This document shows, one piece after another, positions 1-64,000 of a stretch of 64,000 nt of DNA. Numbering within the stretch: the stretch's first letter is position 1; the number at the start of each line of letters is the position of its first letter. The position numbers were made by a program, and so were the translations under genes. The notes beneath the pieces are model-generated. The model saw only the letters and a program-made list of their open reading frames with translations, had not been told where the DNA came from and did no database searches. This DNA is from Macrostomum lignano (lineage: Eukaryota): the NCBI GenBank assembly GCA_002269645.1, contig NIVC01002494.1, positions 62,001-126,000 of the forward strand. Reading direction: 5' to 3'.

Positions 1-80
1 TTCACCAATCAATAATCTTCAGCAATCAATAATCTTCACCAATCAATAATCTTCACCAATCAATAATCTTGATCAATCAA
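1..80. repeat. 17-bp tandem repeat TTCA(C/G)CAATCAATAATC, about 4.5 copies, cut by the window edge
   Basis: Units read directly at 1, 18, 35 and 52, then a degenerate fifth unit. Confidence 0.85.
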
Positions 81-334
81 CAGCCTTTATCAAGCAACCT
101 TGGACAAGTGCAATCAGCAACAGAAGTACAGAAGCAACTAAAAAGCAAGAAGCAACTGAAAGGACCAAAAGATGTGCTAACAAATCGCCTAAGCAACTTT
201 CCGACAGACGGAACAACAAAACAACAACAGAGGCAGAAGCAACAAGCCATCAAATACAACAACAGTAAAAGTCTCCGTTTCGTCCAACGCAGTTTCAAAA
301 GCTCAGAGAGGCTGGGCGATTGGGCAGCGCCTCA

Positions 335-2347
335 TCAGCAGGTCTCCAGCAGCTGCCGTCTCTTAGCGGGCCTCATCGGGCTCCCAGCCGGGCAGCGGAA
401 CGCCCGGCCGAACTCCACGGAGTCCTTCAGCATGCCGTTCACCCGCCGGCGCGCGGTCGGGTGCTCAGCGTCGGCTTTAAACACGGCGCCCTCCGCGGCG
501 TCGGAGCCCCAGGCGCAGAAGTCCTGGGCCGCACGAACAAAAAACAGGCGCTCGGCTGCGTTGCTTGAACCGGCGCCACCGGCTGTCATGACAGCGGGCA
601 CGGCGTCCTTAGTAACGAGTGTCCGCATCCGGTAGGCCCGGTGCGCGGCCCTCAGGCCCAGCCAGTCGGCCAGGCGCTCCCATCGGGTTGCGCCGCCGTT
701 TCGACATTCGCCATTTCGTCGCTCCAGCTTGGCGTAGTTGGCCAGGGAGTGCCCGAGCTCGTGCCCCAGCTGGAGACCCAGGCCACCGTAGATGGAGAAG
801 GCCGGATAGTCGGGTCGATAGGCGGGAGACTGCAGCAAAGACAGGGGCAGCAAGATGACGCTGAACCGCTCCTGGCTTGCAGTGCTCAGAGTGTACGCAT
901 TGGCGATGAACGGGTCCATGCGCTCGATCGGGTCCTCCGCTCCCCTGCTGCAGCTCAGCAGCGAGTCCAGCCTCTGTCTAGCGCGGGATTCTAGCGCCAG
1001 GCCCAGCGCCGCGGCCTCCAGGGCGCCATTGCGGGATCGGATGACCTCCCGTGCCGACCGATCGGACAGGCCCCAGCTCTGGCGGCCGTAGCCCAGATAC
1101 ACGGGGGTTGAGTGCAGCTTCTCAGCCACGCGAGCTCGCTCCGCCGCAGAGCCGAGCGCCGGGGATTCCAGCGCGAGTTCGGCCATAGACGAGCGAATGT
1201 TGTCGGCAACGTTGGCCGCGGTGGGCAGAGCGGCCGAGGTCAGGTAGCGCTGGTGATAGAAATGCGCCACGGCGGGTCCGAGCAGCTGCGTCACCAGGTG
1301 CAGGCACTGCCGCCTGATGTACAACTGCTGGCTGTTAGAGCTGGACATGGAGCTGGGGCTGGGGCTGTCGTCAGTGTGCTGGTGCTGGTGTAGGTTGAGC
1401 AGGCTGCCCTGCAGTTCCACTACGGCATCCAGGGTGAGGAAGGCTTGCACCTGGGCGATTGGCAGTTTGCCGAGATGCTTCAGCAGAGCTTCGAGTCCCT
1501 TTAGTCGGTGATGCATCAGCTCGAACGATTCCGGAAGCTGGAGCTTCATCGTCTTGAACAGGTGACGCACGTACATCGTCCAGTTGAAGGCGGAGGCCGT
1601 GTCCAGCTCAGCCAGGGTGCTGCTTGACATCTCGCCGTCGTTTTTTGTCGGTGCCTTGGGCTCGACAGTGTCGATTAATTCGGCGACATCGACAGCCACA
1701 GCGCTGGCGACGATGGCGCTGCGCGCAGGAAAGCCGGCGCCGCGGAGCAGGCGCAGGGCGCGCCGGAGTTCAGCCGAGTTGCCGGCGTAGCCGAAGCGTC
1801 TCTGGCGGATGAAGCCGGCTCCAGAATCTCCAGTCTCCAGGCGGAACGGGCCGGTGAAGCCTGACCTGGCGTGAGCGGCCAGCAGCTGCTCGAGGCTGCC
1901 CGACTCGCGCCGGTTCCGGGCCAGCCGATGCAGCAGCGACCTCAGACTCTCGCGTTGCTTAGCAACCGAGCTCCGGTGCCAGGACCGGCAGCTGGCGAAG
2001 GTGGCGCCAACCAGCCTGGCAGCGGCCGGAGCCCCGGAATCGCCGCCGTCTGTCGCCAAGTCGGTGACCAGGCGGAACAGCCGGGCCTCAGTCTGGGCGC
2101 CCAGCTGCAGGCTGGTGTCGGTGTAGGCGGAGCCGGCCGAGCCCGGCCCGTCCAGGCCGGCGTAGTGGCCGGCCGCGCCCGCCGCCGAGCTGAAGCCGCC
2201 GCAGGCGTAGCTATAAAAATCGTAGCACGGGTCGGCGGAGCGGTTCATCTTCAGCAGCATGGCGGCGCCGTCCTCGGTGCAGGCGTCCGTGTCGCAGCAC
2301 CGGACGGCAGCGGCCGCTATGAGCAGCAACAGGGCTTGGCAGAGCAT
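335..2347 (-). CDS. Intronless M13-family zinc metallopeptidase (neprilysin/ECE-like), 670 aa, with N-terminal hydrophobic signal
   Basis: MLCQALLLLIAAAAV leader; ADPCYDFYSYACGG (M13 N-terminal motif); NAY substrate motif; HELGH zinc motif; ERLAD (ExxxD third ligand); FFVRAAQDFC; HPTARRRVNG; FRCPAGSPMRP C-terminus. Confidence 0.9.
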   Translation of the reverse strand: MLCQALLLLIAAAAVRCCDTDACTEDGAAMLLKMNRSADPCYDFYSYACGGFSSAAGAAGHYAGLDGPGSAGSAYTDTSLQLGAQTEARLFRLVTDLATDGGDSGAPAAARLVGATFASCRSWHRSSVAKQRESLRSLLHRLARNRRESGSLEQLLAAHARSGFTGPFRLETGDSGAGFIRQRRFGYAGNSAELRRALRLLRGAGFPARSAIVASAVAVDVAELIDTVEPKAPTKNDGEMSSSTLAELDTASAFNWTMYVRHLFKTMKLQLPESFELMHHRLKGLEALLKHLGKLPIAQVQAFLTLDAVVELQGSLLNLHQHQHTDDSPSPSSMSSSNSQQLYIRRQCLHLVTQLLGPAVAHFYHQRYLTSAALPTAANVADNIRSSMAELALESPALGSAAERARVAEKLHSTPVYLGYGRQSWGLSDRSAREVIRSRNGALEAAALGLALESRARQRLDSLLSCSRGAEDPIERMDPFIANAYTLSTASQERFSVILLPLSLLQSPAYRPDYPAFSIYGGLGLQLGHELGHSLANYAKLERRNGECRNGGATRWERLADWLGLRAAHRAYRMRTLVTKDAVPAVMTAGGAGSSNAAERLFFVRAAQDFCAWGSDAAEGAVFKADAEHPTARRRVNGMLKDSVEFGRAFRCPAGSPMRPAKRRQLLETC

Positions 2348-2714
2348 CGCGTTTCATAATCAGCCGGCAATGGCCTTCGGTCCCGCATTTATAAAGAAGC
2401 CCCGAGTGAAAATTGTGATTGCGGCAATTTGGAAAATTGAGGTTTTGAGAGCAGCTGGGAAAAATAATTCCTTCAGCAATTAGCGGCAATTTAGTCAGAC
2501 TTTCTCTTTTCTAGCAGCTTTTTCTTGTCAAAGAGGCACGAAGTTTGCTTATTTTTTCTTTTATCAAATAAATCAGTTTTTTGTTTTATTTCCTCAAATT
2601 GGCCGTCCTTGCTGCTCCGACAATTTTCCTGTTTACGTAATTGGCTAATTGGTCGAGTGCTACCGTGCTTTTAGCGGCTTTTTTCGTCTCCTACCTGCGC
2701 AAAGATTTTTTCGC

Positions 2715-4000
2715 GACTCCCGATTAGGCACGCCCTGACTCCCGATTAGGCACACCCTGACTCCCGATTAGGCACCACCCTGACTCCCGATTAGGCACAC
2801 CCTGACTCCCGATTAGGCACGCCCTGACTCCCGATTAGGCACGCCCTGACTCCCGATTAGGCACACCCTGACTCCCGATTAGGCACCACCCTGACTCCCG
2901 ATTAGGCACCACCCTGACTCCCGATTAGGCACCGCCCTGACTCCCGATTAGGCACCGCCCTGACTCCCGATTAGGCACACCCTGACTCCCGATTAGGCAC
3001 ACCCTGACTCCCGATTAGGCACCGCCCTGACTCCCGATTAGGCACCGCCCTGACTCCCGATTAGGCACACCCTGACTCCCGATTAGGCACACCCTGACTC
3101 CCGATTAGGCACCGCCCTGACTCCCGATTAGGCACACCCTGACTCCCGATTAGGCACCGCCCTGACTCCCGATTAGGCACACCCTGACTCCCGATTAGGC
3201 ACACCCTGACTCCCGATTAGGCACCACCCTGACTCCCGATTAGGCACACCCTGACTCCCGATTAGGCACGCCCTGACTCCCGATTAGGCACACCCTGACT
3301 CCCGATTAGGCACCACCCTGACTCCCGATTAGGCACCACCCTGACTCCCGATTAGGCACACCCTGACTCCCGATTAGGCACGCCCTGACTCCCGATTAGG
3401 CACACCCTGACTCCCGATTAGGCACCACCCTGACTCCCGATTAGGCACCACCCTGACTCCCGATTAGGCACACCCTGACTCCCGATTAGGCACGCCCTGA
3501 CTCCCGATTAGGCACACCCTGACTCCCGATTAGGCACCACCCTGACTCCCGATTAGGCACCACCCTGACTCCCGATTAGGCACACCCTGACTCCCGATTA
3601 GGCACGCCCTGACTCCCGATTAGGCACACCCTGACTCCCGATTAGGCACCACCCTGACTCCCGATTAGGCACACCCTGACTCCCGATTAGGCACGCCCTG
3701 ACTCCCGATTAGGCACACCCTGACTCCCGATTAGGCACCACCCTGACTCCCGATTAGGCACCACCCTGATTCCCGATTAGGCACCACCCTGACTCCCGAT
3801 TAGGCACACCCTGACTCCCGATTAGGCACCACCCTGACTCCCGATTAGGCACACCCTGACTCCCGATTAGGCACGCCCTGACTCCCGATTAGGCACACCC
3901 TGACTCCCGATTAGGCACCACCCTGACTCCCGATTAGGCACCACCCTGACTCCCGATTAGGCACCACCCTGACTCCCGATTAGGCACCACCCTGACTCCG
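2715..4000. repeat. 22/23-bp minisatellite CCCTGACTCCCGATTAGGCAC(A/G/CA/CG), about 57 copies
   Basis: Continuous tandem units differing only at one variable site; starts about 370 bp upstream of the M13 start codon. Confidence 0.95.
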
Positions 4001-4159
4001 GATTTGACGAGATATTTAACTAATACCAAAACATCGAATATTGGGGGTCCTCCTCAGCGACTCTGCTATGCTCAGCAACTTACGTCGTATTATTATATTT
4101 ATTATAGTTATTAGACTTAGACTTATTATATTTGCACCTCGGCACCTCGGCGGCCAGCA

Positions 4160-7130
4160 GCGGCAAGACCAAGAGAGGGCAGCGAAGCGAGCGCCGGTGA
4201 GTTGAACGTCGGCGTAAGCGAAACCGGCGAGGTCGGCAACGTGGTTCCGCCCGTCGAGCTGCTGCCTTACTTAACCAATCGGATCTTCCGGGTGGCGCCG
4301 GGGACCGTGAGGCTCACTGTCATCGAGCCCGCACAAGGCACGCTTCGGGTCGGGACGCTGAACTGCCGCACTCTCAAGGCCGCCTGGTGGAGAGGGCTGC
4401 TGCCGCAGCTAGCGCTCGACCTCAGATGCGATGTCATCTCGCTGCAAGAGGTGTCCATCAGGGCCGACCCGGGAATTCACTGTGTGGACCTAGGCGCCGG
4501 CTGGACCCTCTAGTACACGTCGGCGGACCAACGAGGCCGTGGAGGAGTTGGAGCGCTGATCGGACCGAGGCTGCAGCAGAGCTGTCGCTGCTTCGGGTCG
4601 ACGCCCGGCTTCGCGGCCGGAACGCTCGCCTGTTCTGCGCGTATGCGCCTCCTGCCACCCGACCTGACGAGGCTCAAGTCTTCTTCGAGCAGCTCTCGGC
4701 CCAGGTGGAGGAGACGGCGCAGTGTGACACAGTGGTCGTCCTCGGAGACCTGAACGCGATTTTGCGTAGGTCCGAGCGGTCGCTGTTTGTGACACCGCGC
4801 GAGAACGGAAACACCGGAGCGCTAGAAGACTTCCTGGAGAGGCAGGACATGGTGTCGGCCAACACCCGGTTCCGCAAGCCACCCGGCAGGCTCGCGACCT
4901 TCGTGGGCTGCAAGCTCGCGGAGGCAGGCACAGCTCGACCTTGTGCTTGTGCGTCTTCGTGAGCACCGCCGCGCCGTCAACTGCCGCATCATCACGCCGC
5001 TGGCTCTGCGGTCCGACCACCGGCTCCTCGTCTGCGACCTGCGTGCACGCGATCCGCTTTACGTCCGCCGAAGCGGCCACTGCGGCGCTACTACCGTGCG
5101 CTCAAGGACAGCCAGACGCGTCGCAATTTTGCTAGTGCCTTCGTCAGCGCGCTTGGCGACAGGTGCGGGTGCGCCGAGTACACGGAGGTAAGTGCCGCGC
5201 TTAGAGCCGCGGCGGAGCAAGCAGTCCCACTGATGCAACCGGCCCAACATGGACAGCCGGTCTGGCAGGACGACCCTGCGATCCGGCAAGCGAGGGCAGA
5301 GCTGGAGAGGCTCCGTCTGAGCAGGCGGCCAACTCGCGAGGCGGAGGAGGCTCTGGCGGCTGTCTACCTGCAGCGGCAACAGGGCGCTGTGGATGACGCC
5401 ATCCAGGCTGTCACCTCCGCTGGACCCGACGCTAAAGGGCGCGTGGCCTAGTCCGCCATCAATGCTCTGACCGGGCGGAAGCTGCGCATCCCGCTCAACC
5501 TTGCCGGCGACACTCCGGATGAGCGCAAAAATGAGCTGCGCAAGTTCTTCGCCGCCATCGTCAGCGCGCCGTCGCCCCCGCTGCCAAACGATCTGAGGCT
5601 GCCACCGGAGACGCCGTTGCCGGCAGAGGAGAGTTTTAATGTAGCGCCAGTCAGCACAGCCGACGTTGTGAGGCCCGCCCAACAGTCACCGAGCGGGAAA
5701 GCGCTGGGTCCGGACGAGGTGCCCATCGATGCGCTGCGACTCCACTGTGTGGCCAGCGAGGTCGCCAGTGTGATGAACCGCGTGCTTTTCGTTGAGGCGG
5801 CACCCAATGAATGGACCACGGCGCACATCGTCGCTATTCCGAAGAAACCGTGCACCACACGGCTTGAGGAGCACCGAGGTATCTGCTTTCAGTCCTGCGC
5901 TGCGAAGCTGTTCAACCGGATGCTGTTATCGCGGTTGCAGCCCGTGCTGGACCCGTACCTGCGTCCTGAACAGAACGGCTTCCGGCCCCACCGCGGCACA
6001 GTGGCGCAGATCCTGGCTCTTCGCCGAGTCATCGAGGAAGCGCGGACCCGCCAGTCGAGCTGCTCTCTTTATTGACTTCAGGAAGGCTTTCGACTCAGTC
6101 GTGAGGGCCGTGCTCCAATGGTGCTTCGTGCGTACAACGTGCCAGAGCAACTGATTTCCGCCGTCATGGCGCTGTATCACGGCACGAACGCTGCTGTGCT
6201 GACACCGGACGGCCTGTCGGATTTCTTTGAGACATCCTCTGGGGTGCTTCAGGGAGATACGCTTGCGCCGTTCCTGTTTGTCCTGGTGTTTGACTGGGTG
6301 CTGCGCGGACTGCTCTCCCTTCTAACGACGACGGCTTCCTGCTGCAGCGACGCGTGGGTCGACGCCAACCGGAAAGGCGGCTTTGCGTTTTGGGCTAGGC
6401 CGATAATCTCGCTTTGCTGTCCTCAACCGTCGAAGGCGCCCAACGCCAGCTGGACCGGCTGTTGAGCGTTGCGGCGAGTGTCAGCCTGGTGGTCAACACG
6501 CAGAAGACCGTCGTGCTCTGCGTGCCGGACGACATAGTGGCTGCTATTTTCTGCCGAGGCGCCGACTGTCAGGCGACGAAGCTTCCGTGCTGTCAGCAGT
6601 TCGTCTACTTCGGCGGTCTGGTGCCTGACGTTCGCGAGGACCTGCGACTTGCCTGGGCTGTCTTTCGTTCCGTGAGGGCTGTCCTGCAGTCCGAGGCCCT
6701 GCCCGACCGCCAGAGGACGGCGTTGTTCCAGGCGGTGATCGAGACCGTCCTGTTGTACAACGCCGAGACCTGGACACTGACGGATTCGCTCGAACAGCTG
6801 GTCGATGCGGCGCACGCTGGCCTGCTGCGCGCCGCCTTCAAGATCGGCTACGAGCGAGTCACCAATGAGGCACTCTATCGCCGAACCGGCCTGTCCCGTC
6901 CCAGCGAACTGTTGCGCCGTCGGTGACTCCAGCTGGCATGCCACATCATCTGCGCCGAGTCGTACTGCCCACAGCCGGTGCAGGAGGTGCTGCTGCTGAC
7001 GCTACAGGCACCGGGCAGGCGTGTACTCGGCGTTTCGTCGACTGCCTTTGCTGGCTGATGCCGGCGCCCCGGACACTGCCGGCGGCGCGGCCTACGTTCG
7101 CGCCCAGGCCTTGAAACGCGCCTTGTGACG
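4160..7130 (+). mobile_element. Decayed non-LTR retrotransposon (APE endonuclease + RT, RTE-like); stops and frameshifts
   Basis: Endonuclease motifs VGTLNCRTL, DVISLQE, VLGDLNA, SDHRLL; RT motifs GKALGPDEVP, WTTAHIVAIPKK, EQNGFRPHRG, FIDFRKAFDSV, GVLQGDTLAPFLF; RTE-type LLYNAETWTLT. In-frame TAG at 4511 and 5449, several frameshifts, YADD box degraded. Element ends approximate. Confidence 0.85.
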
Positions 7131-7552
7131 CTGTCTGCTAACTGACTGACATCGTATTTTGTTTCTGTTGTTGTTCAGCAACAGCCAACTCCTAATCCTG
7201 ACTCAAGCTGCCACGCGGACAGGTAAAGCAGTGTGGCCGGTGACTCAACTGCCCCAAGAGTTGTTCATCTACCTGTAGAGGGTCCTGGCCTGCATCTTAA
7301 ATGAGTTCTACTTGCATGCAGAAGTTCTGTAATGACAACAGTAGCGAACTAATGAAATGCTATATAATAGCAGCTATACGCTTAAGAGTATTTTCTATGC
7401 GTCACTGCCTACTCATTGTATATGGTAGTAGTTAGTTCTGAACATCCTTCACGAATTTTACCTAATACGAGTAGCTTACGAGCTATAGAATCACAGACTG
7501 AATGCCGAAGTCCTGCAAAACCTTGCAACCAATTTGTAGTCCAGTCAGTCCA

Positions 7553-8185
<633 letters not shown>

Positions 8186-9952
8186 CATCCGCTTGCCCCC
8201 TATATACCGCAGCTATTAATCTCTCGTGCTTTCCTAACTTTTTTGCGGCTAATTTTGGGACCATGGAGAATTGATGAAGCGGCAAAGAGCAGACGGAGCA
8301 GTTGCGGAGGCTGAAGGCTCGAAGCTCGACCTCGGGGATCAGGTGGCATCGTCTTATTGTTGTAATTAACAAGTTGCGCTTTCCTTTGCTCTGTCTCTCT
8401 CTCTCTCTCTCTCTTCGGTCGCATGGTGCCCTCGGTGGCAAGTGGGTGGCTGTGGGTGCGGCCACGGCAGGCTTCGGGGAGTGAAACCAGATAGGATTTC
8501 AACTCGCTCAGGCATTCGAGTCGGGGGGGGGGGGAGCAGGAGGCGAAGGCTGCTCAGCGATTGCCGCGGCGTATTGGAGAGAAACTGAGAATCGCAAGGG
8601 GAGAAGGGTTAGAAGGGAAACTGACGCATTGGTGGGAAGATGGGGGAATGGGATCATTTAGCGGGATTGGGGAGATGGAAGGAAGGAGATGCCTCCCCCG
8701 CCCAGCAGAGCCAGCTAGTGGCTTTGAGGCTGAAGGCCTATCACTTACTAAGACGGATCGGGTTACCGGAGGGGCAGACATGTTGTGTAAGGGAGAAGGG
8801 GGGCAGGGCGGGGCTGTTCAGAGAGAGAGAGGGACGCCCATTGGCCCAGAACTTCACCGTAGGCCACCGCTGGTGTGTGGATATATGCTGTGCTGGGGCA
8901 GGCGACGGACAGCTAACGGACAAGAGGAATCAAATCGACATCGACCAGCCTTGTCTGTTCGGCAGTTTATTGCAAAATTATCTCAATCGGTGAGTTTGTT
9001 TTACTCTATGGAATAAATAGTTTTCTAATATAAATATCTCTTCTGGAAGCGTGGAGCAAACAATTCGTGCAAAAGATACCGGTAACTCCCTTCATCCAAA
9101 GTCCCTGGGTCCGGGTTCTGAAAACTGTGGCCTTGTCATGCGCGAAGGCCAACCCAACAAGGTAGAAATGATGAGAAAGTCAGGTGTTACATCCGTGTTC
9201 TCGGCTACGCCCCAAGTAAGAATATTCATGTTTCCATGCAGACACCTAACTAGAGAATTAATCGAGACATGACACAGTATACTCTCCCACGCATTTTGAC
9301 ACCCGTGTTTAGTTTAGAATACAGAAGCCAGTAAAACTGGCACACGAGAATACATATATAATGCACAAGAGGTTGTGCTGTTACTCTGTCTGTCGGCATA
9401 GTTCCCACCACCTGTAACCAGCATTATTGCTATTCTCAAGCTTAATATAAGATAGACTATAAAATTTGGAAAGCGAGAGTGAGTGTCAGAGCCGGCCACA
9501 CTGCTAACACCCTGTCTCTCCCTCTCTCGGAAGCTCGCCAGTGTCGGATAGCGTCCAACGGGGCCCCCCTCCGTAGACGAGTGCGCTGAGCTGAACCCGT
9601 CCGTGAGTGAGCCAACACCGGCTTCTCAGATTACGCTGCACCCCACCCTCCGCCCTCCTATTCCACTTAATTTCTAGGGGGCCGAACCTGACACCGAGAC
9701 CCGGAGAGGGGAGGGCGGCAGCAACCTTTCTCTAGTCCTTGCCCCCCTCTACTCCAGCCACCTCTTTACTGCCTTAGCTTGTATTTGCTGTGTAACGCAA
9801 TCCGCTCAAGCCCCAACCCTCTCAGCCGTGCCCTTGCTCCCTGTCATTCCCTAGGCATATTGGGTGTCTCGATTCTCTTAGTTCTAGTTTCCTTAAAAGC
9901 GTTCGGAGCACCCGAAACCTTCAAGTCTTCGGCTGCAGTGAACAAGGAGGCC

Positions 9953-10400
9953 GAGAGGATGTCAGCACTGGATTGTGCAGTGTAGGGCTGCTCAGGCACA
10001 CACCAGAGTGGTCTGAGGATGTCAGCACTGGATTGTGCAGTGTAGGGCTGCTCAGACACACACCAGAGTGGTCTGAGGACGTCAGCACTGGATTGTGCAG
10101 TGTAGGGCTGCTCAGGCACACACCAGAGTGGTCTGAGGATGTCAGCACTGGATTGTGCAGTGTAGGGCTGCTCAGGCACACACCAGAGTGGTCTGAGGAT
10201 GTCAGCACTGGATTGTGCAGTGTAGGGCTGCTCAGGCACACACCAGAGTGGTCTGAGGATGTCAGCACTGGATTGTGCAGTGTAGGGCTGCTCAGGCACA
10301 CACCAGAGTGGTCTGAGGATGTCAGCACTGGATTGTGCAGTGTAGGGCTGCTCAGGCACACACCAGAGTGGTCTGAGGACGTCAGCACTGGATTGTGCTT
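9953..10400. repeat. 60-bp tandem repeat, about 7.5 near-identical copies
   Basis: Unit GTCAGCACTGGATTGTGCAGTGTAGGGCTGCTCAGGCACACACCAGAGTGGTCTGAGGAT recurs in register at 9961, 10021 ... 10381. Confidence 0.97.
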
Positions 10401-11831
10401 GAACACTTAGCCAGGAGTCTGCATCAGCATAGAAGACATCCAATACGGTAGATATGGTGCACAGATGCACCCTTAGATGCAGCATTTACAGTAACCTTAT
10501 ACTACGAGATCTCTGAGATATCTAAATAGTTAAACCAATTTTAAAACAGACGATCCTTGTTATCAAGGTTCGAATGGGCCCATAGACTGGAAAGACACTG
10601 CTAGAGCGAGAGAGAGAGAGAGAGAGAGGGAGAGAGAAAGAGAGAGAGATGGAAAGAGAAGAGGCAGGCCAGGGTCAGGTAACACCTCATGTGCGGTCTT
10701 TGAAGGATCTCTCAGATTACGGGGCGCCGCTGCTTCAACACCCCTCTGACAGCAACTATATAGGACTTCTCCTCCACCCTTCAGCCCCTCTTCTCTCGCT
10801 TTTGTTTTCCTTGGGTTCTCCAGTTTCCTGGGGGGGGGGGTGCCGCCCTCCCCGGTACCTCCGTTCCGTTCGCAGCGAACTCGGGGAGGGCCGGCGGGGG
10901 CTGGGAAACCCGATACGGCGAGGAGAAAGCTGAGACGGGCGGGCTGTAGGGGAGGCAGCAGTGCAGACAGCAGTGGCGAAGGCAGCTTTCACCCGGCCGA
11001 GAGAGCGGGGAGCAGAGTATTGCGTGTCAGGGAGCGGCGACCGACCAGCCCGTGGCACTGGGAATAAACTTCCTATTTTCTTCTATGCAACTTTTTTCAA
11101 CTGAGATTTTCGAATAGCGCAAAGCCAAGAGAAATGAACTAGCGAAAAAAGTTAGTAGTTGCAAGAAATTGCACAAATTATCCCCGGGAAAATTGGCGAA
11201 ATTGCTGGCAAAACTGCTTGCGAGCCTGTGGACACAGCCCAATTAGGGGCTGATGCAGAAGGATATTGAATTACGCGAAGCGATTGCGCACTCATCCGTT
11301 GCCTCGGAGGTAGCGCGTGAGTTTTTTATCCCAAATCTTCCGTCTCCTCTGGACCGCTAACTGTGCGCAATTATTGCTAAGCGGGGCTCGAATAACTGCA
11401 GAAAATCTTCTTCTACAAAAAGCAACCGGCCGCCTCTGCTTTTCCAACCAGATCCGGAAAAAATGGACCAGCAAAAGTGATTATAAGTCGGGAACTCGCC
11501 CAGCTACCTGCTTTGAAGATTCCGCGTCTGCAAGTTATTCGATCCGTTAAACAGCCTCTCTTTTTGCGCCTTGCCGCGACGCCAGAGCACAGGCAAAGGC
11601 AAAGGCGGAATGGGGGTGGAACTGGCGAAAGCAATTGTCAATAAAAATTGGTCCCGGGACTTTCATCCTCATCCGTTAGTTGGAATCCACGACTTTCGGA
11701 GGAGGGGCGGGTGGAGGATCGAGCCAGATAAATAAGCGGCTGGCTGGAGCGGACAACAGTCAAATCTTCACCGCGGCCAACCTCCCCCGATTTCACTTCT
11801 CCAGACAGCCTTCGAGCACGCCAAGGTTGCA

Positions 11832-13811
11832 ATGAAGGCTCTCAAGCAAAGCAGCAGCTGCAACAGCAACTCAGAGACGGAGCAGCAGCAGGTGTCTCCG
11901 TCAAGAAGCGACGGCGCGTCTTCAGTCGGAGGCGCTCCGCCTCCAGCTCCAGCTTCGGGAACTGAGCCGGAGGCTCCGGTGAAGTTCTGCCACTGGTGCC
12001 ATCAGCGACGCAGCAGCCTGCAGTTCGCCGTGGAGACGGAGAACTCCGGCCAGAAGCGCTTCTGCTCGGAGAAATGCTTCCTGTCCTCTAGGCGCGCCCT
12101 GTTCAAGAGCCAGACCATCTGCGACTGGTGCAAAAAGACCCGGCAGCAGACGGTGAGCGTTGACTATGCCGAAAATGAGCGGCTGCTTTTCTGCGGCGAC
12201 GACTGTGCCCGCTGCTTCAAGAAGAATGTCCGGAAGATCGCCATGCAGGAGATGGCGGAGGCGGCAGCGGCGGCGGCGGCGTCCACGGAGCAGCGCCAGC
12301 CTCCGCCTCCGCCTCCACTGCCGCCGCTGCCTCCGCCGAGGCCGCTAACAGGAGACGACTCTGAGCGCGGCGTTGGCGGCAGCCCGATGGTCGCACTGCG
12401 CTTCCACGGCTTGCTGTCGGGCTCCAACTCTGCTAGCGCGGCAGCCGCAACAGCCGTCAATCGGACGCGCAGAACTGGAGGAGCAGCCGCGGTCTCCGGG
12501 AACTGCCGCAGATCCACCTCCGCTCACTCAAACTCCGAGCCGGAGCAGAACGGCTACGCCAACCATCAGGCCCTGCATCATCACCATAACGCGCTTCACC
12601 ACCAGCAGATGCTGCCTACGCCGCACCCGCCGCCGCACCCGCCGTCGGCAGAGATGCTGCGCCACCTCTGGTTTAGCGCCCTGGTAGCCGGTTCTGGCGG
12701 AGGTGGCGGCGGCGCGAGCGGCGGCCCCGCACCGCTGGACGGTTACTTGATGCCACCGTACCCGCTGAACGGGTGCTTACCGACGGATCCGACGGCCACC
12801 GCGGCAGCGGCCCTGTTGGCGTCACAGCGATTGGCGAATGCGGCAGCTGCAGCGACGGCGGTCTCATCTTCGGCATCATCGGGTTTGGAGCCGCAACCGC
12901 CACCGCCGCAAGCTCCGCTGTTGCCGCCGCCTCCACCGCCGCCGGCGCCGCCTCCCGCGCCACCCCGAGTTCCAACGCAGTCGCAACCGCCAGCTTCGTC
13001 GGCAATGAACTGCTCAATCGATGGCGCCGTTTTCGTACCACGCCTGGCGCCGATCCCAGTGCCGTTCCCGGTACCGATTCCTATCCCGGTGTTCAAGGAA
13101 GCGCCGGAGATTCTGCGGATCCTCAGCGAACACGGCTGGCACCCGGCCGGTAACTGCGGCAAGACGACCAGGATCGATGCAGTGCAGACATCGGGAGCAG
13201 CGACATCGGCGGCAGCGACATCGGCGGCAGCGACATCGGCGGCAGCGACTCCGACATCATGCAGTGCCACCAGCCTGCCGGCTGCGTCTCAGGCGGAAGC
13301 AACCAGGCGCTACTGCCTGGACCTGGACTCTCAGCCAGCCTCAGCGGCGGCTGTCGCCCCTGCCGCAGTCCGGTTCAACAACGCCGACATCGCGTCGCCG
13401 TCGCAGGCGATGGACTTGACGATGCCAAAGCTTGGCACCGGCGAAGCGGCATCGATGATGGCAGCGCACGAGGACGGCTTGAACAGCGACTGTCCGATGA
13501 ACAACAACTCGGCGAGTCCGTCCCCAGCCGAAGACTACCTGATGCGCCGGCGCCGCCAGATCTACGAGCAGCCAACTGGGGCAGCCGGGTGCGGCGGCGC
13601 CCTGCCAGCGGGCAAGATCCAGTCCATTCGTGACAAATACCGGCTGGACCACCAGGCCGCGGTCCGGCAGGCCGCGATTCGCAAGTGCAGCCGGCCGAAG
13701 CAGCCGCAGCAACTACAGGCTCCGCGACAGCAAACACAACAGCAACAGGAGCAGCAGCGCCAGACTGGAACTGCTACGCCTTTGTCGACACCCGTGTCAC
13801 CGACCGCTTGA
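11832..13811 (+). CDS. SOBP: Sine oculis-binding protein homolog (SOBP/Jxc1-like), two FCS zinc fingers plus proline-rich region, intronless, 659 aa
   Basis: FCHWC...FCSEKCFLSSRRALFK then ICDWCK...FCGDDC match the paired FCS fingers of SOBP as I recall them; PIPVPFPVPIPIPV matches the SOBP proline box. Confidence 0.8.
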   Translation: MKALKQSSSCNSNSETEQQQVSPSRSDGASSVGGAPPPAPASGTEPEAPVKFCHWCHQRRSSLQFAVETENSGQKRFCSEKCFLSSRRALFKSQTICDWCKKTRQQTVSVDYAENERLLFCGDDCARCFKKNVRKIAMQEMAEAAAAAAASTEQRQPPPPPPLPPLPPPRPLTGDDSERGVGGSPMVALRFHGLLSGSNSASAAAATAVNRTRRTGGAAAVSGNCRRSTSAHSNSEPEQNGYANHQALHHHHNALHHQQMLPTPHPPPHPPSAEMLRHLWFSALVAGSGGGGGGASGGPAPLDGYLMPPYPLNGCLPTDPTATAAAALLASQRLANAAAAATAVSSSASSGLEPQPPPPQAPLLPPPPPPPAPPPAPPRVPTQSQPPASSAMNCSIDGAVFVPRLAPIPVPFPVPIPIPVFKEAPEILRILSEHGWHPAGNCGKTTRIDAVQTSGAATSAAATSAAATSAAATPTSCSATSLPAASQAEATRRYCLDLDSQPASAAAVAPAAVRFNNADIASPSQAMDLTMPKLGTGEAASMMAAHEDGLNSDCPMNNNSASPSPAEDYLMRRRRQIYEQPTGAAGCGGALPAGKIQSIRDKYRLDHQAAVRQAAIRKCSRPKQPQQLQAPRQQTQQQQEQQRQTGTATPLSTPVSPTA

Positions 13812-14396
13812 GATCGATAAGAAACCACAATTTCTCCCTAAAACTACAACTGATCGTAAACCCTTTTTTGCGTCCTGAATGAGCCCCAATAGGAGTTGCA
13901 GATTATCGCGGCTTTTCCGGCTTTCTCGGTCATTTTTTGTCTGCAATTTTTTCTGTTGCACTGTTGAGCACACTGCAGCGTTCTCCATGTCCGTCTGTGT
14001 AACTCGTGATTGCACTTTTTGGTCCGATATAAGTCTTTGTTTTGCTGTTTGTTTATAGTGTCTGCTTGACGGTCTGCACTTTTTAGGTAGTCCTGTGTAC
14101 ACTGTACAGTGTTCAATCACTCGAGCTTGTCCGTCAATAATTTGAGCTTAGGTCACAAGAACTAACATTTTGATGCCACACATAATATAGTATCTGTATT
14201 TTCCTGTGTAGTATTTTTCCATCGATTCTGAACAATGTATAAAATCCACATGAGATTTTTAAATATCAATACAATGTGGAATACAAAAACACTACTCGTT
14301 TGATCCTCGATTGAAATATTTTTGTGTTCGTAAATTAGTTTTACTGAAGAATCTATTTATAATTGTTTTTTTGCATCAATAACACTTGCACAGAAT

Positions 14397-14955
14397 TCCA
14401 AAACCCCACAGAAGCCAATTATCTCTTACCCCAGCCGCCCAACACTGCAAGGACTGGCTAGTGGCCAATGTACATTAGCAAGCATATAAAATTCTAAAAC
14501 ACCACAGAAGCCAATTACCTCTTACCCCAGCCGCCCAACACCCCAAGGACTGGCTAGTGGCCAATGTACATTAGCAAGCATATAAAATTCTAAAACACAG
14601 CAGAAGCCAATTATCTCTTACCCCAGCCGCCCAACACCCCAAGGACTGGCTAGTGGCCAATGTACATTAGCAAGCATATATAAAATTCTAAAACACCGCA
14701 GAAGCCAATTACCTCTTACCCCAGCCGCCCAACACCCCAAGGACTGGCTAGTGGCCAATGTACATTAGCAAGCATATAAAATTCTAAAACTCCACAGAAG
14801 CCAATTATCTCTTACCCCAGCCGCCCAGCACCCCAAGGACTGGCTAGTGGCCAATGTACATTAGCAAGCATATAAAATTCTAAAACACCGCAGAAGCCAA
14901 TCAATTATACCTCTTACCCCAGCCGCCCAACACCCCAAGGACTGGCTAGTGTACA
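14397..14955. repeat. About 96-bp tandem repeat, about 5.7 copies, downstream of SOBP
   Basis: AAAC..CAGAAGCCAATTA.CTCTTACCCCAGCCGCCC...GTGGCCAATGTACATTAGCAAGC recurs at about 14401, 14497, 14593, 14692, 14788 and 14884. Confidence 0.9.
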
Positions 14956-16079
14956 TTGACCAGTATAGAAAAAAACCTGCGATCTTACTCAACATTGGCA
15001 AATAATTGTACAAGTGCATGTTTTTAAAATAATCTTACATCTCTGCGAAGGTAATTGCTATCTTAATTCCGAACTATTAATTTAATTGGTAGCTACGAGT
15101 ACACAGCTCGCATCCACAAGCTGGCTTTACATAATAGACTGATATTTAACGTCTCCACCATCTTGACTAACAAAAAACAAGCCCTAGGTCGAGCAAAAAG
15201 AAAGAAAGATTCAAGTTTTCATTTAAATGACATCGATAATCAGGCCAAGATTCTATATGCATAAAGGCCGCAGATGAATCGTCGCACACAGACGCACAGG
15301 AAAGTCCTGTGATCAACAGCTGGCTTCCTGAGCGCAAGGCGATAGGGGGGGGGGGGGGGAAGGAGGAAGAGGCGGTAGGGGAAGAGAATAAACTCGCATT
15401 GGAACAGGAAAAAAGGCCGTCTCAAATGTCAAGCAAGAAAAAGAGCCTGGCTGGCAGTCAGTCTGGGCCCCCCTCCATCGGCTCTCTCTCTCTCTCTTTT
15501 CTCTTTTAGTTCCAATCCGCTGGAAACTTGAGAATCCGAGATTCTCGTGTCTCTCTCTCGCTGTCTCGGCCAGTGTATTATGTCAGGCTGGGATATTAGC
15601 TAGCCGGCCGCATTACATGGAATCGAATACCAGCACGTGGAATAGGAGATGATGGCGGGCGTGAGCGCCAGAGATGCGCCTGCTTCAACGGGAAGCTTTC
15701 AATGCGTACATATTTATTTACACGCATGCACTGTGAAGACAACTGTTGCAAAATAATTTACTCCTTGCCAAATTAATGTACATTCATTGCAAGCTGCGTG
15801 TGTAATTAAGCTTGTACAAATTTACATCGATGTAGTTCTCTATAATTTTAGTCAATATTGCAGTTTGCCACAAATCTTGTAAAATTCAAGTCAATTTTGT
15901 CATCCCGGAATGTATATTGATTTACAAAACGCATTGAACTGAAGGGTCGTCAAAACGAGCACTAATCTTATATTGTACAATGGCAAAATGGCATCGTGTA
16001 CACAAGAAATTTCTCTTGTACAATAGCATAATCAAATCCTGTACACAAGGAGTCAATCTTGTACGACTGCATGATCGCA

Positions 16080-16920
16080 TCTTGTACACAAGGAATCCAT
16101 CTTGCACACAAGGAATCCATCTTGTACACAAGGAATCCATCTTGTACACAAGGAATCCATCTTGCACACAAGGAATCCATCTTGTACACAAGGAACCCAT
16201 CTTGCACACAAGGAATCCATCTTGTACACAAGGAACCCATCTTGCACACAAGGAATCCATCTTGTACACAAGGAATCCATCTTGTACACAAGGAACCCAT
16301 CTTGTACACAAGGAACCCATCTTGTACACAAGGAATCCATCTTGCACACAAGGAATCCATCTTGCACACAAGGAATCCATCTTGCACACAAGGAACCCTA
16401 CAAGGAATCCATCTTGTACACAAGGAACCCATCTTGTACACAAGGAATCCATCTTGTACACAAGGAACCCATCTTGTACACAAGGAACCCATCTTGTACA
16501 CAAGGAACCCATCTTGTACACAAGGAACCCATCTTGTACACAAGGAACCCATCTTGCACACAAGGAATCCATCTTGTACACAAGGAATCCATCTTGTACA
16601 CAAGGAACCCATCTTGTACACAAGGAACCCATCTTGCACACAAGGAATCCATCTTGTACACAAGGAATCCATCTTGTACACAAGGAACCCATCTTGTACA
16701 CAAGGAACCCATCTTGCACACAAGGAATCCATCTTGTACACAAGGAATCCATCTTGTACACAAGGAACCCATCTTGTACACAAGGAACCCATCTTGTACA
16801 CAAGGAACCCATCTTGCACACAAGGAACCCATCTTGCACACAAGGAACCCATCTTGCACACAAGGAACCCATCTTGTACACAAGGAACCCATCTTGTACA
16901 CAAGGAACCCATCTTGTACA
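16080..16920. repeat. 20-bp minisatellite CTTG(T/C)ACACAAGGAA(T/C)CCAT, about 42 copies, starting about 90 bp past the OXSM stop
   Basis: Direct reading. Confidence 0.96.
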
Positions 16921-17011
16921 GGAGCAATCAGATTAATACACATTATAAAACCGAGCCAAAAAGCAATGCAAATCAGCGAATGGAAATCCGGTTCAATTGT
17001 CAAATGCACAA

Positions 17012-18775
17012 TCAGGGCAGGTAGCTGGCAATACACAGCGAAGCGTTCACGCCACCGAACCCGAAGCTGTTGCTCAGAGCAACCCGCCGACCGTCCGCTG
17101 GATTAGTCGGCCAATCCGCCGGCGGACCGTCGGGCACCAGACGGAGCGACTCCGACGCTGTCGGCAGGTCGGGCCGCGCCAGATTAGCCGTGGGCGGCAC
17201 GCGGCCAGTCTGGCAGGACAGCGCAGTCAGCGCGGCCTCCACAGCGCCGGCAGCTCCGATCAGGTGGCCGAGGGCGCCTTTGCACGAAGCCACCAGGCAG
17301 CCTGGCTGGATGACGGAGGCGTCAGCGCCGCTCAGCAGCGACTCGATGGCCAGCCATTCGGCGGAGTCGCCAATCGGAGTCGAAGTGGCGTGCGCGTTCA
17401 CGTGGCCAACCTGGAGAGCGAGCGGCCGCTGCCAAGCTGCTGCAAAAAAAAGGTGGAAGCAGACAAGGTGGAAGCAGGATAAGATGGAAGCAGACAAGGT
17501 GGAAGCAGACAAGGTGGAAGCAGGATAAGGTGGAAGCAGACAAGGTGGAAGCAGACAAGGTGGAAGCAGACAAGGTGGAAGCAGACAAGGTGGAAACAGA
17601 CAAGGTGGAAGCAGACAAGGTGGAAGCAGACAAGGTGGAAGCAGACTAAATGGAAGCAGATCAGGTGGAAGCAGACTAAATGGAAGCAGATCAGGTGGAA
17701 ACAGACAAGGTGGAAGCAGACTAAATGGAAGCAGATCAGGTGGAAACAGACAAGGTGGAAGCAGACAAAACGGAAGCAGACTAAATGGAAGCAGATCAGG
17801 TGGAAACAGACAAAATGGAAGCAGACAAAACGGAAGCAGACAAGGTGGAAGCAGACAAAATGGAAGCAGACAAGGTGGAAGCAGACAAAATGGAAGCAGA
17901 CAAGGTGGAAGCAGACAAGGTGGAAGCAGACAAGGTGGAAGCAGACAAGGTGGAAGCAGACAAGGTGGAAGCAGACAAGATGGAAGCAGGATAAGATGGA
18001 AGCAGACAAGGTGGAAGCAGACAAGATGGAAGCAGGATAAGATGGAAGCAGACAAGGTGGAAGCAGACAAAATGGAAGCAGACAAGGTGCAAGCAGACAA
18101 AATGGAAGCAGACAAGGTGCAAGCAGACAAAATGGAAGCAGACAAGGTGGAAGCAGACAAAATGAAAGCAGACAAAATGGAAGCAGACAAGGTGCAAGCA
18201 GACAAAATGGAAGCAGACAAGGTGCAAGCAGACAAAATGGAAGCAGACAAGGTGGAAGCAGACAAAATGGGAGCAAACAAGGTGGAAGCAGATCAGGTGG
18301 AAGCAGATCAGGTGGAAGCAGATCAGGTGGAAGCAGATCAGGTGGAAGCAAGATGGAAGCAGACAAGGCACTAATAACTACCAGAGTGGTTGCCGGCTTC
18401 CCGAAGCGCGGCCAACATGCAGCGCCTGGCGCCGCTGTCGCCGCCCAGCTTCGGCGCCGTCAGATGATGCGCATCGCAGGCGGCGCCGTAGCCAAGGACT
18501 TCAGCGATTGGCGCCGGGGCGCCTCTGGCCAGCGCGGAGTCCAGGGCCTCCAGCACCAGCACGCCGGCGCCCTCCGACATGACGAATCCGCACCGGTCGG
18601 CATCGAAAGGCCGCGAAGCTGCCAGCGGATTGTCGTTGAAGCGAGTAGTCAGGGCGCGGACGCGACTGAAGGCCGCCACCTGAGGGGGATTTGGGTTTAA
18701 TTTAATCGGCTGGTGGGATGGGCAACGCACATAATGGATGCTGAGTTCTTGGCGAGCACGGACAGACAGACAGAC

Positions 18776-18854
<79 letters not shown>

Positions 18855-19514
18855 GGCAGACAGACAGACAGACGGACACAGACACGCACGCACCGCAAGC
18901 GGGCCAATGCAGGCCTCGGTGCCGCCGCACAGGGCCGCATCCACGATTCCGTCGCGCACCAGTCGAAACGCGGCGCCAATAGCGTCGGCGCCGCTGGCGC
19001 ACGCGGAATTCGGCGACAGACAGGGCCCAGTGGCGCCGAACTCGATGGCCACCCGGCCGGCCGGCATGTTGTTGAGCAGCTTGGTGAGGAAGTGCGGCCC
19101 GACCTCCGCGTAGCCGCGTCCGCTGCGCAGCCCGACGCCGGCGTCCACCGCCGTCTCCAGCCCGTCCATGCCGCAGCCGATGGCCACGCCGATCAGCGAG
19201 TCCGGCGAGCGCCGTCGCATCCCGGCCAAATCGGCGCCTTGGGCAGCCTCGCGCGCCGCTGCCAGCGCCAGAGCGGAGGCGCGGGACATCTCGGCACGGT
19301 TTCGCTTGTCAAACTGCCAGCTCGGCCAGCCAGACAGCTCGGCCTCGGGGATCAGGCCGGCCACTCGGCAGGGCAGTCCAGAGTAGCCGTCCGCCTCGGA
19401 CAGACGACCGAAATTTGGCCGGCCGGCAAGCACTTGCGCCCAGACTGTGCGCCAGCCGGCGCCGACTGGGGCGGCCAGCCCGAGGCCGGTGATCACAACT
19501 CGACGGCAGCCGCT
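17012..19514 (-). CDS. OXSM: 3-oxoacyl-ACP synthase, mitochondrial type (KAS II/FabF-like). Exons 19514-18894, 18679-18382, 17439-17012; no ATG at the 5' end
   Basis: RRVVITGLG N-terminus; catalytic Cys in SPNSACASG; His in DAHHLTAP; His in KGALGHLIGAAG; C-terminal SNSFGFGGVNASL. GT-AG introns 18893-18680 (phase 0) and 18381-17440 (phase 1) restore a continuous frame; TGA at 17014-17012. Confidence 0.9.
17448..18370. repeat. 15-bp minisatellite GTGGAAGCAGACAAG filling OXSM intron 2
   Basis: Occupies nearly all of the 942-bp intron. Confidence 0.95.
18768..18890. repeat. (CAGA)n microsatellite in OXSM intron 1
   Basis: Direct reading; starts a few bases inside the donor site. Confidence 0.95.
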
Positions 19515-19559
19515 CTGCAATCGTTTGGGAGCGGTTGGGATTTTGATAGTGGGGAAGAC

Positions 19560-20635
19560 GGGGAGATGGGAGGATGGGGAGAATGGGGAGGTGGGTGAAT
19601 GTGGAGAATGGGAGAATGGAGAGAATGGGGAGATGGGAGAATGCGGAGAATGGGGAGGTGGGTGAATGTGGAGAATGGGAGAATGGAGAGAATGTGGAGA
19701 ATGGGAGAATGGAGAGAATGGGGAGATGGGAGAATGGGGAGAATGGGAAGATGGGAGAATGGGGAGAATGGGAAGATGGGAGAATGGGGAGAATGGGAAG
19801 ATGGGAGAATGGGGAGAATGGGAAGATGGGAGAATGGGGAGAATGGGAAGATGGGAGAATGGGGAGAATGGGAAGATGGGAGAATGGGGAGAATGGGGAG
19901 AATAGAGAGAATGGGGAGAATGGGAAGATGGGAGAATGGGGAGAATGGGAGAATGGGGAGAATGGGAAGATGGGAGAATGGGGAGAATGGGAAGATGGGA
20001 GAATGGGGAGAATGGGAAGATGGGAGAATGGGGAGAATGGGAAGATGGGAGAATGGGGAGAATGGGAGAATAGTGAGAATGGGGAGAATGGGAGAATAGA
20101 GAGAATGGGGAGAATGGGAAGATGGGAGAATGGGGAGAATGGGAAGATGGGAGAATGGGGAGAATGGGAGAATAGTGAGAATGGGGAGAATGGGAGAATA
20201 GAGAGAATGGGGAGATGGGAGCATGGGGAGAATGGGGAGAACGTGGTGGGAGAATATGGAGATGGAAGAATGGGGAGAATGTGGAGGTGGGGAATGGGGA
20301 GAATGTGGAGGTGGGGAATGGGGAGAATGTGGAGGTGGGGAATGGGGAGAATGTGGAGCTGGGAGAATGGGGAGAATGTGGAGCTGGGAGAATGGGGAGA
20401 ATGTGGAGGTGGGGAATGGGGAGAATGTGGAGCTGGGAGAATGGGGAGAATGTGGAGCTGGGAGAATGGGGAGAATGTGGAGGTGGGGAATGGGGAGAAT
20501 GTGGAGCTGGGAGAATGGGGAGAATGTGGAGCTGGGAGAATGGGGAGAATGTGGAGCTGGGAGAATGGGGAGAATGTGGAGATGGGGAATGGGGAGAATG
20601 TGGAGCTGGGAGAATGGGGAGAGTAGGAGAAGAGC
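19560..20635. repeat. Purine-rich (GGAGAATG/GGGAAGAT) degenerate minisatellite immediately upstream of the first OXSM exon
   Basis: Direct reading; many G3/G4 tracts on the + strand. Confidence 0.93.
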
Positions 20636-21149
20636 TAGAATGAAGTTAGTGGTGGTAGCCAGGGAGCAAAACAGTGAGCAGAATATTCTTAGACTGAGCC
20701 AAATTGGCAACTGAAAATCGTGTCAAAAAATAAGTTAAAAGCAAGATTTGATTTGACTTTTTCGAATGCTCAAAAGCCCAGCAAAGAGGGGAAAAGCTTG
20801 AAAACTTTTGCACTTGCAGCTTTTTGCAAAAGTTGAGCAGATTTGACTTCCTTAGGAATTCTAAAAAATTGTTTTTCAGAAAAGGCAGAAAAGCAATAAA
20901 ACTTGTTGCAGAAACTCGCCCGGCAAGTTGGCAGTAACAACAACACCTGCTAATTGCTAAATTGCATTTGCTGAAGCAATTTGCCCACCTGTGTCGAGCA
21001 ATTAGAAGGAAAAAATAATCGGGGGAAATGCGAAAGCAGAAAATTAGCCAAATTATTCGCAGAAGACAAAGCAAAAAAAAAACTAATAATCGACAAGCTA
21101 AATCGACCGAGGAGAAACTCTAACTGACGCAGGGCTTGTTTGTTGGAGG

Positions 21150-22080
21150 GAGAGGCAGATTCTCAAGGACTGAGGGAGCGGAGATGCAGATTCTCAAGGA
21201 CTGATGGAGCGGAGAGGCAGATTCTCAAGCACTGATGAAGCGGAGAGGCAGATTCTCAAGGACTGATGGAGCGGAGAGGCAGATTCTCAAGGAATGATGG
21301 AGCGGAGAGGCAGATTCTCAAGCACTGATGGAGCGGAGAGGCAGATTCTCAAGCACTGATGGAGCGGAGAGGCAGATTCTCAAGGACTGATGGAGCGGGG
21401 AGGCAGATTCTCAAGGACTGATGGAGCGGAGAGGCAGATTCTCAAGCACTGATGGAGCGGAGAGGCAGATTCTCAAGAAATGATGGAGCGGAGAGGCAGA
21501 TTCTCAAGAAATGATGGAGCGGAGAGGCCGATTCTCAAGGACTGATGGAGCGGAGAGGCAGATTCTCAAGGACTGATGGAGCGGAGAGGCAGATTCTCAA
21601 GAAATGATGGAGCGGAGAGGCAGATTCTCAAGAAATGATGGAGCGGAGAGGCAGATTCTCAAGAAATGATGGAGCGGAGAGGCCGATTCTCAAGGACTGA
21701 TGGAGCGGAGAGGCAGATTTTCAAGGACTGATGGAGCGGAGAGGCAGATTCTCAAGGACTGATGGAGCGGAGAGGCAGATTCTCAAGAAATGATGGAGCG
21801 GAGAGGCAGATTCTCAAGAAATTATGGAGCGGAGAGGCAGATTCTCAAGAAATGATGGAGCGGAGAGGCAGATTCTCAAGAAATGATGGAGCGGAGAGGC
21901 AGATTCTCAAGAAATGATGGAGCGGAGAGGCAGATTCTCAAGAAATGATGGAGCGGAGAGGCAGATTCTCAAGAAATGATGGAGCGGAGAGGCAGATTCT
22001 CAAGGACTGATGGAGCGGAGAGGCAGATTTTCAAGGACTGATGGAGCGGAGGCAGATTCTCAGACACTGAGCGGAGACAC
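21150..22080. repeat. 31-bp minisatellite GCAGATTCTCAAG(GAC/CAC/AAA)TGATGGAGCGGAGAG, about 30 copies, abutting the RAD54B stop
   Basis: Direct reading; array edge about 10 bp from the stop codon at 22090. Confidence 0.95.
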
Positions 22081-22089
22081 TGTCCAGCT

Positions 22090-25000
22090 TCAGTCACTCG
22101 CAGCCTCCCAGCCGCCAACCTCGTGCCACATCACGAAGCTGACCGAGTCGCCAGCTGCCATCAAAGTCTGTTCGAAGCCGCCGAAACCTGCAAAGTCGCT
22201 GCCGGAAGCAGCAGCCGCCGCCGCAGACACGTGATGCCAGTCGGACAGCAGAGCCAGACCGCCGCTGCCGACAGGTCCGCCACCGCCGCCGCCGCGCTGT
22301 CGCCGATCAGTCGTTGATTCCAGAAGCGTCGACGCGGTTTCGCTGTCAGCAAAATTGTAGCCCAGCTGACATCGACGAACGACCGCTGCAGGCGGAGGCT
22401 GCTGCGGCGGAGCTACCGAATGTCCATCGTCGCCGCCGCCGCTGCCGCTGCCGAGGCAACGGCAGTTGAGGCAGTCGTGAGCGAGGCAGTCGGTGTCGCC
22501 GACAAAGGTGAACAACTCGGCCAGCTCTTGCCGAGTGAATCGGGGCGTCGACGACTTCTTGGAGCCGTTGGCTCCGCTAATCAAAGCGGACGCGGCGCCA
22601 GAGGCCGAGTCCAGGATGCTCCGGGATAGGCCGAGCTTCTTCACCTGGAGAATGGGTGTGTTTTTTTGCCATGGAGACCGGGTGGAAATAGACCGTTTTG
22701 TGACAGACTACCGACAAAGAGTGACAGACTACTGACAGTGTCAGAATACCTGACAGAGTGACAGACTACTGACAGTGTCAGAATACCCGACAGAGTGACA
22801 GACTACTGACAGTGTCAGGATACCCGACAGAGTGACAGACTACTGACAGTGTCAGGATACTTCTGACAGAAGAGTGACAGACTACTGAGTGTCAGAATAC
22901 CTGACAGAGTGACAGACTACTGACAGTGTCAGGATACCCGACAGAGTGACAGACTACTGACAGTGTCAGAATACCTGACAGAGTGACAGACTACTGTATG
23001 AAAAACTGAGATCAGTGAAGCAGAAAACCAGCCAAAGCAGCGCCTGAGAACCTGTCTGAGAAAGATTCGCTCCTCAATGCTGCCCGCGGTCAGCAGCCTG
23101 TAGACGCTGCACGGCCTCCGCTGCCCCTCCCGCCAGATCCTGGCCGTAGCCTGGGCATCGTTGGCCGGATTCCAGTCGATATCGAATAGAATCAAGTCGC
23201 TGGCACCCGTCAGGTTCAGGCCGACTCCGCCGGCTTTGGTGCTGAGCAGGAGGACCCGGCCGCCGCCGACGCCGATGCAGCGGGTGTCGTTGAACTGATC
23301 GACAAGCCGCTGTCGAGTCGCCGTCGGCGTAGCACCGTCCAGGCGCAGGCTGGCCAAGCCGAGGGCGGCGCACAGGCGGCCCAGCAGGTCCAGCGTCTTC
23401 GTGGAATTCGACGCCAGGACGCAGTTGCGGCCGCGGCCGCGGCAGATGCGCTGCAGCAGCTGGGACGTCACCGACAGCTTGCCGGACGAGGAAGTGGCTA
23501 CGAGATTGTCATCGATCAATTCGTTCAAGCCGCCGTCGGCGTCGAAGTCTAGCGGAAACTCCGACATCAGCTGGCGGGACAAGTCGTCGTAGTTTTCGCT
23601 GTTGCCGCCCCTCCCGCCAGCGGCTTGCTGCTTCTGGCCGATCGTGGGGAATAGCGGGAAAATTATGGATGATTAACAGAACTTGTACAGGTGTTTCTTT
23701 CTAAATTAGTGCCAGATATTGATGGGATGGTTGGGGTGGGGATGGGATCTCTCGAGATGCGGATGGGATCTCTGGGGATGCGGATGGGATCTCTCGGGAT
23801 GCGAATGGGATTTCTCGGGATGAGGATGGGATCTCCTAGGTAAGAATGGGATCTCCTAAGTGAGGATGTGATCTCCTAGGTGAGAATGGGATATTCTAGG
23901 TGACGATGGGATCTTCTAGGTGGGAATGGGATCTTCTAGGTGGGAATGGGATCTTCTAGGTAAGAATGGGATCTCCTAGGTGAGAATGGGATCTCCTAGG
24001 TAAGAATGGGATCTCCTAGGTGAGGATGTGATCTCCTAGGTGAGGATGTGATCTCCTAGGTGAGAATGGGATATTCTAGGTGACGATGGGATCTTCTAGG
24101 TGGGAATGGGATCTTCTAGGTGGGAATGGGATCTTCTAGGTGAGAATGGGATCTCCTAGGTGAGAATGGGATCTCCTAGGTGAGGATGGGATCTACGGGG
24201 GAAGATGGGATCTCTTCATAGTGCCACTGGAACCATCAGTAAAAGCCGGGGAAAAATAGAAAACCTTGACACCAAGCAAAGCGTGCGAAGCCTACTACTT
24301 ACAGCGACCAGATGCGCATGCAGCAAAGCGGGGTCGCTGGCCACCTTGCGCAGCAGCCCGATGAGGCGCAGGTGCTCACCGTCAGCTAGGCGGGCCGTGT
24401 GGCCCAGCTTGTCCGACAGCACCTCGACGGCGGCGGCGCAGCCGCACACGACGTCGAATAGGCGGCGTTGAAGGTCGGACGGCCGGCAGAAGATTACCAG
24501 TTCGCGCTTCGGCGGCAGGCTGCCGGCAGAGTCGATGTCCTCGTGGCATCGGCGCAGCACCATTGGGGCGATGAGGCGGCTCAGTCTGGTGTGGGGTGGT
24601 GTTTGTGGGGCCTGCTGGTGCCTCCATGTCCGAGATTTAAGGGGTCTTAGAATGGGGTTGAGGATGGGGTTGGGGATGGGGTTGAGGATGGGGTTGGGGA
24701 TGCAATGCGTAGGGATAGTTCGGGGACAGGGTTTCTAGAAACTTCCACCGCGGACTTGTTTACGCATAGTTCCAGAAGTTTCCTCTCCCGGTCTTTCTAG
24801 AACTTTCCTTCCCCGCGTGCATAAATATACGAGCCGCCCTCCTATTGGCCAAGCCCTCTTTTGGTGCCACTGAGCGCCCGGATAATTATCTATCTTGTTT
24901 CTGCGTTCGTTAATTCAACAACAGAAGAATGGGGTTGAGGATGGGGCTGACGGGGGTTGAGGATGGGGCTGAGAATGGGGTTGAGGATGGGGTTGAGGAT

Positions 25001-28000
25001 GGGGTTGAGGATGGGGCTGAGGATGTGGTTGAAGATGGGGTTGAGGATGGGGCTAAGGATGGGGTTGAAGATGGGGTTGAGGATGGGGCTGACGGGGTTG
25101 AAGATGGGGTTGAGGATGGGTTGAGGATGGGGTTGAGGATGGGGTTGAGGATGGGGCTGAGGATGGGGTCTTATGATGGGGTTGAGGATGGGGCTGAGGA
25201 TGGGGTCTTATGATGGGGTTGAGGATGGGGTCTTATGATGGGGTTGAGGATGGGGCTGAGGATGGGGTCTTATGATGGGGTTGAGGATGGGGCTGAGGAT
25301 GGGGTCTTATGATGGGGTTGAGGATGGGGCTGAGGATGGGTTTGAGGATGGGGTCTTAGGATGGGGTCTTATAATGGGGCTGAGGACGGGGTTGAGGATG
25401 GGGTTGAGGATGGGGTAGAGAATGGGATGGCGTTGAGAATGGGATGGGGTCGAGGATGAAATGTAGGACGAGTATAGGATTGAAATAGAAGATCGTGTTG
25501 AGGTCGGGGTCAAGGATATGGTAGAACTAGAAGATGGGATTCAAAGGGGTTTAGAATGGAGTTATTAAGGATGGGGTCAAGGATGGTATAGAAGATGCAG
25601 AGCTGAGGAGTGAAATATCGGAGCTGGAGTTGGGCGGCAGCAAATCCGGTCCCCATATCTAATTGAAAATCAGGACTACATGCAGATCGAGTCAGCATGG
25701 TCAGGTTTCGCACGAACTTCTCAGCCGCCGCCCGGCCCTTGTCCAGCTGGTCCTCCGTGGCGGCGGAGTCGGCCGCGGCGGCGATGCGCTCAACGAAGGC
25801 GGCCCGAAACTGCGGCCAGTCGCCCAGACGGCCGGGGCTGACGAAATCAACCAGGGTGTATAGCTCGTCCAGGTCGTTCTGCACCGGCGTGCCCGTCAGG
25901 ACAATTCTGCGTTTGGCGCCAACCGCCGCCAGGGCCTGCGCTGTCTGGGTGGCCGCGTTCTTCAGCCTGTGGCCTTCGTCGCAGATCAACAGGTCGAAGC
26001 TGATCGGTGCGGGAAAGCGGGTGAATTCTGATGCTCACAAAGATTCAAATAACGATTTTCGTCCGCCTGACTTGGACCTCTCTCCTTACTGCTCTCTAAT
26101 TGGCTGAGCTAGATTGGGCCTGCCCCCCGGCTGAGTTCCGTCCGTCTGACTTGGACTTCTCTCCTTACTGCTCTCTCATTGGCTGAGCTATATTGGGCCT
26201 GCCTTCCCCCCAGCTAAGTTTTGTCCGTCTGACTTGGACCTCTCTCCTTACTGCTCTCTCATTGGCTGAGCTAGATTGGGCCTACCCCCCGGCTAAGTTT
26301 TGTCCGTCTGACTTGGACCTCTCTCCTTACTGCTCTCTCATTGGCTGAGCTAGATTGGGCCTACCCCCCCGGCTAAGTTTTGTCCGTCTGACTTGGACCT
26401 CTCTCCTTACTGCTCTCTCATTGGCTGAGCTAGATTGGGCCTACCCCCCCGGCTAAGTTTTGTCCGTCTGACTTGGACCTCTCTCCTTACTGCTCTCTCA
26501 TTGGCTGAGCTAGATTGAGCCTCCCCCCCTCCGGCTGAGTTTTGTCCGTCTGACTTGGACATTTCTCCTTACTGCTCTCTCACTGGCTGAGCTAGATAGG
26601 GCCTACCCTCCCCCCGGCTGAGTTTCGTCCGTCTGACTTTGACCTTTATTCTTACTGCTCTCTCTTTAGCTGAGTTACATTGGTCCTGCCTCCTAGGCTG
26701 AGTTTCGTCCGTCTTGCGATCACTTGTGTACATCGAGTTAAATGCTTGATGTTCATTCTTAACCTTACAAGAGGCCACAAAATCCGAGGAATGAAACGTC
26801 ATTTTAGCTGCCACATTAAATTTAAATGGTACTGCGCAGACAAACTACTGAAAAAGAGTAGACGCTCTGTCTTTCCTCACACTTTAATGGTAACATATAA
26901 TTTTATAGTACCTGTGAAATTCCTGAAAAAACGAATGGAAAAAGTACAGACTGACTAGCTAATCGTAAAAACCAACACCCACCTATGCTCAGAGAGCCTT
27001 GCCGCCCATCTCAGCAGCATCTCATAACTGATGAGCAGCACAGCTTGGCCCCGATAGTCCTCCGGCCTGGCGCCCTCGTGACCAACGCAATAAAGCATTC
27101 TCGAGTCCAGCAGGGATCGAGCCCAGGGCAGCCATTTGTAGAATTCTAGCCTCCAATTGGCCACCAAGCTGCCCGGCGTCACAATCAGCGCCCGACGGAC
27201 CAGCGGCTTGGTGGCGCTGTACGGGCTGGAGTGCAGCAGAGTCCACACCAACGAGATGGACTGCAGAGTCTTGCCCAGGCCCATGGCGTCCGCCAGGATG
27301 GCCCCATAGCTGCCCGGGACCTGGGAACATATTTTGTGATTCAGTTACTCCTTACTCAGACAGTCATGCCTAGTCAGCAATATCGAAAAGTCGCCATCAC
27401 AGAAGATTCCGTCTGTGATCGCCACTTTTGAGAGTGCAGGTGGACTCTCTCAATCTATGCCAGTGACGCAACTCAGCTACACCACGCGACAAACTTGAGT
27501 TGAGGAATGAAGTGGAGGGAGCGGTGTGCGAGGGTTGGACGGATTAAAGCTGCCCCGATCAGTTTTCTCGCATCTTTTATTTCAGAATAGTCCAAGAGAA
27601 ATTGCTCAATGGCGCATAGAGTGGCGACTTTCAAAGTTGCTGCTGAGTATACAACAGACACAGCGTGTACAGCGGCCCAGACTCTCTACTCGTCAGGCAT
27701 GTACACATTCTCCGCCTTCGCCCCTACCCAGACAATTTTTTGCTGCACCAGAACGGAGCAACGCATGCAGGCACACGAAATCTCTAGAACACGGGCTAAC
27801 TTTTTGTTGCGCACCTTCTCAAACCAGAGTCAAGTCGCCAGCCCTCTCTTCTTTAATATCTCTAGTCTGTTTATAGCAGGGGTCGGCGAACTCTGGACCG
27901 CGGGCCACATGCGGCCCGCAAAGCCTCTCTATCCGGCCCTCGGGTCCTTTGAAACTGCACAATAGCAATCCGACCCGCTTAAGGTTTGTGTCTCTTCTAA

Positions 28001-30849
28001 GTTCTCTCCTCTCATCTCCTCTGTCATCTTATCTCCTCTCTCCTCTAATCGCATCTCATCTCCTCTCTCCTCTCATCTCCTCTCTTCTCTTCTCTTATCT
28101 CAGCTCATCTCAGCTCATCTCCTCTCTCCTCTCATCTCCTCTCTCCTCTCATCTTCTCACTCCTCTCATCGCATCTTATCTCCTCTCTCTTCTCTCATCT
28201 CCTCACCTTTCGTCTCTCCTCTCATCTCTCCTCACTTCTCTATCTTATCTTTTATCTCATCTCTTCTCATATGTCGCCTCTCATCTCTCCAACTATTTTG
28301 TCATCTCTCATCTCCCCTTTCTTCTCTCTCCCCCATTTCATCTTCTTTCCACTCTCATCTGGCCCGCAGCAACCATCAAGACTCTTTATCTGGCCCTTAA
28401 GGTTTATAAGGTTTTTAGTCACCCGATTTCCCCTCTTTAAGGTGCAAACAGCGTCTGAAAGACTAGTTGAGGATACCCAACAGTGGAGGTCTGCCAATTA
28501 TCTGCTGAAGGTGCCGACGGAGTCGGGGTGATGACTGAATGCTCAAGAGACCAGCTGAGGATGTCCAGCAGTTGAGGCTTGCCAACTGTCGAGGCTTGAT
28601 CAGCGAAACTAGAGAAATTCGCAACAGGGTGTCCATAGTCAACTGGTGCCACCTGTTCAATGTCCAGAAGCTACGCCTGGGTGTAGGAAGCCAAAGCTGA
28701 TCATGCAGACACATTTAGCCGACGTGCTGATGAAATCTGGAGGCTTGGCAAGGCTGCACTGAGGCGGAGTGCTGAATGGCCGACCTTCTGGCAGAATCCT
28801 TGAATATCTTGACGGTCCGGAAAGCTGGCGACTTGACTCTTGTTTGAGAAGGTGCGCAACAAAGACTTACCCCTTGTCTTGAACTTTGCGTGAATACGAG
28901 CATTCGAGAAGACACTTAATCCCCCCCCACCTGGCTGCCCAGCACGCAGGAGTAAAGAAAAGCCACGCCGTCGCGCTGATGCCTCCGCAGCCGGGCTGTC
29001 AGACGCCGATCGACAACTACGTCGTACAGTTCGCCGCCATCGTCGCCGGCTTCGACATCCCTAGTATCGGCGCCCCGGTCCCGGTCCCAGAGCAGCGTCG
29101 GCGGTGGCGGCGGCAGGACGAAAGCGTCCGGATCGACGCCTGCAGCCAGGCCGGCCGGCACGCGGGGCGGCGGGACGGCCTCGGCGGTGGACAGAGCCAC
29201 CGGTTTGAAGGCGGCGCGGGCGCGATAAGCGACAGCAGCGGCGGTGGCGGCAGCCTGCTCAGAACCAGACAGGTTCTGTCCGTCCAAAGACTGCGGCTGC
29301 TGAGCTGCTACTGGCTGGTCTGAGTTCGACTGAGAGCTAAGAAAGAGTTAGGGTTAGAGTGAACGTGAGAATGGTCGGACATGAGAATGGTCGGACATGA
29401 GAATGGTCGGACATGAGAATGGTCGGACATCAGAATGATGGGACATAAGAATGGTCGGACATGAGAATGATCGGACATGAGAATGGTCGGACATGAGAAT
29501 GATCGGACATGAGAATGATCGGACATAAGAATGGTCGGACATGAGAATGATCGGACATGAGAATGGTCGGACATGAGAATGATCGGACATGAGAATGATC
29601 GGACATAAGAATGGTCGGACATGAGAATGATCGGACATGAGAATGGTCGGACGTGAGAATGGTCGGACATGAGAATGGTCGGACGTGAGAATGATCGGAC
29701 ATGAGAATAGTCGGACGTGAGAATGGTCGGACATGAGAATGGTGGGACATGAGAATGGTCGGACATGAGAATGGTGGGACAGAAGGAGCTCACCTAGCCG
29801 AAGGCTGTGGCGGAGCCTCGATGGGCCCGGCCGGGCCGCAGATTTCCACCAGACGGCCGCCCAGGCTGAGCCGGGAGCCCTCGTCCAGCTCGGCCAGCTC
29901 AGCCGGTTTCAGGTCGCAGCCGCGGCCGAGCACGGCGCCGGTGGCTGCGTCCAGCAGGATGGCAGTTCGGGCACCGAGGACACGAAGCAGGCCGTCGCCT
30001 TCCCACACCTGTTGGCCGGGGGGGGGGGGTTGAGGCTTGAGGATTAGGGAAGACTGAGGATTAGAGAGGCTTGAGGATTAGGGAGGCTTGAGAATTAGGG
30101 AGGCTTGAGGATTAGGGAGGCTTAAGAATTAGGGAGGCTTGAGGATTAGAGAAGACTGAGGATTAGAGGCTTGAGGATTAGAGAAGACTGAGGATTAGAG
30201 GCTTGAGGATTAGAGAAGACTGAGGATTAGAGGCTTGAGGATTAGAGAAGACTGAGGATTAGAGGCTTGAGGATTAGGGAGGCTTGAGAATTAGGGAGGC
30301 CTGAGGATTAGAGAAGACTACGGATAAGAGAAGCTTGAGTATCAGGGAGGCCTGAGTATCAGGGAGGCCTGAGGATCAGGGAGGTCTGAGGATTAGAGGC
30401 TTGAAGATTAGAGAGGCTTGAGGATCAGGGAGGCTGAGGATCAGGGAGGTCTGAGGATTAGAGGCTTGAAGATTAGAGAGGCTTGAGTATCAGGGAGGCC
30501 TGAGGATCAGGGAGGTCTGAGGATTAGAGGCTTGAAGATTAGAGAGGCTTGAGGATCAGGGAGGCTGAGGACAAGGCTTAGACAATTGAACGAAACCAGA
30601 CGAAAGGCCCACCTTGTGCTTCTTGGCGGAGTTCTTGCCCCAGACGCAGGCAAACTGCCTGCCCTCAGCAGCTGGTTTCGCATCCCCAGAGCCCGGCTGC
30701 TGTTCCTGACTATTTGAAGATTCGCGCAAGCAGACACTGCTGGCTGGTTGTTTTGGCTGTTGCTGCTGCTGCTGCTGAGCGAGACAGGGCCGCTTGGCCT
30801 GATGCCAGGACTGATAGGCCGATTGACTGGGCGCCCCGGACCGTCGCAT
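22090..30849 (-). CDS. RAD54B: RAD54B (Rdh54/Tid1-like) SNF2 DNA translocase, 8 exons: 30849-30613, 30008-29794, 29336-28931, 27320-26983, 25999-25718, 24585-24303, 23633-23052, 22644-22090
   Basis: MRRSGAPSQ start (RAD54B starts MRRSAAPSQ); VWGKNSAKKHK|VWEGDG N-terminal domain; LRRHQRDGVAFLY; motif I ADAMGLGKT (usual E replaced by A); ICDEGHRLKN; LTGTPVQNDLDE; LPPKRELVIFC; LLSTKAGGVGLNLTGA; DIDWNPANDAQATARIWREGQ; IEERIFLRQ; DCLAHDCLNCRC. All seven introns are GT-AG with matching phases (exon 5 donor and exon 7 acceptor less certain). Confidence 0.9.
22700..22995. repeat. 37-bp tandem repeat (contains palindrome CTGACA-G-TGTCAG) in RAD54B intron 7
   Basis: GACAGAGTG recurs at 22752, 22789 and onward. 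Confidence 0.9.
23740..24200. repeat. 20-bp minisatellite GGGATCTCCTAGGTGAGAAT in RAD54B intron 6
   Basis: Direct reading. Confidence 0.92.
24645..25450. repeat. 12-bp GAGGATGGGG(TT/CT) minisatellite in RAD54B intron 5 (two blocks split by about 230 bp of unique sequence)
   Basis: Direct reading at 24650-24700 and 24925-25450. Confidence 0.9.
26055..26712. repeat. About 80-bp tandem repeat, about 8 copies, in RAD54B intron 4
   Basis: TTGTCCGTCTGACTTGGACC recurs at 26221, 26300, 26380 and 26460. Confidence 0.92.
27877..28470 (+). mobile_element. Probable hAT-type MITE remnant in RAD54B intron 3, with an internal CT-rich low-complexity tract (27990-28340)
   Basis: 5' end CAGGGGTCGGCGAAC followed by GCGGGCCACATGCGGCCCGC, and later TGGCCCGC/TGGCCCTT motifs, resemble small hAT elements; the 3' TIR is too degenerate to confirm. 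Confidence 0.45.
29365..29780. repeat. 16-bp minisatellite GGACATGAGAATG(G/A)TC in RAD54B intron 2
   Basis: Direct reading. Confidence 0.95.
30030..30575. repeat. About 17-18-bp GAGGCTTGAGGATTAG(G/A) minisatellite in RAD54B intron 1
   Basis: Direct reading. Confidence 0.92.
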
Positions 30850-31065
30850 ACTGTTATTAATTTCCTGCGCATGAAAGCATTGAAACCCAGGTAGTTAGAG
30901 GGCACCGCGTTCAAGCAGCTTTAACACAAACTCAGTGACTTCTAAAATACTCGTTGAATGTGTCAGCGGTATTGAATGCTGTCAATCTGACACTCGTTTC
31001 AAATTTGCATGGCCGCTCTCCATACAGGCCCAGTGAAATTTTACCGATTCGAAATTCTATTGTTA

Positions 31066-31860
<795 letters not shown>

Positions 31861-32460
31861 TGTAGTGTATCGTAGATACCAGATTCCCAGTCCCTAAAAA
31901 AATTAATTTGCGATATTAAATGGCAACCCAGAGCGTGGCAGAAAATAAAAACGCAAAAGAAGAGCCAACCAATAGATATTTAAGTTATAACAAAATTAGA
32001 AACACGGCGTTTTATAGTTTAAATTCATTGATGATAAATTGTTTACGCAAAATAGCGCAAAATTAACTTTATAAATGCAGCCCAACACCGAAGTTGAATT
32101 GAAACAAAATCAAATGCTGAGCTCAGCTGATGAAACTGAACTCAATGCAAATAGCGGTATAAAAGTAAGTTCACGGCTAGCATAGGTAAGCATTTTTATA
32201 AAAATATATAATAAATTAGGCCCTAAGAGACAAAAAATGCATTAAAAACTTAACCGAGTGTTAATTTAGACAAGTTTAAAAAATATAGTTATTAAAGCAC
32301 CGATTCTAAATACATTGACTGTCGATCGAGCCATTGAGAGTTAATTACAAGTTATACTTACACCAATAGAGATAGGAGAATGATTAACACCGGTATGCGA
32401 TGTTACTATCAGTAATATATACTTAGGATGAATTTTAGCAGTCTTGAATTGGTCGCATTG

Positions 32461-33400
32461 GAATTAACACAAATTCCAATAGTCTATGGCTTTAAGCGGC
32501 GGAGGAGGATAGGAATTCCAATAGTCTATGGCTTCAAGTGGAAGAGGATATGAATTCCAATAGTCTATGGCTTCAAGTGGAAGAGGATATGAATTCCAAT
32601 AGTCTATGGCTTCAAGTGGAAGAGGATATGAATTCCAATAGTCTATGGCTTTAATCGGCGGAGGAGAATAAATTCCAATAGTCTATGGCTTTTCGGTGGA
32701 GGAGAATAGGAATTCCAATAGTCTATGGCTTTAATCGGTGGAGGAGAATAGGAATTCCAATAGTCTATGGGCTTTAAGCGGCGGAGGAGAATATGAATTC
32801 CAATAGTCTATCGGAGGAGGATATGAATTCCAATAGTCTATGGCTTTAATCGGCGGAGGAGAATAAATTCCAATAGTCTATGGCTTTTATCGGCGGAGGA
32901 GAATAGGAATTCCAATAGTCTATGGCTTTAATCGGTGGAGGAGAATAGGAATTCCAATAGTCTATGGGCTTTAAGCGGCGGAGGAGAATAGGAATTCCAA
33001 TAGTCTATCGGAGGAGGATAGGAATTCCAATAGTCTATGGCTTTAATCGGCGGAGGAGAATAAATTCCAATAGTCTATGGCTTTTATCGGCGGAGGAGAA
33101 TAGGAATTCCAATAGTCTATGGCTTTAATCGGTGGAGGAGAATAGGAATTCCAATAGTCTATGGGCTTTAATCGGCGGAGGAGAATAAATTCCAATAGTC
33201 TATGGCTTTTATCGGCGGAGGAGAATAGGAATTCCAATAGTCTATGGCTTTAATCGGTGGAGGAGAATAGGAATTCCAATAGTCTATCGGAGGAGGATAG
33301 GAATTCCAATAGTCTATGGGCTTAAAGCGGCGGAGAATAGGAATCCCAATAGTCTATGGCTTTAGTCGGCGGTGAATATTAATTCCAATAGTCTATGGTT
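32461..33400. repeat. About 32-43-bp minisatellite GGAATTCCAATAGTCTATGGCTTTAATCGGCGGAGGAGAATA, about 23 copies, just past the NDC80 stop
   Basis: Direct reading; every unit carries GAATTCC and AATAGTCTAT. Confidence 0.93.
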
Positions 33401-33441
33401 TTGCCGTTATTAATTCATAATATTGAAATAATAATAGATAA

Positions 33442-36400
33442 TTAATTTTCACCGTCATCATTCCCATTGCTACTAGACTTTTCAAGTTCTGGATTCTTGT
33501 CACTAACACAGCAAATCGCGGCCAACAGCTCGGCGTCATCGCCGTCGCCGACATTGTCGTTGTCACCAACAACTCCGCCCCGATGCTGATCGTGCAGCTC
33601 TTGAATTCTGGGCAGAAGAGCGGCCATCAGATTAGTATTATTAGTGGCCACAATATCGCTCACTATTGACACCAGCTGGTGGCTGCAGCGCCTGGTCAGT
33701 TCGGCTAATCGATCGCTTAGCCGTCGCCTATCCGAGTCGAGTTCGGCTCGCCTAGCAACTATTTCTATTTCCATCGAGCCTGCCTGTTTAACGGCATCGA
33801 TAGCCGATGCGAGATTGCGCGACAACTCGGCTTCGAAAACGGCCAGCCGGCTGGCTGCGTCCCGCTCGCGTCTGACCGCCCGGGCCAGGCGCTCCTGCTG
33901 GCGATCGCAGGCCGCCTCCGCGCTCGCCAGCTGCTTTGTAGCTGCGTCCACGGATGCTGACAGCTGGTTGGGGAAAGGAAATGGGGTGACGGAATCGACT
34001 CAGCAAACCCATGACCTTTATTGTTATCAGCAAACTCATGACCCTTATTGTTATCAGCAAACCCATGACCTTTATTGTTATCAGTAAGTCAATGACCTTA
34101 ACTGTTATCAGCAAACCCATGACCTTCATTGTTATCAGCAAACCCACGACCTTTGTTATCAGCAAACCCATGACCTTCATTGTTATCAGCAAGCCCATGA
34201 CCTTTATTGTCATCTTACTTATACTCAAATAATCACCCACTGCTCATAATAATGAATGACCCACTGCTCATAGAATTGAATGACCCACTGCTCATAGAAT
34301 TGAATGACCCACTGCTCATAGAACTGAATGACCCACTGCTCATAATATTGAATGACCCACTGCTCATAGAACTGAATGACCCACTGCTCATAGAATTGAA
34401 TGACCCACTGCTCATAGAATTGAATGACCCGCTGCTCATAATAATGAATGACCCACTGCTCATAGAATTGAATGACCCACTGCTCATAGAATTGAATGAC
34501 CCACTGCTCATAGAACTGAATGACCCACTGCTCATAATATTGAATGACCCACTGCTCATAGAACTGAATGACCCACTGCTCATAGAATTGAATGACCCAC
34601 TGCTCATAGAACTGAATGACCCACTGCTCATAGAATTGAATGACCCACTGCTCAAAGAATATTGAATGACCCACTGCTCATAGAATTAAATGACCCACTG
34701 CTCATAATATTGAACGACCCACTGCTCATAGAATTGAATGACCCACTGCTCATAGAATTGAATGACCCACTGCTCATAGAATTGAATGACCCACTGCTCA
34801 TAGAACTGAATGACCCACTGCTCATAGAATTGAATGACCCACTGCTCATAGAATTGAATGACCCACTGCTCATAGAATTGAATGACCCACTGCTCATAGA
34901 ATTGAATGACCCACTGCTCATAGAATTGAATGACCCACTGCTCAGATGAAGTGAGCAACATCCAACTCAACGCACCTCCTGCAGTTTTGCCTCCTCCGAT
35001 CGCCGCTTTGAAGCTTTCTCAGCCTCGATCATAGAATTAATAGTAGCCAGCCTGGCCTCCTGAGTCTCAACCGCATCAATAATGCTGTCTAGCCGCTTCC
35101 GAGCCTCCTCACGCTTACGATTGGCCTCGCTGATTTGGTCAGCCAGATAGGCTAAATGACGCTTCACTGCCGGCTCAATAGCCTGATTGGACTGGTGCGC
35201 GTCATCGTTTAGCTCTGGCACTGCGCGCTGCGGCAGGCCTAGATGGGCGAGCCGAACATTGACTTGGTTGCAGGCCTGTTGGGTGGAGAAGCAAGTTGCA
35301 CTGTTGCAAGAGTTTGATGGTACGCTGCTCACATTACATTATTCGATGTGTATACCGGGTATGACTAAACATTTCTTCCCAACTGATTCCATTTCTTCCC
35401 AACTGACCCTATTTCTCCCCAACTGATTCCATTTCTTCCTATCCCAACTGACCCTATTTCTTCCAGCTGATCCCATTTCTTCCCAACTGACCCTATTTCT
35501 CCCCAACTGATTCCATTTCTTCCCAACTGATCCCATTTCTTCCTATCCCAACTGACCCTATTTCTTCCAGCTGATCCCATTTCTTCCCAACTGATCCCAT
35601 TTCTTCTCAATTGATTCCATTTCTTCCCAACTGATCCCATTTCTTACCAGCTGATCCCATTTCTTCCCAACTGATCCCATTTCTTCCCAACTGATCCCAT
35701 TTCTTCCCAGCTGATCCCATTTCTTCCCAACTGATCCCATTTCTTCCCAACTGATCCCATTTCTTCCCAATTGATTCCATTTCTTCCCAACTGATCGCAT
35801 TTATTCCCAACTGATCCCATTTCTTCCCAGCTGATCCCAATTCTTCCCAACTGATCCCATTTCTTCCTTAACTGATCCCATTTCTTCTCAACTGATCCCA
35901 TTTTTTCCCATCCCAACTGACCCTATTTCTTCCCTACTGATCTCAATTTGTCCAAACTGATCCCATTTCTTCCCAACTGATTAAACTGATTTCAATTCTT
36001 CCCAAATCCCAACTGATCCTTATTCTTCTTAACTTAGGTAGAATTCACCTGGGACAATTTGTCGTGATCAGCACTCAGCTGCGTTTCGGAAGCCCAGATA
36101 GCTTGCTCGGTGTTGGCCAGTGTCTCGTCGAGCCGACCAATATAGGACTCCAGCTCTTTGATGTCGCCGCGAATCGACATCACTTGGGCCTTTAGTCAAT
36201 GAAAAAATAAACGTCATTATTTCTGAGGCGATATGTAGCGAAAAAAACTTGAAAGCAGGTCATTTTCTTACTCGGTCGCTCCAAGGAACCGAACCCGGGA
36301 ACAGATAACAACACAACTGTTTTTCGTGCCAATAATTTTTGCACCGCGTGCGAAATTTATAACAGTAAAATATCTGCATTTCTACTTTCAGTAACTGATC

Positions 36401-38351
36401 TCTCGGACGTTATATTTTTGAAAAAAGTAAAAATCAATTCAAACAACGCACCTGAGACACTGGCTGGGCCCGGATCCGCTCAGACAGCTGCTCGCATTCG
36501 TCACGGAGCCGGTCGATCTGGGTGCGGCCGGCGGCCAGCTCCGCCTCCTTCAGCGGCAGCTCCGACTCCAGCTGGGAGCGCCGTTCGCGCAGCCGGTCCG
36601 CCTCCTGCTCGGCGCGGGCGAATCGCTCCTGGAGCTCTTGAAGCTCCTGAGAAATTGAGAATGCAGCTTCTAATTGTATCGCCAGTCAATCAGCATAATC
36701 TATGATGAAGCTAAGAACTAATTAATCACGTCTGACACCCTCTTCCCCACTCAGTCTGACACCCTCTTCCCCACTCAGTCTGACACCCTCTTCCCCACTC
36801 AGTCTGACACCTCTTCCCCACTCAGTCTGACACCCTCTTCCCCACTCAGTCTGACACCCTCTTCCCCACTCAGTCTGACACCTCTTCCCCACTCTTTCTG
36901 ACACTCTTCCCCACTCTTTCTGACACCTTCTTCCCCACTCTTTCTGACACTCTTCCCCACTCTTTCTGACACTCTTCCCCACTCAGTCTGACACCCTCTT
37001 CCCCACTCAGTCTGACACCTCTTCCCCACTCTTTCTGACACCTCTTCCCCACTCTTTCTGACACCTCTTCCCCACTCTTTCCGACACCCCTTCCCCACTC
37101 TTTCTGACACCTCTTTCCCACTCTTTCTGACATCTTTTTCCCACTCTTTCTGACACCTCTGACACCCCGAGCCCAAATCTCCGCCCGAGACCGCACCTGC
37201 TGCAGCCGTTGCGCCGGCACAGCGCGCTCTTTCCAAACGCGCGCCTCCTCGGCAGCCAAGCGCGCCTTCTCCTCGGCCTGTGCCAGATCGCGTCGCTTTC
37301 TAATTAGCGAGGGCTGAACCAGCCGGTCAACAAAGTGTCCGCCATCTTTGCCGTGCTGCAAGAAGAAAGCGTAGCCCTCCTCCATGGCGTGCAGAGTGTC
37401 GCCAAGGCTGGCGCCGCACTTGCCGGGCCGCTGCAACATCCGCTGGTACTGGGCGGCGCCGTCTTTGCGCTCGTCGAGCTTGTCGCAGAGATAATCGATC
37501 AGGCCGAGCACTAGCGGCCAGTTGTGCGGCGTGTTGGGCGAACTCAACACCTTTATAAAGAGTGCGGTTTAGAATACTTGAAAAATTACCGAATGACTAT
37601 AGCGTATTCACTTCACAAGCTGGACAGTCTACAAGCTCGAAGCTTCATTCACAAGCTCGAAGATGCATTCACAAGCTCGAAGCTTCACACAAGCTTGAAG
37701 ATTCATTCACAAGCTCAAAGATTCATTCACAAGCTCGAAGATTCTTTCACAAGCTCGAAGATTCTTTCACAAGCTTGAAGATTCATTTACAAGCTCGAAG
37801 AATCATTCACAAGCTCGAAGATTCATTCACAAGCTTGAAGATTCATTCACAAGCTCAAAGCTTCACATAAGCAATCACCGTTAAACTTCTGACACCTATG
37901 CTGAACTTATTTGGAAACTCACCTGCTTGCTCAGCACATATGGATAGCCTAGATACTCAATTTTATTGTAAAGCTGCTCCACCCGCTGCTTGCTATCGGC
38001 TGGTATGGATGAGAAAGACGACGACTGGCCTAAGTCAATAACGCCAGACACGAAGCCTTCAAGCACATTGTAGATCTCCTTCAGAGTCCAAATCGAGCCC
38101 GGCTTCAGCGAGCTGGTGCACAGCGCCTGCAGGCCAACCACTTCAATAAATGACTGGGCGCGAATAACCACAGCTTTCTGCCAGGTACGATCTTTCAAGT
38201 TTCTGGTATCTTTCTCTGTCTGGCGCTTTCCAGGCGTTGCCACACTGCTGGGTAAGAAGCTGCTTTTGCGCTCGGTCAGGGTGCCATGGGGCCGGCTGCG
38301 GCGAGTGTTGGCATCGGATTGCTGAGGTCTGGGCAGTCCAGAGCGCTTCAT
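33442..38351 (-). CDS. NDC80: Kinetochore protein NDC80/HEC1, 6 exons: 38351-37923, 37550-37197, 36646-36452, 36189-36049, 35275-34976, 33963-33442
   Basis: MKRS start; KDTRNLKDRTWQ (cf. KDPRPLNDK); LGYPYVLSKQ|VLSSPNTPHNWPLVLGLIDYL (cf. LGYPFALSKS...APHTWPHIVAALVWL); long coiled coil with IRAQPVSQ and EQAIWASE landmarks; all five introns GT-AG, phase 0. Confidence 0.82.
33990..34945. repeat. Two adjacent arrays in NDC80 intron 5: 27-bp ATCAGCAAACCCATGACCTTTATTGTT (33990-34215) and 24-bp AATGACCCACTGCTCATAGAATTG (34225-34945)
   Basis: Direct reading. Confidence 0.94.
35380..36020. repeat. 20-bp minisatellite CCATTTCTTCCCAACTGATC in NDC80 intron 4
   Basis: Direct reading. Confidence 0.93.
36725..37165. 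repeat. 21-24-bp minisatellite TCTGACACC(C)TCTTCCCCACTC(AG/TT) in NDC80 intron 2
   Basis: Direct reading. Confidence 0.93.
37605..37870. repeat. 20-bp minisatellite CACAAGCT(C/T)GAAGATTCATT in NDC80 intron 1
   Basis: Direct reading. Confidence 0.92.
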
Positions 38352-39415
38352 ACTGGCCAGTGCGTATGTGTTTGAATTGGCATGAGACAAATAGGTGATC
38401 ATAGTGCCTGGATACAATTTTTGTTTATATGGGGTGCCTGCACACATGTTTTGGTCATACAGCAACAACAAAAACAAAAAGGGGTGTTGGAATACACGAC
38501 AATGAGACAAAGAAAATGAATGAACCAAAAGGGGGGGAGGGCATTTCACAAAATCCTCCTAAGACTAAATCTACTATCTACAGTTCCAAGTTTATGGTCA
38601 AACTTTGGACCTGTTCCAAGTTCTGTTGGAGATAGCATGAGATAATTAAGCAACAACAGTAAAGCTAGCAACAATAAAATTATTATGAAAATAATTATCA
38701 ATGCTAATAAATAATAATAATATCACATAAAATCTAGGCTCATTTATTATGCAACTTTCAACTCAAGGACAACTCTAGATGTGTCATAAAGATACAAGTA
38801 ACATGAAGTTTTTACCATACACTTTGTCTTTGTGAAATGCCTTAGGCTATTTGTAAGTTCCAACCAAAGAATACTGAGCTCATTCTTTGAAAAAGAATAC
38901 TTTCATTCTTTGGTTCCAACATATATGATAGATCCCCATATAATGAAATAATTTGTATCCTAGCTAAAACTTAGTCTTATTTCTGTGAAACATTATATTC
39001 TTGAGCTACTGACAAAGAAAAAACTCTTAAGAATTGGGACTGAAAAACTACAAGCATCAATGTTGATAACTATCTTCTCTGACCTAGGCCTATTCTACTA
39101 TTTTGTCTGGCTTGCTAAAATTGTAGCTAAAAAATTAAATTCATAGAGCCCTTGGCTCCCAATAAGTTTAAAACACAGTCATGAAGCCATTGGGTTATTT
39201 AAACCAATGGCTTGGTCATTATATTATATCAATCAACTGACTAGGCCTACTGATCTACAATATTGATATATACATATATTGTTATATTTTATTTACATAT
39301 GCAAAAATTGATTTAATAAAAATAAACTTGACAATTGACATACACATAATAAAGACAAAGTTGAAGTAGAAATATATTATTGAGGATATTAAGGTCCTGA
39401 CATTGAGGTACAAAT

Positions 39416-40397
39416 GGTATCCAGTCAATCCGGCGACAAGACGATCCGGCGACAGACAATCCGGCGACAGTCAATCCGGCGACAGACGATCCGGCGACAG
39501 ATATTAAATCAAGAATTCAGGATATATCAGCATATAGTTAAGCTATTATTTTTAGGTCTTTATTATTACTTAGTAATACTTAAATAATAAAACAAAAATT
39601 ACCTGAACTATAATTTTTGCAGTTTTATTATTACAGCTGTACATAGCTGTTGATTTTCAAAATGTTATTTTCAAAGAAAGGTTGTGTTTCGCCGGCTAAT
39701 TTTTCTGGATTGTTTAGCTAATTTCTAGATTAATTTCTTTCTGAATACAATTTTATCTGTTAAATCTGCTTGGAAATCAAATTTGTATGACTATGATCCA
39801 ATATTATATTCTACACTATTTGCTTTTCCGCATGTACATGTAAATATAAACACCATTTGCCAATCTGAACACAACTGAACATTGAACACATTGAACATTG
39901 AATATATTTCACATTTTAAAACATCGAGATGGATGATTAATGTTTTGTAATCATTTTTTTCTGTTTTAAAATTGTCACTTACTTTTAAGCATGAGTGATC
40001 AGTGGTTACATTAGGTGCAGAAAAGTCATGAATGATTGAATATTTTGATCTCTAATGCATGTACATGTATCTCCAAGAACATTTCAGCCTCGACAGTCTG
40101 CTAGTATCTGTCCCCACTGTCTATATATTTTTATAGGGGTAGCTTTCTTTGAAAATGACATTTTGAAAATCAACAGCTATGAATACAGCAGTAATAACTG
40201 CAACAATTGTAGTTTAAGTAATTGTTATTAAAGTATTTAAGTACAAGTACAAAGAGCTAAAAATAGTAGCTCAACTAATCCATATATATGCTAATATATG
40301 TTGATTTTATATCTGTTGCTGAATTGTCTGTCGCCGGATTGACTGTCGACGGATTGTCTGTCGCCAGATTGTCTTGTTGCCGGATTGTCTGGAAGCC
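39416..40397. mobile_element. Non-autonomous Mutator-like (MULE/foldback) DNA element, 982 bp, about 260-bp TIRs, 9-bp TSD GGTACAAAT
   Basis: Identical 9-mer at 39407-39415 and 40398-40406; termini GGTATCCAG.../...CTGGAAGCC; TIRs contain 15-bp subrepeats (GACAATCCGGCGACA) and stay alignable from 39416-39682 to 40397-40142. A solo terminus copy lies at 40576-40618. Confidence 0.85.
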
Positions 40398-41049
40398 GGT
40401 ACAAATTATATTTTAACTAGATATTAAATATGTAATATACAAAAGGAGTAGGCCACTAGGTACAAAGAATAAAGGCGCATGACTAAGACTGCCACACACT
40501 AAGACCACCACAGCTATTACTGGCTACTGGTATTGAGGGAGAGCTACCAATCTTCTAGGATTGCTATTCCTTTCAGGCTTCCAGACAATCCGGCGACAAG
40601 ACGATCTGGTGACAGACAAGTAACATTAAAGTTCAGTCAAAAGTTTAAGAAAAGAATAGTCCTGTGCAAATGACTACAAACTAAGAAGCTTGTATTAGCT
40701 CAATATTCTTTGGTTGAATGCTACTTTTGTTTTTTTTTATGGTCAAAAAGTAAGTGCTCAGGGAATAAAGATTTAAGCTTCACTTTTTGAATGACCCTGG
40801 CATTCTATATATTAGCTCAGTATTCTGTGACTTAAATAGGATTTTAAGTTTGGTAGGCCCTATTGGCCCTATTTTTGAAGCTAGACCTAGGCCTATAGGC
40901 TAAGTCAAATAGCTATTAGACTTGAAATCACTATCTATTTGCATTTCAAGAGGTTTTATATGCCTTCTTTACTAAAATTTCAATGCTAAATGCCTATACT
41001 ATGGGTAAAGAATAAAAATATTTTAAGATATATTATCTAGTTAGAGAGG

Positions 41050-41540
41050 TATCTAGCTTTCTTAGCTAGTATCTGGCTTCTTTAGCTAGCATCTGGCTTC
41101 TTTAGCTAGCATCTGGTTTCTCTAGCTAGCATCTGGCTTCTAGGCTTATTTTTTTGTGCACAGTGTGCATATACACCTTAAATTTTAAATCACATCCTGA
41201 AATTGAAAAGTGGATGCAGTTTAGGTGCATTCTCATAACCTATTTTTCCATTGAAGCCTCATTTGTACTGCTTTAAAAATAAGAAAAAAGAGAAATTACA
41301 CTTAAAGCCTTAAAATTGAGCATAGGGTCCAATTTTGCACCTTGTCTCTGGTGAAAAATAAAACCCTATCTGGCTTCTGTAGCTAGATGGCTTTTCTAGC
41401 TAGCATCTAGCTTCTCCAGCGAGCATCTGGTTTCTCTAGCTAGTATCTGTCTTCTCTAGCTAGCATCTGGCTTCTCTAGCTAGCATCTGGCTTCTCTAGC
41501 TAGCATCTGGCTTCTCTAGCTAGCATCTGGTTTCTCTACC
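41050..41540. repeat. 20-bp repeat CTAGCTAGCATCTGGCTTCT in two blocks (41050-41140, 41365-41540)
   Basis: Direct reading. Confidence 0.85.
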
Positions 41541-41666
41541 TGGAGAAGTCCATGCTTATTGTACCCATAAATCCAGACCTCTTTCTATCCTCAGTGCGTA
41601 TTCCCTCCCCCAGCCCCATTCTATAGAGTGAGTTTACATACAAGTTGCATGATGTCTATGGGGGGG

Positions 41667-42010
41667 GGGTCATAGCCTAGTGGTCTAGCGTGGCGCTCTG
41701 ATGTACCAGCGGCCCAGGCTCGATTCCAAGTGCAGTCACATTAATTTAGGGCTGAATTGGAATCTTGGCTTGGTTCTGCTCAGTGCAATTCACGCCCTTG
41801 ATGGTTAACCCCCCAAAATCACAATGAAGTAAATAAAGTTAGGGCCGCTGTACATTCCTGTGTGTGTGCTTGTGCTTATGACTGTGTACATATCCGCGCA
41901 CTTGTTTGCCTGCTCAGGGAGTCTGCTGAATGGGCAGTAATGCCTCTCGCTGGTTGTGTGAACAAAGTCGCTTAAAGTGCGCCAGTGTGCACACAGCCTC
42001 TAATAAAAAA
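41667..42010 (+). mobile_element. Probable tRNA-derived SINE
   Basis: Pol III A box TAGCCTAGTGG (41673-41683) and B-box-like GGCTCGATTCC (41717-41727) at tRNA-like spacing, but no complete cloverleaf; continues into unique body ending in AATAAAAAA near 42002-42010. Confidence 0.55.
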
Positions 42011-42161
42011 TGCATAATGTCTATGCCCCAAACCAATGTTTTACTTTGATTGCTCCTAGTCTTAGCCAGAGTAAAAAGGCAATCACTATAGAGAGGAATT
42101 TGAAGCTGTTATTTAGTCTTGCACTTTATCAAACTTCAGCGCCCCCCATCCCGCTACTACG

Positions 42162-45100
42162 ATGAGTTTTGGAAGGCGCAACAACTTCATGGATCCAAAC
42201 TTCGATGGTCGTCGAGGTCGTCAGATGACTTCGCCAAAAGCGTCAGCTCTGCCTGGCGGCCCAGCGGGCCCTGCCGAAGGATTCAACGATAATGTGCCGA
42301 ACGGATTGTTGAAGACAGCTAAGCAGACTGGAGTGCTGAATCTTTCTAATAAAGATTTGTCTCATGTGCCCGATAAAGTGTGGCAGGTGAGTTGCTGGTC
42401 TTTTGGCCTCTAGCTGGCTAGTTTCTTGCCAAGAGGGGGAGATTCTCCCCAAGTCCGCCACTATAGCAATGAGATTCTCCCCAAGTCTACCACTATAGCA
42501 ATGAGATTCTCCCCAAATCCACCACTATAGCAATGAGATTCTCCCCAAGTCCACCACTATAGCAATGAGATTCTCCCCAAGTCCGCCACTAAAGCAATGA
42601 GATTCTCCCCAAGTCCATCACTATAGCAATGAGATTCTCCCAAGTCCACCACTATAGCAATGAGATTCTCCCCAAGTCCACCACTATAGCAATGAGATTC
42701 TCCCCAAGTCCACCACTATAGCAATGAGATTCTCCCCAAGTCCGCCACTAAAGCAATGAGATTCTCCCCAAGTCCGCCACTAAAGCAATGAGATTCTCCC
42801 CAAGTCCGCCACTAAAGCAATGAGATTCTCCCCAAGTCCGCCACTAAAGCAATGAGATTCTCCCCAAGTCCATCACTATAGCAATGAGATTCTCCCCAAG
42901 TCCACCACTATAGCAATGAGATTCTCCCCAAACCCGCCACTAAAGCAATGAGATTCTCCCCAAGTCCGCCACTAAAGCAATGAGATTCTCCCCAAGTCCA
43001 CCACTATATCAATGAGATTCTCCCCAAGTCCGCCACTAAAGCAATGAGATTCTCCCCAAACCCGCCACTAAAGCAATGAGACTCTCCCCAAGTCCGCCAC
43101 TAAAGCAATGAGATTCTCCCCAAGTCCGCCACTAAAGCAATGAGATTCTCCCCATATCCATCACTGTAGCAATGAGATTCTCCCCAAATCCATCACTATA
43201 GCAATGAGATTCTCCCTAAGTCCGCCACTAAAGCAATGAGATTCTCCCCGATCCGCCTCTACATTGGTTGAACTTCAAGTCACAGCGCAGTCCCAGAAGC
43301 CCCACCTGCAACCCACTTGGCAGCTGGCCAACAGCGCGGACGCCTCCCCAGCCGACATCGCACTGGACAGATCCGGGGACAACGGGCCGCGCTGGTGGGA
43401 GGTCGCAGAGCTGACGAAGCTCTACCTGTCAGCCAACAGGCTGGAGTCTCTGTCCGAGTCCATCGTCAAGTTTCCCCATCTGGCAGTTGTCGATGTCCGG
43501 GACAACCGGCTGATCCGCCTGCCTGACGCCGTCGGGCAGCTCGCCGAGCTGCGCAGCCTCAACGCCTCGAAGAATCGGCTGATCGAGTTGCCGCCCAGCC
43601 TGGCCGCCAGCGGCTCCCTTGTCCAACTGAGCGTCTCGGCCAACTGCCTGTCTGAATTGCCGCCGGACATTGGCCGGCTGGACAGTCTGTCCGAGTTGGA
43701 CATTGCGGACAATCAGCTGACCGGCCTGCCGGACAGTATCGCCATGCTGCGCTGCCTCCGCTGTCTGGAGGCCGGCGGCAACCGGATTGACAGCCTGCCA
43801 GCTGGGGTGGCCTATCTGCCGGCCTTGAGTCGCCTTGGCCTGGCCGGCAACCGGCTCGAGCACCTGCCAGGCGGCCTCTATCCGGCTCTGGAGGTGCTGG
43901 ACCTGTCCGACAATCAGCTGACCGACCTGCCGCCAATTGGAGCCGATCCAGATTCGCCAGCCAAGCTCAAGGAGTTGCACCTGGTTAATAACAGGATTAG
44001 CCGGCTGTTGCCAGACAGGCTCCGTCCGCTGGGCGTCAGCCTTCGCCATCTGGATCTGAAGCGCAACTGCCTGTCTGAACTGCCCGTCGAGTTGGCTGGG
44101 TTGCTGCCTCTGCTTGAGCGATTGGACCTCACTAATAACGATTTGAGCAGCCTGCCAAACGAGCTCGGCCTGCTCACTGGGCTGAAGTGCATCCTGCTGG
44201 ACGGCAATCCGCTTCGAGCCCTGCGTCGCGAAGTTGTTGCCAGGGGCACTGAGGCCATCAAAAAGCATCTGGCTTCGCGCATCGCCCAGCCCGCGGCTGC
44301 CGAGGCCGCCGTTGACGCCGCAGCCGCCGTTGCCGCCGCCGCCGCTGCCGCCGTCGCTTCTGGCGGCTCCGCTACGGAAGTCGCCGCAGCTGCGTCCGCC
44401 TGTAGTAAAAAAATCAGCAAAAAGGACCCGGCCCCCAAAACTGCTCTGCAGGTGAGGTGAACTGAAGCAAATCCTCATTGGGAGTCAGTCTGTCTCAGAA
44501 ACCCCCATTGAGAGTCAGTCTGTCTCAGAAACCCCCATTGAGAGTCAGTCTGTCTCAGAAATCCCCATTGAGAGTCAGTCTGTCTCAGAAATTCCCATTG
44601 AGAGTCAGTCTGTCTCAGAAACCCCCATTGAGAGTCAGTATGTCTCAGAAATCCCCATTGAGAGTCAGTCTGTCTCAGAAACCCCCATTGAGAGTCAGTA
44701 TGTCTCAGAAATCCCCATTGAGAGTCAGTCTGTCTCAGAAATCCCCATTGAGAGTCAGTCTGTCTCAGAAATCCCCATTGAGAGTCAGTCTGTCTCAGAA
44801 ATCCCCATTGAGAGTCAGTCTGTCTCAGAAATCCCATTGAGAGTCAGTCTGTCTCAGAAATCCCCATTGAGAGTCAGTCTGTCTCAGAAATCCCCATGAA
44901 GAATCGAACCCGTCCCGAACCCGCAGGCCCTGCAACAGCAGTTCGGCCTGGATCTGGGCGAGCTGCGCGTCACCGGCAGTTTAAAATATGCCGACAAGCG
45001 AGTAGCGGAAGTGCCGGAACCGCTGCTCGAACTGTTGGCCAACAACTCGGAGACTGGCGTCAGCGTGACCCGGATTGACCTCTCCGGCAACGAGTTGGCT

Positions 45101-45277
45101 GGACTGCCCGAGCGGCTGGCGAAGCCGCCGTTCGCCGACAGCCTCCTGGAGGTGTCGCTTCGCAAGAATTGCCTGGTTGGTCAGCTGGACGCCGGAGTGG
45201 CTCAACTGGCTTCACTGACGGTGAGTCTGGGCGTTGGGCTGGTGGGGGCCTGTCTACTACTACTACTACTACTACTG

Positions 45278-45325
<48 letters not shown>

Positions 45326-45756
45326 ATACTAATACTAATACTACTACTACTACTACTACTGCTCATTTGCAGGTATTAGATCTGTCAGTCAACCAGCTCA
45401 CCAGCCTACCCATGGAGGTGTCCCAGCTCAAGCAGCTACAGAATCTCGTGCTGTCCTACAATCGCATAGCAGAATTTCCCGAGCCGCTGTACAGTCTGCC
45501 CCGCCTGGAAACCGTCCTATTGGCTAATAACTGCATCGCGACTTTGCAGCCGGACAGACTGCGCGGCATGAGCAGGTTGGCCACGCTGGATCTGACCAAT
45601 AACAGCTTGGCTACGGTGCCTCCCCAGCTGGGCCTGTGCACCAACCTGCGCAATCTGCACCTGGAGGGAAACCGGTTTCGGGTGCCGCGGCCCGATCAGC
45701 TGGCCAAGGGCACCGCTTTTGTGCTAGAATACCTGCGCAATAGGATTGCCGGTTAG
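42162..45756 (+). CDS. LRRC40: Leucine-rich repeat-containing protein 40, 4 exons: 42162-42386, 43324-44451, 44927-45220, 45373-45756
   Basis: VPNGLLKTAKQTGVLNLSNKDLSHVPDKVWQ and RWWEVAELTKL match the LRRC40 N-terminus; two LRR blocks; C-terminal FRVPRPDQLAKGTAFVLEYLRNRI; three phase-0 GT-AG introns. Confidence 0.88.
42440..43250. repeat. 32-bp minisatellite GAGATTCTCCCCAAGTCC(G/A)CCACTA(T/A)AGCAAT, about 25 copies, LRRC40 intron 1
   Basis: Direct reading. Confidence 0.95.
44475..44897. repeat. 30-bp minisatellite GAGAGTCAGTCTGTCTCAGAAATCCCCATT, about 14 copies, LRRC40 intron 2
   Basis: Direct reading. Confidence 0.95.
45255..45360. repeat. (CTA)n microsatellite, LRRC40 intron 3
   Basis: Direct reading. 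Confidence 0.95.
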
Positions 45757-46259
45757 AATTGGATTTGATTACAGATTTAGTGCGCTATGATTACTACTCG
45801 AATAAGTAGTTTACAGCTTAGCATTATTGCAATTCAAAATGAGATTAATAATTTGAGCATTTTTATTTTCAAGCAAAGACTTTGCTTAGGTGCACAGAGA
45901 TGTCAATATCGAGATAATAGCTTCATTTTTAAGGTTTCACTTACCCGTGAATGCGACGGTGTCCGTTGACTGTTCTGTACCAGTGCTCTGTGTATTAAGC
46001 ATTCATGTCACACAGCATTGTCACAGGTAACAAATAAATGCTTGTAAAAGTGCCTGCTTGTGTGCTCAATTTTCCTTTTTTTAATGCATACAAATTATAC
46101 AGTTTAATATTGATTTCTTGATTTACGTTGCATAAATTCCATTCAGTGAGGGGCAAAGAAAACAGTAAGCGAACAGGTGGCGCAAACGAGGCCGGAACCG
46201 GCAAAGTACTTTATTTTTAGTACCGAAACTGTCGCTCTCTCTCCTCGCATTTTGGAGAC

Positions 46260-46890
46260 TTTGGCTCGCACACTGAAGCCAGGACAAAACAGATAATGAT
46301 GGCGTTCACGCTAATAATTCGGAGTTTTAGGATCCGAGAATAAAACAATTTGACAGCTATTGGATTTGCGATTTAGTCCAGTGACTGGGTTGGCTTAGAA
46401 ATTAAGATTAATTATGAGCAGATTGAATACATTGAATGAATGGTGGGTCAGGCTTGAGAATACCAATTTGGTTTGATTGCAGTGCAGATAATCGTAAATC
46501 ACAGGGTATTCAGAGGCTAAACAGGTTCGGGATACAGCATAGCTACGAGCGTACTTCTTATCTGACTCTGAAAATCCAAGTAGAGAAACATCTCGCTGCT
46601 GACTGAACTGCGAGCTCACTGGATCAGCCACTGCTGTGCAGATACCGCGAGGACAGCCGGAGCGCAAACCAGACAGTTCCAGCACTGAGCCACGCCAGAT
46701 CCACATTTAGTTGAGCTGACGATTTCGCCTGCGTCGAGTTTCGAGGCGACGACTTGGCCGTGGAATTTTTTTGGTTGTTCACCAAATGCTGCGCCACAGT
46801 CGTTTGGGGTGAGTTGTGCGGAGTCTTATAGTCGGTTAGTTCGCACCATCGCTTTTTGTCTTTAGTGACTAGCTTACGAGACATACTCGA
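46260..46890 (-). pseudogene. 3' fragment (end of last exon + 3' UTR) of the CLCA-like gene; frameshifted; truncated at a (CT)n tract
   Basis: Direct-repeat similarity to 48793-49400; NSTAKSSPRNSTQAKSSAQLNVDLAWLSAGTV shared; a 5-nt insertion shifts the C-terminal frame. Confidence 0.8.
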
Positions 46891-46892
<2 letters not shown>

Positions 46893-46942
<50 letters not shown>

Positions 46943-47340
46943 TCTCGTTCATTTCTCTTTTATCTCTACCATATCTCCCCTTCTCTCTCTCTCCCTTTTA
47001 CCCTCCTTCTCTCATCCAACTCCCCCATCTCTCCTTCATTGTCCTCCATCTCTCCCACTATCAGTCCCATTCTCCCCCCATTTTTCCCATTCTCCTATCT
47101 CTTACCCATCTCTGTCTGTACAGCTCCATGCACAGTCTTCCAGCTCTTCTGTCTCCCATTCCCGAACACATCTCTTTTCTTTCTCATCTCCAACCATCTC
47201 TGCCCCATCTCTACCCTGCTTTTCGTCAGTCTACCCTATTTTTCCATCTCTCTTATGTCTCAATATTCTCTTCTCAAAATATTTTTTCCATTTAACTCAT
47301 ATATTTTGTTCCACTTAAATAATTCCTATCTACATCTCCC
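46893..47340. repeat. (CT)n microsatellite grading into CT-rich low-complexity sequence
   Basis: Direct reading. Confidence 0.8.
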
Positions 47341-47879
47341 TAGTCCTGCTTTTGCCTTGTAGCCAACTTGTATTCCAATTTTCCTGGCCTGTCCGCATGC
47401 CTGGTTTCCCAGCCATGGACTTCAATATTGGTCTTCAATATTGACACTCTATATGGCCGGGCAGCCAAAATCTACAATTAATATTGACAGATCAAGCTTC
47501 ATTTTTGACAAATTCTGTTTTAATTTCGACAATGCTGAGAGAATTCGGTAATACAGTAATTCAATAAAAGCCTGAACGGTGCTAAAGCAGCTCATTCTGA
47601 CCTTGTTTTGGAGATCTACAAGTACTGATCAAAAATTTTCTGCATCCTCTCATACACTGACAAAAATATCCTGACTTAAAAAATTCGGGTACCCGAAAAT
47701 TCCAATTCATTCTTGACAACTCTTAATCAATATTAAACAGTTTACAATCAATTTAAACAAGAGAAAAGCTTGGAAATGTCGAAGCAGTCTTTTTTCTATG
47801 GCAGTTTGCTTTTATCTATGTCTTGAGGCTGCCTGTGCCTCGAATCTAATTATTGGCTACCTGCTTCAGTTTTTTTTTG

Positions 47880-48500
47880 ATTTTTTGGGATTTCTGGGAC
47901 AGACTGACTCTAAATGGGGATTTCTGAGACAGATCCTGACTCCCAATGGGATTTCTGAGACAGACTGACTCTTAATGGGATTTCTGAGACAGACTGACTC
48001 CCAATGGAATTTCTGAGACAGACTGACTCCCAATGGGATTTCTGAGACAGACTGACTCCCAATGGGATTTCTGAGACAGACTGACTCCCAATGGGGATTT
48101 CTGAGACCCACCAGCGCGGCCCGTTGTCCCCGGATCTGTCCAGTGCGATGTCGGCTGGGGAGGCGTCCGCGCTGCTGGCCAGCTGCCAAGTGGGTTGCAG
48201 GTGGGGCTTCTGGGAGCTTGAAGTTCAAGCAATGTAGAGGCTGATTGGAGAGAATCTCATTGCTATAGTGATGGATTTTGTGGAGAATCTCATTGCTATA
48301 GTGGTGGATTTGGGGAGAATCTCATTGCTATAGTGGTGGATTTGGGGAGAATCTCATTGCTATAGTGGTGGATTTGGGGAGAATCTCATTGCTATAGTGG
48401 TGGATTTAGGGAGAATCTCATTGCCATAGTGGTTGGTGGATTTGGGGAGAATCTCATTGCCATAGTGGTTGGTGGATTTCGGGAGAATCTCATTGCTATA
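47880..48500 (-). pseudogene. Inverted partial duplicate of LRRC40 (intron-1 array end, start of exon 2, intron-2 array) with most of exon 2 deleted
   Basis: 48107-48240 is the reverse complement of about 43256-43398; it is flanked by the inverted 32-bp array (48245-48500) and the inverted 30-bp array (47885-48106); junction reads CTGGTGGG|TCTCAGAAATCCCC. Confidence 0.9.
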
Positions 48501-49160
48501 TTTGCTATTCATAATGTAAAGATCATTAAATCAAGGCTTGCAATAGCATAATTAAGGAAGTCAATACTGTGTAACTCACCGATTTTCCTCTGAAAGTACT
48601 TTACTTTCAGGTCACAGAAGGCATTATTTTAACTAAAGGCCAATTGTTGTAGTGCGCTTGGAACAAATTGATCAGCTGATTTCCAGTATTTCTGCACAGT
48701 GTATTTGTAATTTTATCAATCTGAGCGCTTGCCCATCATGCACAAATTCATACCGAAATATTTAGTCATTTAGTCATGCCAATACCTGCCAGTTTGGCTC
48801 GTACACTGAAGCCAGTGCAAAACAGATAATGATGGCGTCCGCGCTAATAATTTATGAGTTTTAGGATCGGAGAATAAAACAATTTGACAGCAATTTGATT
48901 TGCGATATCAAAGCAATTAAGTACACTGACTGGGCTGGCTTAGAAATTAAGATTAATTATCAGCGGATTGAATGCATTGAATGAATGGTGGGTCAGGCTT
49001 GAGAATACCAATTTGGTTTGATTGCAGTGCAGATAATCGTAAATCACAGGGTATTCAGAGGCTAAACAGGTTCGGGATACAGCATAGCTACGAGCGTACT
49101 TCTTATCTGACTCTGAAAATCCAAGTAGAGAAACATATCGCTGCTGACTGAACTGCGAGC

Positions 49161-51228
49161 TCACTGGATCAGCCACTGCTGTGCAGATACCGTGAAGACA
49201 GCCAGAGAGCAGACGGTTCCAGCACTGAGCCACGCCAGATCCACATTTAGTTGAGCCGACGATTTCACCTGCGTCGAGTTTCGTGGCGACGACTTTGCCG
49301 TGGAGTTGGCTGTTGACTTGGCCTTGTTCGGGTCATTCGTTAAACTTTGCGCCACAGTCGAGTCGAGTTCGCACCATTGCGTTCTGTCTACAGCAAATGG
49401 CTCTTTAAGCGATGTCATCGTCTTGGCATAAATAAAGTGAAGACTAGACTCACTGGACACGTTCGCAGCGGAAATGGCAATCACTGCTATCCACATTTGA
49501 GGCTCATTCAGAGCCATATACTGGCTGTAGATGTTCACCGAAGATTGGTTGGTGACGGCCAGTTCTGGACAGGAGCTATAGTTACGGCCCTTTGAAGTGG
49601 TGCAGCTGTCCCCTGATTTTTCGTAGCGAATGCTGTAGACAGGCACTTCTGTTGGCGGTAATTTAGATGCTCATAAGCGTCAAAATAAGTGAAATTTGCA
49701 TGGCGGCTGCGCAATGGATATTTGGGATACTGTTTACTCTTTGAACAGAATGCCAAAGAGTGTGCTTTTGTAACTTAATGGCGTGAAAAATATACATATC
49801 GGTACAATTCATATTTCAGCTTGTATTTCAACAATCAGCAGAGCTGCTGCAAGCGTTGCACCTACCTGCTTTAGGCGGGAGTAGACCAGACGGATCTTCA
49901 ACGGGATACCATTTGATCTCAAATATTTTGCTCGCGTTATTCAAGTTACTTTTATAGATCCACGTAACTTTTTCAGGCACAATACGACGTCTGTCAAAGT
50001 TGGGGTCCTCCGCCTGAACTGTCAAAGTGCCGGCAGACAATTCCACTTGGAGCGGGTACGTGACTTTCACAGTGACATCGTATTGACCAGCTTTCTGTAC
50101 TGCATTAAGTGGTATCTGGGCGGTGAATACTCCGTCACCTGTACGAAGAAAATGCGAGTAAAATGAGTCTTAAATCGTTGTCTGAGAGTAACAGATTTAA
50201 TCCAGCTACTGAAAGTTTAGTCTTTACTCACTGCGACGTTGTTCGAATATACAAAATCGAGCCACTTCCGTGTTGCCTGCTTCGACCACTGCGTACATGC
50301 GATACTTGTGTTGAATTTGGGATGTTGGTAACAGATACACGTCGACACTGATTGAAGTATCATACTTGACCATTTTTACTTTTTTTGGTGACACTTCAAA
50401 GATAGAATCTTTAGGAAGCCAATGAGGTCGTGCCGTGATAACTACACGCATGTTTGTCGCCGCCTGTCTGCGAATCCGGCGTGCGAGACCGACTGCGAGA
50501 TTCGCCAGCGTCCACTTTCCACTCTGTTGGAGTGGCGGGTTTGAGGCAAGGCGATTTCTATTGGTTTAAGCCTAAAAGTTTAATAGTCTTAGTCTTACTA
50601 ATTAACTGCCCTAATAATTATTTCTATTTATGGCTTATCTGCCCCTGAAAAAGCATATTTAAATTGTAGTGAATGGGAAAGTCAGTTTTAGTTTAGTGTA
50701 ACACACTGTTACAGTAACTGTTAATATTTCACTTTCTTTTGTGTTCTACTTTTGCCGTCGTAAAGTAATCCCTCCAGCAAGCGAGAACATTGGCTCATAA
50801 TGCACGTAATTGGCTCAACTCACCTCAACCTCTGCATCAGGAATTTGCATTGTCACGGATCCGACTGCAACATCGACTGTGCAAACGGCGCTGCTGCCAC
50901 CAGAGCAATCGAAAGTCCTACCGCTCGGCGACCGAAGCATGAGGCGCAGAGAGTCAACCTTGGCGGGATCGCTTGGCAGAAACAGCGAGAAGACGAGATT
51001 GCTGCGAGCGCTGACGTCTAATTCCACCGGATACCGTAGGTCAAAGGGAACTTGCCTCGAATCCAGCTGCTTGTCATGCACGTCGCCGTCTGCGGATATT
51101 TGCACAAAGACTGGGAAGTCGTTATAGTAGCCGTCATCAGCGAGATGCAGTTTGCTTGACGCATCGAGCTGGATGCAAAAAGCAGCCAGAAAAGTCATGA
51201 AGATTGTGCTGGCGTTTTTTAGCCTCAT
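49161..51228 (-). CDS. Secreted/membrane-anchored CLCA-like protein, copy A (about 485 aa), apparently lacking the metalloprotease and VWA domains. Exons 51228-50824, 50523-50232, 50138-49866, 49648-49161
   Basis: Signal peptide MRLKNASTIFMTFLAAFCIQLDAS; KLHLADDGYYND (cf. CLCA IQLNNNGYEG); LRSPSG...MQIPDAEVE|SGKW (cf. LWDPSG...LQIPGIAKVGTW); DGVFTA and GQYDVTV (cf. DDGVYSRY, GRYSVKV); FnIII-like IKWYPVED/YSIRY/MWIAVIAISAANVSSESS; hydrophobic C-terminus. The first three exons and their splice sites are conserved with copy B. Gene model is firmer than the family call. Confidence 0.65.
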
Positions 51229-52029
51229 GTTTAAGAATTCTGTGCAGATAAAAGTTGACAGAATTTCTATGCTGAGCGATGGCTCTGCAAGAGATGAACT
51301 GGCGCTGGCAAGCAACTCAGCTCGATACTGCCGGCTTTAAGCTTCGTGCATTAATTTGAATATTTGATTGTTGTATAAAAGTACTTTTAGACCAAACTCA
51401 AAAACATGGCGGCTCGAGCGGTAGCAAGCGGCAAATAGTCTATGGGCCTGAGGGCGGTCAGGCTTAGAAAACAAGTTCAGGTTGAACTTTTGGAAGCAAA
51501 TATCAAAGCAGAAAGCAAATTTCATAGAATGCCATAGAATGTGACTTTGTTTCTTTTGAATTTTAAGTTAGCGCGTGCGCGTCAACCTGGGACGATTTTG
51601 ACCACAGACAGTCTGAATTGATTTTCTTCTGTTCAAATAGAAAGGGATTTTCCGCAATTTTCTGAATGAATTTCCGCAAGCGCTGATTTTTATTAAAGTG
51701 TCTGAATTGAAGTTCTGCTTGTTTCTTTTGAACATGAATTTGCTCAAAATAGGAGGTAAAATGGTGTTTTAACCGCTGTCATTCTTTAACCCTTTTGGTT
51801 GTTCTATGAATCAGTAATTCCAAATAATTAATTAATAAAAAAATTAATTTTTTACAAGCCTCTGTTTTCCCCATTTAAGTGAAACACGTAGCTAATTTTT
51901 TAACTAGAACAATTAGTACAATTTAATTGTTCAGAATCTTATGATGCAGAAACCCATAGTGCAAAATCCCATGTTGCATGTCGAATCCCATACTGCTGCA
52001 GGACCTCATGGAGCATGCAGAATCCCATA

Positions 52030-52297
52030 CTGCTGCAGGACCTGTTGTCTAGTAGCTCATTCAGGCACTCCACCAGCTCCTCCACTCTAGCAAAACGTCC
52101 AAGGCCTTATGCTCTCTTCCATCTGAGACAGTGATGCAGTAAGGCTCGTCAACATTGAACCACGCAGCAGGCAGATGTATTTCAGTCGGACCTGCCTCAT
52201 AGTCCTCATTTCAATCCAAGTAAATAGGTGAAGGAAGAAGAAAATGAAATTCACTAGGAGTACCTTCAGCATGTTGACTGATGACAATATTCTTCAT
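52030..52297 (-). pseudogene. Polinton/Maverick (adintovirus-like) penton/minor capsid 5' remnant, copy 1
   Basis: MKNIVISQHAEGTPSEFHFLLPSPIYLD*NEDYEAGPTEIHLPAAWFNV, then after a frameshift VEELVECLNELL; matches the remembered F-x-x-LPxPIxL...WEVGLxEIxYPxxWYN penton motif. Confidence 0.65.
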
Positions 52298-52339
52298 ATT
52301 ACGATTGAATACGTCAGTTTGAGGCAGGTATCTGAGTCT

Positions 52340-53880
52340 AACTGGTTTTAACCCCCCCGCGCCGGCCTGGCCTCGCTTTTGTTACTGCACTTACTATGGA
52401 CTGCACGCTAAGCAGCATGACCGTACAGACCCTCAAAGATGCCTTACGCGAGAAGGCCTTACCTACAAATAAAGAAGAGCTGATAGGCCGCCTGCTCGCT
52501 GCACGAGCTCCCAGCGACCACGACGGTGACGACAACCAGGACGAGATGACGTGCGCCGGGCTGCGCCAGCGGAGGAGGCCACAGAAGCGCAGATTCGGCA
52601 GGCTCAGAAGAGGATCGAGCTGCTGAAACTGCAGAAGGCTGAGGCCCAGTTGCGGGATGAAGTGCAGTCGATCCGCAGTGGCACCGCATCGCCCCAGCTG
52701 GCCAGAGGAGAGCCGGACATCTACGCCAGCCTGTTTGGGGACCAGAGCCGACAACCGAGGTTTGATTCGGCCAGAGCCCAGCGGCCCCCATCAGCGGTGC
52801 TCATCCCGGACTTCCTGGACAAGAGGCAGCAGTCGGGAGAATGGCTGACACAGGAACGCGGTCGCCTGACTCTGAAAGGCGCCACGCCGAGCCTGTCCGG
52901 AGTCAATTTCGGCCAGTGGGTGGCTGCCAACGCGCAGATCATGCAGGGCCGGCAGCAGGAACACTCGAAGACTCGGATGAGGAGTTTCTGATCGCGGGAA
53001 TTCGCGATGGCTTTCGCATTACCGACGCGGCTCCGACCAGCGAATCCCGGCTCGAAAATCATGCATCCGCACGCTGCGAGGCGAATCGGCATGCCGTTGA
53101 GCTGCAGATCATAGAGGAGGTCGTGGCTAGCCGCGGTACATCTGCGTAACTGACTTGGGCCGATCATCATCAGCCCACTGGGCGCCATCCCGAAGGCAGA
53201 CGGCGCCATCCGCCTAATTCACGACGCGTCCGCGCCGCAGGGCAATAGCCTCAACGATCTGTACAAGCCCCGCCAGAAGCTGAAGTTTGCCAATGTCGAG
53301 GATCTCACCATGGCAGCTGGCACCAGGCTGGTTCATCAGCAAGAGGTCGATCTTCGCCACGCCTACCGAAGCGTTCAGGTGCACCCAGACTGCTATCAGG
53401 CGACGGGGCTCCGGTGGACGTTCGAGCTGGACGGTCAGCCAACCTGCCTGGTTGACACGCGATTCCCATTCGGTGCAGCGGCATCAGTCAACATTTTCCA
53501 CCGCCTAACGCAAGCTGTCAAGCGCTACATGCACAGGCAATTCTCGCATCTGTCCAAATTCGCCGGCATCGCATACCTCGACGATTTCTGCATAGCTGCT
53601 CAGGACTACGAGGTCTGCCTGCAGCTGCACAATTTTCTGCTGGCCACTCTGCAGCGCCTCGGCTTTGAGATCAACTGGGCCAAGACTCAGAGCCCAGCCA
53701 CTTCGGTCACTTTCCTGGGTATGCAGATCGACACATTGACTTGAGAAGATAGACGGCCTTCGAGAACTTCTCCAGGACTGCGCCAACTCAAAGAGCCTGC
53801 AAAAACCGAACTGGTTCTGCAAAGTTGCCAAACCCGCAAAGGCCCTGCTCCGCGCGCTGCTGGAGATAACCATCGCTATT
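52340..53880 (+). mobile_element. Truncated DIRS/Ngaro-like retroelement (gag-like ORF with SAP-like motif + RT); no RNase H or YR left
   Basis: TVQTLKDALREKALPTNKEELIGRL (SAP-like); SPLGAIPKADGAIRLIHDAS; DLRHAYRSV; RFPFGAAASVNIFHRLT; YLDDF; GFEINWAKT; FLGMQID; frameshifted. Confidence 0.8.
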
Positions 53881-53927
53881 CCTGAGCAGCATCATCGAGA
53901 CCAAATTGATCAGGTTATTGATCAGGA

Positions 53928-54310
53928 CCAAGGCCTCATGCTCTCTTCCATCTGAGACAGTGATGCAGTAAGGCTTGTCAACATTGAACCATGCAGCCAG
54001 ACCTGCCTCATAGTCCACATTTCGATTTAAGTAAATAGGTGAAGACAGGTGAAAATAAAAGACACCAGGAGTGCCTTCAGCATGTTGACTGTTGATGGCA
54101 ATATTCTTCATAGTACGATTGAACAAATAATGACAGTTGAATCAACCAGCTAAACTTTTCTTAAGTCTTTGTCGTCTACCCAGCCAGTCGGGTCGTAGCC
54201 GGCCCACTTGACCAGATAGCGAATTTCCCCTTCCGCTTCTCAGTCTTTAGGGACTTCTCGATCACATACAGCCACTGCGAGTCCGGGACAGCCTGCAGCT
54301 CGTGCATGTC
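53928..54310 (-). pseudogene. Polinton/Maverick remnant: integrase C-terminal chromodomain (54307-54150) followed about 40 bp later by penton 5' remnant copy 2 (54111-53928)
   Basis: HELQAVPDSQWLYVIEKSLKTEKRKG /frameshift/ EIRYLVKWAGYDPTGWVDDKDL; then MKNIAINSQHAEGTPGVFYFHLSSPIYLNRNVDYEAGLAAWFNV, a diverged direct repeat of 52100-52310. Confidence 0.7.
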
Positions 54311-54602
54311 AATTAGTCATTAGTCATGTCAAAAGGGCAGTTTGAAATTTTTACGTCCAACCGGAGTTCATGAGCATTGGCAGCTCGTCTTTCTTTTCTG
54401 ATTAAAACAAACCTTGAGAGTGGCTGGGTCTCACCCAGCTAGCTGCTCATCCAAAGCATTTTTGCGCCCCAGATTTTTTAACTACTTTGAAGTACTTCAT
54501 GAATGAAGGTCACACCTGACCTCAAAATTAATTATATTGCACAGAGATGCAAAACTGTTTGCGGTGTAATTAATTGGTCTGGATTGGTCGCATCAATGGG
54601 GG

Positions 54603-54704
54603 GTTAACTGGAAGAGAGAACTCCAGGCAACGGCCAAAGCCACGAGCGGCGCTAGCCGCGAGTGGAAATTTGGCCGTTGCCTGGAGTTCTCTCTTCCAGT
54701 TAAC
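54603..54704. other. 102-bp hairpin with perfect 36-bp stem, bounded by GTTAAC at both ends (mini-MITE with TTAA TSD or small-RNA precursor)
   Basis: 54603-54638 is the exact reverse complement of 54669-54704; the loop can pair further (CCAC/GTGG, GCGGC/GCCGC). Confidence 0.9.
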
Positions 54705-54802
54705 TTCATTGCAGGAAATATCTATGGCATGAATCGAAGTGGCCCAGAAGGAGGAGGCACAAACGTCTATGGCACGAAAGCCAAAAGGCGTGGAGAGTTC
54801 AT

Positions 54803-56654
54803 GGCAATGACAATCCTATTGATTGAATGGAGGGTTGAAATGTCTATGGCAAAACTTTCAGTGGGGGTGAAGGGGTTTGTGTGAGGGATTCCCAGGCAGT
54901 AAGTAGTCTGTCCAAACCTGTTGATTCAAGAGTTTTCTGTCCATCATGAGCGACCCGATAATACATTATATTAATTGGGGTAACCTCCCGTGTGAGGACC
55001 TCGGCAACATCACGCAGGATGACCTGAACTTCCTCTCGGAATCCTCTGCCGTTGATCAGCACGACGAAGATTTCGATGCGTTCCTGAAGTATGTCCAAAA
55101 TGGTCCAGCTGATACTGGGCTGCCAATGATCGATGGAGATGAAAAGATAGACGTTTCCGAGATGGACAGAATCGAGATCGAGAGTCTGCCTGAGGATACT
55201 CGGAAGCAGATGTACCAGCATGGCCAACGTTTTCGAGACTTCCTGGAAGGGGAGAATCTGCGCAACATTCAGCATGTCAACAATCCTACATTGAACCAAT
55301 ATCTTCGGTACTTCTAGTTCAAGCTGAAGAAACAGGATGGCTCGTTCTACTCGCCGGCCTCTCTCATCTGTATCCGGGCTGGAATTCAGCGTTTCCTACG
55401 CATGGTTCTGAAGCTGCCTGTCGATATAATCGGTGGTGAGGAATTCAATTCCTGCAACGAGATGCTGCGTGTCAAGGTTCGTGATTTCCATCGAGATGGT
55501 GGCTGCACCAGGCAGTATGAACCAATTGAAGAAGGCGACATGCAGAAGTTGCGGTGCTACTTTGAAGGGACTACGGCTGAAATCGAGCAGGCTAAATTTC
55601 TGTTCTATGTTCTTTACTCCTTTGGAGAGCGTGGCCAGGAGCATCTGAAGTTCCTGAGACAAAGGGACTCGCTTGAATTGCACACGGATTCTGACGGCAA
55701 GGAGTACTACTGTCTTCCTGCTCTGCCAACGAAGAATAAGTCAGCCGATCCTGTGAAGGCGAAGGCCAGGCCGGACAACAAACAAGCTCGGATCTACGAC
55801 ACGGCCAAAGTGAGGAGATATCTACAACTGCTACCTCCAACAACCAAGGACAACCATCTGTTCCCGCGTCCACTATCCAACACGGATTCCAATGGACAGC
55901 CTATGTTCTCAACAAAGCAGAATCGCGGGGAGAACTACTTCCTGCGTTTCATGCGAAACTTGAGCGAGAAGGCCGGTTTGTCCAAGATGTACACGAATCA
56001 TTGCATTCGGTAAGCCTTTTTCTTCATATTGCTTTAAACCAGTTGCATATTTTCTATGCAATACTTTATTTCTGTTGTAGAGTGAGCAGGATTGCTGATC
56101 TAGAGGCTGCTGGGTACAACCTGGCTGACATCATGTCGATAACCGGTCAGGTTTCTGAGAGGACAACTCGCCGTTACCTGTCCAAGCGCCGTGATCGCTC
56201 GCTGCAGTCTACCAGTGAGGCTGTTTCTATGGCACTTGATTTGAATGGTTCTTCACAAGCTGTTGCGACTCCATTGCGTGAGAGTTCACCGGTGCCAGTA
56301 CCTGTGTCGTCTTCCGTGCAGATCACCGGCATCAGTCATGACAATCCGTCGGTCAGGTACAGTTTCCACAACTGTTCATTCAATGGTTGCAAATTTGAGT
56401 AATGGACTCAACCGTCGTATTTTCTGGACTTTCTCCTGCTGTCGTGATGAGAACATGACCATAGGTTAGACTTGCACTCAATTGACTAAGCAGTGTTATT
56501 GTTGGAACATTTTTTGTTGGACTTCAATAAATATAAGAATTTCACGCTTCGTGTTACTTTTTTCGCCTATGGTATTGTTGTCCAGTCTTGTTTTTTTACC
56601 TCCAGAAAATGGCCGGTCATTGTCCGGAGGTCATTGCCATGAACAAATATTTCG
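54803..56654 (+). mobile_element. Crypton-like tyrosine-recombinase element, copy 1 (1852-bp unit). CDS 54946-56009 + 56081-56402, premature TAG at 55315-55317
   Basis: KKQDGSFYSPASLICIRAGIQRFL (DUF3504/Crypton-type N-terminal part); FGERGQE (catalytic R); TKN; YTNHCIR|VS (HxxR, split by a 71-bp GT-AG intron); ITGQ (H expected); RRY (catalytic Y). Confidence 0.8.
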
Positions 56655-58513
56655 GGCAATGACAATCCTATTGATTGAATGGAGGGTTGAAATGTCTATG
56701 GCAAAACTTTCAGTGGGGGTGAAGGGGTTTGTGTGAGGGATTCCCAGGCAGTAAGTAGTCTGTCCAAACCTGTTGATTCAAGAGTTTTCTGTCCATCATG
56801 AGCGACCCGATAATACATTATATTAATTGGGGTAACCTCCCGTGTGAGGACCTCGGCAACATCACGCAGGATGACCTGAACTTCCTCTCGGAATCCTCTG
56901 CCGTTGATCGGCACGACGAAGATTTCGATGCGTTCCTGAAGTATGTCCAAAATGGTCCAGCTGATACTGGGCTGCCAATGATCGATGGAGATGAAAAGAT
57001 AGACGTTTCCGAGATGGACAGAATCGAGATCGAGAGTCTGCCTGAGGATACTCGGAAGCAGATGTACCAGCATGGCCAACGTTTTCGAGACTTCCTGGAA
57101 GGGGAGAATCTGCGCAACATTCAGCATGTCAACAATCCTACATTGAACCAATATCTTCGGTACTTCTAGTTCAAGCTGAAGAAACAGGATGGCTCGTTCT
57201 ACTCGCCGGCCTCTCTCATCTGTATCCGGGCTGGAATTCAGCGTTTCCTACGCATGGTTCTGAAGCTGCCTGTCGATATAATCGGTGGTGAGGAATTCAA
57301 TTCCTGCAACGAGATGCTGCGTGTCAAGGTTCGTGATTTCCATCGAGATGGTGGCTGCACCAGGCAGTATGAACCAATTGAAGAAGGCGACATGCAGAAG
57401 TTGCGGTGCTACTTTGAAGGGACTACGGCTGAAATCGAGCAGGCTAAATTTCTGTTCTATGTTCTTTACTCCTTTGGAGAGCGTGGCCAGGAGCATCTGA
57501 AGTTCCTGAGACAAAGGGACTCGCTTGAATTGCACACGGATTCTGACGGCAAGGAGTACTACTGTCTTCCTGCTCTGCCAACGAAGAATAAGTCAGCCGA
57601 TCCTGTGAAGGCGAAGGCCAGGCCGGACAACAAACAAGCTCGGATCTACGACACGGCCAAAGTGAGGAGATATCTACAACTGCTACCTCCAACAACCAAG
57701 GACAACCATCTGTTCCCGCGTCCACTATCCAACACGGATTCCAATGGACAGCCTATGTTCTCAACAAAGCAGAATCGCGGGGAGAACTACTTCCTGCGTT
57801 TCATGCGAAACTTGAGCGAGAAGGCCGGTTTGTCCAAGATGTACACGAATCATTGCATTCGGTAAGCCTTTTTCTTCATATTGCTTTAAACCAGTTGCAT
57901 ATTTTCTATGCAATACTTTATTTCTGTTGTAGAGTGAGCAGGATTGCTGATCTAGAGGCTGCTGGGTACAACCTGGCTGACATCATGTCGATAACCGGTC
58001 AGGTTTCTGAGAGGACAACTCGCCGTTACCTGTCCAAGCGCCGTGATCGCTCGCTGCAGTCTACCAGTGAGGCTGTTTCTATGGCACTTGATTTGAATGG
58101 TTCTTCACAAGCTGTTGCGACTCCATTGCGTGAGAGTTCACCGGTGCCAGTACCTGTGTCGTCTTCCGTGCAGATCACCGGCATCAGTCATGACAATCCG
58201 TCGGTCAGGTACAGTTTCCACAACTGTTCATTCAATGGTTGCAAATTTGAGTAATGGACTCAACCGTCGTATTTTCTGGACTTTCTCCTGCTGTCGTGAT
58301 GAGAACATGACCATAGGTTAGACTTGCACTCAATTGACTAAGCAGTGTTATTGTTGGAACATTTTTTGTTGGACTTCAATAAATATAAGAATTTCACGCT
58401 TCGTGTTACTTTTTTCGCCTATGGTATTGTTGTCCAGTCTTGTTTTTTTACCTCCAGAAAATGGCCGGTCATTGTCCGGAGGTCATTGCCATGAACAAAT
58501 ATTTCGGGCAATG
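56655..58513 (+). mobile_element. Crypton-like element, copy 2, head-to-tail with copy 1. CDS 56798-57861 + 57933-58254, same premature stop
   Basis: Exact 1852-bp period; the only difference I spotted is GATCAG vs GATCGG near 55057/56909; GGCAATG at 54803, 56655 and 58507. Confidence 0.8.
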
Positions 58514-58973
58514 TATTTAAGAATATTAATTCAATTTGCATGCTGAATATTTAACTTTGTGAAGTAAATAGAGATGGTATTGCCAGGTACAATCAAATTG
58601 ATTCAAAATTTTTATGAAGCTCGTTACGATTAAACTGTTTGGTAGGAAATGAAATTCCACAGAAAATATTGATTTATAAAACAAAGCATTAGCATTAGTA
58701 GGCAAGATTTTTAGCTAGGATTTATCTACTACCCATTATCGGTAGGATATTACAGGTACGAAATTTAAGTTATTTCAGAGTATGAAGCACTGGTGGGCAT
58801 TTCATATTTACTAATCTTCATTACTGATTGTAAAAAATTGCATGTAATATGCGAGCTATTGCAAACAAAAGTAGTTGGAGATCAAATTAAAATAATTAGA
58901 GCAGATCATAAATCGAAGACGAATTTTAATTAGGGATTTAGGAATTTTGATTTGATTCTAGAAGAAAAGAATG

Positions 58974-60735
58974 GAGCTGATTTAAAGTGAATTATGTAAT
59001 TTGCATGGCGGAGAATGTGAGGGAGAATCAGAGCTGATTAAAGTGAATCATGTAATTTGCATGGCGGAGAATGTGAGGGAGAATCAGAACTGATTTAAAG
59101 TGAATCATGTAATTTGCATGGCGGAGAATGTGAGGGAGAATCAGAGCTGATTTAAAGTGAATCATGTAATTTGCATGGCGGAGAATGTGAGGAAGAATCA
59201 GAGCTGATTTAAAGTGAATCATGTAATTTGCATGGCGGAGAATGTGAGGGAGAATCAGAGCTGATTTAAAGTGAATCATGTAATTTGCATGGCGGAGAAT
59301 GTGAGGGAGAATCAGAGCTGATTTAAAGAGAATCATGTAATTTGCATGGCGGAGAATGTGAGGAAGAATCAGAGCTGATTTAAAGTGAATCATGTAATTT
59401 GCATGGCGGAGAATGTGAGGGAGAATCAGAGCTGATTTAAAGTGAATCATGTAATTTGCATGGCGGAGAATGTGAGGGAGAATCAGAGCTGATTTAAAGA
59501 GAATCATGTAATTTGCATGGCGGAGAATGTGAGGGAGAATCAGAGCTGATTTAAAGTGAATCATGTAATTTGCATGGCGGAGAATGTGAGGGAGAATCAG
59601 AGCTGATTTAAAGAGAATCATGTAATTTGCATGGCGGAGAATGTGAGGAAGAATCAGAGCTGATTTAAAGTGAATCATGTAATTTGCATGGCGGAGAATG
59701 TGAGGGAGAATCAGAGCTGATTTAAAGTGAATCATGTAATTTGCATGGCGGAGAATGTGAGGGAGAATCAGAGCTGATTTAAAGAGAATCATGTAATTTG
59801 CATGGCGGAGAATGTGAGGGAGAATCAGAGCTGATTTAAAGTGAATCATGTAGTTTGCATGGCGGAGAATGCGAGGGAGAATCAGAGCTGATTTAAAGAG
59901 AATCATGTAATTTGCATGGCGGAGAATGCGAGGGAGAATCAGAACTGATTTAAAGTGAATCATGTAATTTGCATGGCGGAGAATGTGAGGGAGAATCAGA
60001 GCTGATTTAAAGTGAGTCATGTAATTTGCATGGTGGAGAATGTGAGGGAGAATCAGAGCTGATTTAAAGTGAGTCATGTAATTTGCATGGCGGAGAATGT
60101 GAGGGAGAATCAGAGCTGATTTAAAGAGAATCATGTAATTTGCATGGCGGAGAATGTGAGGGAGAATCAGAGCTGATTTAAAGAGAATCATGTAATTTGC
60201 ATGGCGGAGAATGTGAGGGAGAATCAGAGCTGATTTAAAGAGAATCATGTAATTTGCATGGCGGAGAATGTGAGGGAGAATCAGAGCTGATTTAAAGTGA
60301 ATCATGTAATTTGCATGGCGGAGAATGTGAGGGAGAATCAGAGCTGATTTAAAGTGAGTCATGTAATTTGCATGGCGGAGAATGTGAGGGAGAATCAGAG
60401 CTGATTTAAAGAGAATCATGTAATTTGCATGGCGGAGAATGTGAGGGAGAATCAGAGCTGATTTAAAGTGAATCATGTAATTTGCATGGCGGAGAATGTG
60501 AGGGAGAATCAGAGCTGATTTAAAGTGAATCATGTAATTTGCATGGCGGAGAATGTGAGGGAGAATCAGAGCTGATTTAAAGAGAATCATGTAATTTGCA
60601 TAGCGGAGAATGTGAGGGAGAATCAGAACTGATTTAAAGAGAATCATGTAATTTGCATGGCGGAGAATGTGAGGGAGAATCAGAGCTGATTTAAAGTGAA
60701 TCATGTAATTTGCATGGCGGAGAATGCGAGGCAGA
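58974..60735. repeat. 57-bp satellite, about 31 copies, each unit carrying ATTTGCAT and two GAGAAT
   Basis: Unit GCTGATTTAAAG(T/A)GAATCATGTAATTTGCATGGCGGAGAATGTGAGGGAGAATCAGA. Confidence 0.96.
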
Positions 60736-60879
60736 ATTAGCAATGGTAAAAAAGCTCACAAATCAGATTGCTGTGTTCGCTGCAGTAAATTCAATGCTGA
60801 TGAAGAATTAGTCAAGTCCGAGTCAGTTTCCAAAACCGAAGCTTCCAATCAGCTTTTGTTACCAAAAAGTCGAGGCTCA

Positions 60880-61525
60880 CACTCCATACACTGCGACTTC
60901 AGCAAACTTTATCGCCTTCGTGCTGCCCCCGTTCTGAGGGCTGATCCTGAAGAATCTCACATTTGAAGTTGCGCAAGTGATGTGCGCATGCAAATGCATT
61001 CCGTCAAAGTACAAAATGTTGTAGTTGTAGCAAGTCTTTCTAAACGCGTTTCCATCGGGCTCGGTGCCGTACACGCTGATTTCGATTCGAGACAAGGACT
61101 TTGCCTCCTGTTCGTTTTGAAACCAAACAATAAATCCTTTGATCTCAACAGCACTGCTGAAGTTGAACTGCAGATGAGAATCGCTAGGATTTGGGTCATC
61201 GGTAACGGATGCAGATGTGACCATGCTGCCATCCACTGCGTTCGTGCAGTCGGAAGCATTCGTGCCGCATGCGAAAGTCATCCTACCTGAAATGTGACAA
61301 TTGAATGAGGCAGCGCTGTGTCAAAATGCATCGCACAGCTACCAGCGTATTTGACATGGCAAAGCCTCGAGTTTACTCACGAAAGCACAGTCCCGTGAAC
61401 ACAGCCCCGGACTCTGGACACGGATTGCATTTATTCACGCCGGACTTGATCTCTAGACCTGGACCATCAAAACTTCGTCTATGGCCCAGAGCTCGCAAAT
61501 AAAAAGAAAGAATGGCCATAGACAT
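60880..61525 (-). CDS. Putative gene with a galactose-binding-like (F5/8 type C/discoidin or fucolectin-type) domain. Exons 61525-61381 and 61286-about 60882; 3' end unresolved
   Basis: NAVDG...HLQFNFSSAVEIKGFIVW...VRFFRI...IKFAEVAVYG fits the F5/8C/FTP pattern; phase-1 GT-AG intron 61380-61287 joins an upstream CNPCPESGAVFTGLCF exon in frame. Confidence 0.5.
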
Positions 61526-61959
61526 TTCAACTGCATTCTATGTAATAACACAGAGCCCGGAATTTTCGACATTGATGCCCGGAAATCTCTTGCATTAATG
61601 ACAATAATGGGAGATTATACATAGGGTACTAGAGGTAAACAATAAACAAAATCTTTGCTTAAACAAGATCTTTGCTTATTGTTTAACGATAGTACCGTAT
61701 GTATAGACTTATTGTCACTATCGTTTAGCATACTCGACTAGAAGCATTGTTTAACGCTGAAGCGTTGTTTAACGATGTCTCAGCGAATCAGAAACGTCCT
61801 AGACTGCGCAGGTTTTGGCCATTGACATCGACAACGACACTGCCATAGGAAGCGCTATGGAGCGATTCCAACTGTACCATAGACTATCGAGTGAATATTT
61901 TCAAGCATCGTTAAACAATCAATCTTTGACTGAAGCGTTGTTAGTATGGTAAACCATAG

Positions 61960-62055
61960 TAACAATATAAACATTACTTTTTGCGGGGCATCAATGTGGG
62001 GCCCTCAAAATTCTACATTGATGCCCGCAAAAAGTAATATTAATGTTATATTATT
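61960..62055. other. Imperfect hairpin (about 22-bp core arms, extendable)
   Basis: TACTTTTTGCGGGGCATCAATGT pairs with ACATTGATGCCCGCAAAAAGTA (one indel). Confidence 0.75.
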
Positions 62056-62508
62056 AAGAATTACTGATTTAAGAAACATCCGAAATGAGAGAATAACAGC
62101 GATTAATAAAAGTACACCTTGTCATTTTTCAGCTCTTTCACTACGAAATTCGCTCTCTGCTTTGATATTTGCTTCCCTAAATTCAGCATAAACCTGTTTT
62201 CGAAGCCTGACCGTCCTCAGGCCCATAGACTATTTTTCGCTTGCCGCTCGAGCCGCCCTGTTTTGGAGTTTCGTCTAAAAGTACTTTTATACAGCAATCA
62301 ATTAATGCACGAAGCTTTAAGCCGGCAGCTCAGCAGAATTTCTGTCTGTGGCTGAAACTCCCATGGCTCTGAGCAGAGTACAGGTCGAGATCGAGAGGAG
62401 CGGCTTCGCTTCGAGTTGAGCTGCCTGCCAGCCCCAGTTCATCTCTTGCAGAGCCAACGCTCAGCATAAAAATCTCTGTCAACTTTTATCTGCACAGAAT
62501 CCTTAAAC

Positions 62509-63847
62509 ATGAGGCTAAAAAACGCCAGCACAATCTTCATGACTTTTCTGGCTGCTTTTTGCATCCAGCTCGATGCGTCAAGCAAACTGCATCTCGCTGA
62601 TGACGGCTACTATAACGACTTGCTAGTCTTTGTGCAAATATCCGCAGACGGCAACGTGCAGGAGAAGCAGCTGGATTTGAGGCAGCTGGATCCGGTGGAA
62701 TTCGACGTCAGTGCTCGCAGCAACGTCGTCTTCTCGCTGTTTCTGCCAAGCGATCCCGCCAAGGTTGGCTCTCTGCGCCTCATGCTTCGGTCGCCAAGCG
62801 GTAGGACTTTCAGTTGCTCTGGAGGCAGCAGCGCCGTTTGCACAGTCGATGTTGCAGTCGGATCCGTGACAATGCAAATTCCTGATGCAGAGGTTGAGGT
62901 CAGTTGAGAAAAGTACGTGCATTATGAGCCAATGTTCTCGCTTGCTGGAGACATACTTTATGATAACAAAAGTCGAAAACAGCAAAAAGCTAATTTACTG
63001 AAAGCTACAGTAACAGTGTGTTACACTTGAACTAAAGTTTCATATTCACTGCACCAACTTTTTAATATGCTGTTCAGGAACAAAGAAATAGAAATTTTAG
63101 GCATCTATGGCAGTTAATTACGAACTAAGAACCGCCAAATTTAAGGACTTAAAAATAATGGTAATCGACTCGCCTCAAACCCGCCACTCCAACAGAGCGG
63201 AAAGTGGACGCTTGCGAACCTCGCAGTCGGTCTCGCACGCCGGATTCGCAGACAGGCAGCCTCAAACATGCGTATAGTTATCACCGCAAACCAGTTTGGC
63301 ATGCTTCCTGAAGGTACTATACTTAAGGTGAAACCAAACAAAGTGACAATGGTCAAGTATGATACTTCAATCAGTGTCGACGTGTATTTCTTATTAAAGC
63401 CCAAAATTCAGTATCGCATGTACGCAGTTGTCACAGCAGGCGGCACGGAAGTAGCTCGATTTTGTCTATTCCAACAACATAACAGTGAGTAAAGACTAAA
63501 TATTCAGTAGCGCTGAATTAAAATTGTTAGTCTCAAACAACGACTTGAAACACATATTACTCATTTTTTTCATACAGATGAAGAAGTATTCACCGCCCAG
63601 GTACCTCTCTATGCAGTACAGAAAGCTGGCCAGTATGCTGTCGCTGTGAATGTTCACACGTCCAAAATGGCAGAGTCTGCCGGCACTTTGACAGTTCAGG
63701 CGGAGGACCCCAACTTTGACAGACGTCGTATTGTGCCTGAAACAGTTACGGGGGTCTATGAAAGTAACTTAAATAACGCTAGCAAAAAATTTGAGATCAA
63801 ATGGAATCCAGCTGAAGATCCGTCTGGTCTACTCCCGCCTAAAGCAG
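62509..63847 (+). CDS. CLCA-like protein, copy B (partial; runs off the window). Exons 62509-62898, 63196-63484, 63578-63847
   Basis: Inverted paralogue of 49161-51228 with the same signal peptide, splice sites and intron phases; upstream similarity extends to about 62145 vs 51525. Confidence 0.65.
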
Positions 63848-64000
63848 GTAGGTGTAACGCTTGCAGCAGCTCTGCTGATTGTTGAAATACAAGCTGAAAT
63901 ATGAATTGTACCGAATAATATACTTTCACGTCACTTAGTTTCCAAAACACTTTGGCATATAGTTCAAAGAGTAAACAGTGCCCCAAATATCTGTTGCACA

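What the first reader, a model, noticed from the sequence alone, without database searches (positions are those of the whole stretch)
19495..19560. OXSM has no genomic start codon: candidate initiation from a spliced-leader AUG
The conserved frame begins at 19514 (AGC GGC TGC CGT CGA GTT GTG = SGCRRVVITG) straight after a TTGCAG acceptor, in phase 0. Between there and the RAD54B stop I found only two minus-strand ATGs (about 20225 inside the array, out of frame; about 20967, stopping after 5 codons with no donor). Flatworm spliced leaders end in AUG, which can act as initiator (established). Adding it gives MSGCRRVVITGLG, the same length as the presequence-less N-terminus I recall for yeast Cem1 (MSRRVVITGLG). 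The gene would then depend on trans-splicing for translation.
Basis: partly seen in the sequence, partly recalled or inferred. Interest (0 to 1): 0.75.

Follow-up and report, generated by a model that had tools for sequence, protein, structure and literature searches.

The report
OXSM start codon supplied by spliced leader
In this Macrostomum lignano (flatworm) window the mitochondrial fatty-acid enzyme gene OXSM has no usable ATG of its own and very probably takes its start codon from the AUG at the end of the trans-spliced leader, a known flatworm mechanism that was not confirmed here with transcripts.

Summary
On the minus strand, a TTGCAG acceptor (19520-19515) is followed in phase 0 by AGC GGC TGC CGT CGA GTT GTG. 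The ketoacyl-synthase homology starts at codon 4. The first in-frame genomic ATG is codon 76. Only two sense ATGs lie in the 2,575 nt back to the upstream Rad54-family stop codon, and neither can be joined in frame.

The window is Macrostomum lignano: UniProt A0A1I8IIW1 is 99% identical and itself starts at "SGCRR" without a Met. The published M. lignano spliced leader is 35 nt, ends in ATG, and has the trans-acceptor motif [T/C]TNCAG, which this site matches. Joining the two gives MSGCRRVVITGLG. This aligns column for column with the presequence-less N-termini of copepod, rotifer and Pichia orthologues.

Use of the spliced-leader AUG as initiator is established for flatworms (Cheng et al. 2006), so this is a new member of a known kind. 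I could not reach any transcript data, so the trans-splice itself is inferred (confidence about 0.75). Rivals are non-AUG initiation, a missing or misassembled exon, and a dead gene copy. Interest is modest. The main value is for annotation, plus a possible Rad54-OXSM operon.

The parts
19515..19520 (-). TTGCAG 3' splice acceptor, the proposed spliced-leader trans-splice site; AG at 19516-19515.
   Evidence: Read directly. Matches the M. lignano trans-acceptor motif [T/C]TNCAG (PMC8629364). It is one of only three such motifs in the spacer and the only one giving a meaningful ORF.
18894..19514 (-). OXSM exon 1: 207 codons, phase 0, begins SGCRRVVITGLG and contains the active-site Cys (ACASG). 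The first in-frame ATG is codon 76, at 19289.
   Evidence: GC 72% and GC3 83%, against a G-poor array upstream. Donor is GCG|GTGCGT.
18382..18679 (-). OXSM exon 2: end of the KS N-terminal domain and start of the C-terminal domain.
   Evidence: Acceptor cccctcag|GTG and donor TCTG|GTAGTT. PF00109 tail. Aligned to human OXSM.
17012..17439 (-). OXSM exon 3 with both catalytic His residues (NAHATST, GALGHL) and the stop codon at 17014-17012. The acceptor is a CAGCAG (NAGNAG), so the start could also be 17436.
19521..19559 (-). Unique pyrimidine-rich tract between the array and the acceptor. Together with the array it forms an AG-free stretch from 20358 to 19517.
   Evidence: The 60 nt before the AG are 70% pyrimidine. 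No AG between 20358 and the acceptor.
19560..20622 (-). CT-rich minisatellite (9/25/50-bp periods, 1% G on the sense strand). It is the candidate outron or intercistronic filler. It holds the out-of-frame ATG at 20224.
   Evidence: TRF. Composition. ATG and GT positions.
20623..21143 (-). Unique spacer segment. It contains the 5-codon ATG at 20967, two other acceptor-like motifs (first exon bases 20970 and 20710) and the only donor-like site (ACACAG|GTGGGC, 20988). It could hold a promoter, a non-coding exon, or the Rad54 3' UTR end.
21144..22062 (-). 31-bp x 29.7 tandem array directly after the upstream gene's stop. It has no sense-strand ATG.
   Evidence: TRF. Sequence.
22090..22644 (-). Stop codon TGA at 22092-22090.
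   Evidence: Neighbouring exons hit PF00271 and PF00176, and zebrafish Rad54 1z3i is the best solved structure. RAD54B versus RAD54L was not resolved here.

Best explanation
The OXSM pre-mRNA of Macrostomum lignano is trans-spliced at the TTGCAG acceptor (AG at 19516-19515). It is made either from its own promoter or as the downstream part of a Rad54-OXSM polycistron.

The 35-nt spliced leader (SL) ends in AUG. Joined to exon 1 in phase 0, it gives ...UUAUUGCAUG|AGC GGC UGC CGU CGA. The mature mRNA therefore has a 32-nt leader followed by an ORF that starts MSGCRRVVITGLG. The initiator methionine is not encoded at the locus, and the upstream 'outron', mostly a CT-rich minisatellite, is discarded.

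The product is a full-length mitochondrial-type ketoacyl-ACP synthase with no cleavable presequence. Its first 40 residues carry five Arg and no acidic residue.

Shown: the sequence anatomy, the organism, the SL sequence and acceptor motif (from the literature), and the lack of any other in-frame ATG.

Inferred: that trans-splicing happens at this site, that ribosomes start at the SL AUG, and that the protein reaches mitochondria.
For: 1. Anatomy: a phase-0 acceptor directly before codon 1. KS-domain homology starts at codon 4.

2. No alternative ATG. Only two sense ATGs lie in the 2,575-nt spacer and neither is usable. The in-frame upstream stretch of 378 codons has no ATG, CTG, GTG or ACG. 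The only donor-like site (20988) lies upstream of ATG 20967, whose ORF stops before any GT. The first genomic in-frame ATG is codon 76, which would delete strand beta-1 and 75 residues of the fold.

3. The gene looks functional. It has three clean GT..AG exons and the Cys/His/His triad. The best solved-structure matches are human mitochondrial OXSM at E ~2e-89, ahead of bacterial FabF.

4. The organism is M. lignano. Its SL ends in ATG, 30-39% of its genes are trans-spliced with enrichment among conserved genes, and the trans-acceptor motif is [T/C]TNCAG. The Macrostomum community treats the terminal ATG as a start codon. Cheng et al. 2006 showed that more than 40 S. mansoni cDNAs need it (cited).

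5. UniProt A0A1I8IIW1, from a second copy or assembly, starts at exactly the same Ser with no Met.

6. The predicted N-terminus aligns column for column with Tigriopus MPMGRRVV, Pichia MSQSRRVV and Brachionus MNRHRVV, and with bacterial KAS II, where RRVV begins at residues 2-4.

7. About 840 nt upstream of the acceptor (20358-19517) are free of AG, and about 1.15 kb upstream (to 20672) hold only two GT, neither donor-like. This is the condition for trans- rather than cis-splicing (Conrad et al. 1993 as cited).
Against: - There is no direct transcript evidence. M. lignano proteins and contigs could not be reached, and OXSM is not in the held supplements.
- The Met-less UniProt model also skips the His303 region. 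It may therefore be an ab initio partial model whose start at an acceptor only reflects a contig edge.
- Being in phase has a one-in-three chance expectation. In S. mansoni only 28% of SL AUGs are in frame.
- Most animal OXSM orthologues carry 33-46-aa presequences, so an undetected upstream exon is conceivable.
- The context of the SL AUG (U at -3, A at +4) is not Kozak-optimal.
Confidence: 0.75

Rival explanations
1. Non-AUG initiation on a transcript that is not trans-spliced. The mRNA would retain sequence upstream of 19514, and translation would start at the in-frame UUG (19520-19518) or at a weaker near-cognate codon (AUC at about 19541 or 19535). This would give MQSGCRR... or a slightly longer N-terminus.
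For: The frame is open upstream, and TTG 19520 is the only strong in-frame near-cognate codon. Non-AUG starts, UUG included, are documented by ribosome profiling in other trans-splicing animals.
Against: The UUG lies inside the acceptor consensus and is removed by any splicing at this site. Its context is poor (C at -3, C at +4). An unspliced leader would run through a 1-kb array. An organism whose SL carries a ready AUG has no need of it.
Confidence: 0.07
2. A real ATG-bearing first exon exists but is not visible here. It could be lost in a collapsed or misassembled array, or lie within or beyond the Rad54 gene. It would be cis-spliced to the 19515 acceptor and would probably encode a mitochondrial presequence.
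For: Mosquito, starfish and lamprey orthologues have 33-46-residue presequences. The region upstream looks like the gene's other introns, which are also filled with minisatellites. M. lignano assemblies are repeat-rich and hard to assemble. Flatworm acceptors are often shared between cis- and trans-splicing.
Against: No ATG plus donor combination exists anywhere in the 2,575-nt spacer. An independent public model from another copy or assembly also lacks any upstream Met. Presequence-less orthologues exist in three other eukaryotic lineages. An exon inside the neighbouring gene would be unusual.
Confidence: 0.1
3. This copy is not translated into full-length enzyme. It would be a decaying duplicate in a hidden polyploid, or yield only a truncated product from Met76, while another paralogue does the work.
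For: M. lignano carries large duplications. A near-identical second sequence exists.
Against: All three exons are open, with intact splice sites and catalytic residues, and GC3 is 83%. The second copy is 99% identical at protein level and starts at the same residue. A Met76 product would lack the core beta-1 strand.
Confidence: 0.06

Closest known systems
Flatworm mRNAs that use the spliced leader's 3'-terminal AUG as initiator methionine (Cheng, Cohen, Ndegwa & Davis, J Biol Chem 2006; Schistosoma mansoni)
   Same: The SL ends in AUG. The acceptor is in phase with the conserved ORF. No genomic AUG is available, so the protein needs trans-splicing for its start codon.
   Different: This is a different species (the free-living macrostomorph M. 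lignano) and a different gene (OXSM). Here the trans-splice is inferred from DNA and the literature rather than shown by cDNA or translation assays. No systematic list of SL-AUG-dependent genes for Macrostomum turned up in the papers I read.
[quoted passage not shown] 2017; Ustyantsev & Berezikov 2021)
   Same: The acceptor motif [T/C]TNCAG is present. OXSM is a conserved gene. The upstream neighbour is on the same strand. The spacer is dominated by simple repeats, and the repeat-adjusted distance is about 593 nt, under the paper's 1-kb operon threshold.
   Different: The raw spacer of 2.6 kb is long for an operon.
Presequence-less mitochondrial-type KAS: fungal CEM1-like (Pichia membranifaciens XP_019020229), copepod Tigriopus japonicus AUZ82873, rotifer Brachionus koreanus ATI22187
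   Same: The N-terminus is Met plus 2-3 residues, then RRVV(I/V)TG(L/I)G. The first 40 residues are basic and, in Pichia, acid-free like M. lignano.
   Different: Those proteins are annotated with their own start codons. I did not check whether the copepod and rotifer sequences, both from trans-splicing lineages, owe theirs to an SL.
Human OXSM (PDB 2iwy, 2c9h, 9n50)
   Same: It is the best solved-structure match, E ~2e-89 over residues 4-445, with a conserved Cys-His-His triad.
   Different: The human protein has an N-terminal mitochondrial presequence encoded in the gene. The M. lignano gene encodes none, and not even the Met.

Membership tests
SL-AUG-initiated flatworm mRNA (Cheng et al. 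2006 class) | The organism's spliced leader ends in AUG. | tested here: met
   The window is assigned to M. lignano by 99% identity to UniProt A0A1I8IIW1. The published SL is CGGTCTCTTACTGCGAAGACTCAATTTATTGCATG. The terminal ATG is noted as a start codon. No SL RNA gene lies in the window itself.
SL-AUG-initiated flatworm mRNA (Cheng et al. 2006 class) | The SL AUG falls in frame with the conserved ORF, with no intervening stop. | tested here: met
   SL plus exon 1 translates to MSGCRRVVITGLGLAA. Exon 1 is exactly 207 codons, starting at the first base after the AG.
SL-AUG-initiated flatworm mRNA (Cheng et al. 2006 class) | No genomic AUG can start the full-length protein. | tested here: met
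   two unusable ATGs in 2,575 nt, and the first in-frame ATG is codon 76.
SL-AUG-initiated flatworm mRNA (Cheng et al. 2006 class) | The mRNA is actually trans-spliced at this acceptor. | not testable with these tools
   No M. lignano transcripts or reads were reachable. Indirect support only: the acceptor motif, the donor-free and AG-free upstream stretch, and the Met-less public model.
SL-AUG-initiated flatworm mRNA (Cheng et al. 2006 class) | Translation initiates at the SL AUG. | not testable with these tools
   This needs ribosome profiling, N-terminal proteomics or reporter assays.
OXSM / mitochondrial beta-ketoacyl-ACP synthase (KAS II type) | Ketoacyl-synt N- and C-terminal domains with the Cys-His-His triad. 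| tested here: met
   PF00109 and PF02801. ACASG, NAHATST and GALGHL align to human OXSM.
OXSM / mitochondrial beta-ketoacyl-ACP synthase (KAS II type) | Closer to mitochondrial OXSM than to bacterial or plastid KAS. | tested here: met
   The top three solved structures are human OXSM (303 bits), against 268 bits or less for bacterial FabF. The nearest named relatives are animal 'synthase, mitochondrial' entries. No phylogeny was built.
OXSM / mitochondrial beta-ketoacyl-ACP synthase (KAS II type) | Mitochondrial targeting signal. | tested here: inconclusive
   There is no presequence. The first 40 residues have 5 Arg and 0 Asp/Glu, like Pichia. No targeting predictor was available.
M. lignano operon (criteria of Ustyantsev & Berezikov 2021) | Adjacent genes on the same strand with a repeat-adjusted intergenic distance under 1 kb. 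| tested here: met
   The spacer is 2,575 nt. Subtracting the TRF arrays (919 + 1,063 nt) leaves 593 nt, measured from the stop codon rather than from the poly(A) site.
M. lignano operon (criteria of Ustyantsev & Berezikov 2021) | The downstream gene is SL trans-spliced, and the genes share a primary transcript. | not testable with these tools
   No RNA data. The absence of A[AT]TAAA in the spacer is uninformative, because the hexamer is also sparse after other genes in the window.

The most novel reading that the evidence does not exclude
OXSM is the downstream cistron of a Rad54-OXSM operon whose 2.6-kb intercistronic region is almost entirely minisatellite. The enzyme depends obligately on SL trans-splicing both for release from the polycistron and for its initiator Met. 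It enters mitochondria through a non-cleaved, acid-free basic N-terminus instead of a presequence. Mitochondrial fatty-acid and lipoate synthesis would then be gated by trans-splicing in this animal.
Probability: 0.2. Interest if true: 0.45.

Novelty: new member of a known kind. Interest (0 to 1): 0.3.

Why it matters
The main consequence is practical. Genes of this kind are truncated or left 'fragment, no Met' by annotation pipelines that trim the spliced leader together with its ATG. The public UniProt entry for this very gene, A0A1I8IIW1, is such a Met-less fragment. The authors of the M. cliftonense/M. hystrix assemblies mention the same problem (PMC10468722).

The case also gives a clean, essential-pathway example for testing SL-AUG initiation in M. 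lignano, which can be made transgenic. It adds an animal OXSM that lacks a presequence. It does not change what is known about flatworm trans-splicing.

Tried and rejected
- **Transcript or second-locus evidence.** The search for homologous proteins with exon 1 returned only hits of 40% identity or less. A query beginning with the SL-encoded peptide VSYCEDSIYCM fused to the N-terminus returned nothing, with only 8 candidates. M. lignano therefore appears not to be indexed there. The look-up of encoding contigs failed for the M13 peptidase ORF, P0121, and the TTG- and ATG-started read-through ORFs. Exact look-up of four spliced variants, with and without Met, found nothing.
- **Paper supplements.** OXSM and RAD54B are absent from the held supplements of PMC5816591, PMC5173321 and PMC5730564, and none are held for PMC8629364. 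Wasik et al. 2015 is not held.
- **SL RNA gene in the window.** No Rfam hit and no SL match.
- **Cis exon from ATG 20224.** The only donor GT is at 19559, which is out of phase.
- **Cis exon from ATG 20967.** There is a stop before any GT.
- **SL-AUG at the upstream acceptor 20710 spliced at GT 20242.** This is in phase, but the donor GTTCTC is very poor and the exon would be 156 codons of array. Rejected (my own reading).
- **LRRC40-like gene at 43264 as a second ATG-less case.** Rejected, because an upstream exon with a GTGAGT donor lies at about 42300-42388.
- **Missing poly(A) hexamer as operon evidence.** Rejected as uninformative.
- **P0122, the nearest non-self homologue (48% identity).** It is a Logan contig of unknown organism with its own ATGs and no SL, so it does not help.

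Full report
**What is there.** The gene is on the minus strand. The sequence reads ...ccgctcccaaacgaTTGCAG|AGC GGC TGC CGT CGA GTT GTG ATC ACC GGC CTC GGG, with the first exon base at 19514. The frame gives SGCRRVVITGLGLAAPVG.... Exon 1 runs to 18894, with donor GCG|GTGCGT, and is exactly 207 codons, so the acceptor is in phase 0. Two further exons, 18679-18382 and 17439-17012, complete a 448-residue ORF.

Pfam places the ketoacyl-synthase N-terminal domain from profile position 2 at residue 4 (E 4.9e-33), and the C-terminal domain in exon 3. The spliced protein matches human mitochondrial OXSM best among solved structures: 9n50, 2iwy and 2c9h at E ~2e-89 and 303 bits. Bacterial FabF scores 268 bits or less. 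The Cys (ACASG) and both His residues (NAHATST, GALGHL) are conserved. The gene is therefore an intact OXSM-type KAS.

**The missing start codon.** The upstream neighbour on the same strand is a Rad54-family SNF2 ATPase: PF00176 and PF00271 in its exons, with zebrafish Rad54 1z3i as the best structure. Its last exon ends with TGA at 22092-22090. In the 2,575 nt between that stop and the acceptor there are exactly two sense ATGs.
- 20224 lies inside an array in frame 2. The only GT after it, at 19559, is out of phase.
- 20967 is followed by five codons and a TAG, with no GT before the stop.

The OXSM frame is open for 378 codons upstream, to a TAA at 20648. It contains no ATG, CTG, GTG or ACG, and its only TTG is the one inside the acceptor. 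The only donor-like site in the spacer (ACACAG|GTGGGC, 20988) lies upstream of ATG 20967 and would make a non-coding exon. The first genomic in-frame ATG is codon 76, at 19289. Starting there would delete the beta-1 strand RRVVITGLG and 75 residues of the fold.

**How much of this is chance.** About 77% of the spacer is two tandem arrays: a 31-bp x 29.7 array at 22062-21144, and a 9/25/50-bp CT-rich array at 20622-19560. The proximal array is 1% G, so the lack of ATG in the arrays is a composition effect. In the 521-nt unique part there is 1 ATG against 4.8 +/- 1.9 in dinucleotide shuffles, and 2.7% of shuffles had as few. That is only a mild depletion. The informative fact is the conjunction: a phase-0 acceptor three codons before the start of homology, and no usable ATG anywhere.

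**Which organism.** An exhaustive HMMER search returned one near-identical protein, P0121, at 99% over residues 1-207. It is UniProt A0A1I8IIW1 from Macrostomum lignano. That entry itself starts 'SGCRRVVITG...' with no Met, at exactly the base after the acceptor. This agrees with a transcript alignment that begins where the spliced leader stops matching the genome. However, the model also skips from APAPIAE to SLLSG and so loses His303. It may therefore be an ab initio partial model, and I treat it as supporting evidence rather than proof.

**What the literature says.** The M. lignano spliced leader (SL) is CGGTCTCTTACTGCGAAGACTCAATTTATTGCATG. Between 30% and 39% of genes are trans-spliced, with strong enrichment among conserved genes. 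The trans-acceptor motif is [T/C]TNCAG. Operons are defined by a repeat-adjusted spacing under 1 kb (PMC8629364; PMC5730564).

[quoted passage not shown] All flatworm SLs end in AUG. Cheng et al. 2006 showed that this AUG is used as initiator and that more than 40 S. mansoni cDNAs need it (cited in PMC9851317, and PMC12582326).

**Fit of the site.** TTGCAG matches the motif. Only three such motifs occur in the spacer. The other two would give a 7-codon ORF (20970) or a 406-codon out-of-frame array ORF (20710). There is no AG between 20358 and the acceptor (about 840 nt), and only two non-donor-like GTs lie between 20672 and the acceptor (about 1.15 kb). The 60 nt before the AG are 70% pyrimidine. 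This is the 'acceptor without an upstream donor' condition for trans-splicing. SL plus exon 1 translates to MSGCRRVVITGLGLAA.

**Is an OXSM without a presequence plausible?** Yes. Orthologues from the copepod Tigriopus japonicus (MPMGRRVV), the rotifer Brachionus koreanus (MNRHRVV) and the yeast Pichia membranifaciens (MSQSRRVV) begin at the same alignment column. Mosquito, starfish and lamprey proteins have 33-46 extra residues. In bacterial KAS II chains, RRVV starts at residues 2-4. The first 40 residues of the M. lignano protein have five Arg and no acidic residue, the same as Pichia. The equivalent human segment has four acidic residues. That hints at an internal, non-cleaved targeting signal, but this is inference only.

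**Operon question.** The spacer minus the two arrays is 593 nt, under the published 1-kb threshold. If OXSM is trans-spliced, the pair would be classed as an operon by those criteria. There is no A[AT]TAAA in the spacer, but the hexamer is equally sparse after other genes in the window, so this says nothing.

**What could not be done.** Every route to M. lignano transcripts or a second genomic copy failed. The gene is not in the held supplements. Trans-splicing at 19514 and initiation at the SL AUG are therefore inferred.

| Explanation | Confidence |
|---|---|
| SL-AUG initiation | about 0.75 |
| Hidden or misassembled upstream exon | about 0.10 |
| Non-AUG initiation | about 0.07 |
| Non-functional copy | about 0.06 |

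The mechanism has been known in flatworms for twenty years, so this is a new member of a known kind. Its value is modest and mainly concerns annotation.

Noticed in passing
window 15922-16942, 17450-18368, 18761-18878, 19560-20622, 21144-22062, 22713-22996: Every intron and flank of OXSM, and the last Rad54 intron, is filled with a different minisatellite: 20-bp, 15-bp x 61, (GACA)30, 9/25/50-bp, 31-bp x 30 and 37-bp units. The arrays are strongly strand-biased; the 19560-20622 array is 1% G on the gene's sense strand.
   Followed up: partly
UniProt A0A1I8IIW1 (P0121) versus window 18382-18480 and 17340-17439: The public M. lignano protein model is a fragment with no Met. It also jumps from APAPIAE to SLLSG, deleting about 72 residues including the catalytic His of NAHATST. 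This is probably an annotation artefact across the repeat-filled intron 2.
   Followed up: partly
window 17431-17445 (minus strand): The exon 3 acceptor is a tandem CAGCAG (NAGNAG). Both choices stay in frame and differ by one Ala. This segment (REAGNHSAAWQRPLALQVGH) is about 8 residues longer than in human OXSM.
   Followed up: no
window 20711-20716 (minus strand): There is a strong TTTCAG acceptor in the unique spacer. An SL AUG joined there would open a 406-codon ORF running through the array, out of frame with OXSM.
   Followed up: partly
window 54844-56402 and 56696-58254: A tandem duplication of a roughly 1.85-kb unit carries identical ORFs of 151 aa (minus strand) and 203 and 133 aa (plus strand). 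None has a Pfam hit. It is probably a repeated mobile or satellite-like element.
   Followed up: partly
window 4387-6944 and 53310-53744: Fragments of retroelements: reverse transcriptase PF00078 (E 1e-14 at 53310-53744; weaker at 5617-6075) and a faint endonuclease/exonuclease/phosphatase match at 4387-4962.
   Followed up: partly
window 335-2347 (minus strand): A single-exon 670-aa M13 (neprilysin/ECE-like) peptidase ORF with its own ATG and a signal-peptide-like N-terminus. By contrast the LRRC40-like LRR gene (about 42300-45756, plus strand) is multi-exon, with a 37-bp-type array in its intron.
   Followed up: partly
L001 (Logan SRR21676473 contig, 3752 nt), gene 271-1605: This is the nearest non-Macrostomum OXSM homologue (48% identity), from an unidentified organism. 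It has two in-frame ATGs close to RRVVVTG (MAMTKSGGG...AAMNRRVV) and a short extension that does not look like a presequence.
   Followed up: no
window 20623-21143 (minus strand): Sense-strand ATG is mildly depleted in the unique part of the spacer: 1 observed against 4.8 +/- 1.9 in dinucleotide shuffles. Three CAT occur on the same strand.
   Followed up: yes

Follow-up and report, generated by a model that had tools for sequence, protein, structure and literature searches.

Does the locus at 49161..51228 of the 64-kb stretch of Macrostomum lignano DNA analysed here (called the window throughout) encode a CLCA-like protein from which the protease and VWA domains have been deleted? If so, how did such a gene arise, is it maintained, and what might its product do? 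An earlier note had marked exactly this interval and proposed a product of about 485 aa. Both hold, the interval matching the CDS ends of gene 1. The spliced translation of gene 1 is 100% identical to M. lignano GenBank PAA57394.1 (P0001), from exons at 51228-50824, 50523-50232, 50138-49866 and 49648-49161 (minus strand, stop codon included) and introns of 300, 93 and 217 bp, each with GT/AG ends. The features of the gene are as follows.

49161..51228, minus strand: mini-CLCA gene 1 (BOX15_Mlig016394g1), whole CDS, 4 exons, 485 aa, from the spliced translation
51229..51527, minus strand: 5' flank of gene 1, 85-94% identical to other mini copies and full-length genes (blastn)
50824..51228, minus strand: exon 1, codons 1-135, which encodes the signal peptide and the CLCA_N stub, crosses the deletion junction and covers the greater part of the first beta-sandwich
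51154..51228, minus strand: predicted signal peptide, residues 1 to ~25, cleavage placed by eye at about residues 23-25
51070..51153, minus strand: stub left of the N-terminal metallohydrolase domain of CLCA, residues ~26-53, including KLHLADDGYYND
51067..51069, minus strand: deletion junction, codon 54 (CAG, Gln)
50500..51066, minus strand: first beta-sandwich (BSR homologue), residues 55-143, spanning intron 1 (50524-50823)
50467..50481, minus strand: RRIRR, residues 150-154, in the BSR-ID linker, a furin-type R-I-R-R followed by Gln155 (motif scan)
50011..50403, minus strand: second beta-sandwich, residues 176-275, spanning intron 2 (AF2 strands) and homologous to the inhibitory domain of CLCA1
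49428..49959, minus strand: third beta-sandwich (FnIII-like), residues 293-397, spanning intron 3 (AF2 strands)
49239..49403, minus strand: S/T/N-rich stalk, residues 406-460, with two NST sequons and Cys416
49164..49238, minus strand: hydrophobic C-terminus, residues 461-485, which may serve as a GPI signal or membrane anchor

The absence of a zinc motif and of a MIDAS, noted earlier, was borne out. HExxH is missing from P0001-P0003 in a motif scan, and hmmscan of the 485-aa protein gave no Pfam CLCA match even at E<=10 and no VWA match. The sole DxSxS string, DTSIS at residues 190-194, lies within a beta-sandwich and not in a VWA fold. Pfam searches with the mini protein and its copies returned sub-threshold Rib/Ig noise only, with no CLCA, VWA or FnIII. 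The earlier note had also considered that further exons might supply the protease and VWA domains. In tblastn searches of the genomic window with protease- and VWA-bearing paralogues only residues 1-54 were matched, and there are therefore no hidden protease or VWA exons in the window; the introns of gene 1 are too short to hold them. Since there is no catalytic domain, autocatalytic cleavage of the mini protein in cis is excluded in principle.

CLCA similarity in profile searches is found for the relatives of the mini protein but not for the mini protein itself, and its link to the CLCA family rests on paralogy for that reason. At other M. lignano loci there are full-length CLCA-like paralogues of ~980 aa with 9 coding exons, which pass the Pfam gathering thresholds for both CLCA (26-58 bits against a cut-off of 25.6 bits) and VWA. 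Their layout is signal, dead metallohydrolase, VWA, BSR, ID, FnIII-like domain, stalk and hydrophobic tail. In these paralogues (for example BOX15_Mlig016365g1/PAA49495.1, BOX15_Mlig013914g1, UniProt A0A1I8G1G6) the last four exons and the intron positions are those of the mini gene, and they have the RRIRR, the stalk, a near-identical tail and a homologous 5' flank in common with it. By comparison, the mini protein lacks ~495 residues, comprising all of CLCA_N beyond the first strand together with the Cys-rich region and VWA.

The boundaries of this difference are sharp. Mini residues 1-53 are 85-98% identical to the Pfam-CLCA-positive P0005-P0007 and P0019, and the likeness to protease-bearing paralogues ends at residue 53. 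In the full-length paralogues the Pfam CLCA profile (PF08434) sets in at residues 29-30; the mini protein retains only ~25 residues of this match, from position 3-4 of the profile, and KLHLADDGYYND corresponds to its residues 26-37. From residue 55 the mini protein matches the post-VWA region, its residue 54 corresponding to residue 574 of P0009 and residue 549 of P0019. The first beta-sandwich aligns to P0019 from residue 549 onward, directly after the P0019 VWA, and residues 55-485 are 72% identical, end to end, to the post-VWA half of the Pfam-CLCA-positive P0019/P0017 and 28-37% identical to P0014/P0012. As the earlier note had read it, a CLCA-like strand is followed by the beta-sheet-rich region in one exon: the switch at residues 53-55 falls in exon 1, and stub, junction and post-VWA start all lie inside its 405 uninterrupted nucleotides.

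The description of the mini protein as protease-dead is correct as to its missing zinc motif, but this condition is not new. CLCA1 has the zinc/catalytic motif HEXXHXXXGXXDEY, with His156, Glu157, His160 and Asp167. Full-length M. lignano paralogues read LYFSQFRWGLFSE(A/D) at the zinc site, with all ligands and the catalytic Glu substituted, and their VWA domain keeps an intact DxSxS. The CLCA family is defined by the CLCA_N peptidase domain (PF08434), and CLCAs with substituted sites form an 'inactive zincin' class (Lenart et al. 2013, PMC3650047). The Macrostomum full-length LYFSQFRWGLFSE fits this class, that is, the parent lineage of the mini gene had already lost HExxH. The substituted CLCAs of Lenart et al. 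keep the whole CLCA_N fold, whereas the mini protein keeps the first strand only.

How the head was lost can be read at base resolution. Exon 1 of the full-length loci L001, L002 and L004 continues as ...GAGAAGCA|CTATGC..., and the boundary of intron 5 and exon 6 in L002 and L004 is ...CCCACAG|CTGGATTCG. All four mini loci compared (gene 1 and gene 2 of the window, L003 and L005) read ...AAGCAG|CTGGATTCG, or in the longer reading ...GACAAGCAG|CTGGATTCG.... Relative to L002 the breakpoints lie at 6242 and 9564 (blastn) and the deletion amounts to 3321 bp. It starts at codon 54, within exon 1, and stops 1-3 bases short of the end of intron 5, with a 2-nt CA microhomology, so that the Gln54 codon consists of the exon-1 'CA' and at least the terminal G of the parental intron 5. 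The mini gene is colinear with L002 over the start of exon 1 and over exons 6-9. We conclude that the mini gene descends from a full-length CLCA-like gene by one DNA-level microhomology deletion. The earlier proposal that protease, Cys-rich and VWA parts were deleted from a CLCA-derived gene is thereby supported, the undeleted state being preserved in the full-length paralogues. Because the same junction is present in all four mini loci, the deletion, which joined exon 1 in frame to exon 6, arose once, and the deleted copy was duplicated later. The mini copies also carry a common derived Pro-to-Ser change (QIPADG to QISADG) and group apart from the full-length genes.

Two other origins were considered and rejected. 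An RNA-mediated origin, by exon skipping followed by retro-insertion or conversion, is contradicted by the position of the 5' breakpoint, 30 nt (10 codons) upstream of the exon-1 donor, by the lack of a GT at the breakpoint, by the retention of at least one intronic base and by the presence of three downstream introns. A mini gene that is ancestral, with the full-length form derived by insertion, conflicts with the canonical metazoan layout of the full-length genes and with the orphan first strand of CLCA_N that the mini gene keeps.

It is extremely unlikely that the mini layout results from misassembly or misannotation of a full-length gene. The Mlig_3_7 assembly is redundant and repeat-rich (PMC5730564), and several database models of the family are fragments (P0004, P0005-P0008, P0017), which would fit such an error. 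However, the junction lies within a continuous exon at four separately assembled loci, of types that differ by dS ~0.2 and dN ~0.12, the full-length loci are assembled separately, the window holds no protease or VWA coding sequence anywhere, and the introns measure 93-300 bp. One database model, P0004 (461 aa, UniProt), resembled the mini forms and would have been the fourth, but it was rejected: it begins exactly at exon 6 and is a fragment from a full-length gene.

The window contains a second mini gene and a remnant of gene 1:

62509..64000, plus strand: mini-CLCA gene 2 (BOX15_Mlig010296g1), in divergent orientation relative to gene 1
46260..46767, minus strand: frame-shifted remnant left by a partial tandem duplication of gene 1 at its 3' end, 91% identical to 48793-49307

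The exons of gene 2 in the window are 62509-62898, 63196-63484 and 63578-63847; its last exon falls outside the window, and the full protein, P0002, of 493 aa, is encoded on the same contig. Gene 2 matches gene 1 in layout and in RRIRR, as had been stated for the two paralogues. The remnant covers the last ~150 nt of the gene 1 CDS and downstream sequence. At least four intact mini loci and one partial model, of three diverged types, are present in the M. lignano assembly.

The duplicated copies allow an assessment of whether the mini genes are maintained or decaying. Between mini types, dS is ~0.2 and dN ~0.12, with omega at 0.53-0.69. Of the five mini pairs taken between types, mini2-mini3 gave a Fisher p of 0.09 and the other four gave 0.003-0.023. 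The corresponding omega between two full-length genes is 0.68. Indels in exons are multiples of three in 9 of 9 cases, as compared with 1 of 17 in introns, and among the three types, with at least four loci holding complete ORFs, no mini locus has a premature stop or a frameshift. In a neutral simulation, 5.5% of copies were stop-free at 6% divergence per lineage. As judged from these patterns of substitution and indels, the mini reading frame is shown to be kept by purifying selection about equal to that acting on the matching part of the full-length paralogues. The common junction and a frame conserved across copies at dS ~0.2 agree with the earlier reading of a maintained architecture rather than decay.

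These data also bear on the view that the mini copies are transcribed but non-functional relics, either not yet decayed or kept open by conversion, which we regard as improbable. An omega of ~0.6 that approaches 1 in some exons, the restriction of the family to one lineage, the highly redundant, neopolyploid genome and the decayed 3' fragment adjoining gene 1 would all fit relics. Intact ORFs at dS ~0.2, the contrast of exon with intron indels and an omega below 1 that equals the full-length value in pairwise tests do not, and a mini-to-full dS of 0.21-0.31 in the gene body speaks against frequent conversion there. Human CLCA3 (CLCA3P) is a secreted CLCA that, like the mini protein, is naturally truncated, and it keeps the N-terminal part. 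The mini genes differ from CLCA3P and from CLCA pseudogenes by their in-frame internal deletion, the retention of the C-terminal modules and purifying selection. In CLCA3P and in other CLCA pseudogenes or deletion mutants, premature stops or frameshifts cause the truncation, and these genes are considered pseudogenes that express no functional protein (PMC5773202, PMC4608703).

Some further observations concern the rate and mode of change. An omega of ~0.6 for the mini copies denotes weak constraint. In the pairs compared, identity over the first 159 nt is 95-97%, perhaps a sign of conversion rather than function, and gene conversion from full-length paralogues could help to hold mini ORFs open.

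The architecture of the product was examined by modelling and motif analysis. The earlier note's beta-sheet-rich region and FnIII domain stood in that beta-sandwiches follow the stub, but there are three of them (BSR, inhibitory-domain homologue and FnIII-like), not two; these labels are assigned through Macrostomum paralogues and the domain order of CLCA1. The AF2 model of the whole mini chain shows the three sandwiches at low confidence (pLDDT 54.6), and the first domain modelled alone is an all-beta sandwich at pLDDT 80.4. Foldseek with the whole chain matched contactin FN1-3, fibronectin and SiiE at E 1e-8 to 1e-6, with TM-scores of 0.15-0.25 and that same model pLDDT of 54.6. With the first domain (pLDDT 80), Foldseek gave no match at E<=0.001 and no ADAMTS13 spacer. 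Searches of PDB sequences with phmmer and a profile returned nothing for the mini protein or the C-terminal alignment A1; for paralogue P0014 the only CLCA entry matched was the CLCA1 VWA domain (6PYO/6PYX). Pfam has no model matching the C-terminal half, even of full-length paralogues. The second beta-sandwich of gene 1 contains the motif DGVFTAQ...GQYDVTVKV. P0014/P0012 carry DNGAGAD..DGTYS at this position, and the DNGAGAD-type loop is deleted in the subclade to which the mini genes belong.

In vertebrate CLCA1/2/4 the modules retained in the mini protein occur in the same order (BSR, ID, FnIII-like, C-terminal tail). These CLCAs, known as calcium-activated chloride channel regulators, are metzincin-like proteins that cleave themselves. 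They are secretory glycoproteins, as the mini protein is predicted to be; it differs from them by the absence of the metallohydrolase domain, HEXXHXXXGXXDEY and VWA/MIDAS. Residues 7-21 form the strongest 15-residue hydrophobic window of the whole mini protein. The previously noted Ser/Thr/Asn-rich stalk and hydrophobic tail are both present: the stalk is 36% S/T/N with pLDDT <50 and two NST sequons, and the last 25 residues include a hydrophobic stretch equal in strength to the signal peptide. The mini product would enter the secretory pathway and be N-glycosylated. Residues 461-477 (LAWLSAGTVCSLAVFTV) have a Kyte-Doolittle value of 1.8 and are followed by only 8 residues, without Lys or Arg. 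Among the more distant paralogues, P0012 has a TM helix with a cytosolic tail, while the C-terminus of P0014 is hydrophobic. The C-terminal segment of the mini protein may tether it to the cell surface, a GPI signal being likelier than a transmembrane helix.

The furin-type site described before is likewise found in the mini protein: RIRR at 151-154, preceded by R150, conforms to R-X-K/R-R and lies in a predicted inter-domain loop (pLDDT <50). RRIRR is kept in mini and full-length copies and is RFRR in P0014; the motif persists in a paralogue of no more than 37% identity. A proprotein convertase may cut the mini protein at RIRR|Q, in the stretch that joins the first two beta-sandwiches. Behind the second sandwich of the mini protein, basic residues lie in a loop (PNFDRRR|IVPE) that would correspond to the place of self-cleavage in CLCAs, an equivalence drawn by inference and not by alignment.

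Because the mini protein has no catalytic or MIDAS ligand-binding head, its action would be non-enzymatic. It may be a headless subunit that is co-expressed and co-assembled with the full-length (catalytically dead) CLCA-like proteins and that dilutes or modulates their VWA-mediated binding. We consider a headless partner subunit its most likely role because of the conserved flank and tail and of the roles described for the tail, BSR and ID of CLCA1. Of all that mini and full-length paralogues have in common, the 5' flank and the C-terminal tail show the strongest conservation, and the flank of gene 1 (51229..51527) is probably a promoter and 5' UTR common to them. According to a cryo-EM preprint on CLCA1 (bioRxiv 10.1101/2025.10.18.683246), oligomerization of human CLCA1 is driven by its C-terminal tail, and BSR and ID dock on the protease and VWA domains as proposed regulators of the head; in most of the CLCA1/2/4 paralogues the tail is membrane-spanning or GPI-linked. 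Taken as a whole, an account of deletion origin, selected retention and a headless subunit acting with full-length paralogues appears somewhat more probable than otherwise, on the strength of sequence comparison and analogy to CLCA1. A more specific version by the same analogy, namely that a stand-alone BSR-ID-FnIII-tail module acts in trans, joining full-length paralogues in oligomers by way of the conserved tail and docking its BSR and ID on their protease-like and VWA heads as a dedicated regulatory (dominant-negative or inhibitory) subunit, is unlikely.

The same origin and maintenance are also compatible with an independent role, which we judge clearly less likely than partnership, though not negligible; the two readings part only at the final inferred step. 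The mini product would then be a beta-sandwich glycoprotein, either tethered or shed, that belongs to the epidermis, to a gland or to the mucus layer and serves in adhesion, in lubrication or as a pathogen decoy without contacting full-length CLCA-like proteins. A secretory signal, three Ig/FnIII-like domains, a putatively glycosylated stalk and a tail suit such a protein. So does the rapid evolution of the middle domains (omega per exon 0.5-1.0), a pattern characteristic of proteins that are secreted or exposed at the surface and meet shifting selective pressures. CLCA1 itself is a mucus protein (PMC6851300). The sole counterpoint is the conserved 5' flank and tail, which suggest regulation and assembly in common with full-length paralogues.

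The mini genes had been suggested to form an undescribed family. The layout is new and was found only in M. lignano. Word-indexed searches with the mini protein, P0007 and the C-terminal alignment, and an exhaustive phmmer search over 1.84 billion representatives, returned M. lignano proteins only, with no sequence-level match to a CLCA from outside Macrostomum. On the evidence of these searches the mini genes are lineage-specific, and their parent family is known and already catalytically dead. RNA-seq-based transcript assemblies are the only source of the GenBank models (PMC5730564). The mini gene IDs and expression data were not found in the full texts searched or in the text supplements of PMC5816591 and PMC5730564, and the only paper found on Macrostomum and CLCA gives just a list of CLCA homologues.

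In conclusion, we report a base-resolved case in which one microhomology deletion fused two exons in frame and a splice-acceptor base became a codon base. The scope is narrow, being one flatworm lineage with a parent family that is already catalytically dead. Within it, a domain architecture was made by deletion and then retained and duplicated. If the trans-acting reading were true, CLCA C-terminal modules would fold and work without the N-terminal half, where engineered CLCA1 truncations failed. The mini genes are a natural experiment for CLCA biology, presenting the C-terminal modules alone in an animal that is amenable to RNAi, in situ hybridization and transgenesis.

The window holds two head-to-head genes with a spacing of 11 kb, mini gene 1 (BOX15_Mlig016394g1) and mini gene 2 (BOX15_Mlig010296g1), for CLCA-derived proteins without protease or VWA domain:

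51228-50824, 50523-50232, 50138-49866, 49648-49161, minus strand: mini gene 1 coding sequence, four exons (spliced translation)
from 62509, plus strand: mini gene 2, exceeding the window past exon 3 (sequence similarity)
53310-53744 (surrounding 52300-54200), plus strand: RVT_1 reverse-transcriptase fragment between the mini genes (Pfam, E 1e-14)
46260-46767, minus strand: partial tandem duplicate of the mini gene 1 3' end, comprising the end of the last exon and downstream sequence (91% identity to 48793-49307)

The introns of mini gene 1 (300, 93, and 217 bp) are all GT/AG, and its 485-aa product is identical to GenBank PAA57394.1, entitled "hypothetical protein BOX15_Mlig016394g1," from the free-living flatworm Macrostomum lignano; the interval 49161-51228 proposed in an earlier note matches the ends of the coding sequence exactly. 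The full mini gene 2 product (P0002, 493 aa) is ~80% identical to it. The coding part of the duplicate at 46260-46767 is divided between two frames, and the duplicate is therefore a decayed remnant. By the RVT_1 fragment lies a pair of direct repeats, 81% identical (52099-52309 and 53928-54123). Also between the mini genes is a 57-bp satellite (58974-60737; 31 copies, 97% identity), of which a 571-aa "ORF" at 59028-60743 is an artefact. Arrays of 32-bp and 30-bp satellites downstream of mini gene 1 (42439-43261, 44469-44897, 47886-48107, 48245-48500) reappear inverted after another ~4-5 kb. Just downstream of a full-length CLCA-like gene (locus L002, 12430-12675) the 30-bp satellite occurs again, and it thus seems to travel with the gene family. 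A 670-aa ORF at 335-2347 (minus strand; Peptidase_M13_N and Peptidase_M13, neprilysin-like metalloprotease) lies in a region far richer in G+C (~60%, versus ~43% around the mini genes).

Residues 1-53 of the mini protein comprise a signal peptide and "SKLHLADDGYYND...VQISADG..K" and are 85-98% identical to the N termini of M. lignano proteins that score above threshold for both Pfam CLCA (PF08434) and VWA; the CLCA profile match in those proteins starts at residues 29-30. This similarity ends after residue 53, and the sequence from residue 55 onward aligns to the region immediately following the VWA domain of full-length paralogues. In an exhaustive HMMER search, mini residues 54-135 corresponded to residues 574-655 of the 880-aa paralogue P0009, and the 979-aa paralogue P0012 was 30% identical across mini residues 66-392; the complete parental layout is seen in the 1009-aa PAA49495.1 (P0019). 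A motif scan found no HExxH in the mini protein, and a VWA domain is absent. These results bear out the earlier proposal of a CLCA-like first strand followed by the beta-sheet-rich region, with no zinc motif. Hidden protease or VWA exons, which that proposal had named as its possible undoing, are excluded at the mini gene 1 locus, because tblastn with protease/VWA paralogue queries matched only residues 1-54 in the 64-kb window. Among the database entries, P0004 (UniProt A0A1I8G3I1) is a fragment of a full-length CLCA-like protein beginning exactly at exon 6, and its UniRef name, "Receptor protein-tyrosine kinase," is without support anywhere in its sequence. P0013 (UniProt A0A1I8G542, 62 aa) fuses the last part of a mini-2-type exon 1 out of frame to exon 3, omitting the 289-292-nt exon 2; it reflects either a faulty gene prediction or a splice form that is non-productive.

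Comparison with three full-length loci (L001, L002, and L004) demonstrates the origin of this architecture in a single deletion, followed by duplication with conservation of the frame. The L002 gene has nine coding exons; exon 1 ends ...GAG AAG CA/C TAT GCT CAT CTA CTT CAT GTG CTG CAG/gtgagg, and the intron 5/exon 6 boundary reads ...ttcccacag/CTG GAT TCG AGG. All four mini loci examined (the two in the window, L003, and L005) have the junction ...AAG CAG CTG GAT TCG. Breakpoints at L002 6242 and 9564 (blastn) give 3321 bp deleted, with a position ambiguous within a shared CA dinucleotide; whichever the placement, codon 54 (CAG, Gln) owes at least its third base to the G that ended intron 5. 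Because the 5' breakpoint precedes the exon-1 donor by 30 nt (10 codons) and itself has no GT, and because the mini genes retain at least one intronic base at the junction and the three downstream introns, a spliced-RNA intermediate was rejected in favor of a DNA deletion. The mini copies also share a derived Pro-to-Ser change in the retained start of the CLCA N-terminal domain and group separately from full-length genes; together with the identical junction, this implies one deletion and then duplication of the deleted gene. At L004 (NIVC01000302.1), exons 1-2 (2185-2809) lie ~5 kb upstream of the rest (7962 onward), and the GenBank model P0017 (715 aa) begins at an internal Met; the model is probably incomplete, or else an insertion splits the gene.

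The CLCA zinc motif, HEXXHXXXGXXDEY, provides the ligands His156, His160, and Asp167 and the catalytic base Glu157. All full-length Macrostomum paralogues seen (P0019, P0009, P0005-7, P0014, and P0012; loci L001, L002, and L004), including those only 30-39% identical, carry L(Y/F)FSQ(F/Y)RWGL(F/L)SE in its place, with all four residues substituted, and retain DxSxS in the VWA domain. Substituted catalytic sites are already known among CLCAs (PMC3650047). Judged by these motifs, the whole M. lignano CLCA-like clade seen is a pseudo-protease clade, and the deletion therefore removed a pseudo-protease together with a probably functional VWA head. The mini protein is thus protease-dead, as had been suggested, but not owing to the deletion, since its full-length parents already lack the zinc motif.

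In the C-terminal region common to mini and full-length genes, dS among the three mini types was ~0.2 and omega 0.53-0.69, with Fisher p of 0.003-0.023 in four of the five comparisons between types and 0.09 in the fifth, mini2-mini3; omega was 0.34 between the two near-identical type 1 copies and 0.68 between the two full-length genes. On these estimates, constraint is not relaxed by the deletion, and the whole family is fast-evolving. Every exon indel (9/9: 3, 6, 3, 3, 39; 15, 3, 6, 3) is a multiple of three, compared with 1 of 17 intron indels. All three diverged mini lineages have open reading frames, whereas in a neutral simulation 5.5% of copies were still stop-free at 6% divergence per lineage. 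These results uphold the earlier view of a maintained architecture and make a decaying relic unlikely. Over its first 159 nt (51070-51228), the coding sequence of mini gene 1 is 95-97% identical to those of the other mini copies and of the full-length L001/L002 genes, against ~75-85% in the remaining parts of the genes, which suggests gene conversion or strong constraint at the 5' end. The GenBank annotation rests solely on transcript models assembled from RNA-seq (PMC5730564), and therefore the three differently named mini models imply transcription. That the mini layout is an artefact is very unlikely. No tissue expression data for them were found in the literature searched.

AlphaFold2, with a shallow family alignment, predicted an all-beta protein of three sandwiches (~54-143, 176-275, and 293-397) with a disordered linker (146-170), stalk, and termini. 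With this whole-chain model (overall pLDDT 54.6), Foldseek matched tandem FnIII/Ig arrays; the first domain modelled alone (pLDDT 80.4) had no significant neighbour among solved structures. In CLCA1 the VWA domain is followed by a beta-sheet-rich domain (BSR), an inhibitory domain (ID), and an FnIII-like domain (cryo-EM preprint, bioRxiv 10.1101/2025.10.18.683246). By position, the three mini sandwiches correspond to these. In the more distantly related paralogues P0014 and P0012, the second sandwich contains "DNGAGADLKA(N/G)DGTYS," a DNGAGAD-type motif that we take to be a CLCA hallmark; six residues are deleted at this site in the mini/full-length subclade. The RRIRR furin-type site noted earlier in both paralogues (150-154, in the disordered BSR-ID linker; R-I-R-R/Q matches the furin consensus) is present in every copy, with RFRR in P0014. 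S/T/N residues make up 36% of the stalk (406-460), which carries two NST sequons. Within the C-terminal 25 residues, a 17-residue hydrophobic stretch precedes eight residues none of which is basic, an arrangement that looks closer to a GPI signal than to a transmembrane anchor.

The mini protein would be a secreted glycoprotein, cleaved at RIRR/Q by a convertase and tethered by its C-terminal tail. Mini and full-length genes are most alike in the 5' flank (85-94% identity over ~290 bp), the first 159 nt, and the C-terminal tail; CLCA1 oligomerisation is driven by its tail, and BSR and ID dock on the head domains (bioRxiv 10.1101/2025.10.18.683246). For these reasons we favor a headless partner that may co-assemble with full-length paralogues; a role at the surface or in mucus, independent of those paralogues, is almost as plausible.

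By descent the mini gene is a CLCA gene, and judged by the features that define the family (CLCA_N domain, zinc motif, VWA) its product is not a CLCA member. Human CLCA3 and pig CLCA4b mutants are truncated by stops or frameshifts and viewed as pseudogenes expressing no functional protein (PMC5773202, PMC4608703). By contrast, the mini genes are in frame, selectively retained, and keep only the C-terminal modules, a form of CLCA not found in the literature searched and seen in databases in one flatworm, M. lignano, alone. They provide a tidy example of a new architecture arising and a natural test of the roles proposed for the C-terminal modules of CLCAs.
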